A stretch of DNA of 64,000 nucleotides from Syntrophaceae bacterium UBA1411 (lineage in GTDB: Bacteria > Desulfobacterota > Syntrophia > Syntrophales > Smithellaceae), in the NCBI GenBank assembly GCA_002304995.1, contig DBPV01000022.1, positions 1,248-65,247 on the forward strand, written 5' to 3'. Position numbers and translations under genes: made by a program. Of this stretch, positions 1-64,000 are shown piece after piece (the stretch's first letter is position 1; the number at the start of each line of letters is the position of its first letter). Below the pieces are notes generated by a model. It worked only from the letters and a program-made list of their open reading frames with translations, was not told the origin of the DNA and searched no databases.

Positions 1-1508
1 CATCGGTCGCACGCATTCTGGCCAAATCGCTCAACTGCGAAACGGGACCGACGGCCACACCCTGCAACGTCTGTCCCAACTGCCGGGAAATCACGGACGG
101 CACGTCCATGGACGTCCGCGAAATCGACGGCGCGTCCAACCGCGGCATCGATGAAATCCGCGAACTGCGCGAAAACGTCAAGTTTGCTCCGGCCGCCGCC
201 AAATACAAAATCTATATCATCGACGAAGTCCACATGCTGACGCGCGAAGCGTTCAACGCGCTTTTAAAAACGCTTGAAGAACCGCCCGGCCACGTGATCT
301 TCATTTTCGCCACCACCGAAAACCACAAGGTTCCGGCCACCATTTTGTCGCGCTGCCAGTGCTACGACTTCCGCCGCATCTCGCTGGCCCAGATTGCCGC
401 CAACCTGGACCGGATCGCCCGGGAGGAAGGGCTGACAGTCAGCCCCGCCGCCCTCACCTGGATTGCCGAGGCGGGCGACGGCTCCATGCGCGACGCCCAG
501 AGCATCTTCGATCAGATCATCTCCTACGCGGGACCGGCGATTGCCGACGACGACGTGGAAGAGCTTCTGGGGCTTGCCGACCGGAAATACCTTTTCCGCC
601 TGTCCGAGGCCGTCCTGGCCCGCAACGCCGGCGTCTGCCTTACGATTCTGGAGGAGGCCTACCTGGCGGGCATCGACATGAAGCACTTCTATACCATGCT
701 GCTCAAGCACTTCCGGAATCTGCTTCTGCTCCGGATCGCCGGCGACGGCGCGTCTTTCGACATCGCGCCGGAACAGGCCGAAAAGCTTAAAGTACAGGTC
801 GCCCGGGTCTCGCGCGAAACGCTGCAGCGGTATCTGGATATTCTGCTGGCCGAGGCGGACAGTCTGCGCCGCAGCCAGGAAGTCCGGATCAAGCTCGAAA
901 CCATCCTCGTGCGCATGGCCTACCTGGAACCGGTCCTGCCGGTCGGAGAAATCCTGGCGACGCTGGAAAGCCTGGAGCAAAAGCTCGCCTACGCGCCGGC
1001 AAACGCGGCGCCGTCCCCCAGCGCGGTGCCTGTCTTCGACCGGCCTGCGGATCCGGCGCCGCCCGCCGTTTCCCGGCCGGCCGAGCCGCCGGCGGCCCAA
1101 ACGCCCCGTTCTCCGACCAAACCCGCGCCGGGCGAGGATCTCAAGAGCTTCATCAAAAGAACCAATCCGCCGCTCGGCGCCAAAACCGCCCCGGCCGAAA
1201 TTCTGGGGCCGGAAAACGGCGCGCTCACGCTGGCTTTTCCCGCCGGATACGTGTTTCTCGACACGCTGATGGAAAAGCCGCAGAAAGAAGAACTGGAAAG
1301 AATCGCCGGAATTTATTATTCTCAAACAATCACCCTGGCCATCAAGGCCGTCAACGCGCCCAGAGCCGCCGGCCCCCGCAGCGCCAGGGGAAACGCCATG
1401 AACGAAATCAAGCGCGAGGCCATCACCTCGCCGCTGTTTCAGAAAGTGCTCGCCGAGTTCGAAGGAGCGGAGCTGGTGGAAATCAAACCGATAACGGATA
1501 AAAAATAG
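1..1508 (+). CDS. dnaX: DNA polymerase III subunit gamma/tau, 5'-truncated by the window edge
   Basis: Frame 3 is open from the window edge (SVARILAKSLNCETGP..CNVCPNCREI zinc module) into track ORF 108..1508. It has AAA+ clamp-loader motifs (KIYIIDEVHMLT, TILSRCQ) and a P/A-rich linker. It lies in the conserved dnaX-ybaB-recR order. Confidence 0.93.
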   Translation, partial: SVARILAKSLNCETGPTATPCNVCPNCREITDGTSMDVREIDGASNRGIDEIRELRENVKFAPAAAKYKIYIIDEVHMLTREAFNALLKTLEEPPGHVIFIFATTENHKVPATILSRCQCYDFRRISLAQIAANLDRIAREEGLTVSPAALTWIAEAGDGSMRDAQSIFDQIISYAGPAIADDDVEELLGLADRKYLFRLSEAVLARNAGVCLTILEEAYLAGIDMKHFYTMLLKHFRNLLLLRIAGDGASFDIAPEQAEKLKVQVARVSRETLQRYLDILLAEADSLRRSQEVRIKLETILVRMAYLEPVLPVGEILATLESLEQKLAYAPANAAPSPSAVPVFDRPADPAPPAVSRPAEPPAAQTPRSPTKPAPGEDLKSFIKRTNPPLGAKTAPAEILGPENGALTLAFPAGYVFLDTLMEKPQKEELERIAGIYYSQTITLAIKAVNAPRAAGPRSARGNAMNEIKREAITSPLFQKVLAEFEGAELVEIKPITDKK

Positions 1509-1522
1509 GAAGGGGTACCGTC

Positions 1523-1837
1523 GTGCAAAATATTAATAACATCATGAGGCAGGCCAAAAAAATGCAGGAAAAGATGGCCCATCTCCAGCAGGAACTGGAA
1601 ACAAAGACCGTCGAAGCCCAGTCGGGCGGCGGCATGGTCCGCGTCCTCGTCAACGGCAAATTCGAGATTGTCTCGCTCAAAATCGAAAAAGACGTCGTCA
1701 ATCCCGACGACATTGAAATGCTCCAGGATCTGATCGCCGCGGCGGTCAACGAGGGCATCCGCAAGTCGCAGGAACTGGCGCAGGCGGAGATGGCCAAGAT
1801 CACGGGCGGACTGGCCATTCCCGGCATGGGGTTATAG
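1523..1837 (+). CDS. ybaB: YbaB/EbfC family nucleoid-associated protein
   Basis: This is a 104-aa ORF with a GTG start after AGGAAGGGG. The N-terminus ..[19 protein letters not shown] is typical of YbaB. It sits between dnaX and recR. Confidence 0.9.
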
Positions 1838-1845
1838 GGCGGCGC

Positions 1846-2445
1846 ATGAAATCCTACGCTCAACCCATCAAGCGACTGATTGCGGAGCTTGCCAAGCTGC
1901 CGGGAATCGGCGAGAAAACGGCGGCGCGGCTGGCCAACTATATTTTGCGCGCCACGACCGACGACGTGGAAAAGCTCGCCGAAAGCCTCGTGGAAGTGAA
2001 ACGGAAGATCCGGCTGTGCCGCGTCTGCCTCAATCCCAGTGAAGAAGATATCTGCCACATCTGCGCCAATCCGGCGCGCGACCGGCAGGTGATCTGCGTC
2101 GTGGAAGAGCCGGACGCGCTGGCCGCCATCGAGGAAAGCGGCGTCTTTGCCGGAACCTACCATGTGCTGCACGGCGCGCTGGCGCCGCTCGACGGCATCG
2201 GACCGGAAAACCTGCGCCTGGGCGAACTGCAGAAGCGCGTCGAGGACGGCGGCGTCGAGGAACTCATTTTAGCCACCAATCCCAACGTGCACGGCGAAGC
2301 CACGGCGCTGCTCATCATGCGGATGTTCAAGGACAGGCCCCTGCGGATCACGCGCATCGCCATGGGCGTGCCGATGGGCGGCGATCTGAAATACGTCGAC
2401 AAGATGACGATTTCCAAATCCCTGGAATTCCGCAGGGGCATGTAG
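1846..2445 (+). CDS. recR: recombination protein RecR
   Basis: The 199-aa product has the C4 zinc finger [16 protein letters not shown] and a Toprim-like [15 protein letters not shown] segment. Confidence 0.95.
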
Positions 2446-2454
2446 GCTGCGCTT

Positions 2455-3321
2455 ATGGACAAAAAAAAGCCAAAGCGCCTGCGGCGCATCGCCGCCGGAC
2501 GCATCACCAAAACGGTGCGCAACCTGTTCATCGCCGCCAACACCACGCTTTGCGACGACGTGTGCGATGCGCTCCGGCGCGCCCTCGCGCAGGAAGCGTC
2601 GCCCATCGGCCGCGAGGTGCTCGCCAAAATCCTGCAAAACGCCGACATCGCCCGCGACAACGCTCTGCCGATCTGTCAGGATACGGGACTGGCCGTGTTG
2701 TTTCTCGAGGTCGGCCAGGATGTCCGGATCGTCGGCGGCCCGCTTCAGGACGCCATCGCGGAGGGCGTCCGCCAGGCGTACGCGGAAGGCTTCCTGCGCA
2801 AATCCGTCTGCGATCCCTTCACCCGCGCCAACACCAAAGACAATACGCCGGCCGTAATCCACTGCGACATCGTTCCGGGCGACCACCTGCGCATCATCGC
2901 CATGCCCAAGGGCGGCGGCAGCGAAAACATGAGCCAGGCGCGGATGCTCACGCCTGCGGCGGGGCTTGACGGCGTCAAGCAATTCGTTCTGGAAACGGTG
3001 GAAAAGGCCGGCGCCAATGCCTGTCCGCCGATCATCGTGGGAGTCGGCATCGGCGGTTCGCTCGAAGAGGCGTGTCTGCTCGCGAAAAAGGCGCTGCTGC
3101 GGCCGGTCGGCGCAAAAAACGAAGACGACGACCGCCTGGCCAAGATGGAAGAGGACCTCTTCAGAAAAATCAACGCTCTGGGCATCGGGCCGGCGGGCCT
3201 GGGCGGCCGGATGACAACGCTCGGCGTTTCCGCGGTGATGAAGCCCTGTCACATCGCGTCGCTGCCGGTCGCGGTCAATATCCAGTGCCATGTGGCCCGG
3301 CACCGGGAAGAAACGCTATGA
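2455..3321 (+). CDS. Fe-S hydro-lyase, class I fumarate hydratase / tartrate dehydratase alpha-type subunit
   Basis: The 288-aa product carries the ICQDTGLAV motif of the Fumerase N-terminal family. Its stop overlaps the start of the beta subunit (ATGA at 3318-3321). Confidence 0.88.
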   Translation: MDKKKPKRLRRIAAGRITKTVRNLFIAANTTLCDDVCDALRRALAQEASPIGREVLAKILQNADIARDNALPICQDTGLAVLFLEVGQDVRIVGGPLQDAIAEGVRQAYAEGFLRKSVCDPFTRANTKDNTPAVIHCDIVPGDHLRIIAMPKGGGSENMSQARMLTPAAGLDGVKQFVLETVEKAGANACPPIIVGVGIGGSLEEACLLAKKALLRPVGAKNEDDDRLAKMEEDLFRKINALGIGPAGLGGRMTTLGVSAVMKPCHIASLPVAVNIQCHVARHREETL

Positions 3322-3905
3322 GCCCGACAACCTCCGCCGACCAGGACCGGTTTCTCCGGATTTCAACGCCTCTTTCCGCCGAGGTCCGCGCCCGGCTCCG
3401 GGCGGGCGACATGGTGCTCTTGTCGGGCGACATCTACACGGCCCGCGACGCGGCGCACCGCCGTCTGCATGAAGCGCTCGTCCGCGGCCTTCCGCTCCCG
3501 ATCGATTTGTCCGCCGCAACGCTCTTCTATGCCGCGCCGTCGCCCACGCCGGTCGGCAAGGTCATCGGTTCGATCGGCCCGACCACCAGCTACCGCATGG
3601 ATGTCTTCACGCCGACGCTCATCGAGCACGGCTTGCGGGGCATGATCGGCAAGGGCAACCGCTCGCCGGAAGTCGCCCTTGCCATCAAACGCTACGGCGC
3701 GGTTTACTTCGGCGCCATCGGCGGCATTGCGGCGCTTACGGCCCAGTGCGTGAAGCACATGGAAATGGTCGCCTATGAAGATCTGGGTCCGGAAGCCATC
3801 CGCAAACTCACGGTGGCGGACCTGCCGCTGGTGGTCATCAACGACGCCGAAGGCAACGACCTGTATGCCCAGGCGCAAAACGACTGGCGTATCCTGACGG
3901 AATGA
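3318..3905 (+). CDS. Fe-S hydro-lyase, class I fumarate hydratase beta-type subunit
   Basis: I place the start at the ATG at 3318, inside track ORF 3072..3905; the upstream part is R/G-rich and overlaps the alpha subunit. The 195-aa product has SGDIYTARDAAHRRL and GKGNRS motifs of the Fumerase_C family. Confidence 0.85.
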   Translation: MSPTTSADQDRFLRISTPLSAEVRARLRAGDMVLLSGDIYTARDAAHRRLHEALVRGLPLPIDLSAATLFYAAPSPTPVGKVIGSIGPTTSYRMDVFTPTLIEHGLRGMIGKGNRSPEVALAIKRYGAVYFGAIGGIAALTAQCVKHMEMVAYEDLGPEAIRKLTVADLPLVVINDAEGNDLYAQAQNDWRILTE

Positions 3906-4001
3906 CGCGTCATTTTTTCAGCCGAGGAAAAGATATTGACTCAGAATTCCTTCTATATTATGGATTCGGGTCATTTTTATATGCGAAGGAGATGAAACTG
4001 C

Positions 4002-4550
4002 ATGATTGAAGTAAGATGGCATGGCCGGGGCGGCCAGGGAGCGGTAACATCGGTGGAATTGCTGGCTGTGTCGGCAATCGCCGCGGGAAAATTCGCTCAG
4101 GGGTTCCCCAGTTTCGGCCCGGAAAGACGAGGCGCGCCGGTGGCCGCCTTTACACGCATTGACGACAAGAAAATCGACGTCCGTTCCGGCATCTACGAAC
4201 CGGATGTCGTCCTGGTGCTCGATTCGAGCCTGATCGGCCTGGTCAACGTCCTCGACGGACTGAAGCCGGGCGGCAAGGTCATCGTCAACACTCCCAAAAC
4301 ACCTGAAGAAATCCGAAAAGATCTGAATTTCAACGGCCCCGTCGCCACGGTTGACGGCACCGGCATCGCCCGCAAGGAGATGGGGGTTCCCATCGCCAAC
4401 ACGACGATGATCGGCGCCCTTCTGAAGGTCACCGGCATTATGGAGCTCGACGCCATGAAAGACTCCATCGAGCACCGTTTCGGCCGGATCGCCCAGAAGA
4501 ACCTAAACGCGATGAAGCGGGCCTACGATGAAATAAAAATCAGCAAGTAA
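4002..4550 (+). CDS. 2-oxoacid:ferredoxin oxidoreductase, gamma subunit (cluster 1)
   Basis: The 182-aa product starts with the N-terminal RWHGRGGQGAVT motif of POR/VOR/KOR gamma subunits. A GAAGGAG RBS lies upstream. Confidence 0.9.
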   Translation: MIEVRWHGRGGQGAVTSVELLAVSAIAAGKFAQGFPSFGPERRGAPVAAFTRIDDKKIDVRSGIYEPDVVLVLDSSLIGLVNVLDGLKPGGKVIVNTPKTPEEIRKDLNFNGPVATVDGTGIARKEMGVPIANTTMIGALLKVTGIMELDAMKDSIEHRFGRIAQKNLNAMKRAYDEIKISK

Positions 4551-4563
4551 GGGGACAATCCAT

Positions 4564-4842
4564 ATGGCATTAAAAACCTGGAAAGAACTTCCGATCGGTT
4601 GTGTTGTCTTTGAACCGGGCAGCGCCAGTGAATATCACACCGGCAGCTGGCGGTCGCAGCGGCCGGTCTGGGATGACGCCAAGTGCATCAAATGCGGCAT
4701 CTGCTACGTCTTTTGCCCGGAAGGATGCGTACAGCAGGGCGAGGACGGCTTTTTCAAAGCGGACATGAATTACTGCAAGGGGTGCGGGATCTGCGCGCAC
4801 GAGTGCTGGCCCCGCGCGATCAAGATGGTAGAGGAGGGATGA
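4564..4842 (+). CDS. 2-oxoacid:ferredoxin oxidoreductase, delta (2x[4Fe-4S] ferredoxin-like) subunit (cluster 1)
   Basis: The 92-aa product has two CxxCxxCxxxCP motifs (CIKCGICYVFCP, CKGCGICAHECWP). Confidence 0.88.
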   Translation: MALKTWKELPIGCVVFEPGSASEYHTGSWRSQRPVWDDAKCIKCGICYVFCPEGCVQQGEDGFFKADMNYCKGCGICAHECWPRAIKMVEEG

Positions 4843-4843
4843 C

Positions 4844-6019
4844 ATGGGTAAACGCGTTGGTTTGGAAGTAACGGTGGCCGTGGCGGAAGCCGTGGCGCTC
4901 TGCCGCATCGATATGGCGGGCGTCTATCCCATCACGCCGCAGTCGCACATCGCCGAACATCTCTCCAATCTGGTGGCCGACGGCAAACTCGACGCCGAGT
5001 TCGTCACGGTCGAATCCGAACATTCCGCCATGAGCGCGGTCATCGGGGCAGCGGCCGCGGGCGCGCGCGTCTACACGGCAACGAGCTCCCAGGGCCTGAT
5101 GCTGATGCACGAGCTTCTGCCCATCGCCTCGGCGATGCGGCTGCCCATCACCATGGCGATCGCCAACCGGGCGGTGTCCGGCCCGCTCAACATTTTGAAC
5201 GATCATTCCGACATCATGCCGCAGCGCGACGCCGGCTGGATCGCCGTTTTCGCGGAAAACGGCCAGGAAGCCGTAGATCTGTCCATTGCTGCCTTTAAAA
5301 TCGCCGAACACAAGGATGTCATGCTGCCGGTTTCGGTCAATATCGACGGTTTCCAGCTCACGCACATGGTCGAACCGGTCATTATGCCCTCGCAGGAAGA
5401 GGTCGACGCGTTTCTGCCGCCTTTCGTTCCGCATGCGACGCTGCATCCGTCCAGACCGGTTACGATGGGCGCCTTCTCCATGTCGGACTATTTCACCGAA
5501 ATCATGAAAGCCAAGGACGAGGCAATCAAAAATTCCAAAAAAGTCATTCTGGAGGTCTGGGACGACTGGGGCCGGCAGTTCGGACGCAACTACAAGCCGG
5601 TGGAAACCTACCTCGCCGAGGACGCGGACATTCTGATGCTGACGATGGGCTCGATGGGCGAAACGGCAAAAATCGCCATCGACGAATTGCGCGGCAAGGG
5701 CGTCAAAGCCGGTCTGATCAAGCTGCGCCTGTGGCGGCCGTTTCCGTTTGCCGAATTGGCGGCAGTTCTTAAAAACGCCGCCCAGCTGATCGTCACCGAC
5801 CGCGCCGTTTCCTTCGGCGGTCCCGGCGGACCCGTGTTTTCGGAAATTAAATCCGCTCTGTTTGCCCAAGCGAATCGCCCGGCAATCTACAACTACATCA
5901 TCGGCCTGGGCGGCCGCGACGTGGCCGTTTCGGACTTCGTCGGCATGTTTGAAACCGTTCGGGCGGACAAGGCCAAAGCCAAGGCGGACACTTATGAATT
6001 CTGGGGAGTGAGAGAATGA
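4844..6019 (+). CDS. 2-oxoacid:ferredoxin oxidoreductase, alpha subunit (cluster 1)
   Basis: The 391-aa product has YPITPQSHI and ESEHSAMSA motifs typical of OFOR alpha. It starts 1 nt after the delta stop. Confidence 0.9.
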   Translation: MGKRVGLEVTVAVAEAVALCRIDMAGVYPITPQSHIAEHLSNLVADGKLDAEFVTVESEHSAMSAVIGAAAAGARVYTATSSQGLMLMHELLPIASAMRLPITMAIANRAVSGPLNILNDHSDIMPQRDAGWIAVFAENGQEAVDLSIAAFKIAEHKDVMLPVSVNIDGFQLTHMVEPVIMPSQEEVDAFLPPFVPHATLHPSRPVTMGAFSMSDYFTEIMKAKDEAIKNSKKVILEVWDDWGRQFGRNYKPVETYLAEDADILMLTMGSMGETAKIAIDELRGKGVKAGLIKLRLWRPFPFAELAAVLKNAAQLIVTDRAVSFGGPGGPVFSEIKSALFAQANRPAIYNYIIGLGGRDVAVSDFVGMFETVRADKAKAKADTYEFWGVRE

Positions 6020-6954
6020 ATATTGTAGAAAATTTTGATTTATTTGCCCCGCGGCTCATCAATAAGAAAGAACTGTTTTCCTGCGGCCACCGCGCCTGCT
6101 CCGGCTGCGCGGAAGTGCTGTCCGTCCGGCTCATGTGCAAGGCGCTGGGCGACAACACTGTGGTCGCCTCCGCGACCGGCTGCATGGAAATCGTTTCGAG
6201 CATGTTTCCCACCACCGCCTGGAGAATCCCCTGGATTCACGTCGCGTTTGAAAACGCCGCGGCCGTGGCCTCCGGCGTGGAAGCGGGCCTCAAAGCGCTG
6301 CGCAAGAAGGGCAAGATCGACGACCGCTACATCAAGGTGGTCGGAATGGCCGGCGACGGCGGAACGATGGATATCGGCATCCAGGCGCTGTCCGGCGCAA
6401 TGGAACGCGGCCACGACATGATTTACGTCTGCTTCGACAACGAGGCTTACATGAACACCGGCATTCAGCGCTCCAGCGGCACGCCGATGGGCGCCTCCAC
6501 GACGACGGCGCCGGCCGGAAAAGCGAGCAGCGGCCAGAAGACCTGGAAAAAGAACATGCCGGAAATCATGGTCGCCCATGAAATTCCCTACGTCGCCACC
6601 GTCTGCCCCAGCTATCCTCTGGACTTCATCCGCAAGTTCGAGAAAGCCAGAAGCATCGAAGGACCTTCCTACATTCACTGCTTTTCCGTGTGCCCCACGG
6701 GGTGGCGGTCTCCGTCGGAGACGGCCGTTTCCATGGGACGGCTGGCCGTGGAAACGGGCGTCTTCCCGCTGTTCGAAGTGGAAAACGGCCATTACCGCAT
6801 GTCTGCGGATATGCCCAAAAAGCTCAAGCCCCTCCGCAGCTACTTCAAACCGCAGGGGCGTTTCCGCCACCTGACGGACGCCGAAATCGACGCGATTCAG
6901 GAACGAGTGACGGCCGAGTTCAACAAACTCACCCAAAAGGCCAAATTTCTGTAA
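6016..6954 (+). CDS. 2-oxoacid:ferredoxin oxidoreductase, beta (TPP-binding) subunit (cluster 1)
   Basis: The 312-aa product has the TPP motif GDGGTMDIGIQALSGAMERGHDMIYVCFDNEAYMNTG and N-terminal cluster cysteines (CSGC). It overlaps alpha by 4 nt. Confidence 0.9.
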   Translation: MNIVENFDLFAPRLINKKELFSCGHRACSGCAEVLSVRLMCKALGDNTVVASATGCMEIVSSMFPTTAWRIPWIHVAFENAAAVASGVEAGLKALRKKGKIDDRYIKVVGMAGDGGTMDIGIQALSGAMERGHDMIYVCFDNEAYMNTGIQRSSGTPMGASTTTAPAGKASSGQKTWKKNMPEIMVAHEIPYVATVCPSYPLDFIRKFEKARSIEGPSYIHCFSVCPTGWRSPSETAVSMGRLAVETGVFPLFEVENGHYRMSADMPKKLKPLRSYFKPQGRFRHLTDAEIDAIQERVTAEFNKLTQKAKFL

Positions 6955-7007
6955 ACAGGCCATCCATAACGGGAATGACCCTTAACGCATACAGAGGTGA
7001 AAAAAGC

Positions 7008-7493
7008 ATGACAAACGTCAGTGAAATCAGAAAGAAAACAAAACTCATCGTCAAGAAGTATTCTGGCGATAAAAGCGCGCTTATTGCCGTGTTGCAGGAT
7101 ATCCAGGAAGCGTTCAATTATCTTCCGAAGGACGCACTCGCCGCTGCGGCCAAAGCGCTGGGAATTCCGGTCAGCCGGGTTTACGAAGTGGCAACCTTTT
7201 ACACCGCCTTCAGCCTGAAGCCGCGCGGCGAGCATGTCGTCAAGATCTGCATGGGCACGGCCTGTCACGTGCGGGGCGCGGCGGCCATTCAGGACAAGAT
7301 GGAAAGAACCCTCTGTATCAAACCCGGCGAAACCACGCCGGATCAGAAATTTTCCCTGGAAACCGTCAACTGCGTGGGCGCCTGCGCTCTGGGCCCCGTG
7401 GTCGTCATCAACACTGAATATCACGGCCAGATGACCATGGCCAAAGTCGATAAGATCATCGGCAAAATCAAAGAGGGAGGCGCACAGTCATGA
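7008..7493 (+). CDS. NuoE/HydC/HoxE-like [2Fe-2S] thioredoxin-like subunit
   Basis: I place the start at the ATG at 7008, 8 nt after AGAGGTGA, inside track ORF 6690..7493. The 161-aa product has [10 protein letters not shown]...CVGACALGP cluster motifs. Confidence 0.85.
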
Positions 7494-9337
7494 AAAAAAT
7501 TACCACGGCTTTAGACTTGCGCCGCGTTCAGGAAGACCTGAAGAAGAATTTCGATCCCAGCAAGAAACTGGTCACGATCTGCGCCGGAACCGGCTGCCGC
7601 GGATACGGCTGCATCAATGTGAAGGAAGCCCTCGAAGCGGAACTGCAAAAACAAAACATGGACGTGGAAGTCCGCGCCACCGGCTGCTTCGGTTTCTGTG
7701 AAAAAGGCCCGCTGGTGGTCGTCCATCCGGAAAAGATCTTTTATCAGCAGGTCAAAATTAAGGACGTGCCGGACATCGTTTCCAAAACCGTCGCCTCGGG
7801 CGAGATTCTGGAAAAGCTGCTTTACCGCGATCCGTTCACCAAAGAAACCGTGCTGAAAGAAGAGGAAGTACCTTTCTATAAAAAACAGCACCGGCTGGTT
7901 TTCGGACAAAACGGCCTGATCGATCCCACACGGATCGAGGACTATCTGATTATCGGCGGCTACAGCGCGCTGGCCAAAGCCCTGACCGAAATGACGCCGG
8001 AAGGCGTGATCGATGAAGTGAAAAAAGCGGGGCTCCGCGGACGGGGCGGAGGAGGATTTCCGGCCGGCGTCAAATGGGAAAGCTGCCGCCGGGCGCACGG
8101 CGCGCCGAAATACGTCATCGGCAACGGCGACGAAGGCGATCCCGGCGCTTACATGGACCGCAGCCTGATGGAAGGCAATCCGCACAGCGTTCTCGAGGGC
8201 ATGATCATCGGCGCTTACGCCATCGGCGCGTCCGAAGGGTATATCTACGTGCGCAACGAATATCCCCTGGCGGTGCTGCACCTCACCCTGGCCATCGCCG
8301 CCGCCAAGGAAGCCGGCCTTTTGGGCAAAAACATTCTGGGAACGGATTTCTCCTTTGACATCCACATCAACAAGGGCGGCGGAGCGTTTGTCTGCGGTGA
8401 ATCGTCCGCCTTGTTCGCCTCCATCGAAGGCCGCGCGGGCGAGCCGCGGGCCAAGTACATCCACGCCGTGGAAAAAGGCCTGTGGGACAAGCCCACCTGC
8501 CTCAACAACGTTGAAACCTGGGCAAACGTGCCCATCATCATCAATCAGGGCGCCGAAACCTACGCGTCCGTCGGAACGGAAGGCTCGAAAGGCACCAAGA
8601 TCTTTTCACTGGTCGGAAAGATCAACAACACCGGACTTGTTGAAGTCCCGATGGGCATCACGCTGCGCGAAATCGTCTATGACATGGGCGGCGGCATTCC
8701 CAACGGCCGCAAGTTCAAGGCCGTCCAGACCGGCGGCCCCTCCGGCGGCTGCATTCCCGAAAGGCTGCTCGACCTGCCGGTCGATTTCGACAAACTCACC
8801 GAAGTCGGATCGATGATGGGCTCCGGCGGCATGATCGTCATGGACGACCGCTCCTGCATGGTCGACGTGGCCAAATACTTCCTGGCCTTTCTTCAGGAAG
8901 AGTCCTGCGGCAAGTGCGTTCCCTGCCGGGAAGGCGTCCGCCGCATGCGTGAAATCCTCGAGGACATCTGCGCCGGCCGCGGCAAGGAAGGCGACGTGGA
9001 GCTGCTCGAGCACATTTCAACCGGCGTCGCCGACGGATCGCTGTGCGCGCTGGGCGGCTCCGCTCCCAATCCGGTTCTTTCCACGATTCGCTACTTCCGC
9101 GAAGAGTACGACGCGCACATCCGGGATCACCGCTGTCCGGCGGGCGTCTGCAAGGCGCTCATCACCTACAGCGTCAATGCCGAGAAGTGCACGGGCTGCG
9201 GCATGTGCGTGAAGGTCTGCCCGGTGCAGGCCGCCACCGGCGAAAAGAAGAAGCCCCACTCCATTAACAATGACCTTTGCACCAGATGCGGCGCATGTAT
9301 CGAAAGCTGCAAATTTGATGCGATTACCGTTGAATAA
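7490..9337 (+). CDS. NuoF/HydB/HoxF-like FMN- and NAD(H)-binding Fe-S flavoprotein
   Basis: The 615-aa product has [17 protein letters not shown] (FMN/NADH site) and [10 protein letters not shown] (N3-type 4Fe-4S). It also has an N-terminal thioredoxin-like 2Fe-2S module ([20 protein letters not shown]) and C-terminal 2x[4Fe-4S] ([23 protein letters not shown]). It overlaps the NuoE-like gene by 4 nt. Confidence 0.9.
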
Positions 9338-9352
9338 AAGGTAGGATAGACC

Positions 9353-10066
9353 ATGGTAAATTTGATTATTGACGGCAAGAATGTAACGGTACCCAAAGAT
9401 ACGATGGTGCTGGAAGCAGCCCGCAGCGCAGGGGTGAATATTCCCACCCTTTGCGCCCACGAGGCGATCTCGCGCTCCGGTTCGTGCAGGCTGTGCGTGG
9501 TGGAAGTGAAAAAGGGACACCGGACCCGGATCGTCACCTCCTGCCTGTATCCCGTCGAGGAAGGCCTGATCGTCGACACCCGGAGTGAAAGGGTGCAAAA
9601 CGTCCGCCGGCTGGTTTTGGAGCTGCTTTTGGCGCGCTGCCCGAAATCGGACGTCCTGCAGAAACTGGCCCTGGACCTCGGCGTCGATCCGCATCCCCGG
9701 TTCGTTCCGGACACGGACAAGGGCAAGTGCATCCTGTGCCGCTCCTGCGTGCGCGTCTGCGAAGAAGTGGTCGGCGTCAGCGCCATCGGCATGTCGTCGC
9801 GCGGATCGCACAAGACCGTCGGCCCTCCCTTCAAGGAAGCCTCTTCGGTCTGCATCGGCTGCGGCGCGTGCGTTTACGTCTGCCCCACCGGACACATCGT
9901 CATGCAGAGCACGGGCGACAAGAGAAAAATCTGGCGGCGCACCTTCAAGATGCAGGCCTGTGAAAAATGCGGCAAATACTTTGCTCCCGTGGACCAGTTG
10001 AAATTCATCAGCAAAAAAACCGGCACGCCTTACAAGGAGCTCGCGGTGTGCACCGAGTGCCGGTAG
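9353..10066 (+). CDS. HoxU / N-terminal-NuoG/HydA-like Fe-S electron-transfer subunit (no catalytic domain)
   Basis: The 237-aa product has an N-terminal plant-type 2Fe-2S fold (LCAHE..SCRLCVVEV..TSC) and two 4Fe-4S motifs (CILCRSCVRVC, CIGCGACVYVCP). A terminal 4-Cys pair is also present (CEKCGKYF...CTECR). There is no H-cluster or molybdopterin domain. Confidence 0.8.
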   Translation: MVNLIIDGKNVTVPKDTMVLEAARSAGVNIPTLCAHEAISRSGSCRLCVVEVKKGHRTRIVTSCLYPVEEGLIVDTRSERVQNVRRLVLELLLARCPKSDVLQKLALDLGVDPHPRFVPDTDKGKCILCRSCVRVCEEVVGVSAIGMSSRGSHKTVGPPFKEASSVCIGCGACVYVCPTGHIVMQSTGDKRKIWRRTFKMQACEKCGKYFAPVDQLKFISKKTGTPYKELAVCTECR

Positions 10067-10090
10067 CCTGAGCGCGTTTTTCCCCGATAC

Positions 10091-10128
10091 AAAAGAGCCC
10101 GACTTCGTAAAGAAGCCGGGCTCTTTTG
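10091..10128. terminator. bidirectional intrinsic terminator between converging genes
   Basis: AAAAGAGCCCG (10091-10101) pairs with CGGGCTCTTTT (10117-10127) around a 15-nt loop. This gives an A-run/T-run hairpin readable on both strands. It lies 25 nt after the HoxU-like stop and 53 nt after the small minus-strand ORF. Confidence 0.7.
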
Positions 10129-10180
10129 CACCAGAAGCACATGAAAAAGGAGTAAAAAAGGATAACGTTTTCCGCGCGCG

Positions 10181-10351
10181 TCAGCTCAACCAGCGACTTC
10201 TCGGCCGGTCCGACTTCACGCGGACAAATGGCGGCGGCAGACGATTCTGGAAATGATTCGGATCGAAACGGAATCCGCCGGTCTGCCCGGACCGTTCGGA
10301 CATCATGCGTTTGAACCACTTGGCCAGAATATCCTGTATTTCATTTCCCAT
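10181..10351 (-). CDS. candidate small protein (56 aa), unknown function
   Basis: This is a hand translation, below the 60-aa cut-off of the ORF track. The ATG at 10351 lies 8 nt after GAGG. The product is MGNEIQDILAKWFKRMMSERSGQTGGFRFDPNHFQNRLPPPFVRVKSDRPRSRWLS, with a TGA stop at 10183-10181. The bidirectional terminator follows it. I recognise no homology. Confidence 0.35.
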   Translation of the reverse strand: MGNEIQDILAKWFKRMMSERSGQTGGFRFDPNHFQNRLPPPFVRVKSDRPRSRWLS

Positions 10352-10373
10352 TTACGCCGCCTCAAGACTCGAG

Positions 10374-10408
10374 AAAAAAATTGTTCAGGGGGCCGCAGCC
10401 CCCTGAAC
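10374..10408 (-). terminator. strong intrinsic-terminator-like hairpin on the minus strand (possible attenuator)
   Basis: A perfect 11-bp stem pairs GTTCAGGGGGC (10383-10393) with GCCCCCTGAAC (10398-10408) around a 4-nt loop. On the minus strand it is followed by AATTTTTTT (the A-run 10374-10380 on plus). It sits about 20 nt upstream of the small ORF RBS. Confidence 0.6.
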
Positions 10409-10796
10409 GCGTCCCTTCGTTCCTTCAACCATTTAAAATTCATCAGTCGAGAAAAGTCCGTTTTTCACGATAAAGGCCGCCCGGAACATCTCCGTGGGAC
10501 AGGTTTGTCTCACTCCGTGACTAAAAATAAACTCTGTATGAAGCATCCGTTAAAAACGTCTTTGCCGATTCGGATTATAACCGGCCCTGACAGCAAAAAA
10601 CGGACAAAATGGAAACCTTTTTACCTCCTCGTGGACCTTTAAAGCCTTTTCCCTCAGAAAAAAATGCTGCTCTGTTTCAACAGAGCCGCGTCGTTCTTTT
10701 CCGGAATCCTTGCCTATGTCATTCCTGATTGCATATTATACAAATGTCATGCCATTTTTCACGATAATACAGAGAGCTGATTTGCAAAGGTTTTTA

Positions 10797-10845
10797 TTGA
10801 CACGCAGGCACAATGTTGCTAGGGTGTCCCACCAACGTGGGACAC
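10797..10845 (+). promoter_or_regulatory. candidate sigma-70 promoter of the sigma-54 activator gene with an overlapping inverted-repeat operator
   Basis: The promoter reads TTGACA (10797-10802), 17 nt, TAGGGT (10820-10825). A perfect 9-bp inverted repeat GTGTCCCAC-caac-GTGGGACAC (10824-10845) overlaps the -10 region. Confidence 0.35.
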
Positions 10846-10907
10846 TTGTGACTCATATAACGGATTTGTGGGACAGAAGGACGGATTATTACCGCCGGAA
10901 GTGATGA

Positions 10908-12914
10908 ATGAACGCTAAACCTCACACAATACCGTACAAGAAAAAACTTTCGACTTTTTATTCCCGGTTTGCCGATCAATACAATGCCACCAAAACGCAA
11001 TGGGGCAAATGCGTTGCCGGTCATACGGACATTGACGGCGCCGTTGTTCCCCAGGATATTCAGAACGCCTGGCTTCGCTGCCGGAAGCTGCAGCTCAATC
11101 CCTTTAAAAAGCCGATTCCGCCGATTTTGTCGGATGCCCGATTGTGGGCGCTGCGAGAGGGTCACAATACATTGATCCAGAGCGCCAGACCGGCGATGGA
11201 TCATTTCTGTGAATTCAGCGCCTCCCGGCGGTCCCTGGTGTGTCTTTTCAGCCGGGAGGGCGTTCTGCTTGAGGTCCGTGCAAATGCCGGCTATCAAAAG
11301 CCCGCGCAGTCCTTCCGGCTGCTGCCCGGTTCTGTCTGGACGGAAGAAACCGTCGGCGCAAACGCCATCGGACTGGTCGTCGCGCTTCAGCAGCCGGTGC
11401 GCTTTTTCGGCCCCCAGCACTACATGCGCGCCTATCACGGAGAAACCGCCGCCGCCGCGCCCATCTTCGACGCACGGCAGAAGTTCATCGGCGGCATCGC
11501 CCTTCTGGCCAGCGTCTACAGCGCCGATCCGCACGCGCTGGGAATGGCCGCATCGATGGCCCGGGCCGTTGAAAGCGACATGAAAAAAACGGAGGAGCTG
11601 GAAAAAACGCGCACCGTCGCCAATTATCATGAGGCGGTTCTCCACGCGGTTCCCGATGCCATGATCGCCGTAAGCGAAGACGGCCTCATCACCTTCATCA
11701 ATTCCCCCGCCCGCAAACTCCTGCATCTGGGTCCGCAGGCCCAGGACAGGCGGATGCGCGACCTGCTGCATGCGGGCAACGCGGCGCTGTTCCGGATCGC
11801 CGAAGGAGACAAAACGGTCGCCGACATGCCGGTCCGTATCGCCTCCCCTTACGGATTTAACGACTTTCTCGCGACATCCGGCCTCATCCGCAGCGCTTCG
11901 GGAAAGACAGTCGGCAAAATGATCATTTTAAAAGAGGCGCAAGCCGCCAGGAAAACGATCGCCAGACCGGCCGGCCTCAAAGCGCTCTTTCGCTTCAACG
12001 ACATCTGCGGGCAAAACAGCCGCTTTGTCCGCACGCTGCATCATCTCCAGCTTGCCGCCAAAAGCGATTCCAATGTTTTGCTCCTGGGAGAAAGCGGCAC
12101 GGGCAAGGATATTTTCGCCCAGGCCATTCACAGCGGCGGCGCGCGGAAGAACGGCCCCTATATCGCGATCAACTGCGCCTCCATTCCGCGGGATTTGATC
12201 GCCAACGAACTCTTCGGCCATTCGGAGGGAGCTTTCACCGGATCGCGCCGGGGCGGCAACACGGGGAAATTCGAAGCGGCCGACGGCGGAACGATTTTTC
12301 TCGATGAGATCGCCGAGACGTCCCTGGAATTCCAGGCGGCGCTGTTGCGCGTCGTCGAGGAAAAGGCCATCGTGCGCGTCGGCGGCACGAGCGTCCGGCC
12401 GGTGGACGTCCGGATCATCGCGGCAACGAATAAGAATATTCTGGAGGAAATCCGCAAGGGAAACTTCCGCTCCGACCTGTATTACCGCCTGAACGTCTTT
12501 ACCATCGAGATGACGCCGCTGCGCGAAAGGAAAGACGATATTCCGCTCCTGGTTGACAACTTCATCAAGAAGTACTGCGACACGACGGGCCGCAACGTCG
12601 GCCGGATTTCCGAGTCGGTCCTGCGGATTCTTGCCAACTATCCCTGGCCGGGCAATATCCGGGAGCTGCAAAACGTGATCGAACGGATGATGAATGTCGC
12701 CCAGGGCAATGAACTCACGGCCGACCTCGTTCCGGATGAAATTCTCCACTGGCAGTATCAGGACACGGAAAACCATCTCACCGCACAAGCCCGGGAGAAG
12801 GAAGCCATCATCCAGATGATGGGCATCGGAATTCCGCGGAACAAAATCGCCCAGAAAATGAACATGGCCCGCAGCACGTTTTACCGCAAACTCAAGGGCT
12901 ACGGTCTGAACTGA
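10908..12914 (+). CDS. sigma-54-dependent transcriptional activator, AcoR-like (GAF/PAS-AAA+-HTH)
   Basis: The 668-aa product has an N-terminal AcoR-type IQNAWLRCRKLQLNP motif plus a GAF-like region and a PAS-like segment (AVPDAMIAVSEDGLITFINSPARKLL). The AAA+ core carries Walker A LLLGESGTGKD and the GAFTG loop (EGAFTGS). A C-terminal Fis-type HTH is present (IAQKMNMARSTFYRKLK). Confidence 0.9.
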   Translation: MNAKPHTIPYKKKLSTFYSRFADQYNATKTQWGKCVAGHTDIDGAVVPQDIQNAWLRCRKLQLNPFKKPIPPILSDARLWALREGHNTLIQSARPAMDHFCEFSASRRSLVCLFSREGVLLEVRANAGYQKPAQSFRLLPGSVWTEETVGANAIGLVVALQQPVRFFGPQHYMRAYHGETAAAAPIFDARQKFIGGIALLASVYSADPHALGMAASMARAVESDMKKTEELEKTRTVANYHEAVLHAVPDAMIAVSEDGLITFINSPARKLLHLGPQAQDRRMRDLLHAGNAALFRIAEGDKTVADMPVRIASPYGFNDFLATSGLIRSASGKTVGKMIILKEAQAARKTIARPAGLKALFRFNDICGQNSRFVRTLHHLQLAAKSDSNVLLLGESGTGKDIFAQAIHSGGARKNGPYIAINCASIPRDLIANELFGHSEGAFTGSRRGGNTGKFEAADGGTIFLDEIAETSLEFQAALLRVVEEKAIVRVGGTSVRPVDVRIIAATNKNILEEIRKGNFRSDLYYRLNVFTIEMTPLRERKDDIPLLVDNFIKKYCDTTGRNVGRISESVLRILANYPWPGNIRELQNVIERMMNVAQGNELTADLVPDEILHWQYQDTENHLTAQAREKEAIIQMMGIGIPRNKIAQKMNMARSTFYRKLKGYGLN

Positions 12915-12998
12915 CCGCCGGCACCGGATTTTCGCAAGCGGTCAATGGCCGAACGTTGCCGTTGCGATCAGTGACGAAGCCGCCGCCCGTTTTCTTAC

Positions 12999-13036
12999 AG
13001 ACCCTGAAAGAACAGCCCTTCAGGGTCTTTTTGTTT
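12999..13036 (+). terminator. intrinsic terminator after the activator gene
   Basis: AGACCCTGAA (12999-13008) pairs with TTCAGGGTCT (13019-13028), followed by a TTTTTGTTT run. Confidence 0.7.
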
Positions 13037-13280
13037 CCGTCTGCCGGCGCTCATTTGCCTTTTGACTAAAGGAGACCTCCTGTGATAGCTTAAGCTATTA
13101 ATTTTTTGAGGAAGAACCACCATCAACAAGATATTCGGCAATACGTCGGGACTGGGCGCCCAGTCCATCAAATCCCTCGAACGGCTCTACCGCCGGGCCA
13201 TTCCCCCGGAAAGCATTCTCAGCAATGAACTGGCGCGGGAAATCTCGTTTCTTTCCGGCGCGCTCAACCGCCAAATCGGC

Positions 13281-14810
<1,530 letters not shown>

Positions 14811-14826
14811 GGTTTCGATAACGAAC

Positions 14827-16776
14827 ATGACCTCTCTGCGCATAGCGATTATTCTGGCTGCGGTACTGATCTTCATCGCTCCGGCGGCCGCCGAAAAACG
14901 CATTACTGTCGTGCACACCAACGATATGCACTCCCATCTGCAGGGGTTTTCGCCGGAGCTCGACTTCCGGCCCTTTGCGGAAAACGCGGATCGAACGCTG
15001 GGCGGCTGGTCGCGCGTCGCAACCGTCATCCGGCAGACCCAAAAAACGAGGAACCATCCCGTCCTGGTTCTGGATGCCGGCGATTTTTCCATGGGATCGC
15101 TTTTTCACATACTCATCCGCGAAGAGGCCTTTGAACTGCGGCTGCTGGCCGCCATGGGCTACAACGCCGTGACGCTGGGCAATCACGAGTTCGATCTCAA
15201 GCCGCGGGGGCTCGCGGCCATTTTGAAAACCGCCAAAGACCGGGGCGGACTGCCGCCCATCGTGGCGGCCAATCCGGTTTTCGACCGCCGGGAGCCGGCG
15301 CTGGCCGAACTGGAAGACGCTTTCGTCGCGGCGGGCGTGAAGCCTTACCTGGTTTTAGAGCGCGACGGCCTGAAAATCGGCATCTTCGGAATCCTGGGCC
15401 GGGGCGCGGTGGAAGTTTCGCCTTTCGCCAAGCCGCTCACCTTCCGCGATCCCATCGACACGGCGCGCGACATGGTCAATCTGCTGCGCCGGCAGGAAAA
15501 AGCGGATATCGTGATCTGCCTGTCCCACGGGGGGCTTGCCGACAATCCGCGGCGCTCCGAAGACCTGATCCTGGCCAAGGAAGTGCCGGGCATTGACGTC
15601 ATCGTCAGCGGACATTCCCACACAAAGCTGGACAAGCCCCTGGTCGTCGGCAATACGCTCGTCGTCCAGGCCTGGTGCTACGGCAAGCAGGTCGGCGTGA
15701 TGGATCTCGTCTGGAAGGAGGGCAAAGTCGCTTTGCAGAACTATGCCGCCGTTCCCGTTACCAGCGCCATCCCCGGGGATAAGGACATTCAGCGGATGAT
15801 CGACGGCTTTAAAAGGCAAATCGACCAAGATTTGCTCCGGCCCGTCGGGATGTCCTACGACCAGGTGCTGGCCGAAACCCGCTGGGACCTGGCCAACGAC
15901 GCCGAGGAGTCGCCGCTCGGCAATCTGATCGCCGATTCCATCCGCTGGTACGTCAATACGACCGACCCCGCAGCAGGCGATCCGGCCGCCCGCGTCGTCG
16001 TGGCCGTCGAATCCAACGGCATCATCCGCGACAACCTGCTGGCCGGAACCACCGGAAAGATCATCCTCGGAGACCTGTTCCGCACGTTTCCGCTGGGCAT
16101 CGGCGCGGACGACACCATGAGCTATCCGCTGATTTCGTTTTACCTCTACGGTTACGAAATCAAGAGGGCGCTGGAAATTCTGACCAGCGTGCGCCCGTTC
16201 AAGGGCGACGATTATTTTCTGCAGATCTCCGGCCTGCGCTTCACCTACAATCCGCGGCGCATGATCTTCGACCGCGTGACGGGCATCGAAATCGGCAGCG
16301 AAGAGGACGGCTACCGGCCGCTCGACTACAGCGCCGCCAATCAGCAGCTCTACCGGGTCGCGGCCAATATCTACAACGCCGCGTTTCTGAAACTGGTCGG
16401 CCGCTTCACCTACGGATTGCTGGAAATCGTCCCCAAAGACCGCAGCGGCCGCAGCATCGCGAAACTGTCCGACGCGCGGGTGGACGCGGATCCGGCCCGG
16501 CCCGGCGTGCAGGAGCTCAAGGAGTGGCAGGGACTGGTCACGTATGTGCGTTCCTTTCCGGATGCGAACGGCAACGGCCTCGCGGACATTCCGGACAAGT
16601 ACCGGGGCAAACTGGGCCGCATTGTCGCAAAACCCAGTTTCAATCCGGTCAACCTCGTTTACCGGCCGGGAAAGCCGACGCTGATTGCGCTTGCGGTCTT
16701 GGGCGGGATTGTGCTTTTCCTGGCGGCCGTCGCGGTCGCGATAATAAAACGAAAAAAGTTGAAATTGAAGGCGTGA
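14827..16776 (+). CDS. bifunctional metallophosphatase/5'-nucleotidase family protein, secreted/membrane-anchored
   Basis: The 649-aa product has a signal peptide (MTSLRIAIILAAVLIFIAPAAA) and metallophosphatase motifs HTNDMHSH and GNHEFD. A C-terminal hydrophobic helix is followed by a KRKKLKLKA tail. Confidence 0.85.
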   Translation: MTSLRIAIILAAVLIFIAPAAAEKRITVVHTNDMHSHLQGFSPELDFRPFAENADRTLGGWSRVATVIRQTQKTRNHPVLVLDAGDFSMGSLFHILIREEAFELRLLAAMGYNAVTLGNHEFDLKPRGLAAILKTAKDRGGLPPIVAANPVFDRREPALAELEDAFVAAGVKPYLVLERDGLKIGIFGILGRGAVEVSPFAKPLTFRDPIDTARDMVNLLRRQEKADIVICLSHGGLADNPRRSEDLILAKEVPGIDVIVSGHSHTKLDKPLVVGNTLVVQAWCYGKQVGVMDLVWKEGKVALQNYAAVPVTSAIPGDKDIQRMIDGFKRQIDQDLLRPVGMSYDQVLAETRWDLANDAEESPLGNLIADSIRWYVNTTDPAAGDPAARVVVAVESNGIIRDNLLAGTTGKIILGDLFRTFPLGIGADDTMSYPLISFYLYGYEIKRALEILTSVRPFKGDDYFLQISGLRFTYNPRRMIFDRVTGIEIGSEEDGYRPLDYSAANQQLYRVAANIYNAAFLKLVGRFTYGLLEIVPKDRSGRSIAKLSDARVDADPARPGVQELKEWQGLVTYVRSFPDANGNGLADIPDKYRGKLGRIVAKPSFNPVNLVYRPGKPTLIALAVLGGIVLFLAAVAVAIIKRKKLKLKA

Positions 16777-16848
16777 AGGAGCATAAACGAGATACCGCTA
16801 TTTTCCCGGGATTTATCTCCTGTAGCGCTTAAATATCTGGAGCATTTT

Positions 16849-17409
16849 ATGAAAAAAGATTATCTGGAAATCCGCTGGCACGGCCGCGGCGGACAGGGAG
16901 CGATCACGGCCGCCAAGGTCGTGGCCGGCGCCGCTTTCAGCTCGGGATTCGCCGGCGTGGTCATGGCCCCCACGTTCGGAACCGAACGGCGGGGCGCGCC
17001 GGTGATGACGTCGCTCAAAATTTCGAAAACGAAAATTTACGATCTGTCGCCGATTGAAAAGCCGGATATCGTCGTCGTTCTCGACCACCTGCTGCTCAAG
17101 GAAGCGGATGTCACGCACGGCCTCAAACCCGGCGGCATCATTGTGCTCAACACGCCGATGGCGCACGAGACGCACCATTTTAAAGATTTTAAACTGGCCA
17201 CCGCGGACGTTACGGCGATCTCGGTGGAAGCGGGCCTGCCGCACGGCATGGTCAACACCGGCATCATCGGTTCGCTGGAGCGGGCGGCGAATTTACTGGG
17301 CATCGACCTGCTCATCGAGAGGATCGAGGAAGAGTTCCGCACCCGCAGACCCGAAAAAAACGCGCTGGCCGCCCGTTTGGCCTATGAGCGCACCGCGACG
17401 GGAGGTTGA
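16849..17409 (+). CDS. 2-oxoacid:ferredoxin oxidoreductase, gamma subunit (cluster 2)
   Basis: The 186-aa product has the RWHGRGGQGAIT motif and is a paralogue of 4002..4550. Confidence 0.88.
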   Translation: MKKDYLEIRWHGRGGQGAITAAKVVAGAAFSSGFAGVVMAPTFGTERRGAPVMTSLKISKTKIYDLSPIEKPDIVVVLDHLLLKEADVTHGLKPGGIIVLNTPMAHETHHFKDFKLATADVTAISVEAGLPHGMVNTGIIGSLERAANLLGIDLLIERIEEEFRTRRPEKNALAARLAYERTATGG

Positions 17410-17410
17410 G

Positions 17411-17719
17411 ATGGGAACACGCCATTACCGAAGAAAAACATCGCACAGCGAGCACGGACCGGGCGACGGCGGAAGAACCGGCTCCTGGCGTGTGGAGCGG
17501 CCGGTCTTCGACCGGAATCTCTGCATTCCCTGCAAAAGAAACAAGGAAGCCTGCTTCATCTGCTGGCTGTTCTGTCCGGAAATCGTGATTTCCCGGACCA
17601 TCCCGCCCACCGTGGATCTGGAATACTGCAAGGGCTGCGGCATCTGCGCCGAAGAATGCCCCACCAAAGCCATCACCATGGTGGATGAAGCCAAATTCGC
17701 CGAAGAAGACAAGGAGTAG
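17411..17719 (+). CDS. 2-oxoacid:ferredoxin oxidoreductase, delta ferredoxin-like subunit (cluster 2)
   Basis: I place the start at the ATG at 17411, after GGAGG, inside track ORF 17054..17719. The 102-aa product has Cys motifs CIPCKRNKEACFICWLFCP and CKGCGICAEECP. Confidence 0.8.
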   Translation: MGTRHYRRKTSHSEHGPGDGGRTGSWRVERPVFDRNLCIPCKRNKEACFICWLFCPEIVISRTIPPTVDLEYCKGCGICAEECPTKAITMVDEAKFAEEDKE

Positions 17720-17724
17720 CCAAC

Positions 17725-18924
17725 ATGCATATCATTGAAGACGGAAACGCGGCGGCGGCTCTGGGCGTCCGGCTCTGCCGCCCCCAGGTCATTGCCGCCT
17801 ATCCCATCACGCCGCAGACCCCCGTCACGGAAAAACTTTCCGAGTATGTCGAAGAAGGGTCGCTTTCGGCTCAGTATATCCCCGTGGAAAGCGAACATTC
17901 GGCGCTCGCCGTCTGCATCGCCGCCTCGTCGGCCGGCGCGCGCGTTTTCACCGCCACCAGCGCCAACGGCCTTTTGTACATGCACGAGCAGGTCCAGTGG
18001 GCCGCGGGCGCGCGCCTGCCCATCGTCATGTGCGTCGTCAACCGGGCGGTGGGCGCGCCCTGGAACATCTGGAACGACCAGCAGGATTCCATCTCCCAGC
18101 GGGACACGGGCTGGATCCAGATGTACTGCGCGGATCATCAGCAGATTCTCGACACGGTCATCAAGGCTTACTGGCTCGCGGAAAAGGTCAGCATTCCGAT
18201 CATGGTCTGCTATGACGGCTACATTCTGTCGCATACGTTCATGCCGTTCGACCTGCCGGAAGCGCGCGCTGTCGATGCCTTTCTGCCGCCGTTTCAGCCG
18301 GAGTACGCGCTCAATCCCCGCGAGCCGGCCAACCTCAACACCGTGACGCTGCCGGACGTGCGCATGGACGTGCACGGCGAACTGGCGCACGGCTACATGG
18401 AAATCCGTTATCTGCTCCAGGAGGATCTGCGCCTGGCGCTGGGGGCCGCGGCGGAAATGGAAAAGCGCTTTGCCGGCGTTTTCGGACGGGAGGCCGATCC
18501 CTACCTCGAACCCTACCGCTGCGACGACGCGGACTTTGTCGCCGTGGGGCTGGGCTCGCTCACCTATCAGCTGCGCGTCTCGGTGGATGCCCTGCGCGCA
18601 GAAGGCATCCGGGTCGGCGTGATGGGCGTGCGCTTTTACCGGCCTTTTCCCGATGAAGCCATCGCCCGCGCCCTCACCGGAAAGACAGGCGTCATCGTTT
18701 TTGAAAAGGCGCTGAGCTACGGGTACGAAGGCGCGCTGGCGTCGGATCTGAAATCCGCGCTTTACGAATATCTGGGCGGCACCGGCCGTCTGCCGACGGT
18801 CCAGAACTTCATCGCCGGCATCGGCGGCCGCGAAATCCATACGCAAGATTTAACCGATACCCTGAGAGCCGCGATCCAGGCCCGGGTCTCCAAAGAGCCC
18901 GCGTGGATCGGGCTTAAGTTATAG
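17725..18924 (+). CDS. 2-oxoacid:ferredoxin oxidoreductase, alpha subunit (cluster 2)
   Basis: The 399-aa product has YPITPQTPV and ESEHSALAV motifs. Confidence 0.88.
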   Translation: MHIIEDGNAAAALGVRLCRPQVIAAYPITPQTPVTEKLSEYVEEGSLSAQYIPVESEHSALAVCIAASSAGARVFTATSANGLLYMHEQVQWAAGARLPIVMCVVNRAVGAPWNIWNDQQDSISQRDTGWIQMYCADHQQILDTVIKAYWLAEKVSIPIMVCYDGYILSHTFMPFDLPEARAVDAFLPPFQPEYALNPREPANLNTVTLPDVRMDVHGELAHGYMEIRYLLQEDLRLALGAAAEMEKRFAGVFGREADPYLEPYRCDDADFVAVGLGSLTYQLRVSVDALRAEGIRVGVMGVRFYRPFPDEAIARALTGKTGVIVFEKALSYGYEGALASDLKSALYEYLGGTGRLPTVQNFIAGIGGREIHTQDLTDTLRAAIQARVSKEPAWIGLKL

Positions 18925-18933
18925 GAGTCTGCC

Positions 18934-19839
18934 ATGCAACAGGCAAAAACCACCATCCTGAGTTTACCCACCCAAGAGTTCGTCCACCCGGGAACCAGGG
19001 CGTGCACCGGCTGCGGCCTGTCCATCGCCTACCGCGTGGGTCTCAAGGCGCTGGGTCCGGACACCATGCTGATCGTTCCTCCCAGCTGCCTCACCGTTTT
19101 GCAGGGCCTTTTTCCGGTGGCCTCCACCAAACTCCCCTGCCTGAACGTCACGTTTGCCTCGACGGCCGCCGCGGCCACGGGAATTTTAGCCACGCTCAAA
19201 GCGCAGGGCAACACCCATACCACCGTCGCCGCCTGGGCGGGAGACGGGGGCACCAGCGACATCGGCCTGCAGGCCCTGTCCGGCGCGGCGGAGCGCGGCG
19301 ACAACTTCATTTATTTCTGCTACGACAACGAAGGCTACATGAACACCGGCGTTCAGCGCTCGGGAACGACGCCCATCGGCGCCATCACGGCCAACACGCC
19401 GTTCAAGGGAAAGCTCCAGCAGAAGAAAGATGTTCCCGCCATCATGGCGGCGCATCATTTAAGCTACGTGGCCGCCTGCTCGGCGGCGTATCCGCTGGAT
19501 CTGTACGATAAGATTCTCAAGTGCCGGGACCTGCCCGGCACCAAATACTTCCACATTCACATTCCCTGCCCGCCCGGCTGGGGCTACGATCCGCGCTACG
19601 GCATCAAGATCGGACGGCTCGCCGTGGAAACGGGCTACTACGACCTCTACGAAGTCGTGAACGGCGAATTCCGCCTGACCGCCGCTTCCGAAAAGCTGGT
19701 GGAAAAGCGCAAGCTCGTCCCCGTCCGCGAATACTTCCGCTCCCAGTCGCGCTTCAAAGTGCTGACCGAGGAGCAGATTGCGGACATCCAGAAGCAGATC
19801 GACGAAAAGTGGGAAGGCTATTACAAAAAGAGCGACTAG
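18934..19839 (+). CDS. 2-oxoacid:ferredoxin oxidoreductase, beta TPP-binding subunit (cluster 2)
   Basis: The 301-aa product has GDGGTSDIGLQALSGAAERGDNFIYFCYDNEGYMNTG and N-terminal CTGCG. Confidence 0.88.
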   Translation: MQQAKTTILSLPTQEFVHPGTRACTGCGLSIAYRVGLKALGPDTMLIVPPSCLTVLQGLFPVASTKLPCLNVTFASTAAAATGILATLKAQGNTHTTVAAWAGDGGTSDIGLQALSGAAERGDNFIYFCYDNEGYMNTGVQRSGTTPIGAITANTPFKGKLQQKKDVPAIMAAHHLSYVAACSAAYPLDLYDKILKCRDLPGTKYFHIHIPCPPGWGYDPRYGIKIGRLAVETGYYDLYEVVNGEFRLTAASEKLVEKRKLVPVREYFRSQSRFKVLTEEQIADIQKQIDEKWEGYYKKSD

Positions 19840-19847
19840 CCGCGGGC

Positions 19848-19885
19848 GGGCAGACGGAGAACCCGCAAGGTTCTTCCGTCTGCCC
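19848..19885. terminator. hairpin between converging OFOR-beta and acyl-CoA synthetase genes
   Basis: GGGCAGACGGAGAACC (19848-19863) pairs with GGTTCTTCCGTCTGCCC (19869-19885) with one bulge. There is no strong T-run. Confidence 0.45.
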
Positions 19886-19892
19886 GGAACCG

Positions 19893-21719
19893 TTATTCCT
19901 TGTAGAGGGCCTCGATCAGGTGGCCGTACTTTTCCATGACCACCTGGCGCTTGAGCTTCATCGTCTGCGTGAGCATGCCGTTGTCCAGCGTGAAATCTTC
20001 CAGGATGAAATCAAACTTGCGGGGAATTTCATAGGAACCGATGGTTTTGCGCAAATGGTTCTGCACCTCGGCGGTGAGCAGATCCTTGAATTTCCGGCCG
20101 GCGGGATTGGCCGGATCGAAAAGGTCTTTCGGATCGACAGACAGGTTGAGTTCGGCGGCCAGATGCTCGAGGAGTTTCATGTCGGGCACGATCAGCCCCA
20201 CGTTGTATTCATGGCCAGATCCGGCCACCACAGCGTTTAAAATCCAGGGCAGCACCTTCATCTCCAGTTCCACGGTTTCCGGATGTACATATTTCCCGTT
20301 GGCCAGTTTATATTCCTCCTTGAAGCGGCCGGTGATGTATAAGAAACCGTCGTCGTCGAGGCGTCCCCGGTCGCCCGTGCGCACACCCCGCATGCCATCG
20401 CGTTCCACGATCACTTCTTTGGTCTGTTCCGGTTTTTTGTGATAGCCGATCATGCACTGAGGCCCGAAGCAGATGATTTCTCCGTCGTCGCCGTCTTCGC
20501 CGGTGCGCGACCGGTCGATCACCACTTTGGTCTTGTTGATGGGCTTTCCCACCGTCCCCAGACGGTTCCCCATCAGGGGCGAGTTAATGGTAATGGCCGG
20601 AGAGGTCTCGCTCAACCCATACGCGTCATAGGTTGGAATCCCCACATCGATGAAGAATTTGGCGATTTCCACGTTCATGGGCGCGCTGCCGGTGACCGCG
20701 TTTTCCAGCCGTCCGCCGAAGCGCTCCCGGATCTTGGCCAGAACGATCTTGTCCAGGATTTTATACTTGAGGCCGGCCCGGCCTGTCTCGCGTTTGGCTT
20801 TGGCCGCCGCCAGCGCCGCCTCGAAGAGTTTGAGCTTGAGCCCGCCTTCCTCGCGCATTTTGGCCCAGACGCCGTTGTAGACGCGGTTGAAGATCCGGGG
20901 CACCGTGATCATGAAGGTCGGCTTGACCTTGGGCAGATCGTCGATGAGCGTTTCAACCGATCCCATGATGCCGATGGACGCGCCGCGCATCATGAACGCG
21001 TGCAGGTCGGCCGTGATTCCGAACGAATGCGCCCAGGGCAGCATGGAGATGCAACGGCTGTGTTCGGTCAGATTCGGAAACCAGGCCAGGCCCGCCTTGA
21101 CGTTTTCCGCGAGGTTTCCGTGGGACAGCAAGACGCCCTTGGGCTCGCCCGTCGTCCCCGAAGTGTAAATCAGCACCGCGACATCCGAATGTTTGGGTTT
21201 GATCGACGCCACGGGATTTTTCGCGCCTGCGGCTTCCAGCGCCGCCAGCGTGTTTTCCCCTTCGCCCTCGATCAGAAAAATTTTTTTGAGCGTGGGAATT
21301 TCGGCGGGAAAATCTTTTACCTTGGCCAGAATCTCCGGCTTGGACACGAGAAGAACCTTCACTTCCGCGTCGCGGATAATGTACTTCCACATCGACACCA
21401 GTTCCTTCTCGTACATCGGCACATAGCAGGCGCCCCGTCCCTGTGCGGCGATTTCGCCGATGAACCACTCCTTGCGGTTGTTGGCGATGATGCCGACCGC
21501 GTCCCCCGCCTGCACTCCCGCCGCCGCCAGTCCGCCCCGCAGACGGTCGATGCGCTCTGCGATCTGCCGGTAGGTGACCCACTGATACGTCCCGGCGGCG
21601 TCCTTTTCGCCGATAAAAACGTTGCCGGCAAAGCGGGCCGCGCTTTGTTCAAAAAAATCCACCAGATTGTCCGGCGGCTCGTACACGTTGCTGTACTCGC
21701 CATACTCAAAAATCGCCAT
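19893..21719 (-). CDS. long-chain acyl-CoA synthetase (AMP-forming, ACSL-like)
   Basis: The 608-aa product has the AMP-binding signature LIYTSGTTGEPKGV and C-terminal motifs TGDRGRLDDDGFLYITGR and GMLTQTMKLKR. Confidence 0.88.
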   Translation of the reverse strand: MAIFEYGEYSNVYEPPDNLVDFFEQSAARFAGNVFIGEKDAAGTYQWVTYRQIAERIDRLRGGLAAAGVQAGDAVGIIANNRKEWFIGEIAAQGRGACYVPMYEKELVSMWKYIIRDAEVKVLLVSKPEILAKVKDFPAEIPTLKKIFLIEGEGENTLAALEAAGAKNPVASIKPKHSDVAVLIYTSGTTGEPKGVLLSHGNLAENVKAGLAWFPNLTEHSRCISMLPWAHSFGITADLHAFMMRGASIGIMGSVETLIDDLPKVKPTFMITVPRIFNRVYNGVWAKMREEGGLKLKLFEAALAAAKAKRETGRAGLKYKILDKIVLAKIRERFGGRLENAVTGSAPMNVEIAKFFIDVGIPTYDAYGLSETSPAITINSPLMGNRLGTVGKPINKTKVVIDRSRTGEDGDDGEIICFGPQCMIGYHKKPEQTKEVIVERDGMRGVRTGDRGRLDDDGFLYITGRFKEEYKLANGKYVHPETVELEMKVLPWILNAVVAGSGHEYNVGLIVPDMKLLEHLAAELNLSVDPKDLFDPANPAGRKFKDLLTAEVQNHLRKTIGSYEIPRKFDFILEDFTLDNGMLTQTMKLKRQVVMEKYGHLIEALYKE

Positions 21720-22189
21720 AGTTTTCCCTCCTTCATTCTGCCTGCATCAAGTAAACGACTGCCATTCTTGCGCGTCTCCATCAGCGCTTTATCCGGAACG
21801 CATGACTCCCCTGTATTATCGAAAACAAACGTTTGAAGATTTGGCTGAAAAACCACCCTTGGCCGCTGAAACCGATAAGACCGCAACAAGATATGAAAAA
21901 AACATTTTTTATTGCATTTGATTTTACTGTGTTTTCCTTTTTTGTCAATGAAATAGACGTCGGCTCCGTATTTTTTTCACATATCCGCGGCAATTTCAGG
22001 AAGGGCAAACGTCTATTGCAGGGATCACCCGGCCGCGGCGTCTGTCTCAATTTTTCTTTTTATGGTATAAGGCATTTCACTTACTTCCGGTTTGAAGAAA
22101 ATCTCCGCTTCGTTTCCGCAGTGCCCGTTGTCGCCTATCGTCCGTCCGCCCCCGCAGGAACCGTCCGTATTTTTTTGAAGGGAAGAGGC

Positions 22190-25100
22190 ATGAATCCTTC
22201 AGACGCCATTCGGCAGGATCCGCCGCCCGGCGCAAGACTGGTGAGGTTCCGCGGCGACACGCTCCGCTTCACCCTTGCGCTTGCCGCCGCGGTTCCGGGA
22301 ACGGCCTGGATCCGCACCAACATCGGCCATGCGGCCGTGGCCCGCCGGGCCATTATCGCCGCGGTGGACAAAAACACGCCGCCCTTGGGCACGGACTGGT
22401 TCGACATTCCCCTGCGGCCCGTCGACTCCCGCCGGTTTGCCGTCGCGCTGCCGCTTGCCGAAACGGGACATTTCGAAGCGAAGGGTTATTTTCTGCCCGC
22501 TGGGGAAAAAGCGCCGCTGTGGCCGGCCGGCGCCAACACCTCCATCAACGTCGGACCGGCCGGCGCCGCTTCAGCCAATATCATCTACAACGCCTTCGTC
22601 CGGCAATTCGGACCGAACCGGGACGGACGCCAGACGCAAAACGACACGGAAACCGCCTGCATCCGGATGCTCGACCAAAAGGGCTGCACAGTGATTCCCC
22701 GTTCCGGAACGTTTCGGGATCTGATCGCTCAGCTGGATTTCATTCTCGGCCGGCTGGGATGCCGCTTCGTGCATCTGCTGCCCGTTTCCCCGACACCGAC
22801 CACCTACGGCCGGATGGGACGCTTCGGCAGCCCTTACGCGGCGCTGCACTTCACCGGAATCGATCCGGCGCTGGCCGTCTTTGACTTCAAGGCAACGCCG
22901 CTGGAACAGTTCATCGAGCTCGTCGATGCGGTGCACGCCCGCCGGGCCGGCCTGATTCTCGACATCGCCGTCAATTCCACCGGCTGGGCCGCCGGCCTCC
23001 ACGAAACTCATCCGCGCTGGCTCGTCCGGGACGTCGCCGGCGAAATCCGCTCTCCCGGAGCGTGGGGCGTGGTCTGGAGGGATCTCGCCAGCCTGGACTA
23101 TACCTGCCGCGATCTCTGGCGCTACATCGCTTCCGTGTTTCTGACCTGGTGCCGGCGCGGCGTGGACGGCTTCCGCTGCGACGCGGGCTACATGATTCCC
23201 CTTCCCGCCTGGACGTACATCATCGCCCGCGTCCGCGAAGAATTTCCCGACGCCGTCTTTCTGCTGGAGGGGCTGGGAGGCAGCATTGCCGTCACCCGGG
23301 ATCTGCTCAACCGGGCCAACTTCAACTGGGCCTATTCCGAGCTTTTCCAAAACGACGACCGGGAACAGATTTCCCGTTATCTGCCCGAAACCTTCGACAT
23401 CTCCGAACAAGACGGACTGGCCGTCCACTACGCGGAAACGCACGACAACAACCGTCTGGCCGCCCGGTCGCAAACCTACGCCGCCATGCGCACCGCCCTT
23501 TGCGCGCTTTGCTCCTGCCGCGGAGGATTCGGATTCGCCAACGGCGTGGAGTGGTTTGCCGACGCTAAAATCGACGTCCACGAAGCCCGTCCGCTCAACT
23601 GGGGAAGCCCGGTCAATCAGGTGGACGCGATCCGCCGCCTGAACATTCTGCTCAGGTTCCACCCCGCCTTTGCGGGTGAAGCGCATGTCCGGCTCGTCAC
23701 CCGGGGCGAAGGCAACTTCCTGGCGCTGGCGCGCGTTTGCCGGCCATCGGGCAAAACGCTCATCGTCGTCGTCAATCTCGACGATCTGCATCCGGTGCGG
23801 GCCGCCTGGGAGCGGCAGGCCGGAGGGCATCCGGAGCCCGACATCGACCTTCTCAGCGGAAAGGAGATGCCGGTTGATTTCATGGCGTCTGTCTCCTCAT
23901 GTCCTCTCTCTCCCGGACAGGTCCTGTGCCTGACGGCGGACAAAAAAGACCTGGCGATTTTCGATCAGCCGGCCGATCTCTCCTTCGATCCGGACTGTCT
24001 TTTGACACAAAAGAAACGGGCCAAAGTCCTGGATGTGCTGAACCACTGGCGGGGCATCGGGGACGTATCGGATATCGACATGACGCGGGCGGCGGACCGG
24101 CTGGTCCAGGATCCGGTTGCCTTTTGCCGTTCGTGCAATCCGGAAAGCGACGAACACCGGATTGTTTTCTGGCGCTGGCCGCAGGATCTCCGCCGCCAGG
24201 TGACGGTGCCGGCCGGGCATTTTCTGCTGGTGCGGGCCGCCGATCCGCTTCGCGGCGCCCTGCTGGACGGAGAAGAGGAAAATGAGCGCGTCACAGCCTG
24301 CGAGGAAAGCCTGCCTGCGCAAAACAAGGGGCATTTCATCCTCTTTGCGCCTTCTGCCGTACCGTCGGCTCCGGCCCGCCGGACGCTCCGGCTCTCGGTT
24401 TACGGAAAAGAAGGCGTCCGCCACGAAGCCGCGCCGCTTCTGTTTCTTGGCGATCCTAAAAGGCGAGCCCTTCCCGCCCGGTATCGCCGCCGGGATCTTC
24501 TGCGGACCGGCCACCTGTTTCTGACCGCCAACGGCCGCGGCGGCATGTGCCGGGCCGATGTCCGCTGGGGCGTGTTGAACAGCCGCTACGACGCGCTTCT
24601 GGCGGCCAATCTGAATCCGGACTGCCCGGACGACCGGCGGGTGATGTTCACACGGTGCCGCGCCTGGATTGTCTATCAGGCCTATTCCCAGGAAGTCTGC
24701 CTCGACAGCCTCGATTTCTTCCGCCGGGAAGACGGCGCGGGCATCTGGAATTTCAGAATTCCGACCGGGCAGGGCGGCTCTATCGACCTGCGGATTACGG
24801 TCCGGATGATCGCGGGAGAAAACGCCGTCCGCCTGGCCTTTGAACGGCTCGGCGCTTCTCCGGGCCGGGGCATGCTCGACGACGCCGAACCGGTACAGCT
24901 GATTTTGCGGCCGGATATTGAAGACCGCAGCTTCCACGACACCACCAAGGCCTACTCGGGGCCGGAGGCCGCCTGGCCCGCGGCCACGCACCCGGGCCAG
25001 GCATCCTTTGTATTCGCCCCCGCGCCCGAAAGGAAACTGACGGTTCGGATATCGGAGGGCCGGTTTGTCCGGGAACCCCAGTGGCAGTACATGGTCCACC

Positions 25101-26467
25101 GCTCAGCCGACGCAGAACGCGGCCAGGATCCCGCATCGGATCTATGGAGCCCCGGCTACTTTACGTCGTTTTTGTCAGGCGGCGAAACGGTCTTTCTCAG
25201 CGCTTGTGCAAATGACGCTTCCACCGAAACGGCGGCCTCCGTTCCTCGCACCGGCGAAAAACTCCGTCCGACGCTCGAGGAATCGCTTAGCGACTCGCTC
25301 TGCGCGTTTCTCGTGAAGCGCGGCTCCCTCCTGTCCGTCATCGCCGGTTATCCCTGGTTTCTCGACTGGGGGCGGGATTCGCTGATTTTCGCCCGCGGTC
25401 TGATCGGCATCGGCCTGCATCGCGAAGCAAAGGCCATTCTCAGGCTCTTCGGCGGCCTGGAGGACCGCGGCACGCTGCCCAACATGATTTCCGGCAAACG
25501 GACGGAAAACCGCACGACGGTTGACGCGTCGCTGTGGTTTCTCGCAGCTCTGGCGGATCTGACCGCGAGCGAAAAATCGAATGCCTTTCTCGACACGATC
25601 TCGGGCGGCAGAAGCCTCCGGGACATCGCCTTGTCCATCGGACGTTTTTATATTGCGGGAACTCCCGGCGGCGTCCGGATGGACCCGGCCTCGAACCTTA
25701 TTTACAGCCCGGCCTGCTTTACCTGGATGGACACCAACCACCCGGCCTGCACACCCCGGCAGGGCTACTGCATCGAGATTCAGGCGCTGTGGCACAAAGC
25801 GCTGGTTTTTCTGTCCGGCCTGGACCCCGAGGGCAGGGCCGGCTGGGCCGGACTTGCGTCCGGTGTCGCGCAATCGCTCGCAAAGCTGTTTGCGCTCGAA
25901 ACGGGATATCTGGCCGACTGCCTTACGGCGGCGCCCGGAGAGCCGGCCGCTTGTGCCCGCCCCGACGCCGCGCTCAGGCCCAACCAGCTTTTGGCGCTTA
26001 CGCTGGATGCCGTGACGGACCGCCCAACCGGCAAAGCCGTTCTGGACGCCTGCCAGCTGCTCCTGGTTCCCGGCGCCATCCGCAGCCTGACGGATGAACC
26101 GGACGGTGCGCCGTCCGGCGCCTACCGGGGCCGCTATACCGGAGACGAGGACACCAGCCGTAAACCCGCCTATCACAACGGAACGGCCTGGACCTGGCTT
26201 TTTCCCGCTTACTGCGAGGCCTACGCAAAAGTTTACGGCGAAAAAGGCAAAGCCGCCGCCCGGTCCTGGCTTGCCGGCAGTCTGGAACTTCTCCGCGACG
26301 GCTGCGTCGGCCACATTCCGGAAATTCTGGACGGCGATTACCCCCACACGCAGCGGGGATGCGACGCCCAGGCCTGGGGACTCTCCGAATGGCTCCGGGT
26401 CTGGACGCTTCTGAAAGCCGACGGAAGCCGGAACTTCCGGGCCGGAGCGGCCGGAAAAGAAGATTGA
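22190..26467 (+). CDS. bifunctional-architecture glycogen debranching enzyme: N-terminal GH13 alpha-amylase/glucanotransferase-like half fused to a C-terminal amylo-alpha-1,6-glucosidase (GDE) half
   Basis: I place the start at the ATG at 22190, after GGAAGAGG, inside track ORF 21833..26467; the upstream 119 codons are AT-rich and do not look like coding sequence. GH13-like regions are FVHLLPVSPT, DGFRCDAGYMIP, FLLEGLGG and YAETHDNNRLA. The C-terminal half has the bacterial/archaeal GDE N-domain motif ANGRGGM..LNSRYDALL and the GDE_C motif GYPWFLDWGRDSLIFARG. Confidence 0.82.
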   Translation: MNPSDAIRQDPPPGARLVRFRGDTLRFTLALAAAVPGTAWIRTNIGHAAVARRAIIAAVDKNTPPLGTDWFDIPLRPVDSRRFAVALPLAETGHFEAKGYFLPAGEKAPLWPAGANTSINVGPAGAASANIIYNAFVRQFGPNRDGRQTQNDTETACIRMLDQKGCTVIPRSGTFRDLIAQLDFILGRLGCRFVHLLPVSPTPTTYGRMGRFGSPYAALHFTGIDPALAVFDFKATPLEQFIELVDAVHARRAGLILDIAVNSTGWAAGLHETHPRWLVRDVAGEIRSPGAWGVVWRDLASLDYTCRDLWRYIASVFLTWCRRGVDGFRCDAGYMIPLPAWTYIIARVREEFPDAVFLLEGLGGSIAVTRDLLNRANFNWAYSELFQNDDREQISRYLPETFDISEQDGLAVHYAETHDNNRLAARSQTYAAMRTALCALCSCRGGFGFANGVEWFADAKIDVHEARPLNWGSPVNQVDAIRRLNILLRFHPAFAGEAHVRLVTRGEGNFLALARVCRPSGKTLIVVVNLDDLHPVRAAWERQAGGHPEPDIDLLSGKEMPVDFMASVSSCPLSPGQVLCLTADKKDLAIFDQPADLSFDPDCLLTQKKRAKVLDVLNHWRGIGDVSDIDMTRAADRLVQDPVAFCRSCNPESDEHRIVFWRWPQDLRRQVTVPAGHFLLVRAADPLRGALLDGEEENERVTACEESLPAQNKGHFILFAPSAVPSAPARRTLRLSVYGKEGVRHEAAPLLFLGDPKRRALPARYRRRDLLRTGHLFLTANGRGGMCRADVRWGVLNSRYDALLAANLNPDCPDDRRVMFTRCRAWIVYQAYSQEVCLDSLDFFRREDGAGIWNFRIPTGQGGSIDLRITVRMIAGENAVRLAFERLGASPGRGMLDDAEPVQLILRPDIEDRSFHDTTKAYSGPEAAWPAATHPGQASFVFAPAPERKLTVRISEGRFVREPQWQYMVHRSADAERGQDPASDLWSPGYFTSFLSGGETVFLSACANDASTETAASVPRTGEKLRPTLEESLSDSLCAFLVKRGSLLSVIAGYPWFLDWGRDSLIFARGLIGIGLHREAKAILRLFGGLEDRGTLPNMISGKRTENRTTVDASLWFLAALADLTASEKSNAFLDTISGGRSLRDIALSIGRFYIAGTPGGVRMDPASNLIYSPACFTWMDTNHPACTPRQGYCIEIQALWHKALVFLSGLDPEGRAGWAGLASGVAQSLAKLFALETGYLADCLTAAPGEPAACARPDAALRPNQLLALTLDAVTDRPTGKAVLDACQLLLVPGAIRSLTDEPDGAPSGAYRGRYTGDEDTSRKPAYHNGTAWTWLFPAYCEAYAKVYGEKGKAAARSWLAGSLELLRDGCVGHIPEILDGDYPHTQRGCDAQAWGLSEWLRVWTLLKADGSRNFRAGAAGKED

Positions 26468-26485
26468 CCTGTTGCCGGACTCCTT

Positions 26486-26514
26486 TTGAGTTTTCGTCAA
26501 AAGGGGTGTATAAT
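26486..26514 (+). promoter_or_regulatory. candidate sigma-70 promoter for glgP
   Basis: The promoter reads TTGAGT (26486-26491), 17 nt, TATAAT (26509-26514), with a TG at the extended -10 position. It lies 159 nt upstream of the glgP ATG. Confidence 0.5.
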
Positions 26515-26672
26515 GAAAACATATTTGCGCCAACGCTGTTATTTTTCGCCAATCTTAGTGTGGTCCTTCATCCGCTGTCTTCCGCATGCAGGCTTTTGTC
26601 CGAAGCATCAGGCCGTCTTTTTCTCCATTCAGCGCCGGCGCCGTTCGAACAAAACTTTTTTAGGATGGGCCT

Positions 26673-29225
26673 ATGAGTTACCTGCAAACGTATCAGGTGT
26701 TTCCCTACATTCCGGAACCGCTCAAATTTCTGGAAACGCTCGTCAACAATCTGTGGTGGTGCTGGAACCTGGAAGCCATCGAACTGTTTCGGCGCATCAA
26801 TCCGCGGCTGTGGGACGAATCCGGCCGGAATCCGCTGGTGTTCTCCACGCTGATCGACCAGAAGAAGCTCGACGAGCTGGCGACGGACGGCAGTTTCCTC
26901 AGCCACATGGAGGAAGTCCGCGAACAGTTTGAAAGCCAGGTGCTTCCCCCTCTGGAAGCAGCGGCCAGTTCGCCGGACGCCAGGCGCAGGGTGATCGCCT
27001 ATTTTTCCATGGAATTCGGCATCCACGAAAGCCTCCCGCTGTCCGCGGGCGGACTGGGCATTCTGGCCGGCGATCATCTGAAGGCCGCGTCGGATCTGGG
27101 AGCGCCGCTGGCCGGTGTCGGACTGTTTTACCGCAACGGCTATTTCTACCAGTTTTTGAACCACGACGGCTGGCAGCAGGAGGAGTACCCGGAGACGGAT
27201 CTCAACAAGCTCCCCGTCGAGCGCGTCAAGGACGCGGCCGGAAACGACCTCGTCGTCGCGGTCGGCGGCCCGGACGGAACCATTTCTCTGATGATCTGGA
27301 AGATCATGGTGGGAAGAATTCCCCTGTACCTTCTGGACACCAACATCAAGGAAAATCCGCCGGCCGTCCGCGATATCAATTCGCGCCTGTACCACTCCGA
27401 GGGCAAAGTGCGCCTGGCCCAGGAAGTGATTCTCGGCATCGGCGGCATGCGGGCCCTTGAGGCCATGGGGCTCGACGCAACCGTCTGCCATCTCAACGAA
27501 GGGCACTGTTCCTTTTCCAATATCGAACGCCTGGCCCAGCTGCGCTCGCGCTTCGGCGTGGACCTGAAGACCGCCATGGAAATCAACGCGCGGACCACGA
27601 TCTTCACCACGCACACGCCCGTTAAAGCCGCGCACGACGAATTTCCGTTCGATCAGGTCAGACCCTACCTGGCCGGCTTTGAAAAGGAGCTCGGGCTTCC
27701 CGCCGACGAACTTCTCGCCTGGGGCCGGACGGATCCTGTGGACAAGGAGCAGATCTTTTCCATGTTCGTTCTGGGGCTTAAGCTCGCCCAGTACCGCAAT
27801 GGCGTGAGCCGGCTGCACGGCAAGGTGGCCAGGCGCATGTGGTCCTATGTCTGGCCGGACGTTCCAGAAGAGGAAATTCCCATCACCTCCATCACCAACG
27901 GCGTGCACATTCCCTCCTGGATTTCGATTGAAAACTCCCGCCTCTTCGACCGCTACCTCGGCCGGGACTGGTGGCTCAAAACCTGGAACACGGATCTCGC
28001 CCGGCGCATCGAAGACATCTACGATGAAGAACTGTGGCGGTCCCATGTCATGAGCAGAACGCGCCTGATCCGGCACTGCCGGACAAGAATGGTCAAGCAG
28101 TACGGCCGGCGCAACGCGCCGAAAAACGTCATGAAGGAAGCGGAATCCGTGCTGGACGACGACGTCCTCACCATCGCCTTCGCCCGGCGCTTTGCCGCCT
28201 ACAAACGCTCGCACCTGTTGCTGTGCGACATGGAGCGCTTCGAGGCCATTTTGAAAAACGAACAGTTCCCCGTCCAGTTCATTTTCGCCGGCAAGGCCCA
28301 TCCGATGGACGACGAAGGAAAAAGGCTTATTCAGCAGATCGTTCATCTGGCGCGCCACTCCGACTACCGCCACAAGATTCTCTTCATCGAAGACTATGAC
28401 ATCGATATCGCGAGGCACCTGATTCAGGGCGCCGACGTATGGCTCAACACGCCCCGCCGCCCCCTGGAGGCCTGCGGCACCTCGGGCATGAAAGCCGCCG
28501 CCAACGGCGGACTCAACCTGAGCATTCTCGACGGCTGGTGGTGCGAAGGCTACTCGCCCCAAACCGGCTGGGCCATCGGCACGGGCGAGGAGTTCGCCGA
28601 TCCTTTCTACCAGGACGCCGTGGAGAGCCACGCCCTGTACAACGTCCTGGAAAACGACGTCATCCCCTGTTTCTACGGCCGGGAAAACGGGGGGCTGCCC
28701 CTGCGCTGGCTGGCCATGATGAAAGCGTCCATGCAGATGGCGCTGGGGAGCTTCTGCGCGCAGAAAATGGTCTTCGCCTACCAGCAGACGTTTTATGCGC
28801 CTGCCATGGCGCAGTATGATGCGCTGACGCAAAACGGCGCGGCCGAAGCCGTCCGATTGAAAAACATTCACGACCGTCTGAAGAGGAAATGGTGCGCCGT
28901 CTCGATTGAGCCGCCCGTCGGAACCGGCGGCGCGCCGCTGCGGGTGGGGGAATCCCTGGCCGTGTCCACGATCGTCCATCTGGGCGAAATCGCTCCCGAC
29001 GAAGTGGACGTGGAAATTTTCTACGGCCGCATCAAAACGGTGGACAGCCTGGCCGACGCGCAGACCCAGCCCATGGTCATGAAGGAAACGGTGGGCAGCG
29101 GCGTTTACCGCTACGAATGTTCCCTCCCCTGCCGGGCGGCCGGCCGCTTCGGGTTCACGGCCCGGGTAACGCCCCGGGCGGATTCGTTCATCAAGTACAC
29201 GCCCGGATTGATCACCTGGGCCTGA
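26673..29225 (+). CDS. glgP: alpha-glucan (glycogen/maltodextrin) phosphorylase, GT35
   Basis: The 850-aa product has the N-terminal WWCWN motif and YFSMEFGIHESLPLSAGGLGILAGDHLKAASDLG. The PLP-lysine region is CGTSGMKAAANGG. Confidence 0.92.
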   Translation: MSYLQTYQVFPYIPEPLKFLETLVNNLWWCWNLEAIELFRRINPRLWDESGRNPLVFSTLIDQKKLDELATDGSFLSHMEEVREQFESQVLPPLEAAASSPDARRRVIAYFSMEFGIHESLPLSAGGLGILAGDHLKAASDLGAPLAGVGLFYRNGYFYQFLNHDGWQQEEYPETDLNKLPVERVKDAAGNDLVVAVGGPDGTISLMIWKIMVGRIPLYLLDTNIKENPPAVRDINSRLYHSEGKVRLAQEVILGIGGMRALEAMGLDATVCHLNEGHCSFSNIERLAQLRSRFGVDLKTAMEINARTTIFTTHTPVKAAHDEFPFDQVRPYLAGFEKELGLPADELLAWGRTDPVDKEQIFSMFVLGLKLAQYRNGVSRLHGKVARRMWSYVWPDVPEEEIPITSITNGVHIPSWISIENSRLFDRYLGRDWWLKTWNTDLARRIEDIYDEELWRSHVMSRTRLIRHCRTRMVKQYGRRNAPKNVMKEAESVLDDDVLTIAFARRFAAYKRSHLLLCDMERFEAILKNEQFPVQFIFAGKAHPMDDEGKRLIQQIVHLARHSDYRHKILFIEDYDIDIARHLIQGADVWLNTPRRPLEACGTSGMKAAANGGLNLSILDGWWCEGYSPQTGWAIGTGEEFADPFYQDAVESHALYNVLENDVIPCFYGRENGGLPLRWLAMMKASMQMALGSFCAQKMVFAYQQTFYAPAMAQYDALTQNGAAEAVRLKNIHDRLKRKWCAVSIEPPVGTGGAPLRVGESLAVSTIVHLGEIAPDEVDVEIFYGRIKTVDSLADAQTQPMVMKETVGSGVYRYECSLPCRAAGRFGFTARVTPRADSFIKYTPGLITWA

Positions 29226-29253
29226 TCCGGACAAACGGGGACAAGGACATAAA

Positions 29254-30774
29254 ATGAAATTCCCGCGCCGCAGAAAAAGACCCCGCGTGCTCATCGTTAC
29301 GCCGGAAGTCACTTATCTTCCGGAAGGCATGGGCCGGATGGCCATCAGCCTCAAGGCCAAAGCCGGCGGCCTGGCGGATGTTTCCGCGGCGCTGATTGCC
29401 GCTCTGTTCGAGCACGGCGGAGACGTCCACGTCGCCCTGCCCGATTACCGCAGCATCTTTTCGCATGAGGCGGGAAAGATCTTTTGCAGCGAGTACAAAA
29501 CCATCCACAAAAGAATGCCGCCGAACCGCATCCACCTGGCCGAGGACCGGGCTTTCTTTTACCGGAACGCCATCTACTCCAGCTACGGCTGGGAAAACAT
29601 CAAAGTCTCGCTGGCGTTCCAGCGGGAAGTGATCAACAACATCATTCCGTCCGTCAAACCGGATTTGATCCACTGCAACGACTGGATGACGGGGCTTTTG
29701 CCGGCCAAGGCCCGCGAACTGGGTATTCCCTGCCTCTTCACGATTCACAATATTTTCACCGTCAAGAAGACGCTCGCGGAAATTGAAGACCAGGGCATCG
29801 ACGCGGCTCTGTTCTGGAAACATCTCTATTTCCAGCGAGCCCCCGCCTGCTACGAGGAAACGCGCGCCGCCAATCCCGTCGATTTTCTGACGAGCGGCGT
29901 TTTTGCGGCGCACTTCATCAATACCGTGAGTCCCGCCTTTCTCATCGAAATCGTCGAAGGCAGGCATCCGTTTATCGAAGAGCCGCTGAGAAGGGAACTG
30001 GCCGGCAAGTGGCAGGCCGGCTGCGCGACCGGCATCTTAAACAGTCCCGACGCGTCCTTCAATCCTTCCACCGACGCCAGTCTTCCGCGCCGCTACGGCG
30101 CCTCCGATGCGGCGGCGGGCAAGGCCGCCAACAAACGGCATCTGCAAAAACGCCTGGGGCTTCTCGAGGAGGAGCGCGCGCCGCTGTTTTTCTGGCCCTC
30201 GCGTCTCGACCGCATCCAGAAAGGCAGCCCGCTCATGGCGCATATTCTTTACGACGTGGTGTCGCGCTACTGGCATCTGCCGCTCGAGATCGTCTTTGTG
30301 GCCAACGGCGAATTTCAGCCCTACCTCCGCCAGATCATCCGGCAGTTTCATCTGACAGCGCGGGTGGCCGTGTGCGATTTCGACGAGGACCTGGCCCGGC
30401 TGGCCTACGCCGCGTCGGACTTCATGCTCATGCCGTCCGCCTTCGAACCCTGCGGCCTGCCCCAGATGATCGCTCCCCTTTACGGCTCCGTGCCGGTCGT
30501 CCGGGACACAGGCGGCCTCCACGACACGATCCGCCCGTTAAACGCCGCGGCCGGAACGGGCAACGGCATTCTGTTTGAAACCTACGATCCGCAGGGACTT
30601 GCCTGGGCCATCGACCAGGCGGTTTCTTTTTACGCGCTTGCGCCTGCGGCAAGAGAAAAACACATCGCCCGCATCATGACCGAGGCCCTGGCGTCCTTCA
30701 ATCACACTGTGACGGCCGCCCGCTACATCGACCTTTACGAAAAGATGCTGAACCGTCCTTTCCTGCAACCGTAA
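29254..30774 (+). CDS. glgA: glycogen/starch synthase, GT5
   Basis: The 506-aa product has VLIVTPEV..KAGGLADV and a C-terminal MPSAFEPCGLPQMIA motif. Confidence 0.88.
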   Translation: MKFPRRRKRPRVLIVTPEVTYLPEGMGRMAISLKAKAGGLADVSAALIAALFEHGGDVHVALPDYRSIFSHEAGKIFCSEYKTIHKRMPPNRIHLAEDRAFFYRNAIYSSYGWENIKVSLAFQREVINNIIPSVKPDLIHCNDWMTGLLPAKARELGIPCLFTIHNIFTVKKTLAEIEDQGIDAALFWKHLYFQRAPACYEETRAANPVDFLTSGVFAAHFINTVSPAFLIEIVEGRHPFIEEPLRRELAGKWQAGCATGILNSPDASFNPSTDASLPRRYGASDAAAGKAANKRHLQKRLGLLEEERAPLFFWPSRLDRIQKGSPLMAHILYDVVSRYWHLPLEIVFVANGEFQPYLRQIIRQFHLTARVAVCDFDEDLARLAYAASDFMLMPSAFEPCGLPQMIAPLYGSVPVVRDTGGLHDTIRPLNAAAGTGNGILFETYDPQGLAWAIDQAVSFYALAPAAREKHIARIMTEALASFNHTVTAARYIDLYEKMLNRPFLQP

Positions 30775-30805
30775 TCGCCCAAACCATTCCGGAGGCCAAA
30801 ACCGT

Positions 30806-32869
30806 ATGGCGAAAATCCCTCACGCCCAAACGCGCCGATCCCGCGCCCGGCCTGCCCCAACTGAAGGGCCGGGCCCCGCAGCGCAGCTCGCCGGCCTGCT
30901 CGCCTCAGATCCCTACCTGCGGCCTTACGCGGACCGGCTGAAAAATCTTTTTTCGCGCATTGCCGCGCGGGAAAAAATCCTCCGGCGTGAACGGACGGCT
31001 CTGACCCTGGCGCACGACTTTTTCGGCCTGCATAAAAAAGGAAACGAATGGATTTTCCGGGAATGGGCCCCCCATGCCGCTGCCGTCTACCTGATCGGCG
31101 ACCGGACAAACTGGAAGCCGCACAGCGCCTGGGCGCTTGCGCCCACGGCAGACGGCGTCTGGGAAATCCGCCTGCCGGCCGAGTCCCTCGCGCACGGCGA
31201 CCTTTACCGCCTCTTTCTCGAATGGCCCGGCGGAAGCGGCGACCGCATTCCCGCTTACGCCCGGCGCATCGTTCAGGATCCGGTAAGCCGTATTTTCAAC
31301 GCTCAGGTCTGGACGCCCTCGGCCTATGTCTGGCGATACGCTGCCCCGCCGCCGCCCGCGCCTCTCCTGATTTACGAAGCTCACATCGGCATGGCCCAGG
31401 AGGAAGGACGGATCGGGACCTATCGGGAATTCGCCGAGCGCATTTTGCCGCGCATCGTCCGGTCCGGCTACAATGCGCTGCAACTGATGGGCATTCAGGA
31501 ACATCCGTACTACGCCTCCTTCGGCTACCACGTGTCCAGCTTTTTTGCCGCCTCGTCGCGCTTCGGCACGCCGGAAGAACTGAAAGAACTGATCGACGCG
31601 GCCCACGGCGCGCGGCTCTTCGTCATCATGGACCTCATCCATTCGCACGCCGTCGGCAACGACGTGGAAGGCCTCAGCCGCTTTGACGGAACCTCCGATT
31701 TGTATTTCCACGCCGGCCGCCGCGGCTTTCATGAGGCCTGGGGATCGCGGTGCTTCGACTACGGCAAAGCGGGAGTTTTGCGGTTTCTGCTGTCGAACTG
31801 CCGCTTCTGGCTTTCCGAATACCACATTGACGGCTTCCGCTTTGACGGCATCACCTCCATGCTTTACCGCGACCACGGCCTGGGCAAAACCTTCACGTCC
31901 TACGACGACTACTTCAATGCCAACGTCGATGAAGACGCGCTGGTTTACCTGGCGCTCGCCAACCGTGTTGTCCACAGTGTGCGGCCGCGCGCCCTTACGC
32001 TCGCCGAAGACGTGAGCGGCATGCCGGCGCTGGCCCTGCCGGCGGCAAAAGGCGGCATCGGCTTCGACTGCCGCCTGGCGATGGGCATTGCGGACTTCTG
32101 GATTCGGCTCATGAGCGACTTTCGCGATGAAGACTGGCCGATGGGACGCCTGTGGTACGAGCTTACCAACCGGCGCAGCGACGAAAAAACCGTGAGCTAC
32201 GCCGAATCTCACGATCAGGCGCTGGTCGGCGACAAGACGCTGATCTTCCGGATGGCCGACGCGGCGATGTACGGCCACATGAGCCTCTGCGATCCGGACC
32301 CGATCACCGGCCGGGCCGTGGCTCTGCATAAAATGATCCGGTTGATCACTCTGGCCACCGCCGGCCACGGCTACCAGAATTTCATGGGCAACGAATTCGG
32401 ACATCCCGAGTGGATCGATTTTCCGCGGGAGGGAAACGGCTGGTCTTATGCCTACGCCAGGCGCCAGTGGCATCTGGCGGATGACCCGGATTTGAAATAC
32501 GCCCTCCTCGGCCGCTTCGACCGGGACATGATCGCGCTGGCGCGACGCAGCAACTTTCTTGCCGATCCCCGACCCCGGCTCCTGCACGAGCGCGATGACC
32601 ACAAGGTGCTTGTTTTTCAGCGGGGCCGGCTGATCTTCAGCTTCAACTTTCACCCGACCGCGTCTTATCCGGACTACGCCGTCGCAACGCCGCCCGGCGC
32701 CTGGCGGATGATCCTCGACTCGGATGACGCGGCCTACGGCGGCCACGCGCGTCTTTTCGCCGGCCAGGTCCATTGCACGCTGCCCGTGCTCGCGGGCCAG
32801 ACCGTGCGCCATGAATTGAGGCTTTACCTTCCCACGCGCACCGCGCTGGTTCTGGAGCTGCAAAGTTAA
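30806..32869 (+). CDS. glgB: 1,4-alpha-glucan branching enzyme, eukaryote-type (GH13_8-like)
   Basis: The 687-aa product has conserved regions DLIHSHAV, HIDGFRFDGITSMLY, LAEDVSGMPAL and SYAESHDQALVGDKTLIFRMADAAMY. These match the motifs I recall for eukaryotic GBE1-type enzymes rather than E. coli GlgB-type. Confidence 0.88.
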   Translation: MAKIPHAQTRRSRARPAPTEGPGPAAQLAGLLASDPYLRPYADRLKNLFSRIAAREKILRRERTALTLAHDFFGLHKKGNEWIFREWAPHAAAVYLIGDRTNWKPHSAWALAPTADGVWEIRLPAESLAHGDLYRLFLEWPGGSGDRIPAYARRIVQDPVSRIFNAQVWTPSAYVWRYAAPPPPAPLLIYEAHIGMAQEEGRIGTYREFAERILPRIVRSGYNALQLMGIQEHPYYASFGYHVSSFFAASSRFGTPEELKELIDAAHGARLFVIMDLIHSHAVGNDVEGLSRFDGTSDLYFHAGRRGFHEAWGSRCFDYGKAGVLRFLLSNCRFWLSEYHIDGFRFDGITSMLYRDHGLGKTFTSYDDYFNANVDEDALVYLALANRVVHSVRPRALTLAEDVSGMPALALPAAKGGIGFDCRLAMGIADFWIRLMSDFRDEDWPMGRLWYELTNRRSDEKTVSYAESHDQALVGDKTLIFRMADAAMYGHMSLCDPDPITGRAVALHKMIRLITLATAGHGYQNFMGNEFGHPEWIDFPREGNGWSYAYARRQWHLADDPDLKYALLGRFDRDMIALARRSNFLADPRPRLLHERDDHKVLVFQRGRLIFSFNFHPTASYPDYAVATPPGAWRMILDSDDAAYGGHARLFAGQVHCTLPVLAGQTVRHELRLYLPTRTALVLELQS

Positions 32870-32883
32870 CGAAAAACAGCGGA

Positions 32884-33621
32884 TCAGCTGCGGGCCGGAT
32901 ATTCCGGATGGAAGTTGGCCAGCACCGCCTGCCGTGTCCGGTCAATCAGGTCCGGAACGTCGGCGTGGGTGCAGGCGCTGGTTTCGATGGGGTCGCCGAT
33001 CACAACCTGGATTGTCCCCGGCCGAAGCGCGAGGCTGCCCTTGGGCAGAACGCGGCGGCTGCCGTTCAAGGTCACGGGCAAGACGGGGATTTTGCGCTCG
33101 ACGGCCGGAATGAAGCCGCCTTTTTTAAACGGGTGAATTTGTCCGTCGGCCGACCGGGTTCCTTCGGGAAACACCAGAATGCTCACGCCGGCGGGCAGGC
33201 GGTCGATGCCCCGGTTGATGCTTTCAATGGCCCGGGCGGTGTTGGAACGGTCGATGAAAATGTTGCGCGAGGCGTAAAGCCCGTATCCGAAAAGAGGAAC
33301 CTTGAGCACCTCCTTTTTGATGAACCAGCGGTACTGAATGCCCAGCGTGGTGACCAGCGCCAGAATGTCGTACAGAGACTGGTGGTTGGACATGATGATG
33401 TACGATGTTCCGGGCGCGATCTTTTCCCGGTTCACGATTTCCGTGCGGACAAAGGAGACGGCCAGCATGATGTACGCCCAGATTTTGGTGAGAGAAAAGG
33501 CCAGGTTTCCGGTGCGGCCCAAAAGTCCGGCGGCAATGATGGGAATAGCCAGGACCAAGGTTGCAACAGCCGCCCAGAATGCCAGCCAGACCAGACACAC
33601 GGCCGCCCGCAATGATCTCAT
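32884..33621 (-). CDS. plsC: 1-acyl-sn-glycerol-3-phosphate acyltransferase
   Basis: I place the start at the ATG at 33621, after GGAGGG, inside track ORF 32884..33777. The product has an N-terminal TM helix, the HX4D motif (SNHQSLYDIL) and FPEGTRS. Confidence 0.85.
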   Translation of the reverse strand: MRSLRAAVCLVWLAFWAAVATLVLAIPIIAAGLLGRTGNLAFSLTKIWAYIMLAVSFVRTEIVNREKIAPGTSYIIMSNHQSLYDILALVTTLGIQYRWFIKKEVLKVPLFGYGLYASRNIFIDRSNTARAIESINRGIDRLPAGVSILVFPEGTRSADGQIHPFKKGGFIPAVERKIPVLPVTLNGSRRVLPKGSLALRPGTIQVVIGDPIETSACTHADVPDLIDRTRQAVLANFHPEYPARS

Positions 33622-33834
33622 CTTCCAACGCCCTCCTGAAGTTTTTTCCGACCGGCCGCGCGCTCGAGCTCCAAAGCGCGCGTCCGGAAAAGAATTTCCA
33701 TCAGATGTCTGCCGGCAGGTTCCCCCTGGCTCCCTGCTGTGTGTCGTCAAACGCAGGATGCGCGCGGAAAAATCCATTCTCGCACAGACGGAACACCTCT
33801 TTGCAAAAACTGAATTTTTCGCACAGAAATTTTG

Positions 33835-33863
33835 TTGACATATAAAATCAATCGCATTATAGT
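33835..33863 (+). promoter_or_regulatory. near-consensus sigma-70 promoter for tRNA-Gln
   Basis: The promoter reads TTGACA (33835-33840), 17 nt, TATAGT (33858-33863). It lies 45 nt upstream of the tRNA 5' end. Confidence 0.6.
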
Positions 33864-33907
33864 TCCCCCCGCTTCCGGGCCAGGACAGGCCCGGCGGGCG
33901 GTCCTGC

Positions 33908-33981
33908 TGGGGAATCGTTCAATGGTAGGACACCGGACTCTGACTCCGTCAATCAAGGTTCGAATCCTTGTTCCCCAGCCA
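33908..33981 (+). tRNA. tRNA-Gln (anticodon CTG)
   Basis: I folded this 74-nt cloverleaf by hand. The acceptor is TGGGGAA/TTCCCCA, the D-arm GTTC/GGAC, the anticodon loop CTCTGAC and the T-arm CAAGG-TTCGAAT-CCTTG. Discriminator G and an encoded CCA are present. It closely resembles E. coli tRNA-Gln. Confidence 0.9.
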
Positions 33982-33985
33982 TTTT

Positions 33986-35671
33986 TTATCCCTTCCCGGC
34001 AATTTTCGTCCAGCTGTCCCGCAGCGGCACCACCCGGTTGAACACCGGGCGCCCGGGCTGCGACTCCTTTTCGTCGGCGCAAAAATAGCCCACCCGTTCA
34101 AACTGGTAAGCGCTTCCCGGTTCGGCATTTTGCAGGCCGGGCTCCGCATAGCAGACCGGCAGGATTTCGAGGGACTGCGGATTCAGGTATTGGAGAAAAT
34201 CCTCTTCGCTGCCCGGATCTTCAATGGTGAACAGGCGGTCGTAGAGGCGCACTTCGGCGGACACGGCATGCGCCGCCGAGACCCAGTGAATCACGCCCTG
34301 CACCTTGCGGCCGTCCGCAGGCGGGGCGTTGCGGGTCGCCGGATCGTAGGAACAGTGGAGTTCCGTCACCTCGCCCGTCTTTTCATCCTTTACCAGGCTT
34401 GCAAATTTGATGACGTAGGCATTGCGCAGCCGGACTTCCCGCCCGGGCCCCAGGCGGTTGTATTTCCTGGGCGGCTCCTCCATGAAGTCCTCGCGCTCGA
34501 TATACAGCACGCGGGAGAAGGGGACCTTCCGCGTTCCCATTTCGGGGCGCTGGGGATGGTTGGCGCAGTCGAATTCTTCCGTCTGACCTTCCGGATAATT
34601 GTCGATCACGACTTTGAGCGGCCGGAGGACGCACATCGCCCGGGGCGCCCGCTCGTTGAGGTCGTCGCGAACGCAGTGTTCGAGCAGGGCCATGTCGACG
34701 AGGTTGTCGTTTTTGGCGACGCCGATTTCGGCGCAGAAGCTCCGGATCGCCTCCGGCGAAAAGCCCCGGCGCCGCATGCCGGAGACGGTGGGCATGCGCG
34801 GATCGTCCCAGCCCCGGACATGACCTTCCTGCACCAGCTGGATGAGCCTGCGCTTGCTCAGCACCGTGTAGCTGACGCTCAGGCGGGCGAATTCAATCTG
34901 CTTGGGGCGGTTGGCGGCAATGAGCCGCTCCACGATCCAATCGTAGAGCGGGCGGTTGTTTTCAAACTCCAGCGTGCAGATGGAGTGGGTGATGCCTTCC
35001 AGTGCGTCCGAGAGGCAGTGGGCGAAATCGTACATCGGGTAAATGATCCACTGCGCTCCCGTGCGGTAGTGGGGTTCGCGCTTGATGCGGTAGAGGATGG
35101 GATCGCGCATGACAATGTTGGGCGCGGCCATGTCGATTTTGGCGCGCAGGACGTGCGCGCCGTCGGCAAACTCGCCGGCGCGCATCCGTTCGAACAGGTC
35201 GAGGTTCTCCTCCACCGACCGGCTGCGATAGGGGCTTTCCCGGCCCGGCTCGGTAAACGAGCCGCGGTGCTCGCGGATTTCATCGGGGCTCAGGCTGCAA
35301 ACGTAGGCGTCCCCCTTTTTGATGAGCTCCACGGCGAAGGCGAAAAGTTTTTCGAAATAGTCGGATGCATAAAAAAGACGGTCCTCCCAGTCGAAGCCGA
35401 GCCAGCGCACGTCGCGGATGATGGACTCCACGAACTCCATGGACTCGCCCGCCGGATCCGTATCGTCGAGGCGGAGATTGCAGGTTCCCCCGTACTGGCG
35501 CGCCAGACCGAAGTTGAGGCATACGGACTTGGCGTGTCCGATATGGATATAGCCGTTGGGCTCCGGCGGAAAACGGGTGGCCACGCGTCCTGCATGCCTG
35601 ACGGTGCGCAGATCTTCGTCAATGATGTCGCGGATAAAATCGGTTGCGGCGGGGGGGGTGGGGTCGGTCAT
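33986..35671 (-). CDS. glnS: glutamine--tRNA ligase
   Basis: The 561-aa product has [14 protein letters not shown] (HIGH motif) and TVLSKRRL (KMSKS-type motif). Confidence 0.93.
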
Positions 35672-35769
35672 AATACAAAAAACTCCTTTAGCTTCATATT
35701 CTTCAAGGAAGGCCCTTCCGCAAAGAGAAAGGCCTTGCCTGTGGGGTCGTCTGCGCGCTATCCGGTTCG

Positions 35770-36753
35770 TCAGCAGCCGATGGCTTTTTTCAGATGATCC
35801 ATATTGAGATTGCCGCCGGACATGATCATGACCACTTTCTTGCCTGCCAGCCGGTCTCTGATTTTCCAGGCGGCTATCAGCGAAACGGCGCCGGCGGCTT
35901 CCGCCAGGTTGTGCGTCGCAGTGAGCGCCATGCGCACGCCTTCGAGAATTTCGTCTTCAGAAAGCAGCACGACGTCGTTGATCGTGTCCCGGAGAATCAC
36001 GTACGGCAGATGAAAAACGGTCCGGGCGGCCAGCCCGTCGGCGATCGTGTGCGCTTCGTCGAGCGTGACGATTTCCTTTCTCTGCCACGACGTGTAGAAA
36101 GACGGCGCGTTGGCCGGCTCCACGCCGATGATTTCAATCGAGGGTTTGATTGCGCGCGCGGTTTTCAAAAGCGAGGCGCAGCCGGCGCCGCCGCCGATGG
36201 GGCAGATGATCGTATCGGCGTCCGGCAGGTCCTCCAGAATTTCCAGTCCCATGGTGGCGATGCCGTTGAGGATTTCCGGCTCGTTGCCCTGCTGGACATA
36301 ATAATAGCCCGCGCTGTCCACCAGCTCGTCGCAGTAGGATTGGGCGTCGTAAAAATCCTCTCCGTGGACGATCAGCTCCGCGCCGTAGCTCTCGATGATG
36401 CGGTTGATTTCCGGATTGTTGTTTTCGGGAACGACCACCGTGCAGGGCACGTGAAACCACTGCCCCGCCCAGGCCATCGCCAGGCCGTGGTTGCCGCGGG
36501 TCGCCACGAGAATGCCGGTTTCCAGCTCTTCCCTGGACATGTGATGGAAAAAATTCAGCGCGCCCCGGATTTTGAACGATCCGGTCGGGTTATGGTTTTC
36601 ATGCTTGACGAACGCCTCGCAGCCGATGAGACGGGAAAGTTCGGAATAGCAGATCAGGTTGGTCCTGTTCAGATACTTGTTGATCAGCGCCCGGGCCATG
36701 AGCGTCCGGGTCAGATTGACCTGCTCGCTGGCCGCTTCATATTTTTTCAGCAT
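35770..36753 (-). CDS. PLP-dependent threonine/serine dehydratase family enzyme
   Basis: The 327-aa product has the PLP-lysine motif TGSFKIRGA and the GGGAG glycine loop. Confidence 0.82.
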
Positions 36754-36879
36754 AAAAAACCTCCCGTCGCGGATTGAACCCGTTTCTTTTTACCACCTTT
36801 TCGCCGCCTGTCAAGACAGCAGGCGCAACGTTTGCCGGTTTGACGCGGATGGCGGGTAAAGCCAGGGCGGCCGGCGCCG

Positions 36880-38172
36880 TCAGGCCAGATGTTTGACAAT
36901 CATGGCGGCGTACCTCCCGGCCGCGCCCATGTTGGCCCGGACCGCCGCCCGGCCGTTCTCGCCGCGGACGCGCAGTTCCTCGGGAGCGGCAAGCAGCCTC
37001 TGCATGCCCTCCAAAAGCTCCCGCTCGCCGGAAATGCGCACGCCCGCGCCCGCCGCTTCCAGAAGCGCCGCCTCCTGGCTGAAATCCTCCATGGAGGGGC
37101 CGTAAAAGATCACCTTCCCCCAGGCCGCCGCTTCCAGAATGTTTTGTCCGCCCCGCGGCACGAGCGAGCCGCCGCAATAAACGATTTGCGCCAGCGAATA
37201 GACTTTGAAGAGCTCGCCGATGACGTCGACCAGAATTCCGCGCTCGGCGGCCCGCCTGCGGCCCGCTCTGATCTCCGATACGCGGATGATGTCCGGAAAT
37301 CCCGCCCGAGCAAGCGCTGCCTGGACTTCCCCGGCGCGTTCCACATGGCGCGGCGCCAAAATGAGTTTGAAGGCCGGATCGGCGTCGGCCAGCGCCCGGT
37401 ACACCCGGATCACGATATCCTCTTCGCCCGGGTGCGTGCTGCCCGCGACGAAAAATTTTTCCTCCGGCCGCACGCCGAAGCGCCGGACGGTGTCCTCGTG
37501 CAGTTGGGACGAGACCAGAGATGCGAGCGCATCGTATTTGGCGTTGCCCATCACTTGGATTTTGTCTTTTGCCAGGCCGATTGCGCAGATCCGCTCGGCG
37601 TCAACCTGCGAAATCATGCCGGCCTCGTTTACGTCGGCCAGCGCCCGCTTCCAGAAAAAGCGCGTCCGGCGGTACCGGTCAAAGGAGCGGGGGGAAATCC
37701 GGCCGTTCGCCAGCACCACGCGCACGCCGCGCGCGCGGCAGGAAGCCAGGAAATTGGGCCACAGCTCCGTCTCCACGAGGACGAAGACATCCGGCCGGAC
37801 GAGAGACAGCATCCGGTGGACGGCAAAGGAAATATCAAGGGGAAAATAAATAAAGGCGTCCGCGCCGGAAACGAGCTTTTGCGCCATGCCCTGGCCGGTT
37901 TCGGTGGAAGTGGAAAAGATGATTTTTACCTCCGGCCGCTGCTTTTTCAGCGCGGCGACAACCGGCTGGGCAGCCGTCACCTCGCCCACGGAAACCGCGT
38001 GAATCCAGATCCGCGGCCCCGGCCCGATGCCCGCCAGCAGAGGCTTCTGGCGTGCGCCGAGTTTCTGAAGAAAACTGTGGCGGTATTTGCCCGTGAGAAG
38101 CATTTTGATGAGAAAAAACAATAGTCCCGGAACCGCAACGATCCAAAGCAGAATGTTATAAAGAATTCTCAT
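36880..38172 (-). CDS. waaA: 3-deoxy-D-manno-octulosonic acid (Kdo) transferase
   Basis: The 430-aa product has an N-terminal membrane helix, the IWIHAVSVGEV motif and a GT30-like C-terminus. Confidence 0.88.
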   Translation of the reverse strand: MRILYNILLWIVAVPGLLFFLIKMLLTGKYRHSFLQKLGARQKPLLAGIGPGPRIWIHAVSVGEVTAAQPVVAALKKQRPEVKIIFSTSTETGQGMAQKLVSGADAFIYFPLDISFAVHRMLSLVRPDVFVLVETELWPNFLASCRARGVRVVLANGRISPRSFDRYRRTRFFWKRALADVNEAGMISQVDAERICAIGLAKDKIQVMGNAKYDALASLVSSQLHEDTVRRFGVRPEEKFFVAGSTHPGEEDIVIRVYRALADADPAFKLILAPRHVERAGEVQAALARAGFPDIIRVSEIRAGRRRAAERGILVDVIGELFKVYSLAQIVYCGGSLVPRGGQNILEAAAWGKVIFYGPSMEDFSQEAALLEAAGAGVRISGERELLEGMQRLLAAPEELRVRGENGRAAVRANMGAAGRYAAMIVKHLA

Positions 38173-38299
38173 GCGCGCATCATTTATTTTTTCGCCTTCG
38201 GTGTCAAGTAAAAGACTGACTGACTGCAGCCTCTGCGCCTATCCGGGTTGACAGGCGCCCGGCTTTGGTATATTTGAAGACTCGACAAAAGGAGACGCC

Positions 38300-38959
38300 A
38301 TGAAACTGCTCGCCCCTTCGATTCTTTCCGCCGACGGCGCCAGGCTGGGCGCGGAAATCGCCGCGGTGGAAAAAGCCGGCGCGGACTGGATTCACGTGGA
38401 CGTCATGGACGGGCGCTTTGTTCCCAACATCACTTTGGGACCGGCCATGATCGCCGCGCTGCGCAAAACCACCGGACTGCCCTTCGATGTCCACCTGATG
38501 GTTGAAGACCCGGACCGCTACATTGAATCCTTCGCCGCCGCGGGCGCCGATTACATCACGGTCCATGTGGAGGCGGCCGGACATCTGCACCGCACGCTGG
38601 AGTTGATCCGGAAAAGCGGCAAAAAGGCCGGCGTTTCGCTGAATCCGGCGACGCCGCTGGTTTCCGTCGAGGAGATCATCGCCGACATTGACCTGCTTTT
38701 GATCATGTCGGTCAATCCCGGCTTCGGCGGACAGCAGTTCATTGCGGGATCTCTGTCCAAGATCCGGCGGGCCGCCGGGATGATCGCCGGCCTGGCGCAA
38801 AAGCCCCTCCTGGAAGTGGACGGCGGCGTCCAGCTGCAAAACATCGCTTCCGTCGCTGAGGCGGGCGCGGATGTGCTGGTGGCGGGCGCGGCGGTCTTCG
38901 GCGCAAGCGACTACGCCGCGACCATCAAAGCCCTGAAAGCCGCGGCCAACGGGACCTGA
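38300..38959 (+). CDS. rpe: ribulose-phosphate 3-epimerase
   Basis: The 219-aa product has HVDVMDGRFVPN and MSVNPGFGGQ motifs. Confidence 0.93.
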   Translation: MKLLAPSILSADGARLGAEIAAVEKAGADWIHVDVMDGRFVPNITLGPAMIAALRKTTGLPFDVHLMVEDPDRYIESFAAAGADYITVHVEAAGHLHRTLELIRKSGKKAGVSLNPATPLVSVEEIIADIDLLLIMSVNPGFGGQQFIAGSLSKIRRAAGMIAGLAQKPLLEVDGGVQLQNIASVAEAGADVLVAGAAVFGASDYAATIKALKAAANGT

Positions 38960-39004
38960 CGGCCTCGCGCGCCGGAAAAAATCCGGCCGGATATTTCCCC
39001 TCAA

Positions 39005-39051
39005 CAAAAAACGGCGGCTCGCGTCTTCCAACGGGGCCGCCGCACATTTTT
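39005..39051. terminator. bidirectional terminator-like hairpin between rpe and hbd
   Basis: An A-run precedes CGGCGGC (39012-39018), which pairs with GCCGCCG (39036-39042). A T-run at 39047-39051 follows. Confidence 0.45.
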
Positions 39052-39061
39052 AAAAGCGCGC

Positions 39062-39919
39062 TTATTTCTTGCCGTAGTCGTAAACGCCGCGCCCGGACTT
39101 GCGCCCCAGGTTTCCGGCGCGCACCAGCTTGCGCAAAAGCGGCGACGGACGATACTTGTCGCCCAGTTCCCGGTGCATCCCTTCACAGATCCGCAGCTGC
39201 GTGTCGAGGCCGATCAGGTCGCCCAGCGCCAGCGGGCCGATCGGATGATTGCAGCCCAGCTGCATGGCCTTATCGATGTCTTCGGCGGTCGCCAGTCCTT
39301 CATCCAGAACGAAGAAGGCCTCGTTGATCATCGAGCACAAAATGCGGTTCACGACAAAGGCGGGCGCCTCCTTCACCATGACGACCTCCTTGCCGATTTT
39401 CTTGCCCCAGGCCCGGGCCACTTCCACCGTTTCATCGGAGGTCTGCTGGCCGCGGATGACCTCCAGCAGGCGCATGACCGGAACGGGATTGAAAAAATGC
39501 GTGCCGATGAAGCGCTCCGGCCGTTTGGTGATGGCGGCCATTTCGGTGATGCTCAAGCCCGAGGTGTTGGTGAAAAACAGGCAGTGCTGCGGCACGACGG
39601 CTTCCAGGTCCGCGTACACTTTTTTCTTCAAATCCATGAGTTCAATAACCACTTCCACCACCACGTCCGCGTCGCCGGCCGCTTCCTTCAAATCCAGCGT
39701 CGGGCGAATCCGCCCCAGGACGGCATCCATCTGTTCCTTGGAAATTTTGCCTTTTTCCACGTCGCGGCTCAGGTTCTTTTTGATCGTGTTCATCCCGTTG
39801 TCGATGAACCGCTGCTCGATATCCCGCAGCGTCACGTCGAAGCCGGCCGCCGCGCACACCTGCGCGATCCCGTTGCCCATGAGTCCCGCGCCCAACACAC
39901 ATATTCTTTTGATATCCAT
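39062..39919 (-). CDS. hbd: 3-hydroxybutyryl-CoA / 3-hydroxyacyl-CoA dehydrogenase
   Basis: The 285-aa product has the N-terminal Rossmann motif VLGAGLMGNGIAQV and the C-terminal 3HCDH domain (GPLALGDLIGLD). Confidence 0.9.
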   Translation of the reverse strand: MDIKRICVLGAGLMGNGIAQVCAAAGFDVTLRDIEQRFIDNGMNTIKKNLSRDVEKGKISKEQMDAVLGRIRPTLDLKEAAGDADVVVEVVIELMDLKKKVYADLEAVVPQHCLFFTNTSGLSITEMAAITKRPERFIGTHFFNPVPVMRLLEVIRGQQTSDETVEVARAWGKKIGKEVVMVKEAPAFVVNRILCSMINEAFFVLDEGLATAEDIDKAMQLGCNHPIGPLALGDLIGLDTQLRICEGMHRELGDKYRPSPLLRKLVRAGNLGRKSGRGVYDYGKK

Positions 39920-40051
39920 ATAGACCTCCGCACGATTTATTGTCAGCGGGATTCCCCGCTGGAAGTTCCGGAAACACCGCGACGGTAACAGACCGGCCGG
40001 TCATCCGTCAAGAAAAATACCGTTTTTTTCATTGAAATCCGGGGCGTCAGT

Positions 40052-40591
40052 GTGCAAAAATCGATCATGCACATTTATATCGACGGCTACAATCTGATCC
40101 GGCAGTCCATCCGCCTGCGGCGCTTCGAGCGTCAGAGCCTCGAAGCCGGGCGCAACGCGCTTCTCGAATGGCTGGCCCGCTATAAACGCACCAAAGATCA
40201 CCGGATTACCGTGGTTTTCGACGGATGGCTCGGCGGCTCCGCAAAGGAAGAACGGGATTACGCAAACGGTATTTTTATAATTTACTCGCCCAAAGGCGTC
40301 AAGGCCGACGAGGTGCTCAAAAGGATCATCGCGTCTTCGGACGAGGACATTCTGGTGATTTCTTCCGACCGCGAAATCGCCTCCTATGCCGTCCGCCGGG
40401 GCAAGGCGGCCCTGTCTTCGCCGGAGTTTGAATCCATCGTGGAAAGACAGTTTGCCGCCCCAGGCAGCGACTTTTCAGAGGGAAAAGACGAAGAGGAAGA
40501 CGACAAAAGCCGCCCGGTATCAAAAAAGGGCCCGTCCCGCCGGCTGTCCCGGGCAGAAAAGCAGGCCCGGGCCAAAGTTCGGAAGCTTTAA
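40052..40591 (+). CDS. NYN-domain YacP-like (predicted RNA-binding/ribonuclease) protein
   Basis: The track ORF is 179 aa with a GTG start; an in-frame ATG at 40067 gives MHIYIDGYNLIRQS, the typical YacP N-terminus. The tail is acidic, then basic. Confidence 0.75.
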   Translation: MQKSIMHIYIDGYNLIRQSIRLRRFERQSLEAGRNALLEWLARYKRTKDHRITVVFDGWLGGSAKEERDYANGIFIIYSPKGVKADEVLKRIIASSDEDILVISSDREIASYAVRRGKAALSSPEFESIVERQFAAPGSDFSEGKDEEEDDKSRPVSKKGPSRRLSRAEKQARAKVRKL

Positions 40592-41937
40592 GTGCACGCC
40601 TGAATTAAAAACCGCTCCAGGAGGATCTGCGGATCGGTGGCTGAGGATTTCATGGCCCGGTCCATTTCCACCAGATCATCGAGATATCCGAGCAACACCG
40701 GATAGGAAAACCGGCGACAGTTGCGCAGGGCGTTGTACACTACAAACGGATGCTTGGAAATCAGCGTATCCTCCTTGCGCGCGGCCCCCGACGCCAGACG
40801 GGCCACGGCCGGATAAACCGTTTTCTGAAAGGCGCCGTAATCCATGTTCGGCGGCAGTCCGGGCAGACGCCCCGCTGCCACCAGCAGCGACGCCTGTAAG
40901 AGCAGACGGATTTCCCGGCCGATCATCGTGAGAATCATCAGATGATGCTCCCCCTGGTCCAGAAGGGCGCTAAGCGCCGCCAGGGCCGCCCGGGCGTTTT
41001 TCTCGGAAAGCGCCGCGGTTAAATCGAAAATCGAATCTTCGCGGGTTTTGCCGACAACGGCTTCAACGTCTTTATCCTCGATGACCGGCCGCTCTCCCGA
41101 AAACGCAATCAGTTTTTCCAGTTCGTTGAGGGACAGGCGCAGCTGGAAGCCGGTTTTCTTTCCCAGAGCCATCCAGGCCGCGGGCGACAGGGTCTTGCCG
41201 CAGCGGCCGAGCAGCTTCTGCGCTTCGCTTTTGAGCGTTTCCCGTGTGGCCGCTTCCCCTTTGAGGGCGCCGAAATGCAGGATCACGCCCAGTCTATCGA
41301 TGACCTTGAAGATCTTTTTTCTCTTGTCCGCCGTGTCAGCGGTAAGAATCAGGCAATTGCCCGCAGGCAGCCCATTGGCGAGGAGTTTTTCAAACTGATC
41401 GGCAAGATCGGCCGAGCCATTGGACGTCATGCCCCGGCCGGCGCAGATTTCAACGATCCGCGGCAGCCACTTGTGCCGGTCTTCCCCCGGATCGTCCTCG
41501 ACCGCCCGGCGCCACTGTTCATCGGTGATCTTCTGCCAGCCGGCGCCCTGCAGGTCCTCCCAGGCAAACCCCGACAGCTTCAAAAACGACTGGAAATACC
41601 GGGCGGCTTTGTCGGGATGCGCGTCGAGCGTGTCGCGGATTTTCCCGATCAGATCGCCGAGATTTTCCCGCGACTGGAAAATCGACGTATTTTTGACCAC
41701 CACCGCCTTGGGCCCGCCCAAAAGCGAAGGCGCCAGCAGATGGTCCTGCAAAAGATCAAACTCGGCGCTGTCGCCGTCGATGAAAAAAAGACCGAAATCG
41801 CGGTCGCCCGGAGCGATGAGCAGATCCAGAAGCTGCTCCAGGGCTTCGCTGATCAGATACTCTTCGTCCCCGTACAGGAGATAGCAGGGCGCGACTTTAC
41901 CCTTCTTCAAATCGCCGATCGCTTTTTCCAAAGTCAT
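40588..41937 (-). CDS. holA: DNA polymerase III subunit delta
   Basis: The 449-aa product starts with ..APCYLLYGDEEYLI, typical of HolA, and has a C-terminal helical domain. It is longer than the 343-aa E. coli protein. Confidence 0.8.
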   Translation of the reverse strand: MTLEKAIGDLKKGKVAPCYLLYGDEEYLISEALEQLLDLLIAPGDRDFGLFFIDGDSAEFDLLQDHLLAPSLLGGPKAVVVKNTSIFQSRENLGDLIGKIRDTLDAHPDKAARYFQSFLKLSGFAWEDLQGAGWQKITDEQWRRAVEDDPGEDRHKWLPRIVEICAGRGMTSNGSADLADQFEKLLANGLPAGNCLILTADTADKRKKIFKVIDRLGVILHFGALKGEAATRETLKSEAQKLLGRCGKTLSPAAWMALGKKTGFQLRLSLNELEKLIAFSGERPVIEDKDVEAVVGKTREDSIFDLTAALSEKNARAALAALSALLDQGEHHLMILTMIGREIRLLLQASLLVAAGRLPGLPPNMDYGAFQKTVYPAVARLASGAARKEDTLISKHPFVVYNALRNCRRFSYPVLLGYLDDLVEMDRAMKSSATDPQILLERFLIQACT

Positions 41938-41966
41938 GCGTGACGTCCGCGGGAAATGATTGCAAT

Positions 41967-42641
41967 TTAAATGATGACGTACTTCTTGATGTGTTTGACG
42001 ACTTCTTCCGGCTCATCGATGATCTGGATCATTTCAACGTCAAAAGGCAGGATCATGTCTTTTTGCAGCATGCTGTCTCGCAGCCAGTCGAGAAGCCCCT
42101 GCCAGTAGTCGCGTCCCATCAGGATGACCGGAAAACTGCGAACGCGCTTGGTCTGGATCAGCGTGAGGGCCTCGAAAAACTCGTCCATGGTCCCGTATCC
42201 GCCCGGCATGATCACGTAGGCGACGGCATACTTGACGAACATGACCTTGCGGATGAAAAAGTACTTATAATCGAGCTGAAGGGTAGCGTAAGGATTGGGC
42301 TTCTGTTCAAAGGGAAGTTTGATGTTCATCCCCACGGACTGGCCGCCCGCTTCCGCCGCGCCCTTGTTGGCCGCTTCCATGATCCCGGGACCGCCGCCGG
42401 TGATGACGGAAAAACCGCTCTGGGCCAAAAGCCGGCCGAGTTCTTCCGCCGCCGAGTAATATTTGTCGCCGGGTTTGACGCGGGCCGAACCAAAAACCGT
42501 CACGGCGTTTTCGATGGAGGAAAGCACTTCAATGGATTCGACAAACTCCGCCATGATGCGGAAGATCCGCCAGGATTCCTCCTTCGACAGCGCGTCGATT
42601 AAGTATTGCTTTTCCATACGGTCCGCATCCTCCCACAGCAC
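41967..42641 (-). CDS. LOG family (TIGR00730) nucleotide 5'-monophosphate nucleosidase-like protein
   Basis: The 224-aa product has the motifs VITGGGPGIMEAAN and PGGYGTMDEFFE. Confidence 0.85.
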   Translation of the reverse strand: MLWEDADRMEKQYLIDALSKEESWRIFRIMAEFVESIEVLSSIENAVTVFGSARVKPGDKYYSAAEELGRLLAQSGFSVITGGGPGIMEAANKGAAEAGGQSVGMNIKLPFEQKPNPYATLQLDYKYFFIRKVMFVKYAVAYVIMPGGYGTMDEFFEALTLIQTKRVRSFPVILMGRDYWQGLLDWLRDSMLQKDMILPFDVEMIQIIDEPEEVVKHIKKYVII

Positions 42642-42691
42642 CGCCGATCGGCGCGGCCGGTCCGCCGCTGGCGGCCGAAATGAGTGATCAC

Positions 42692-42883
42692 TTAATTGCT
42701 GCGCCGGCGCTGAACCTTGGCCAGTCTGCGGCGCGCTTCAATGGTTTTTCTCTTCTTTTTCACGGAAGGCTTTTCATAAGCCCGGCGGACTTTCAGTTCC
42801 TTGAATAATCCGCTCTTCGACAGTTTGTTTTTCAAAATTTTAAGCGCTTTTTCGACATCGTTGTCAATCACTTTAACTTCCAA
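42692..42883 (-). CDS. rpsU: 30S ribosomal protein S21
   Basis: I place the start at the TTG at 42883, 6 nt after GGAGGA, inside track ORF 42692..42985. The 63-aa basic product is (M)EVKVIDNDVEKALKILKNKL..KRKTIEARRRLAKVQRRR. Confidence 0.85.
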   Translation of the reverse strand: MEVKVIDNDVEKALKILKNKLSKSGLFKELKVRRAYEKPSVKKKRKTIEARRRLAKVQRRRSN

Positions 42884-43184
42884 TGGCTTCCTCCTCTTTT
42901 GTTGTGATCCGGGTTTTTGGTTTTTGACTTTTAAATACAAAAAAAGGGCAGCACGCCGCAGGAGAGACTTGTCCTGCGCCGTCAACTACCCTGGAATTTC
43001 CAATAAATTTTAAATCACGCTCCTTGTCCGGAAATCCTGCCACCAACGGTGGATTTCCGGCGGTTTCCCGCAGAAAACTTTTCCCGGCGGCGAATCGTCT
43101 GGTCTGTGTTGCCCTCTCCGTCGCGCGGTAAGGTTTGCCTATATGCGATCCGGGCCAAAAATGCAACTAAAATAAACCGATTCG

Positions 43185-44021
43185 TCAAAACGGCCCGGCG
43201 GGGGCAAAAGCATCCTTTTTCCGCCGGCGGGTCCAGGCCTCGCTGGCGTACTTTTTTACGAGCCGCGCGGCCAGCGACTCTTCCGCCGGCGTCAGCGGCT
43301 CCGGAACGAGGCGAATACCCAGTTCTTCGACAAATCCCCTTTGCAGGGCCTGGCAGAGCGCCTCGACGCTGACGGGAGCGGCAAGAACCTGATTGACCGC
43401 CGCCACGCGGGACTGAAGCGTCCTGGCGGCATCCGGATCTCGCGGCCCCATCAGAGCGGCGTTTTTTTCCGGATCAAAACGCATCAGCAGCGAGCCGTGC
43501 TGCAAAAATCCGCCGTGGGTCCGCGTCTGCGCGCTGCCGCAGATTTTTTTCCCCTCCACGAGCAGTTCGCTGCCGAAAGGAACGGAAAAGCAGCAGGACG
43601 GCCGCTGGGCTCTGGAAACCGCCCCGGGGGGGGCTGCCGCCAGACGCGCGTCAATTCCCAGGGAATACAGACCGCGCGCCAGGCACCGGCTGACGATTTC
43701 ATAGGTGCGGTAAATGTCGTCGGGAAAAAGGCTTGCGCATCGCCCGGCCGCAAGCGCGTAGGTGACTTCATCGCAGTGATAAACGGCTTTTCCGCCGGTG
43801 ATCCGGCGCACGATGTCAACGCCGGCGGCGCGGCATAAATCGATGTGAATTTCCTTATCCAGATCCTGGAAATATCCGATGGAAACGGCCGGGTTCCGCC
43901 AGCCGTAAAAACGCAGGGTGGGGGGACGGTTGTTCCAGACGGTCTCCCGGAACACGGCCTCGTCAAGCGCCATGTTTTCAAAAGCGTCGCCGGACCGGTA
44001 ATGGAGCAGCCGCCAGATCAT
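43185..44021 (-). CDS. lipoate-protein ligase A / octanoyltransferase (LplA/LipM) family protein
   Basis: The 278-aa product has the BPL/LPL catalytic-domain N-terminus (NMALDEAVF..PTLRFYGW) and an ITGGKAVYH segment. Confidence 0.8.
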   Translation of the reverse strand: MIWRLLHYRSGDAFENMALDEAVFRETVWNNRPPTLRFYGWRNPAVSIGYFQDLDKEIHIDLCRAAGVDIVRRITGGKAVYHCDEVTYALAAGRCASLFPDDIYRTYEIVSRCLARGLYSLGIDARLAAAPPGAVSRAQRPSCCFSVPFGSELLVEGKKICGSAQTRTHGGFLQHGSLLMRFDPEKNAALMGPRDPDAARTLQSRVAAVNQVLAAPVSVEALCQALQRGFVEELGIRLVPEPLTPAEESLAARLVKKYASEAWTRRRKKDAFAPAGPF

Positions 44022-44030
44022 GGAAGGGCG

Positions 44031-44426
44031 TCAATCCGCTTCCTGCTGCATGATATAATCATGATACCCCGCCGCATCCAGAAGATCATCGAGTTGTTCC
44101 ATATCGTCCATCTCAATCACGACCAGCCAGCCGGTATCGTGAGGATCGCTGTTGATGATGCCGATGTCGTCGTTGATGTCCTCGTTGACGCTGACGATTG
44201 TTCCGCTCACCGAGGCAATCAAATCCACGACCGCCTTGGTGGATTCAATGGAGCCGAAAGCCTCATCCCGCTCCACATACATATCAATTTCAGGGAATTC
44301 GATGGACAGGATCTCTCCCAGGCTTTCCTGGGCGTAATCCGTAATCCCCAGTGTGGCCATATCTCCGTCAACCCGCACCCAGATGTGTTCGCGACTGTAA
44401 AGTAGGTCTTCTGGAAACACCTTCAT
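44031..44426 (-). CDS. gcvH: glycine cleavage system H-type lipoyl carrier protein
   Basis: The 131-aa product has the lipoyl-lysine motif IESTKAV and a YSREHIWV N-terminus. Confidence 0.9.
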   Translation of the reverse strand: MKVFPEDLLYSREHIWVRVDGDMATLGITDYAQESLGEILSIEFPEIDMYVERDEAFGSIESTKAVVDLIASVSGTIVSVNEDINDDIGIINSDPHDTGWLVVIEMDDMEQLDDLLDAAGYHDYIMQQEAD

Positions 44427-44445
44427 AACAGCATAACCTCAAAAT

Positions 44446-45534
44446 TCATTCTATGACGATGAGTTTCTTGTTCATTCCGGTCAGGAGCTCGCAGCCGTTC
44501 TCTTTTACAAAAACCGTGTCTTCAATCCGGATGCCCCAGCGGCCTGGGTAATAGACGCCGGGTTCGACCGTGACGACCATGCCGGCCGTCAGAACATCCC
44601 GGGAATTCGGCGCCAGACGCGGCGCCTCATGAACCTCCAGACCGACACCGTGACCTGTGCCGTGAACAAAATAGCGTCCGTACTTGTCACCCAGCGTGCT
44701 GCGAACCAGCGCGTCCACGTCAGCAGCGGTTCTCCCCGCCCGAACAAACGCAATCGCATCATCATGCGCGCGCAGCACCGCACGATAAGCATTTTTTTGG
44801 ACGGCTGTCAATTCCCCAATTGCAAACGTGCAGGTTTCATCGGAGCAGTATCCCCGGTACTTGACGCCGAAGTCAATGACCACAAAATCGCCGTGGCGCA
44901 GCCGGCGTTTGGTCGGTTTCGCGTGCGGCAGCGCCCCGTGCGGACCGGAAGCAACAATCGTTTCAAACGACACCTGCTCGGCGCCTGCCCGGCGCGCAAT
45001 CCATTCCAGCTGCAGCGCCGTTTCCTGCTCCGTCCAGCCGGGCCGCATTTCCCGGGCCAGCGCGGCGATGGCCGCGGAGGCGATGGCCGCCGCTTTCTTC
45101 ATCACCGCCTTTTCCCGCCGGTCCTTGACGGCCCGCAGCCCCGCCAGCTCATCGCCCAGCGGAACCAGCGTGACGCCTTTCATCTTTTTTCTCAGGTCGT
45201 TGTACGTCTCCACACTCACCGACACCGCTTCAAAACCGACGCTTTTGAGCTTCAGCGCCTGGACCGCCTCGGCGATGCCCTGGTTCTGATTCTGGACCTG
45301 AATCACCGGAATTCCCGCAGCTTCGGCGGCGGCCTGTGTCGTGTAGCGGCCGTCCACCAGCAGCCGGTCACCGTCCGCCCCCAGCAGGAATATGCCGGCG
45401 CTGCCCGTAAATCCCGTCAGGTAGCGGACGTGGCTCATTGTAGAAAAGACAATCCCGTCAAGGCGGTTTCTGCACAGTTTTTCCCGGACGGCTTTTCTTC
45501 TGGCGTGTAGGAAATGGGAGAGGGACTGCGACAT
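44446..45534 (-). CDS. pepP: M24 family Xaa-Pro aminopeptidase
   Basis: The 362-aa product has metal-ligand motifs (DFGVKYRGYCSD, HGTGHGVGLEVHE, EPGVY..IRIED). Confidence 0.88.
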   Translation of the reverse strand: MSQSLSHFLHARRKAVREKLCRNRLDGIVFSTMSHVRYLTGFTGSAGIFLLGADGDRLLVDGRYTTQAAAEAAGIPVIQVQNQNQGIAEAVQALKLKSVGFEAVSVSVETYNDLRKKMKGVTLVPLGDELAGLRAVKDRREKAVMKKAAAIASAAIAALAREMRPGWTEQETALQLEWIARRAGAEQVSFETIVASGPHGALPHAKPTKRRLRHGDFVVIDFGVKYRGYCSDETCTFAIGELTAVQKNAYRAVLRAHDDAIAFVRAGRTAADVDALVRSTLGDKYGRYFVHGTGHGVGLEVHEAPRLAPNSRDVLTAGMVVTVEPGVYYPGRWGIRIEDTVFVKENGCELLTGMNKKLIVIE

Positions 45535-45748
45535 GAATCTCGATCCTGTAAAGCTTAGGCGATGGTCTGAAAGCGCGCCCTTCGGGCGCTCCGCCCCGCG
45601 GCGCGCTGCTTTTTATTCATGTGGTTTTGCAACCGGTTTACAAAATTGCGGATGTTCCATGGCTCAAACAAAGACGACGCCGGCGCTGCTTTCTCCCGAC
45701 GGAAATCGGGCGTTGTCTTTCCGGAAAAAAAAATCCGGCGGTTCCGGT

Positions 45749-46510
45749 TCACGGCAAGAGCTGTAAATACTCCCGGGACTTCTGCGCAAAAGGCGACTGC
45801 GGCGCCAGTTTGATCACCTGCGTAAAAGACTTTCGGGCATTGGCTGTGTCGCGAATTTTTAAATACGTTTCGCCCAGAAAAAAATGGGCATCATAGATCT
45901 CCGGGTCCAGCGTGACGGATTTTTCCAGATGTTGTCTGGCCTGGACCAGATTTGACTTTTTTATATAGATGAGCCCGATATTTTTTTCAATTTGCGCCTG
46001 CAACACGCCCATCCTGTCCTGCTGCAGGGCCTGCTGGTAGCGGGACAGCGCCACATCGTAATTTTGCAGATTGTAATACGCCCAACCGGAATTGTACAGG
46101 GCAAGCGCGGGCGTTGCGTAAAGATAATTTTTCAGCGCCCGGTCGAAAGACGCAACCGCCTTTTCCCACTGGCCCATGTCCATGTAAATCGCCCCGATAT
46201 AATTGTGCGCTTCCGAGTAATCGGATTTCAGGTCGACGGCCTTTTGGAAACGCTCCATGGCCAGATCCCGCAAACCCCGGCCGTGGTAGGCAACCCCTAA
46301 GTAATAGTTGATGGTCGGATCGTTGGGCGCATTTTTGTCTGCTTCCATCAGTTCCTTGAGCGCGCCGATATACTGTCCGGCTTCAATCAGAGACATACCC
46401 TTTTTCAGATAGAGATCCGCCTGCTCCCGATGCCAGGGCGTACTGGTGCAGGAAACCGCCAGCCATTGCAAGAGCAATACAAGGAGAAGCACGGGAATTT
46501 TCAGTTTCAT
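45749..46510 (-). CDS. TPR-repeat lipoprotein, type IV pilus biogenesis/stability protein PilW/Tgl-like
   Basis: I place the start at the ATG at 46510 (MKLKIPVLLLVLLLQWLAVSC, a signal/lipobox-like sequence), inside track ORF 45749..46573. The product has multiple TPR repeats and lies directly downstream of pilQ. Confidence 0.75.
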   Translation of the reverse strand: MKLKIPVLLLVLLLQWLAVSCTSTPWHREQADLYLKKGMSLIEAGQYIGALKELMEADKNAPNDPTINYYLGVAYHGRGLRDLAMERFQKAVDLKSDYSEAHNYIGAIYMDMGQWEKAVASFDRALKNYLYATPALALYNSGWAYYNLQNYDVALSRYQQALQQDRMGVLQAQIEKNIGLIYIKKSNLVQARQHLEKSVTLDPEIYDAHFFLGETYLKIRDTANARKSFTQVIKLAPQSPFAQKSREYLQLLP

Positions 46511-46616
46511 GATGCCATCATCCTGATCGTTTTTTCTTTTCCGCCTGTCTGGGCATAAAAACCCCCTTTGCATGACAGCATGCAGAGGGGTTTTTTAAAT
46601 GAAACCCGTGAAATGA

Positions 46617-48398
46617 TTATTTCCGGTTGCGGCAGCGGTCCAGTTGATTGAGGTTCTTCGTGTCGCATTCATCTTCCACGTAACCGGATCCGGACAATAT
46701 CTTCGGTGTGATAAATACCATCAACTGCCGTTTTTGCCGCGAAACATTTTCCGTTTTAAAAAGCCATCCCAGGATGGGAACTTTGTAAACCCAGGGAACG
46801 CCGCTTACAATTTTGTTTTCCTGCGTGCGAAAAACGCCGCCGATGACCACCGTATCGCCGTCCATGATGACAACCTTGGATTCCACTTCATTTTTGCGAA
46901 TCGGCGGATTGCCCTGCAGTTTTTCGCCCTGCGCATAATCCGGCGTATCATTCGTCGCCTTGATTTCCATGGAAATCCGGCCTTCGTCGGTGATTTTGGG
47001 TTTCACTTCCAGCCGCAGAACCGCTTCCTTGAAGGTCACGGTCGCGGGCGACGTTCCGGACGCGGGCGTCACATAGGGAACTTCGTCGCCCTGCTTGATG
47101 ACGGCTTTCACATTGTCCATCGTCACGACCTTCGGCGAGGAAATCACCCGCCCCTGGGTGGTTGCCTCCAGCGCGGAGAGCTGCGTCTCAATAAACGTGC
47201 GCGCGCCGCCGAAGACAATGCCCAGCGTGGGGCCGAGGAGACTGGACGGAAAGTTCACCGCGGCCATGGTCAGCGGATCGACTGTTCCCGCTTTCAAAAA
47301 GGGGATTTCGCTCGGATACGTCAGTTTCTGGGCGTTGGTTTGCGTGAGCGGATTGGTGCCGAAGGCCATTCCCAAACCGTAGGATCCGATGGAAGAATGG
47401 TTGCCGAATCCCCACTGGATGCCGAGATTGCGGACAAAATCTTCCGACGCTTCAACGATTTTGGCTTCAATGAGGATCTGGCGCAATTTGCCTTTTTCCG
47501 CCAGCTCCTGTATTTCTTTTGCTTTGCGGTCTTCTTCCGCCTTGCGAATCTCTTCCTCCGCTGCTTTCTTAACCTGGATATCCTTCCTCTGTCTTTCCAG
47601 AGTCATAACCGTGATGACGTCGCCGGTTTCCTGCTTGGTCAGGCCGTGAACCCGTAAAATGGCTTCCAGGGCCTGATCCCACGGCACACTCTTCATCGAC
47701 AGTGTGACATTGCCCTTGACGTCATCGCCGGAAATGATGCTCACATTGCCGTATTCCGCCATCAGGCGCAGAACACTTTTAATGTCCGCTTCCTGAAAAT
47801 CAAGGGAGATGATCCGGTCGGCCTGGCGTTTCGTGAAATCGCGCCGCGCGGGCCGTTTGATTTCCTGATCCTCATCGGCGCCCTGTCCCGAAACCGCGGC
47901 CTGCTTCTCGCGGACGGCGCTTAATTTTGCTTCGATGCCGGAAATGTTGAAGTCGATGATGACGAGCTTTCCTTCCTGCCGTATGGAATACGGCACGCTT
48001 TCCTTCAGGATGATTTTGAGGTTCACCCACGATCGGCCTGCCGTCGTCTGCGGCTGGGCCTGCACGGCCGTTACATTGAGCAGACGCCCGGCGCCGAGGG
48101 GTTCCCGCATCCCGTCGGGAACAAACAAATTCTCCAGCCGGACGAGCAGACTGTTGTCCGGTTGCAGGGACGGAGGAGACAGAGCCGGTTGCCGGGAAAC
48201 CACCAGACTGACGCGCTCCCGCCCGGCCAGTTTTTCAAACAACACGTTTTCCAGATACCCCACGGCAGCGGATTCGTTTTTTCCCGCGGCGGTTTTATTT
48301 GAATCTGCGCCCGCTCCTGCGGCGACTCCGGAGGATACGGACAGGAAAATCCAGAGGACTATAAAAGCAGGAATGATTTTGAATAAAGTTTTTTTCAT
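46617..48398 (-). CDS. pilQ: type IV pilus secretin PilQ
   Basis: The 593-aa product has a signal peptide, AMIN-like N-terminal region and secretin C-terminal domain (..GGVFRTQENKIVSGVPWVYKVPILGWLFK). Confidence 0.9.
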   Translation of the reverse strand: MKKTLFKIIPAFIVLWIFLSVSSGVAAGAGADSNKTAAGKNESAAVGYLENVLFEKLAGRERVSLVVSRQPALSPPSLQPDNSLLVRLENLFVPDGMREPLGAGRLLNVTAVQAQPQTTAGRSWVNLKIILKESVPYSIRQEGKLVIIDFNISGIEAKLSAVREKQAAVSGQGADEDQEIKRPARRDFTKRQADRIISLDFQEADIKSVLRLMAEYGNVSIISGDDVKGNVTLSMKSVPWDQALEAILRVHGLTKQETGDVITVMTLERQRKDIQVKKAAEEEIRKAEEDRKAKEIQELAEKGKLRQILIEAKIVEASEDFVRNLGIQWGFGNHSSIGSYGLGMAFGTNPLTQTNAQKLTYPSEIPFLKAGTVDPLTMAAVNFPSSLLGPTLGIVFGGARTFIETQLSALEATTQGRVISSPKVVTMDNVKAVIKQGDEVPYVTPASGTSPATVTFKEAVLRLEVKPKITDEGRISMEIKATNDTPDYAQGEKLQGNPPIRKNEVESKVVIMDGDTVVIGGVFRTQENKIVSGVPWVYKVPILGWLFKTENVSRQKRQLMVFITPKILSGSGYVEDECDTKNLNQLDRCRNRK

Positions 48399-48410
48399 GA
48401 CAGTACCTCG

Positions 48411-48953
48411 TTAAATATTTTTACGCAGCTTCAAAATAATTCTCTTAACTTTTTTCCCGTCTTCCTCATCCACCGTCAGCCGGTCCGCAAGAATATCCGT
48501 CACTTTTCCATTGCGAAGACCGATGCGCGTTCCGACAAATAGCGGGTAAAACCGTTTCGCCGAATCTTCGACGATCGCGATGCGCCTCATCTCATCCCCG
48601 ATGATGCCGACAAGCCGGAAGCTTTCCACATCCGCCCTCTGCAACGGGAAAATGGACTCCACCTGGGCCTCCTTTTCCTTCTTCACCGCTTTAACTTCAA
48701 CGTCCATAAACGGTTTGAACGGATCGGGCTTGCCCAGAGGATTATAGCTGTAAGAGCTGTCCTGCGCAGGCGCAGGAGAGACCGACGGTGCGGCGGGCAT
48801 CGGAACCGGAACCAGCCCGGGAGCTGTTCCCGAAGGCAGGGACTGCCCGGCAGCTTTGGGAATCTCGGCGCCGGCGGCGCCAAAAGCCGCCGCAAAAAGA
48901 ATCAGCAAGACGCCCCAAACGATGACTTTATTTTTTTTCATTTTTCTTTTCAT
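48411..48953 (-). CDS. pilP: type IV pilus assembly protein PilP
   Basis: The start at MKRKMKKNK (ATG at 48953) lies inside track ORF 48411..48977. The product has a signal anchor, a P/A-rich linker and a C-terminal beta domain. It sits between pilO and pilQ. Confidence 0.8.
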   Translation of the reverse strand: MKRKMKKNKVIVWGVLLILFAAAFGAAGAEIPKAAGQSLPSGTAPGLVPVPMPAAPSVSPAPAQDSSYSYNPLGKPDPFKPFMDVEVKAVKKEKEAQVESIFPLQRADVESFRLVGIIGDEMRRIAIVEDSAKRFYPLFVGTRIGLRNGKVTDILADRLTVDEEDGKKVKRIILKLRKNI

Positions 48954-49662
48954 GAGTCGGCTCTTGTTTATCCACAAACATGTACGTCCTGATCGTGCAG
49001 GATGTCGTAAGAAGATATCCCCGTCCCTTGACTTCCTTGCGATCGCCTATGGAAACATCGGACACATTGACAATCCGCGGCAATTTGGCGACTTTTTCGA
49101 AAAAATGCACCGTATTTTGGAAATGGCCCGTCACCGTAACTTTCACCGGAATTTCCTGGTAAAAAGGCTCCGGCTCGGCCGGTTTTTTGCCGTCTCCTTT
49201 GGCCGCCGGCTTCTTGGGCGCCGCCGTTTTCTGGTCGGACGGCTTCAGCAGCGCTGAAACCGCCGGTGTTTCCAGCTCCGCCTGCTCCAGCGTTTTAGCC
49301 ACAGCAGCTTGCGGCTCAAATAAAACGAATTCAATATCGGCGTCTCTGCCCGCCAGGGCAACGGAATGAAAAAGTCCCGGAATTTCCCGCTGGTCGGGAA
49401 GTTTCAACAGGGCCACTTTGTAATTTTCCTCAAGCGCCGCGACTTCGGCTTTATACTTGTCGTACTGCAGGACGATTTTTTCCTTCTGCGTAATCTGCGC
49501 CCGGATGCTTTCCAGATCCTTCTCCAGGGTTGCTTTTTTCGTCAGGACGTCCGACAAAAAATAAAAGTAATACAGGTAGCCGATGATAAAAACCACCAGA
49601 ATGACAATCAGAGCTTTGGCCTGGGGAGACAATTTTTTCAGATCATTTACCGTTATGGCCAT
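48928..49662 (-). CDS. pilO: type IV pilus assembly protein PilO
   Basis: The 244-aa product has an N-terminal TM helix followed by a coiled coil (LEKDLESIRAQITQKEK). It sits in the pilMNOPQ order. Confidence 0.82.
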   Translation of the reverse strand: MAITVNDLKKLSPQAKALIVILVVFIIGYLYYFYFLSDVLTKKATLEKDLESIRAQITQKEKIVLQYDKYKAEVAALEENYKVALLKLPDQREIPGLFHSVALAGRDADIEFVLFEPQAAVAKTLEQAELETPAVSALLKPSDQKTAAPKKPAAKGDGKKPAEPEPFYQEIPVKVTVTGHFQNTVHFFEKVAKLPRIVNVSDVSIGDRKEVKGRGYLLTTSCTIRTYMFVDKQEPTHEKKNEKK

Positions 49663-49665
49663 AGG

Positions 49666-50214
49666 TTAAAACCCCTTTTTCATTTTACAGGAAAAAATAA
49701 AACGCTGCAGGGTGACACCGGCAATATCCGTTTTCTTGGAGGAAACCAGATCGACCGACTGAATGGGCGGAAAGTTTTCAATGGTTTTCATAAAATTCGC
49801 AGCGGCAATATTGTCCCGGCCGATGCCCTCGATGGTCAGGCTGTCCTTGCTCTGCGCTAATTTCACCAGCCAGATATCTTTTTGCGGCACCAGCATGGCC
49901 AGATCATCCAGCGTTTTCACAGGCAAAAGACGGTTCTCTTCCAGCTTGGCGATTACCGCCAGTTTCAATTGCAGTTCCGCTTTCTTGAGCTTGAATTTTT
50001 CCAGGTCGCCGACTTTTTCATTTAACACCTTCAGCGTTTGCTGGGATTCGGTCATTTTTGCTTCCAGATCCCGAACCTGGGAAACCATATAAATCTGCAG
50101 CCAGACCAGACAGAGGAGGAAGAGGATGAAGACACCCACGATAATGGTGATCTGCCGGGACAGATTTTCTTTCTTTTCTTTTTCGCGGTAAGGTAAAAGA
50201 TTAATCTTAATCAT
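49666..50214 (-). CDS. pilN: type IV pilus assembly protein PilN
   Basis: The 182-aa product has the conserved N-terminus MIKINLLPYRE followed by a TM helix. Confidence 0.88.
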   Translation of the reverse strand: MIKINLLPYREKEKKENLSRQITIIVGVFILFLLCLVWLQIYMVSQVRDLEAKMTESQQTLKVLNEKVGDLEKFKLKKAELQLKLAVIAKLEENRLLPVKTLDDLAMLVPQKDIWLVKLAQSKDSLTIEGIGRDNIAAANFMKTIENFPPIQSVDLVSSKKTDIAGVTLQRFIFSCKMKKGF

Positions 50215-51287
50215 TTATCACCTATTTTCCTCAAACCCAGCCCGATGGCCACGGCACCGACGGTCTTGATGCTTTCAATCTTCCCGGCATCAATATTCTT
50301 CTTGTTGTAGCCGATTTTTAAAAGAGGGTTGATCACTTCCGTCTCGATGTTCAACCGCTGGGACAAGTGGCCGGTCAAGCCCGCAATTCTTGAAGATCCG
50401 CCTGAGAGATATACACGCTTGATGTAGTCGCCGCCGAACGTCGAACGGAAATAATCAACGGACCTTTCGATTTCCGCGCAGATCGGTTCGGCGCATTCCA
50501 GGATGGCGTTTCTCAGGTCGAGGTTCTCCTGTTCGCCGCCGGGAACGCCCTCCAGTTTCATCCGCTCCGCCTCTTCCAGCGACACGCCGTATCTGTCCTG
50601 CAGTCCTTCCGTAATGGCGTTTCCCGCTATCGTAAAATCCCGGGTAAAAATGGACATGCCGCCCTTGATGACGTTGATGTTGGTCAGCCCCCCGCCGACG
50701 TTGACAATAACGACGATCTCATTGTCTTCGAAGTCGTAGTTGGCTTCGTACATCGTTTCCAGCGCAAAGGAATCCACGTCCATGATGAGCACCGTGAGGC
50801 CGGCCGCCGTAATCGCATCGAGGTAACTGTTGACGTCCGCCTTTTTCGCGGCGACGATGATGACGTCCATTTGGTTGGGGTTGAATTCGTTGTCCCCGAG
50901 AATCTGGAAATCAAAATTGACGTCATCCATATTGTCGAAGGGAAGGTATTTCCCCGCTTCATCGCGGATGAGTTCCCGCAAGTCGGCTTCTTCCATTTGC
51001 GCCAGGGTGACTTTCTTGACGATGACGGAACTTCCGGAAAGGGAGGTGACGATTCCTTTTCCCTTGCATCCGGAATTGCGGAAAAGTTCTTTGATGCTTG
51101 CGGAGAGAGCGGCTGCATCCTCCAAAACACCGTCCACGATGATTCCCGGCGTCACGGGAATCTGTCGAAACCGGTTAAGAACATAGCCATGGGACGTGTT
51201 GATGATTTCGGCAAGCTTCAGAGAATTGGAACCGATGTCCAGGCCGACCAGCTTTTTTGTTCCGGTAAATAATTCTTTTATGTCCAT
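50211..51287 (-). CDS. pilM: type IV pilus assembly protein PilM (actin-like ATPase fold)
   Basis: The 358-aa product has GLDIGSNSLKLAE and a typical PilM/FtsA-like fold sequence. It overlaps pilN by 4 nt. Confidence 0.9.
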   Translation of the reverse strand: MDIKELFTGTKKLVGLDIGSNSLKLAEIINTSHGYVLNRFRQIPVTPGIIVDGVLEDAAALSASIKELFRNSGCKGKGIVTSLSGSSVIVKKVTLAQMEEADLRELIRDEAGKYLPFDNMDDVNFDFQILGDNEFNPNQMDVIIVAAKKADVNSYLDAITAAGLTVLIMDVDSFALETMYEANYDFEDNEIVVIVNVGGGLTNINVIKGGMSIFTRDFTIAGNAITEGLQDRYGVSLEEAERMKLEGVPGGEQENLDLRNAILECAEPICAEIERSVDYFRSTFGGDYIKRVYLSGGSSRIAGLTGHLSQRLNIETEVINPLLKIGYNKKNIDAGKIESIKTVGAVAIGLGLRKIGDK

Positions 51288-51333
51288 TAAAGCACCGAAT
51301 AAGTCGTTTCTGTTTCAGAAAACCATCTGTCCC

Positions 51334-51600
51334 TTATTTTGCCATCCTGTATACAATATCTCCTTTTTTCACCATGCCCAGTTCGTTGCGGGCAATGGCT
51401 TCAATGTATGCCGGATCACTTCTCAATAAGTGAATCTTTTTTTCCAGGTCCCTGTTGAGGGCCGTCAGATGAGCGTTTTCTGTCTTGAGCGCAGCCAGTC
51501 TTTCGTTCATCAGGTAATTATCGACGATGCCCCGGTTCCCGAAAGTAATTAAAAGCGCCATCAAAAATAAAAAGGCTATTAAGTACCTGCCTATCTTCAT
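51334..51600 (-). CDS. ftsB: septum formation initiator FtsB/DivIC family protein
   Basis: The 88-aa product has an N-terminal TM helix, a coiled coil (LAALKTENAHLTALNRDLEKKI) and the C-terminal YIEAIARNELGMVKKGD motif. Confidence 0.85.
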   Translation of the reverse strand: MKIGRYLIAFLFLMALLITFGNRGIVDNYLMNERLAALKTENAHLTALNRDLEKKIHLLRSDPAYIEAIARNELGMVKKGDIVYRMAK

Positions 51601-51642
51601 GGATAATCATATCCTCCAGCAAAAGACGCTTTTAAACCCCGG

Positions 51643-51840
51643 CTACTGCGGAAAGACGTCTTCGTATGATTTCTGCAGGGCCTTGGCGACTTTCAATTCA
51701 GAATTTTTTCTCGTCGGCAATCCTTTTTCCATTTTGGCCACCGTTTGCGGTGTTAATCCCGCCTCGCGGGCCAGCTCGGAAATGCTAAGCGGAATCGACT
51801 CTCGATACTTTTTTACTCTATTTTTCTTGATATTTTCCAT
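51643..51840 (-). CDS. XRE-family helix-turn-helix transcriptional regulator (65 aa)
   Basis: The product has an HTH_3-like core, LSISELAREAGLTPQTVAKMEKG. Confidence 0.75.
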   Translation of the reverse strand: MENIKKNRVKKYRESIPLSISELAREAGLTPQTVAKMEKGLPTRKNSELKVAKALQKSYEDVFPQ

Positions 51841-51924
51841 GATAACTTAAAGCAATCCCTTGACTGTTTGGCCCTAAAAAACTACAACTAATGGAAATTG
51901 TCAAGAAAAATATCAACAATAATA

Positions 51925-51950
51925 AAGATTAATTAATATTAATTAATCTT
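51925..51950. repeat. perfect 26-bp AT-only-core palindrome in the promoter region of the HTH-ftsB-pil block
   Basis: AAGATTAATTAATATTAATTAATCTT equals its own reverse complement. It lies 85-110 nt upstream of the HTH gene start. Confidence 0.9.
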
Positions 51951-52064
51951 ACTGGGCGATAATATCCTGCCTTTCAGATTTTATCGATCTATTTTTTCAA
52001 AACATGAAACAAAAAGGATATTTATGTGACATCTGTCACTGCCGCGGCCGGACGGAGGCCCAAA

Positions 52065-52089
52065 GCCCCTTCCTCAAGAGGGAAGGGGC
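52065..52089 (-). terminator. hairpin downstream of the DUF39 gene
   Basis: GCCCCTTCC (52065-52073) pairs with GGAAGGGGC (52081-52089), a 9-bp perfect stem. Only a short T-run follows on the minus strand. Confidence 0.45.
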
Positions 52090-52120
52090 CCGAATTGATT
52101 CACTGTTGGTCTTACGTTGG

Positions 52121-53296
52121 TTAAACGGACACGGAAGGCAGATTTTGTTGCGGTTCGCCCAGAAGAAATTTGCCGCCTTCAATCCAATCCTTCAGAATAT
52201 TGGCAATCTGGCCGGCCTTGTAATAACTGGACAGAGGGGCGGTAATCACTTTTTTATTGTCGATCATCACCGAACCGCTGCGCAGATCCCCGTAGCTCAC
52301 TTCCGCCACGGGCTTGGGATTGCCCTTCGGATAGTCCATGCTGTAGTCGTATACCTGGGCATAGATATCCGCGTCCCGGACGGCGGTATAGCGGGCCATT
52401 TCTTCATCGAGCATGGGAATGGGTACGCCGATGCCGACAAACAAAGAAACGCCGTACCCCAAGATGCTGGCGCCCGTGAGCCACTCGGGGCTCATCTCCT
52501 TCAGATTGCCGATCACCGCCAGGGTGCCCGCTCCTTCCTTGGGAACGCCGTTGGCCGACCGGGCCACATGAGGATTATGCTGTGTCCCCGGCCAGGCGAT
52601 AAATCCCTGGGCGCCGCCCAGGAAGATCCGTGTTCCAACGCCGATCGTCCGGTAGTAGGGATCGTTGAACAGAGGGCTGAGCTGGCCTGCCGTCGCGTAG
52701 GACGCGTTGGCCATGCGCGGACGTAAAATGCCCATGTAGGTGTAAATCGTTGTGTCGGAGAGATTCACGGCGCAGTTATAGTTCTGATAGGCATTGCGCG
52801 GATTGAACAGGAAGGCGTCCCGCAAATCGTTGATGGTGATGTTTTTTTCAAATTTGCGCGCCGGATAACAATCCGTGCCGTATCCCTCGGCCCGCAATTT
52901 GACGACGTTGCCGGACACCAGATCTTCGATCACATGACCGCCGCCGTAATTGAATTCGCCGGGATAGACGCTGTTTTGCGGATCTCCCTCGACGACTTCC
53001 GTCGCGCCGAGATAGCAGTCGACCGCCGCAATGCCGCCGTAGGCGGGCACGTCGTTGAGCCAGACGCGGGACGCCCGGATGCGCGGCGCCGTGTGGCCGA
53101 AATTCAGAAAAGCGCCCGAAGAGCACATCGCACCGAAGGTGCCGGTCGTGACGACATCGACACGGCGGGCCGCCTCGACCTCTCCGTGACGCGCCACCAC
53201 ATCGATCATTTCCTCGGCCGTAACGACGACGGCACATCCTTTTTTGATCTTTTCGTTGATTTCCTGAAAGGTTTTTTTAACTTTGAATTTTTTCAT
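52121..53296 (-). CDS. DUF39/COG1900 family homocysteine biosynthesis enzyme-like protein
   Basis: The 391-aa product starts KTFQEINEKIKKGCAVVVTAEEM..VDVVTTGTFGAMCSSGAFLNFGH, as I recall for the COG1900 (HcyBio) family. There is no CBS-domain tail. Confidence 0.7.
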   Translation of the reverse strand: MKKFKVKKTFQEINEKIKKGCAVVVTAEEMIDVVARHGEVEAARRVDVVTTGTFGAMCSSGAFLNFGHTAPRIRASRVWLNDVPAYGGIAAVDCYLGATEVVEGDPQNSVYPGEFNYGGGHVIEDLVSGNVVKLRAEGYGTDCYPARKFEKNITINDLRDAFLFNPRNAYQNYNCAVNLSDTTIYTYMGILRPRMANASYATAGQLSPLFNDPYYRTIGVGTRIFLGGAQGFIAWPGTQHNPHVARSANGVPKEGAGTLAVIGNLKEMSPEWLTGASILGYGVSLFVGIGVPIPMLDEEMARYTAVRDADIYAQVYDYSMDYPKGNPKPVAEVSYGDLRSGSVMIDNKKVITAPLSSYYKAGQIANILKDWIEGGKFLLGEPQQNLPSVSV

Positions 53297-53379
53297 GACC
53301 TTTTACCGGCCGCTCTTTATTTTGCCGGATTTCATACCACTGTTTTGGCGCAAATGCAAAATTCCTGCGCGCCGCGCCT

Positions 53380-53823
53380 TTACGTGTGTCCGAAGCCGCC
53401 CGGCCCCCGGACGGTTTCGCTCAGGTCGGCCGACTCGATCCACTCGGCCCGGCAGACGCGGGCAATGACCATCTGCGCCAGACGCAGCCCCCGGAACACG
53501 ATAAACGGGGAATCGCCGTGGTTGATGACAATGAGCGCGATTTCGCCGCGGTAGTCCGCGTCGATTGTTCCGGGAGTATTTAAAAGCGTCACGCCCTGAT
53601 GCAGCGCCAGGCCGCTGCGCGGGCGAATCTGCGCCTCATAGCCTTCCGGGAGAGCCACGGCGATACCGGTTGGAATTTTTTTGCGGCCGCCGGGCGGAAT
53701 CGTTTCCTCGCCGGTAACGGCCGCAAAGAGGTCCATTCCCGCCGCCTGATCGGTCATATACCGGGGCAGGGGCAGATCTTCACTGCCGGCAATCCTCTTT
53801 ATTTGGACTTTAAGAGTTTCCAT
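53380..53823 (-). CDS. dut: dUTP diphosphatase
   Basis: The 147-aa product has the motifs AAGMDL, RSGLA and GTIDADYRGE. Confidence 0.93.
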   Translation of the reverse strand: METLKVQIKRIAGSEDLPLPRYMTDQAAGMDLFAAVTGEETIPPGGRKKIPTGIAVALPEGYEAQIRPRSGLALHQGVTLLNTPGTIDADYRGEIALIVINHGDSPFIVFRGLRLAQMVIARVCRAEWIESADLSETVRGPGGFGHT

Positions 53824-53892
53824 GAAAGATTAGAAATCATCCCGCACCGGCTTCCGCCGGCGCGGGATGATCGTCTGTAACCGAAAAAACAG

Positions 53893-56013
53893 CTACTTTG
53901 TTTCCGCGCCCAGCGCTTCTTTCCGGCTGAGACGGATTTTGCCCTGTTTGTCCACTTCCAGCACCTTGACCATGACCTCGTCGCCTTCCTGCAGAACGTC
54001 CGTTACCTTGGCGATTCTTTCCTTGGCGATCTGCGAAATATGCAGCAGACCTTCCGTTCCGGGAAGAATTTCGACAAACGCGCCGAAATCGACGATTTTC
54101 TTGACGGTGCCGCGGTAAATCTTGCCGACTTCCGCTTCTTCGGTGAGCCACTTGACCATCGCCACGGCGCGGGCCGCCGCTTCGGCGTCGGCGGACGCGA
54201 TCGTCACGGTCCCGTCGTCTTCCACGTCGATGGTGACGCCGGTTTCGCTGATGATCTGGCGGATGTTCTTTCCACCGGAGCCGATGACGGTGCGCACCTG
54301 GTCTTCCTTCACCTTGACGGTGGTGATGCGCGGCGCGTAGAGCGAAATGTCCGGCCGCGGCGCGGACAGGGTTTCGCGGATCTTGCCGATGATGAACAGG
54401 CGGCCGTCGCGGGCCTGGGCCAGCGCCTTGCGCAGGATGTCTTCAGTCAGGCCGTCGATCTTGATGTCCATCTGCATGGCGGTCACGCCTTTTTCCGTTC
54501 CGCAGACCTTGAAATCCATATCGCCGGCATGGTCTTCATCGCCCAGAATGTCGGACAGAATGACGACGTCGTCTCCTTCCTTCAGCAGTCCCATGGCGAT
54601 GCCCGCGACGATGTCCCGCACCGGCACGCCGCCGTCCATCAGACACAGAATGCCGCCGCACACCGTCGCCATCGAGGACGATCCATTGGAAGAGAGAATT
54701 TCGGAAACGATCCGGATCGTGTAGGGAAACTGCTCCGGCGGCGGGAGCACGGGAACCAGCGCCTTGCGCGCCAGCGCGCCGTGGCCGATTTCCCTGCGGC
54801 CGGGCGACCGAAGCGATTTGGCTTCGCCCACGCTGTAAGGCGGAAAATTATAATGGAGCAGGAAGGAACGGAGTTCTTCGCCGCCGACATAGTCCATGCG
54901 CTGCTCATCCGAGGAGGTTCCCAGGGTGAGAGCGGTGAGCGCCTGCGTTTCGCCGCGGTTGAAGAGGGCCGATCCGTGGGCACGCGGCAGCACGCCGGCT
55001 TCCGAGCTGATCGGGCGGATATCGGTTGAAGACCGGCCGTCAATTCGCTTTTTGTCGTTTAATATCATCTCCCGGAGAATTCGGGATTCCAGATGCTCGA
55101 TGATTGCAGCAACCTTTTTGCAAAGCCCGACGTCATCCCCGCCGATTTTTTTGATGACCGCTTCCCGAACGTCGCCCAGCTTGGCGTAGCGCTCCAGCTT
55201 GCGCGGCATGCCGTAGCCTTCTTTGAGGCCCGGCAACGCTTCCTCGCGCACCCGGGCGATCAGTTCTTCATCCGGCGCGGCTTCTTCCACCGGCCGCTTG
55301 GCTTTGCCGACCGCCGCCCGCATCTGGTCCTGCAGATCGATCACCGGCCGAACGGCTTCCAGGCCGAATTTGATGGCATCGACGATAATGTCTTCCGGCA
55401 CTTCCTTGGCTTCGCCTTCCATCATGACCAGTTCGACGTCATAGGCGCGGCCCGACCGGCTCGGCGTGACCTTGCGTCCCACCAGAAAGAGATTCATTTC
55501 GCTTTCCTGCATTTTTTCCGCGGACGCATTGGCGACCAGTTCGCCGGCAATCCGTCCGACGCGCACGCCGGCGATCGGCCCCTTGAACGGAATGTCCGAT
55601 ATCTCGAGCGCGGCGGACGCGCCGATCATCGCCGCGACATCCGCGTCGTTTTCCTTGTCCACCGACAGCACCGTCGCCACCATCTGGGTTTCCGAATAGT
55701 ACCCTTTGGGGAACAGCGGACGAATCGCCCGGTCAATGATGCGCGACGTTAAAATTTCCCGCTCGTTGGGACGCCCCTCACGCTTGAAAAAACCGCCGGG
55801 AATTTTACCCGCGGCAAAAGTCATTTCCTGATAATCCACGGTGAGCGGCAGAAAATCGACGCCTTCCCTCACACTTTTCAAAGAAACAGCCGTGACCAGC
55901 ACGACGGTGTCCCCGTAATAGACCAGCGTGGAACCGTCCGCCTGCGCGGCTACATAATTGGTTTTGATTGTGAAATTTCGCCCTGCGAAATCCGTACTGA
56001 ATGCTTTACTCAT
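53893..56013 (-). CDS. pnp: polyribonucleotide nucleotidyltransferase (PNPase)
   Basis: The 706-aa product has two RNase PH domains (GSALFNRGETQAL) and C-terminal KH and S1 domains (GKIYRGTVKKIVDFGAFVEI). Confidence 0.95.
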   Translation of the reverse strand: MSKAFSTDFAGRNFTIKTNYVAAQADGSTLVYYGDTVVLVTAVSLKSVREGVDFLPLTVDYQEMTFAAGKIPGGFFKREGRPNEREILTSRIIDRAIRPLFPKGYYSETQMVATVLSVDKENDADVAAMIGASAALEISDIPFKGPIAGVRVGRIAGELVANASAEKMQESEMNLFLVGRKVTPSRSGRAYDVELVMMEGEAKEVPEDIIVDAIKFGLEAVRPVIDLQDQMRAAVGKAKRPVEEAAPDEELIARVREEALPGLKEGYGMPRKLERYAKLGDVREAVIKKIGGDDVGLCKKVAAIIEHLESRILREMILNDKKRIDGRSSTDIRPISSEAGVLPRAHGSALFNRGETQALTALTLGTSSDEQRMDYVGGEELRSFLLHYNFPPYSVGEAKSLRSPGRREIGHGALARKALVPVLPPPEQFPYTIRIVSEILSSNGSSSMATVCGGILCLMDGGVPVRDIVAGIAMGLLKEGDDVVILSDILGDEDHAGDMDFKVCGTEKGVTAMQMDIKIDGLTEDILRKALAQARDGRLFIIGKIRETLSAPRPDISLYAPRITTVKVKEDQVRTVIGSGGKNIRQIISETGVTIDVEDDGTVTIASADAEAAARAVAMVKWLTEEAEVGKIYRGTVKKIVDFGAFVEILPGTEGLLHISQIAKERIAKVTDVLQEGDEVMVKVLEVDKQGKIRLSRKEALGAETK

Positions 56014-56155
56014 TAATTTCCTCCACCTTATTAGGTTGTTGTTGTCCGGAACAGGAAAGGAAAGGTTCCCGCGGCAAGCCGCAAAAAACCTTCAATTCGC
56101 ATGGAACACTGCGAAGCGCGCCTGGTTTTCGTAAAAAAAACAGGTGCACGGACAA

Positions 56156-56243
56156 ATTCAAGGGCGAAACGCAAAAGCCGATTGACTCCAGCAGCGATGA
56201 ATCCGTGTCCAATCGGGAGTCCTTTTGCCTTCCGCCCTTGAAT
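56156..56243 (-). promoter_or_regulatory. rpsO terminator / pnp leader stem-loop structure
   Basis: An 11-bp inverted repeat pairs ATTCAAGGGCG (56156-56166) with CGCCCTTGAAT (56233-56243). It encloses the nested repeats CCGATTG/CAATCGG and GACTCC/GGAGTC. It lies between the rpsO stop and the pnp start. Confidence 0.55.
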
Positions 56244-56251
56244 GGCTCTTA

Positions 56252-56518
56252 TTATTTCCTGAGGCCCAGACGTTTGATTATGTTCCGATAACGCTCAACA
56301 TCATCTTCCTTGATGTAATTGAGCAACCTTCTCCTCTGCCCGACGAGTTTCAGAAGACCGCGCCGGGAATGATGATCTTTCTGATGCGCCTTGAAATGCT
56401 CCGTCAGATATTCAATTCGTGCGCTCAAAAGAGCAATCTGTACTTCCGGGGACCCGGTATCCTTTTCGTGCAGCCGGTAGTCCTCGATTAATGCCTTTCT
56501 TTTTTCAACAGTTAACAC
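56252..56518 (-). CDS. rpsO: 30S ribosomal protein S15
   Basis: The 88-aa product has [37 protein letters not shown]. Confidence 0.95.
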
Positions 56519-56554
56519 GCTTTTTTCCTCCCTCTTAAAAAATTCCTTTTTATT

Positions 56555-57502
56555 TCAGTTATTCCTTATCGGTTGTCCAAACACCCTCAGGATTCTGGCC
56601 GCCCGAGCCTTGTCGTCCTGACCGGCCAGCGCGTCGGCTGGCATCAGCATCTCTGCCACAGCCACCAGATCACCATCAGGAAGCGTAAACTTTATCACAT
56701 CTCCGGCCGCAAGAAAAGGAAGAACATTTTGCCGCAGCGTTCCCGCATCCGGCTGAAAACCGGTCCGGATCCGGTCGGCCAGCGCCGGAGCGGTTTCCAC
56801 GGCCGGCATATCCGGCAGCAGCCGGGCCAGCGGGAGCAGTCGGTCCGCCAGGATCTCTCTGGGCGTCGCCGACGGCTTCTTCTCCAGAACCACGGCCATG
56901 TCTTCCGTAAAAAATCCGCTCCGGAGGCGGCGCAGTCCGGCCAGACACGCTCCGCACCCCAGGATCTTCCCGACATCGGAACAAACGGTCCGGATGTAGG
57001 TGCCTTTCGAGCAGGAAATTTCAAACGTCACGTACGGCCGGGCGATGCTTTTCACGTCAAGCGAGAAGATTTCCACTTCCCGCGCCGCCACTTCCGGAAA
57101 CTCTCCGGCCCTGGCGTACTTGTATAAAGGCTTTCCTTTATGCTTGAGCGCCGAATAGGCCGGCGGCACCTGCCGGATCCTGCCCACCATCCGTTTCAAC
57201 GTCTGCCGGAGGTCTTCCTCCGGCACCGGCCCGTCCGACGTCCGGATCACCTGCCCTTCCGTATCCTGCGTATCGGTCTGGACCCCCAGCAGCATGGTGG
57301 CCAGATAGGTTTTGTGCTGTGCGGTCAAAAACTGCGCCAGCTTGGTCGCCTCTCCCACGCAAACCGGCAGCACGCCGGTTGCCATCGGATCGAGCGTTCC
57401 GGTATGCCCCGCCTTCCGGACACCGAGGATCTTTTTCACTTCGCTCACGACATCGTGGGACGAATACCCGGCCGGTTTGTCAATCACCACGATTCCGTCC
57501 AT
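56555..57502 (-). CDS. truB: tRNA pseudouridine(55) synthase
   Basis: The 315-aa product has the catalytic motif GHTGTLDPMATGVL. Confidence 0.93.
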   Translation of the reverse strand: MDGIVVIDKPAGYSSHDVVSEVKKILGVRKAGHTGTLDPMATGVLPVCVGEATKLAQFLTAQHKTYLATMLLGVQTDTQDTEGQVIRTSDGPVPEEDLRQTLKRMVGRIRQVPPAYSALKHKGKPLYKYARAGEFPEVAAREVEIFSLDVKSIARPYVTFEISCSKGTYIRTVCSDVGKILGCGACLAGLRRLRSGFFTEDMAVVLEKKPSATPREILADRLLPLARLLPDMPAVETAPALADRIRTGFQPDAGTLRQNVLPFLAAGDVIKFTLPDGDLVAVAEMLMPADALAGQDDKARAARILRVFGQPIRNN

Positions 57503-57508
57503 AAACGC

Positions 57509-58459
57509 CTATAATTCTTTTACCGCCTGCCGCACCCGGGCCTTGATCCCGGCAAGATCGCCTTCGATCCGGCAGGCCGCGGCGTTGATGTGTCCGCCGC
57601 CGCCGAAGCGCGCGGCAATTTTTTCCACATTCACTTTACCCTTGGAACGCAGGCTCAGCTTAAACTGGTTGTCGCCGATCTGCGAATACACCATGGCGAT
57701 GGCGACATCTTTCACCGTGCGGGGAATATCGATGAAGCCGTCCGTGTGTTCCATGCTCGCGCCCGTCTGCCGCAGATGATCGAAGGTCACGACCAGGGAA
57801 GCGGTTTGCAGCTCCAGATCGAGCTCCAGCGTCTCCAGCACCCGGGACAGAAGCTTCAGCTTGGCCGGCGGATCGCTTTCGTAAATATTTTCGGAAATCC
57901 ACTGCGGACTCGCGCCGCCCTGCACCAGGTCGGCCGCCGCCCGGAGCGTATCGGGATGCGTGCTGGAATAGCGGAATCCGCCGGTATCCGTAAGAATCGC
58001 CGCATAGAGATTCGTGCAGATTTCCTCGGTCAGCTTCACGTGCATTTTACGCATCAGCCGGTAAAGCAGTTCTCCTGTGGAACTGGCTTTCGGATCCAGA
58101 AGGCGCAATTTACTGAATCCGCCGTTGGACACATGGTGGTCGATGTTGATGAGCGTCTTGATGGTCGTCACATCGGCGGCGATTTTTCCGATCCGCTCCA
58201 GTTCGGAGCAGTCCAGAATGAAGCCGACATCATATCGGTCGAGATGTTCCAGTTCCGACACGATGTTTTCGGCACCCGGCAAAAACCGGTAATGCCCGGG
58301 CGTGGCGTCCTGGTTGTAAATCACCGCCTCCTTGCCCAGATCCTTCAGCATCCAGGCAAGCGCCAGCTCCGAGCCCAGGGCGTCTCCGTCGAGCCGGACA
58401 TGGGCGGTGATGAGAAATCTTTTTCCGGATGAAATGGCTGAAATAATCTCTTTAATCAT
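57509..58459 (-). CDS. nrnA: DHH/DHHA1 phosphoesterase, NrnA-like oligoribonuclease/pAp phosphatase
   Basis: I place the start at the ATG at 58459 (MIKEIISAI..), inside track ORF 57509..58594. The product has the motifs HVRLDGDALGS, NIDHHVSN (DHH) and GGGHINAA (DHHA1). It overlaps the rbfA stop by 8 nt. Confidence 0.82.
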   Translation of the reverse strand: MIKEIISAISSGKRFLITAHVRLDGDALGSELALAWMLKDLGKEAVIYNQDATPGHYRFLPGAENIVSELEHLDRYDVGFILDCSELERIGKIAADVTTIKTLINIDHHVSNGGFSKLRLLDPKASSTGELLYRLMRKMHVKLTEEICTNLYAAILTDTGGFRYSSTHPDTLRAAADLVQGGASPQWISENIYESDPPAKLKLLSRVLETLELDLELQTASLVVTFDHLRQTGASMEHTDGFIDIPRTVKDVAIAMVYSQIGDNQFKLSLRSKGKVNVEKIAARFGGGGHINAAACRIEGDLAGIKARVRQAVKEL

Positions 58460-58811
58460 GCTTTTCTTCCTGTCGGGCGATTTGCGCCAAAAGCTTTTCA
58501 ATCCGGTTGCCGTAGCCGAAGGACTTGTCGTGCACGAACATGATCTCCGGCACAAAACGCAGCTGCAGGCGGTGCCCCAGCTCCCGGCGCACAAATCCCC
58601 TGGCCCGGGTCAAGCCCGCCTGAACCTCTTCATTCAATTCATCCTTGCCCATTTCGACAAAGTATATCTTGGCGTTGCGGAGGTCGTCCGTCACCTTGAC
58701 CGCTGTAATCGTCACGGCGTGCAGGCGGGGATCCTTGACCGCTTTGAGCAGAATATCGGACATCTCCGCCTGGATCAGCTCGCCGACCCGGTCCGCTCTT
58801 TTAAAATTCAT
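58452..58811 (-). CDS. rbfA: ribosome-binding factor A
   Basis: The 119-aa product has RADRVGELIQAEMSDIL..VTITAVKVTDDLRNAKIYF. Confidence 0.92.
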   Translation of the reverse strand: MNFKRADRVGELIQAEMSDILLKAVKDPRLHAVTITAVKVTDDLRNAKIYFVEMGKDELNEEVQAGLTRARGFVRRELGHRLQLRFVPEIMFVHDKSFGYGNRIEKLLAQIARQEEKHD

Positions 58812-59139
58812 CGTATTTTCCTGCTTCCCAGTCCGGCGTTTCCGACAGATCGGACACCGCCATCACTTCGATTTTCGAGCTCACCACCTCCGCCACCTGC
58901 ATGTGCTCGATGAATGTGAGCAGGTGATCGACCTTGCTGCTGATATAGCGCGATTCATTGCCGGTAAGCGCAAATCCGATTTCGGCAAAGCGGTGGAGAT
59001 CCAGATCGCCCACCTGGGCAATGGAAACGTTAAACTCGTTTTGCGCGCGTTTGATGATCTTGTTCAAAACGCTCCTTTTTTCCTTCAGGGAACCGGACTC
59101 CGGAATCCGCAGCCGGATGATGCCGTAACCGATAACCAT
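58801..59139 (-). CDS. DUF503 (YlxP-like) protein
   Basis: The 112-aa product has IRLRIPESGSLKEKRSVLNKI, typical of DUF503. It sits between infB and rbfA. Confidence 0.85.
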   Translation of the reverse strand: MVIGYGIIRLRIPESGSLKEKRSVLNKIIKRAQNEFNVSIAQVGDLDLHRFAEIGFALTGNESRYISSKVDHLLTFIEHMQVAEVVSSKIEVMAVSDLSETPDWEAGKYDEF

Positions 59140-59155
59140 ACGTTCAGCCGTCCGC

Positions 59156-61813
59156 CTAAAGCTTTCTTTCCAGCTTCTCCATGATGTAGGCCTCGATCAC
59201 GTCTCCCACGTGAATATCGTTGTAGCCCTCGACGCCGATGCCGCAGTCGAATCCGGCCAGCACCTCGCGGGCATCGTCCTTGAACCGCTTCAGCGACAGG
59301 AGCTTGCCGTCGAAGACGACCACACTGTCGCGCACCAGTTTGACCGAGGACGCGCGGGTGATCTTGCCGTCCAGCACATGGCAGCCGGCAACGATGCCGA
59401 CCTTGGGCACACGGAAGAGCTCGCGGACTTCGGCGCGTCCCTGCACCACCTCCTTGTATTCCGGTTCCAGGAGGCCTTCCATGGCCGCCTTCACATCCGC
59501 GATCACGTTGTAGATAATGTCATAGAGCTTGATTTCCACGCCTTCCTGAGCGGCCAGTTCGCTCACGCGGGCATCCGGACGGACGTTGAAGCCGATGATG
59601 ATCGCGTTGGACGCGGAGGCCAGCATGACATCCGTTTCGCTGATGGCGCCCGTCGAACTGTGGATCGTCTTGATCTGCACGTCTTCCGTCGACAGCTTCT
59701 TGAGCGCGTCGGAAATCGCTTCAATGGATCCCTGCACGTCGGCTTTGATGATCACGTTCAGATCCTTGACGCCTTCCTTGATCTTTTCATACAGCTGCTC
59801 GAGCGTGATCTTGGAAGACGCGGACAGTTCTTTTTCCCGCGTTTTGCGGATCCAGTATTCGGCAATGCTGCGGGCTTTCTTTTCGTCTTCCACGCCGATG
59901 AATTCTCCGCCCGTCTGCGGCACGCTGGAAAAACCGATGACTTCCACCGGCATGGCGGGTCCGGCTTCCTTGACGCGGCGCCCCTGATCGTTGATCATGG
60001 CCCGGACGCGGCCGAATTCGGTCTTGGACACAAACGCGTCTCCTTCGCGGAGCGTACCCTGCTGAATCAGCACGGTCGCCACCGGGCCGCGGCCGCGGTC
60101 CAGCTTCGCTTCAATGATGACGCCGCGCGCCGACAGAGTGGGATCCGCCTTGAGCTCCAGCACGTCCGCCTGCAGCAGGATCATTTCCAAAAGCTCTTCG
60201 ATTCCGATTTTCTTTTTGGCCGACACTTCGCAAAAGATCGTGTCGCCGCCCCACTGTTCGGACAGGAGGCCGTGTTCGGTCAGCGCCTGCTTGATCTTTT
60301 CGGGCTCCGCGCCCGGCTTGTCGATCTTGTTCACGGCCACGATGATCGGCACGCCCGCCACCTTGGAATGGTTGATGGCTTCAACGGTCTGATCCATGAC
60401 GCCGTCGTCGGCCGCCACCACCAGAACCACGATGTCCGTCACCTGGGCGCCGCGCGCGCGCATGGCCGTAAAGGCTTCATGACCGGGCGTATCCAGAAAA
60501 ACGATGTCGCGGCCGTTGATGTGCACGTGGTAGGCGCCGATCGCCTGCGTGATGCCTCCCGCTTCGCCGTCGATCACATGGGTCTGGCGGATCGCGTCCA
60601 AAAGCGATGTTTTGCCGTGGTCGACGTGGCCCATGATCGTGACAATCGGGGCCCGGGGCAGCAGATTTTCCTCGGCGACCTGGGGCCGGAGCAGCGTCTC
60701 GTCGAATTCGACTTCCGCCTTTTCCACCTGAAAACTGAATTCGGAGGCGACCAGCGCGGCAATATCAAAATCGATCGACTGGTTGATGGTGGCCATCACG
60801 CCCATGCCCATCAGCTTATTGATGACATCGCCGGCCTTGACACCCATCCGCTTGGCCAGTTCGCCGGTCGTGATTGTCTCGCCGACACGGATGCGCCGTT
60901 TGATGGCCTTGGGCACGGTGATTTCGGTTTTCCGCATTTTAACGGGCGCGGCTTTCTTGTCTTCGCGCCATTTCGTGAAAATCACTTCCCGGTCGTCATC
61001 GACCTTTTTCAGCTTCTTTTCCCCTTTCTTTTCCAGGGTCTTGCGGCGGGGAACTTCCTTTTCTTCCTCAATGAAAACTTCCACCGGCCCCTTGCTTTTC
61101 TTCTTGGGCTTCTCAAATTCCCGCTTGATGATTTTTTCCGGCGGGGGCACAGCGGCTTTTTCGCCCGGCTTCAAAACCGGTTTGGCCGGCGCCTCTTTCT
61201 TTTCCTCCGGCCGGGAAATTTTGTGCCGCGACATCATCGGCGGGCGAACCGGCAAAATCACCGGCGGCTGCCGGGGCTTCTCCGGAGCCGGCGCCAGCGC
61301 CGGATGCAGAGGCTTTGCCGCCGGGACCGGTTCGGCCGGCGGGGCCGCCCCGGCGGGCGGGGCCGGTTCGACAGCGGGAGGTTCAGCCGGAGAGGCTTCC
61401 TTTTTGGCTTCGACAGCGGGAGCCGCCGGTTCGGCCGGCGCCTCCTCCTTGGGCAGGGCCGTTTCGGCAACCTCCGGAACGGCGGCCGGAGCTTCTTTTT
61501 TCGGCGCGGCCGGAGGCACGGGCTTTTCCGCCGCCGGCGTTTCTTCCTTCGACTCCGCCGCTTCTTCGGGAGGAGGAGCCTCAATCGGCGCACGCACCGC
61601 CCGGCGGCGGATGACGGTGGTCGTGATTCTCTCCTCGACAATCTGCCGCGGCGACGGGGCCTGGAGATCCTCTTTGACTCTCTCGATCTCGTGTTCCTCC
61701 AGTGTGCTGGCATGGGATTTGACCGTAATGCCCAACCTCTCCAGATGGGCGATCAGATCCTTGTTTTCCAGACCAAGCTCCTTGGCCAACTCGTGAACTC
61801 GCTTTTTCCCCAT
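59156..61813 (-). CDS. infB: translation initiation factor IF-2
   Basis: The 885-aa product has the G-domain motifs [17 protein letters not shown] and NKID. A long P/A/E/K-rich N-terminal linker is present. Confidence 0.96.
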
Positions 61814-61857
61814 TCCCGAAACTCCCTCAAGTCAAATAGTGGATCCCTGAAAAAAAA

Positions 61858-63120
61858 CTACACTTTCTTTTTTTCGCTCGTTTCTTCATCCAGCAGCGTG
61901 ATAGCCTGCGCAATCCATTCCGTCGCCGTCTTTTCACCCACGCCGGGAATCGCGGAAAGCGCTTCCGGCTCCATCGCCGCCAGCATCGCAATGCTCTTGA
62001 TGCCCTGAACGGACAGCTTTTCGGCCATGGCCGGTCCGATGCCGGGGATGCGGGTCAGCGCCATGTGCGCGTTTTCATCCTTTTCCGCCGCCATCGTTTC
62101 GCTCTTCACATCGATTTTCCAGCCGGTCAGCTTGACCGCCAGACGGACGTTCTGTCCGTTTTTGCCGATGGCGAGCGACAGCTGGTCGTCGGGAACGATC
62201 ACCGTCATCGCCCGGTTTTCCTCGTCAACGAACACGCGGTTGACCTTGGCGGGCGACAGGGCGCTCGAGACGTATTTGGCCGCGTCCTCGGTATAGGGAA
62301 TAATATCGATTTTTTCGCCGCGCAGCTCCTGGACGACGCTCTGCACGCGGGTGCCGCGCATGCCGACGCAGGCGCCGACCGGGTCGATGTCCTTGTCCTT
62401 GGCCTTCACGGCGATCTTGCCGCGCTTGCCCGGTTCGCGGGCTACGCTCACGATGTCGATGAGCCCTTCGGAAATTTCCGGCACCTCCACTTCAAACAGC
62501 GCTTTCAGGAAGGAGGGATGGGTGCGGGATAAAACGATCTGCGCGCCCTTGGCGTTCTTTTTCACATCGAAAAGGTAGGTCCGGATGCGTTCGCCGCGCT
62601 TGTAAGTCTCGCGGTGGATCTGTTCGGCCGGCGGCACTACGCCTTCGGCGCGCCCCAGATTGACAATGATGTTGCCGCCTTCAAACCGCTGCACGAAACC
62701 GTTGATCAGTTCCCCCTTGCGGTCCTTGTACTCATCGTAAATATTGTCGCGTTCCGCATCCTTGACGCGCTGAATGATGATCTGCTTGGCCATCTGCACG
62801 GCGATGCGGCCAAAGGAGCTGGTTTCGATTTTCATTCCCAGGGAGTCACCGGGTTCGGCGCCTTCATCGAGCGTTCTGCGCGCTTCATCTTTGGAAATCT
62901 GTGTTTCTGGATCGAGCACTTTGTCGACGACCGTTTTGAACTGGAAAACCTCGATTTCGCCGGCGTCGTCATTGTAATGGGCCTCGATATCCACGTTCTG
63001 CCCCAGTTTTTTGCGCGCCGCCGTCAACATCGCGGCTTCGAGGGCTTCCGTGATAATCTGTTTGTCGATCCCTCTGTCCTTACCCATCTGCTCGATCAGA
63101 CGTTTAAGTTCATGAAACAT
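61858..63120 (-). CDS. nusA: transcription termination/antitermination factor NusA
   Basis: The 420-aa product has an S1 domain, two KH domains (GACVGMRGTRVQSVVQELRGEKIDI) and a C-terminal HhH repeat. Confidence 0.95.
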   Translation of the reverse strand: MFHELKRLIEQMGKDRGIDKQIITEALEAAMLTAARKKLGQNVDIEAHYNDDAGEIEVFQFKTVVDKVLDPETQISKDEARRTLDEGAEPGDSLGMKIETSSFGRIAVQMAKQIIIQRVKDAERDNIYDEYKDRKGELINGFVQRFEGGNIIVNLGRAEGVVPPAEQIHRETYKRGERIRTYLFDVKKNAKGAQIVLSRTHPSFLKALFEVEVPEISEGLIDIVSVAREPGKRGKIAVKAKDKDIDPVGACVGMRGTRVQSVVQELRGEKIDIIPYTEDAAKYVSSALSPAKVNRVFVDEENRAMTVIVPDDQLSLAIGKNGQNVRLAVKLTGWKIDVKSETMAAEKDENAHMALTRIPGIGPAMAEKLSVQGIKSIAMLAAMEPEALSAIPGVGEKTATEWIAQAITLLDEETSEKKKV

Positions 63121-63187
63121 TTAAATTCCCTCCATTTTTCCAGCACTCGGGCTTTAGCAACCTTACAGCCTTCAGGCGTTTTGATCA

Positions 63188-63670
63188 TTATGCAATCACG
63201 GCTGTTTCATCCACCAGATTGGCTTTGGCAATGTCTTTTTTCGGTATGCTGTACACTTTTGCCGCCACGTCCAGGCGGACAACTTTATCACCATTTTCTT
63301 CCGTAAATTCAATCAGTTTACCCTGAAAATTCTTCATGCCGTCGATTTTACTGTGCGTCTTGAGCCTGACATTGGCGCCGATGAACCTTTCGAAATCGAC
63401 GTCCCGAAAAAGCGGACGGTCAAGGCCTGGCGACGATACTTCCAGCGTGTAGGGACCGCGGGACAGATCGTGGACGTCCAGAATGTCGCCCACCTGGTTG
63501 CTGACGGTCGTGCAGTCGTCCAGCGTCACACCGCCTTCCTTATCCAGAAAAAGACGGAAAACCCAGCGGGAGTGCATTTTCAGGCACTCGACGAAAATGA
63601 GTTCCATCCCCTCGGCCAAGGCGACCGGCTCGGCCAGCCGCCATATTCTGTCCCTTAAGTCATCGTACAT
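63188..63670 (-). CDS. rimP: ribosome maturation factor RimP
   Basis: I place the start at the ATG at 63670 (MYDDLRDRIWRLAEPV..), inside track ORF 63188..63712. The longer version would run through the upstream terminator hairpin. Confidence 0.85.
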   Translation of the reverse strand: MYDDLRDRIWRLAEPVALAEGMELIFVECLKMHSRWVFRLFLDKEGGVTLDDCTTVSNQVGDILDVHDLSRGPYTLEVSSPGLDRPLFRDVDFERFIGANVRLKTHSKIDGMKNFQGKLIEFTEENGDKVVRLDVAAKVYSIPKKDIAKANLVDETAVIA

Positions 63671-63686
63671 ATCGATTCGCTTCAGA

Positions 63687-63714
63687 AAATAAAAAAGTGG
63701 GCGAAAGCCCACTT
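63687..63714 (-). terminator. intrinsic terminator downstream of tRNA-Gly
   Basis: AAGTGGGC pairs with GCCCACTT around a GAAA loop (63695-63714). On the minus strand a run of T's follows (the plus-strand A-run 63687-63696). Confidence 0.65.
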
Positions 63715-63819
63715 CAGCATACTACTTTCCGTGATGGTCGGGTTGCACCTACCACATACCAGGAGGCATTGCAAGCACTATTTGCCGCCCCGGAAGGGGC
63801 ATGCCGGCAGACTGTATAA

Positions 63820-63894
63820 TGGAGCGGGCGATGGGGCTCGAACCCACGGCGTCCAGCTTGGGAAGCTGACATTCTACCACTGAATTACGCCCGC
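63820..63894 (-). tRNA. tRNA-Gly (anticodon CCC)
   Basis: I folded this 75-nt cloverleaf by hand on the minus strand. The acceptor is GCGGGCG/CGCCCGC, the anticodon loop TTCCCAA and the T-arm GTGGG-TTCGAGC-CCCAT, with an encoded CCA. A TTGACA -35 element lies at 63935-63930 upstream. Confidence 0.9.
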
Positions 63895-64000
63895 TCACGG
63901 CCTGGAACTTTTATTCAACAGAGCATTTTTGTCAAGGTTTTTTTACGGATAGACGTCCGGGAGCCTCTCTTGCCGGTTGACAGCCAAAGAATTATTGGTT

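Follow-up and report, generated by a model that had tools for sequence, protein, structure and literature searches.

A predicted Por-Bfu operon linking a pyruvate oxidoreductase to an electron-bifurcating flavin module in a Syntrophaceae bacterium

Organization of the locus

The window, the whole 64-kb stretch of DNA that was analysed, contains seven tightly packed open reading frames on the plus strand (positions 4002–10066), with the order PorC-PorD-PorA-PorB followed by BfuC-BfuB-BfuA. The first four encode the subunits of a 2-oxoacid:ferredoxin oxidoreductase (OFOR): PorC (gamma, 182 aa, 4002–4550; PF01558, E = 1.3e-39), PorD (delta, 92 aa, two [4Fe-4S] clusters, 4564–4842; TIGR02179), PorA (alpha, 391 aa, 4844–6019; POR_N and PFOR_II) and PorB (beta, 312 aa, TPP and [4Fe-4S], 6016–6954; TPP_enzyme_C and NF008819). 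A 53-nt spacer with a ribosome-binding site (6955–7007) precedes BfuC (HydC/NuoE-like, 161 aa, C1 [2Fe-2S], 7008–7493; PF01257, E = 4.9e-54), BfuB (HydB/NuoF-like, 615 aa, 7490–9337) and BfuA (237 aa, 9353–10066). In gene order, the junctions are +13, +1, −4 (overlap), +53, −4 (overlap) and +15 nt, and the unit is translationally coupled. The recomputed coordinates and junctions all agree with the co-oriented seven-gene operon described in the first-pass annotation, and profile searches agree with its domain calls for all seven genes. For BfuC, homology favours the ATG at 7008, which has the ribosome-binding site AGAGGTG; the ORF lister extends this frame back to a GTG at 6690.

Upstream, a terminator-like hairpin with a T-run on the plus strand (3895–3921; stem 3895–3912, tail TTTTTTCAGC) appears to end the fumarate hydratase genes and would form the 5' boundary of the Por-Bfu unit. 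It is followed by an AT-rich leader that reads as a putative promoter region and ends in a GGAG ribosome-binding site (3922–4001). TTGACT (3936–3941) and TATATT/TATTAT (3954–3961) are only 12–14 nt apart, so this leader has no canonical sigma-70 promoter, and a promoter scan of it reported no promoter-like site. Likewise, folding and a signal scan of the 53-nt PorB-BfuC spacer gave no terminator-like or promoter-like match (fold z = −0.40 relative to shuffled sequence); a transcription start inside this junction, which is 53–56 nt long in the present lineage, is possible. Downstream of BfuA, folding predicts a hairpin at 10090–10128 with an A-run on the 5' side, a 16-bp stem and a T-run on the 3' side (−26.4 to −28.2 kcal/mol, z = −3.18). 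This terminator-like structure separates the operon from a convergent 56-aa gene, which public assemblies also call, and its earlier designation as a bidirectional terminator is therefore reasonable.

Por subunits and substrate

For each of the four Por subunits the top-ranking model is pyruvate-type; VOR models come next. PorB passes the cutoff of the pyruvate-synthase equivalog (NF008819, 416.9 bits, cutoff 405). From these scores we infer that the substrate is pyruvate. PorD scores 103.3 bits against TIGR02179 (cutoff 60). The assignment is not certain because the equivalog scores of PorA (NF040682, 479.7 bits, cutoff 550), PorC (NF006321, 223.4 bits, cutoff 225) and PorD fall slightly under the NCBI cutoffs. 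A PorA that is 100% identical occurs in a public "Syntrophaceae bacterium" MAG, where it is annotated as pyruvate ferredoxin oxidoreductase. As in stand-alone PorABCD enzymes, there are four subunits, a TPP site, three [4Fe-4S] clusters and a YPITP motif (PorA residue 28); the difference is that here BfuCBA follows in one operon. Cys28, Cys31 and Cys56 of PorB are invariant and Cys226 occurs in 95% of the aligned sequences. The eight PorD ligands (Cys41/44/47/51 and Cys71/74/77/81) do not vary among 19 Por-Bfu loci. PorD is the probable electron exit towards BfuA, and its site for free ferredoxin is presumably used for BfuA docking.

A second four-subunit OFOR is encoded at 16849–19839. The first-pass annotation had offered it as a paralogous internal contrast, and it does exist and lack a flavin module. 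However, the two OFORs share only 37–41% identity, and a VOR-type model gives the best score for the beta subunit of the second. This OFOR is therefore a distant relative, probably VOR-type, rather than a close paralogue, and makes a weak contrast. It also bears on whether the complex proposed below could use another 2-oxoacid, for instance 2-oxobutyrate, 2-oxoisovalerate or an acid resembling glyoxylate. The alpha, gamma and delta scores just below the pyruvate cutoffs, the second rank of the VOR models and a related locus (L040, below) with a VorB-type OFOR beside Bfu would all fit such a substrate, but we think it improbable, given that PorB lies above the curated PorB cutoff, that all four subunits rank first with pyruvate-type models and that, in the same window, it is the second OFOR whose beta subunit finds its best match in a VOR-type model.

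Cofactor sites of the flavin module

The best PDB matches of BfuC are HydC subunits of bifurcating hydrogenases, and its C1 ligands (Cys81/86/122/126) are invariant. BfuB comprises an N-terminal thioredoxin-like 2Fe-2S domain (residues 25–99), an FMN domain, SLBB and NADH_4Fe-4S domains, and two C-terminal Fer4 domains (561–613). Its best PDB match is WorB (9MQX_B; 814.7 bits, residues 13–612). Across 78 homologues the Cys and His ligands of BfuB are 97–100% conserved, comprising those of B5 in the thioredoxin-like [2Fe-2S] domain (Cys31/36/66/70), of the B1 [4Fe-4S] cluster (Cys473/476/479/519) and of the B3/B4 pair of [4Fe-4S] clusters (Cys567/570/573/577 and Cys597/600/603/607). A further set (Cys456/His543/Cys549/Cys554) is invariant, and BfuB probably carries a Zn site. 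Judged by its ligands, BfuB retains the full set of cofactor sites known from the electron-bifurcating BfuBC core. The same core, with an equal cluster complement, is homologous in the HydABC bifurcating [FeFe]-hydrogenases of T. maritima (7P5H), T. kivui (8A6T) and A. woodii (7Q4V). NuoEFG and HoxEFU have the FMN/NADH fold in common with this module, as well as an N3-type [4Fe-4S] and an N1a-type [2Fe-2S] cluster. However, they have neither the thioredoxin-like domain found at the N-terminus of BfuB nor the 2x[4Fe-4S] domains at its C-terminus, and they do not use ferredoxin; the corresponding equivalog scores are under cutoff (NuoF 470/558.65, HoxE 158.6/224, HoxU 130.2/333).

These sites bear on a reading in which the flavin module is simply an NAD+ reductase, making the whole a non-bifurcating, ferredoxin-independent, NAD+-dependent pyruvate dehydrogenase. 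PadEFGHI, a NAD+-linked phenylglyoxylate:acceptor oxidoreductase, would be the model. NAD-linked OFORs exist, among them the "NADH-dependent phenylglyoxylate dehydrogenase" of the NCBIfam PadE/F/G/I models, and pyruvate oxidation (E0' = −500 mV) could drive NAD+ reduction unaided. Nevertheless, we hold this reading to be quite unlikely. The Pad models score far under their cutoffs (165/300, 328/700 and 234/700). The B3/B4 and B5 modules, which in published work form the ferredoxin site, are complete in BfuB, whereas sites B2–B5 are missing from the published non-bifurcating homologues and deletion of B3/B4 abolishes bifurcation. In addition, the nearest characterised relative, Wor-Bfu (the bifurcating aldehyde oxidoreductase WorABCSL of Acetomicrobium mobile; 9MQX, PMC12318220), has a very low-potential donor, yet its aldehyde oxidation strictly needs both NAD and ferredoxin.

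BfuA is predicted to have a Fer2_4 domain and two [4Fe-4S] clusters, giving A1 [2Fe-2S] and the [4Fe-4S] clusters A2 and A4. The domain search and comparison with PDB entries and other loci found no A3 or A5 cluster, catalytic domain or C-terminal helix. A Cys4 zinc-finger motif (Cys203/206/233/236) lies at the C-terminus, and the chain ends one residue further. The subunit is thus only a wire, as the first-pass annotation had proposed. Its premise that the third subunit bears the catalytic site in characterised members was wrong, because WorA of the characterised WorABCSL is also wire-only. In both Wor-Bfu and NiFe-HydABCSL the BfuA is a wire and catalysis resides in separate subunits, and in Type 2 and Type 3 Fdh-Bfu the pyranopterin site is in an additional subunit. 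HydA, in contrast, bears the H-cluster and A3, where the present BfuA has nothing beyond its ferredoxin-like domain and zinc finger.

WorABCSL is the closest solved structure for both BfuB and BfuA (WorA, 247 aa, 9MQX_A; E = 6.3e-59, residues 2–236). Like the present BfuA, WorA has no A3, and where A5 would be it has a Cys4 zinc finger (PMC12318220). The two systems differ in that Wor-Bfu uses a tungstopterin subunit, WorL, via a WorS polyferredoxin nanowire, as opposed to a TPP enzyme, and that WorS docks onto a C-terminal helix of WorA. A BfuA with the zinc-finger cysteines and without that helix has been described for Por-Bfu (PMC12318220) and matches the present one exactly; Por-linked loci conserve its Cys pattern as well as its C-terminus.

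Conservation of gene order

The species-level loci of the best 80 BfuB matches were compared for synteny. The order PorC-D-A-B-BfuC-B-A occurs in 18 of the 80, and a nineteenth (L010) is a cut copy, so that about 20 species-level genomes from several phyla share it. Carriers include Syntrophus/Syntrophaceae, SAR324, Thermodesulfobacteriota, Dehalococcoidia and Chloroflexia MAGs, and the operon is identical in the closest relative (91% BfuB identity). The neighbourhood check proposed with the first-pass annotation thus finds OFOR-Bfu adjacency recurring across phyla, and this recurrence makes the arrangement more than chance. Outside the present lineage the PorB-BfuC junction is a 9-nt gap or, often, a 4-nt overlap, for example in L012, a Dehalococcoidia locus. 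The OFOR still adjoins Bfu in rearranged loci, with PorC moved in L006 and Por placed after Bfu in L041. In L040 a VorB-type OFOR takes the place of Por, so a Bfu module can also act for other classes of OFOR. Pairwise divergences of Por and Bfu subunits are correlated (r = 0.55–0.83), in line with their co-inheritance.

These observations have to be weighed against the possibility that two enzymes are merely co-transcribed, a ferredoxin-dependent PorABCD and a free BfuABC that equilibrates ferredoxin with NAD(H) or serves an unlinked partner, which could be a hydrogenase or formate dehydrogenase. The 53-nt spacer parts the two modules in the present lineage, contact between Por and Bfu would have to be made by a BfuA that lacks the WorA-type docking helix, and many BfuB relatives at 58–66% identity adjoin other modules or none that we recognised. 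We nonetheless consider two separate enzymes unlikely. The cross-phylum gene order, the 4-nt PorB/BfuC overlaps and the independent rearrangements in L006, L040 and L041 that retain OFOR-Bfu adjacency all speak against them, and a BfuABC with no third substrate is unprecedented in those descriptions of the family that were consulted. Among the ~35 larger ORFs scanned in the window we found no hydrogenase or formate dehydrogenase, nor any other candidate partner, and the nucleotide match with the nearest species genome (L001) ends at 10065, exactly at the BfuA stop codon.

Predicted function

On balance, the seven genes probably encode a single Por-Bfu enzyme that belongs to Type 2 of the electron-bifurcating BfuABC family. 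Against this stand the absence from BfuA of the helix to which WorS docks in the one Type 2 relative of known structure, and a quick NJ tree in which the Por-linked BfuB sequences are not clearly monophyletic. Exactly such a seven-gene arrangement was named "Por-Bfu" from genomes by Schut et al. [quoted passage not shown] The novelty implied by the first-pass annotation therefore does not hold, and the present operon is a further example of a predicted enzyme class whose arrangement has been known since 2022. It shows no difference of kind from the published Por-Bfu, with which it shares the four Por subunits, BfuC, BfuB and a BfuA with A1, A2 and A4 only, the zinc-finger motif and no C-terminal helix. 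It comes from a Syntrophaceae/Smithella-like MAG population and has the 53-nt spacer where L012 has the 4-nt overlap. The published survey held 12 sequences, as compared with the ~20 genomes here. Por-Bfu was still termed hypothetical in 2025, and we found no purification or assay of one in the literature, just as the first-pass annotation knew of no characterised example.

In the proposed mechanism, PorAB (TPP and [4Fe-4S]) would decarboxylate pyruvate with CoA, and PorD would relay the electrons over its two [4Fe-4S] clusters to A4, A2 and A1 of BfuA, from where they would reach the B1-FMN-C1 "flavobicluster" of BfuBC. There, electron pairs would be split, with two electrons going to NAD+ at the FMN and the other two passing singly by way of C1 and the B3/B4 clusters at the BfuB C-terminus to ferredoxin. 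By analogy with Wor-Bfu, the net reaction would be 2 pyruvate + 2 CoA + NAD+ + 2 Fd(ox) <-> 2 acetyl-CoA + 2 CO2 + NADH + 2 Fd(red) + H+. Reversible coupling of the pyruvate + CoA / acetyl-CoA + CO2 couple to both NAD(H) and ferredoxin is the function that we consider most likely. The first-pass annotation had predicted an NAD(H)-coupled 2-oxoacid oxidoreductase that could be either simply NAD+-reducing or bi- or confurcating. Such an enzyme, probably bi- or confurcating with ferredoxin, agrees with the comparative data as well as with the hypothesis already published.

Thermodynamics does not demand bifurcation, because pyruvate at standard potentials is a strong enough reductant for direct transfer to NAD+ or ferredoxin. 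Starting from E0' = −500 mV (PMC9304861, Table 1), we calculated a potential of about −380 mV for the pyruvate couple at an acetyl-CoA/CoA ratio of 10, 10 mM CO2 and 10 µM pyruvate. This value is midway between NADH (−280 mV) and ferredoxin (−500 mV), which is the operating regime of Bfu enzymes. We infer that the subunits form a physical complex, which would couple obligately to NAD and ferredoxin, and the direction in which it runs may follow from the lifestyle of the organism. Syntrophs of the Syntrophaceae/Smithella type produce acetyl-CoA and NADH, and reduced ferredoxin is scarce, so the reverse direction would matter most. In this organism the enzyme probably runs as a ferredoxin-saving, confurcating pyruvate synthase, with NADH giving half of the electrons.

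Organization and boundaries of the Por-Bfu operon

Seven plus-strand genes at 4002-10066 encode a predicted pyruvate:ferredoxin oxidoreductase (Por) followed by a predicted NAD(H)/ferredoxin electron-bifurcating flavin module (Bfu). Pfam and NCBIfam matches identify the Por subunits as PorC (POR gamma, 4002-4550), PorD (delta, with two [4Fe-4S] clusters, 4564-4842), PorA (POR alpha, with POR_N and PFOR_II domains, 4844-6019) and PorB (the TPP-binding beta subunit, 6016-6954). These are followed by BfuC, a NuoE/HydC-type protein with a thioredoxin-like [2Fe-2S] domain (7008-7493, full-length match to PF01257), the 615-aa NuoF/HydB-type BfuB (7490-9337), and BfuA (9353-10066), a 237-aa protein with a Fer2_4 domain and two [4Fe-4S] sites but without a catalytic domain. 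Successive junctions are +13, +1, -4, +53, -4 and +15 nt, and the start of BfuC was placed at ATG 7008, over an upstream GTG at 6690, on the basis of homology and an AGAGGTG ribosome-binding site. The first-pass annotation had described seven co-oriented genes with these coordinates and junctions, in which a 2-oxoacid:ferredoxin oxidoreductase (OFOR) is joined to a flavin module with a wire-only third subunit. The open reading frames with their gaps and overlaps, the Pfam/NCBIfam domains and the cysteine sets all agree, and the seven-gene observation is confirmed.

The boundaries of the unit are clear. A terminator-like site at 3895-3912 ends the upstream fumarate hydratase genes, and a hairpin with a 16-bp stem (10090-10128; z = -3.2 relative to shuffles) lies 3' of BfuA, opposite a convergent gene of 56 aa that public assemblies annotate. 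Within the unit, the PorB/BfuC spacer (53 nt) shows no terminator-like folding (z = -0.4 relative to shuffles), and in an alignment of this spacer from four Syntrophales loci conservation is limited to the ribosome-binding site region. At the nucleotide level, similarity to the genome of the nearest species ends exactly at the BfuA stop codon. A promoter scanner identified no sigma-70-like site upstream of 4002, where TTGACT and TATATT were ruled out as a canonical promoter because their spacing is just 12-14 nt. No -24/-12 sigma-54 element was seen by eye before the operon, and Rfam and tRNA scans yielded no structured RNA within or adjoining it.

Pyruvate-type models rank first among NCBIfam models for all four Por subunits. 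PorB scores above the PorB equivalog cutoff (416.9 versus 405), whereas PorA (479.7/550), PorC (223.4/225) and PorD (115.1/120) fall slightly below the pyruvate-synthase equivalog cutoffs. That the OFOR acts on another 2-oxoacid is very unlikely given the first rank of the PorB and PorA models, and such a substrate would be compatible with the coupling to Bfu proposed below. The NADH-dependent phenylglyoxylate dehydrogenase PadEFGHI was also considered and rejected, as PadE, PadF, PadG and PadI matches (165.1/300, 73.4/150, 328.2/700 and 234.2/700) are all under the equivalog cutoffs. A protein from a public 'Syntrophaceae bacterium' MAG matches PorA at 100% identity, and at least 23 metagenome contigs encode it in the same gene order. 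The matches listed in the PorA protein search all have at least 82% identity and all belong to Smithellaceae or Syntrophaceae; likewise, the nearest cluster representatives of BfuB (80-91% identity) are Smithellaceae/Smithella proteins.

Cofactor sites of the flavin module

BfuB contains the FMN/NAD(H)-binding NuoF-type domain (PF01512, PF10589), an extra N-terminal thioredoxin-like domain (residues 25-99, matching PF01257) and two C-terminal Fer4 domains (residues 561-613). Among 78 homologues, the ligands of the [2Fe-2S] cluster B5 (Cys31/36/66/70) are 97-100% conserved, those of the [4Fe-4S] cluster B1 (Cys473/476/479/519) 100% conserved, and those of the two [4Fe-4S] clusters B3/B4 (Cys567/570/573/577 and Cys597/600/603/607) 99-100% conserved. 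Cys456, His543, Cys549 and Cys554 are invariant, align with WorB of the bifurcating aldehyde oxidoreductase WorABCSL, and form a probable Zn (B2) site between the four-helix bundle and the C-terminal domain. The C1 [2Fe-2S] ligands of BfuC (Cys81/86/122/126) are invariant. According to the family literature, B2-B5 are absent from non-bifurcating homologues, B3/B4 form the ferredoxin path, and deletion of B3/B4 abolishes bifurcation. Together with the ligand conservation, this indicates that the sequence signature of a bifurcating core is present, the B2/Zn site probably included.

BfuA has only the A1 (Cys34/45/48/64) and A2/A4 (Cys126/129/132/136 and Cys167/170/173/177) sets, all 100% conserved. 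There is no A3 motif, a single cysteine (Cys96) standing where the His-Cys3 motif would fall, and the A5 cluster and catalytic domain are absent. A C-terminal Cys4 zinc-finger motif (Cys203/206/233/236) is 95-100% conserved. The protein stops at residue 237, one residue past the last zinc-finger cysteine, and the C-terminal helix of WorA is absent. This combination of a retained Cys4 motif and a missing helix also occurs in 17 of 18 other Por-linked loci, and Por-linked BfuA carries a conserved 'C-x2-C ... C-x2-C-[R/K]-end' signature.

Complex I NuoEFG and HoxEFU were rejected as assignments for the module. All scores are below cutoff (NuoF TIGR01959 470/558.65, HoxE 158.6/224, HoxU 130.2/333, NuoG 118/470), and the architecture does not match, as BfuB bears extra domains.

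Characterised relatives and earlier descriptions

The top PDB matches of BfuB and BfuA are WorB (9MQX chain B, 814.7 bits) and WorA (9MQX chain A, E = 6.3e-59, residues 2-236 of 237) of Acetomicrobium mobile, and those of BfuC are HydC subunits of bifurcating hydrogenases. WorABCSL is a biochemically characterised bifurcating enzyme whose aldehyde oxidation requires both NAD and ferredoxin (PMC12318220). Its WorA subunit, 247 aa long, acts only as a wire: cluster A3 is missing, and a Cys4 zinc finger occupies the place of A5 in other BfuAs. The premise of the first-pass annotation that the third subunit is catalytic in characterised members of the family is therefore wrong. The enzyme could also be a simple, ferredoxin-independent NAD+-dependent pyruvate dehydrogenase, but the clusters of the ferredoxin path are retained and Wor-Bfu provides a precedent for obligate use of both acceptors, making this distinctly unlikely.

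The implied novelty of the arrangement was overstated. Schut et al. 2022 (PMC9304861), who surveyed 1,558 BfuB homologues, gave precisely this arrangement the name 'Por-Bfu (A-G)', assigned to it 12 sequences in BfuB clades 35, 44 and 45, and listed it as uncharacterised. They proposed that it makes pyruvate from NADH and ferredoxin, or oxidizes pyruvate only when both acceptors are present, and took the co-expression of the genes in Dehalococcoides mccartyi as a sign that they form a single operon. The coupling of the OFOR to NAD(H), and possibly to ferredoxin, predicted in the first-pass annotation is essentially this published hypothesis. Clade-45 enzymes, described as including Por-Bfu and WorB, have a BfuA with A1, A2 and A4 only. 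The 2025 WorABCSL paper (PMC12318220) still calls the Por-Bfu enzyme hypothetical and reports that its WorA homologue keeps the zinc finger and lacks the C-terminal helix, which is exactly the pattern of the BfuA in the window. Full-text literature searches for 'Por-Bfu' returned these two papers only and no biochemical study, and searches with the Dehalococcoides locus tags DET0724-0730 gave no literature matches. Judged by its sequence, the locus is a further example of a named, predicted enzyme class.

Conservation of the linkage between oxidoreductase and Bfu

BfuB was searched against a set with a single genome for each GTDB species, and the 80 best loci were then searched by tblastn with all seven window proteins. 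The adjacency proposed in the first-pass annotation is maintained across several phyla: the order PorC-D-A-B-BfuC-B-A occurs in 18 of the best 80 loci, which include Syntrophus/Syntrophaceae, SAR324, Thermodesulfobacteriota, Dehalococcoidia and Chloroflexia MAGs, and a 19th copy (L010) is cut by a contig end. An identical seven-gene operon is present in the closest relative represented by a long contig. This widens the published census: counting just the 80 top BfuB matches, about 20 species carry Por-Bfu. The Por/Bfu junction is translationally coupled in other phyla. We estimate that PorB and BfuC are contiguous or overlapping in about two-thirds of Por-Bfu loci, and direct checks gave a 4-nt overlap in one locus (L012) and a 9-nt gap in another (L003).

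In three rearranged loci the OFOR is still beside Bfu. PorC has been relocated behind BfuA in a UBP1 MAG (L006, 5072-11171), and BfuCBA comes first with PorCDAB after it in a member of the Dehalococcoidia (L041, 1957-8071), whose BfuA, at 204 aa, is without the zinc-finger motif at its C-terminus. In the third (L040, JBDRSE010000355.1, 4837-10670), an OFOR of another class precedes BfuC. Its genes encode a 77-aa dicluster ferredoxin, an alpha subunit of the VorB subfamily (NF005507, 532 bits versus a cutoff of 399), a 250-aa beta subunit, a gamma subunit, BfuC, BfuB and a 261-aa BfuA; the beta and gamma subunits are short, and BfuC overlaps gamma by 4 nt. We found no mention of such a Vor-type OFOR-Bfu arrangement in the available text of the Bfu papers. 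To the published class, the analysis of this locus adds the observation that other OFOR classes also couple to Bfu.

The pairwise divergence of Por subunits correlates with that of Bfu subunits (r = 0.55-0.83). Co-inheritance would fit this, although shared species phylogeny also plays a part in the correlation. In a neighbour-joining tree of 78 BfuB sequences, Por-linked members fall in several groups interleaved with other types, with deep branches that are short and poorly resolved. Flanking genes vary: fumarate hydratase is upstream only in this population and its closest relatives, and other Syntrophales loci have recR directly upstream. The recR gene directly precedes Por-Bfu in two Syntrophaceae/Syntrophus MAGs (L004 and L007), a Thermodesulfobacteriota MAG (L013) and a Deltaproteobacteria MAG (L019).

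Por and Bfu might be two separate enzymes that are merely co-transcribed. This is unlikely in view of a linkage that is both conserved and repeatedly re-created, and the approximately 35 larger window ORFs scanned yielded neither a hydrogenase nor a formate dehydrogenase as an alternative partner of the flavin module.

Genes surrounding the operon

Those ORFs comprise housekeeping genes, a glycogen-metabolism cluster, a sigma-54 activator and a second OFOR. The second OFOR also has four subunits (gamma 16849-17409, delta ~17420-17719, alpha 17725-18924, beta 18934-19839). It has 37-41% identity to the first and is a distant relative, and the best score of its beta subunit is to the 3-methyl-2-oxobutanoate (VOR) type. 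An AMP-binding acyl-CoA ligase on the minus strand (19893-21719) is convergent with it (region 16849-21719).

Directly 5' of the operon is a two-subunit class I (Fe-S) fumarate hydratase (2455-3905, plus strand). On the 3' side there is an 840-nt gap (10067-10907), in which the 56-aa minus-strand gene (~10181-10351) has no Pfam match. The gap also contains two terminator-like hairpins on the minus strand (10408-10383 and 10686-10669), and near 10710-10762 both strands bear promoter-like sites; it is possibly a small RNA or small-protein locus. The sigma-54-dependent activator that follows (668 aa, 10908-12914, plus strand) corresponds to a gene of the same length and position on matching metagenome contigs, for which precomputed Pfam matches include a MimR_N sensor domain. 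In L081, the closest relative with 91% BfuB identity, PilZ and ParA-like genes occur at this position instead.

The glycogen/alpha-glucan cluster (21833-32869, plus strand) encodes a 1544-aa protein whose C-terminal third resembles archaeal-type glycogen debranching enzyme, a DUF3417/phosphorylase protein, a starch-synthase-like glycosyltransferase and a CBM48/alpha-amylase branching-type enzyme.

Predicted mechanism and implications

We infer the direction of Por-Bfu, an obligate coupling of NAD and ferredoxin, a seven-subunit complex and its docking surface, which matters because BfuA lacks the WorA helix. In line with the cycle put forward for NfnABC and WorABCSL, electrons would pass from the TPP and [4Fe-4S] cluster of PorAB through the two clusters of PorD to A4, A2 and A1 of BfuA, and then to B1, FMN and C1. 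At the FMN, a hydride would be transferred to NAD+, and single electrons would reach ferredoxin via C1 and B3/B4. By analogy with Wor-Bfu, the stoichiometry would be 2 pyruvate + 2 CoA + NAD+ + 2 Fd(ox) <-> 2 acetyl-CoA + 2 CO2 + NADH + 2 Fd(red) + H+.

The pyruvate couple has an E0' of -500 mV (PMC9304861, Table 1). Starting from this value, we calculate approximately -380 mV at an acetyl-CoA/CoA ratio of 10, 10 mM CO2 and 10 uM pyruvate. This is close to the mean of NADH (-280 mV) and ferredoxin (-500 mV), such that the confurcating pyruvate-synthase direction would be feasible. In a syntrophic lifestyle, acetyl-CoA and NADH are produced and reduced ferredoxin is scarce; the pyruvate-synthase direction would halve the ferredoxin demand.

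A bolder reading, slightly less likely than not, is a true seven-subunit TPP-dependent bifurcating enzyme that is physiologically reversed as a confurcating pyruvate synthase. NADH would then cover half of the cost of reductively carboxylating acetyl-CoA, and energy-starved syntrophs and Dehalococcoidia would fix CO2 for anabolism with half the outlay of reduced ferredoxin. This tentative reading also holds that Bfu was united on separate occasions with two or more OFOR classes, the Por type and the VorB type of L040, which would constitute a broader and so far unrecognised 'OFOR-Bfu' group.

The locus is a well-delimited example, recurrent in many metagenomes, and is suited to expression work. 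Should the biochemistry bear this out, Por-Bfu would be the first enzyme dependent on thiamine pyrophosphate to be coupled to flavin-based electron bifurcation. Such an enzyme would explain how organisms near the thermodynamic limit can synthesize pyruvate from acetyl-CoA and CO2 for fewer than two low-potential ferredoxin electrons per pyruvate. Smithella/Syntrophus-type syntrophs and Dehalococcoidia would be among the beneficiaries, and redox balances would change in models of methanogenic and organohalide-respiring communities.
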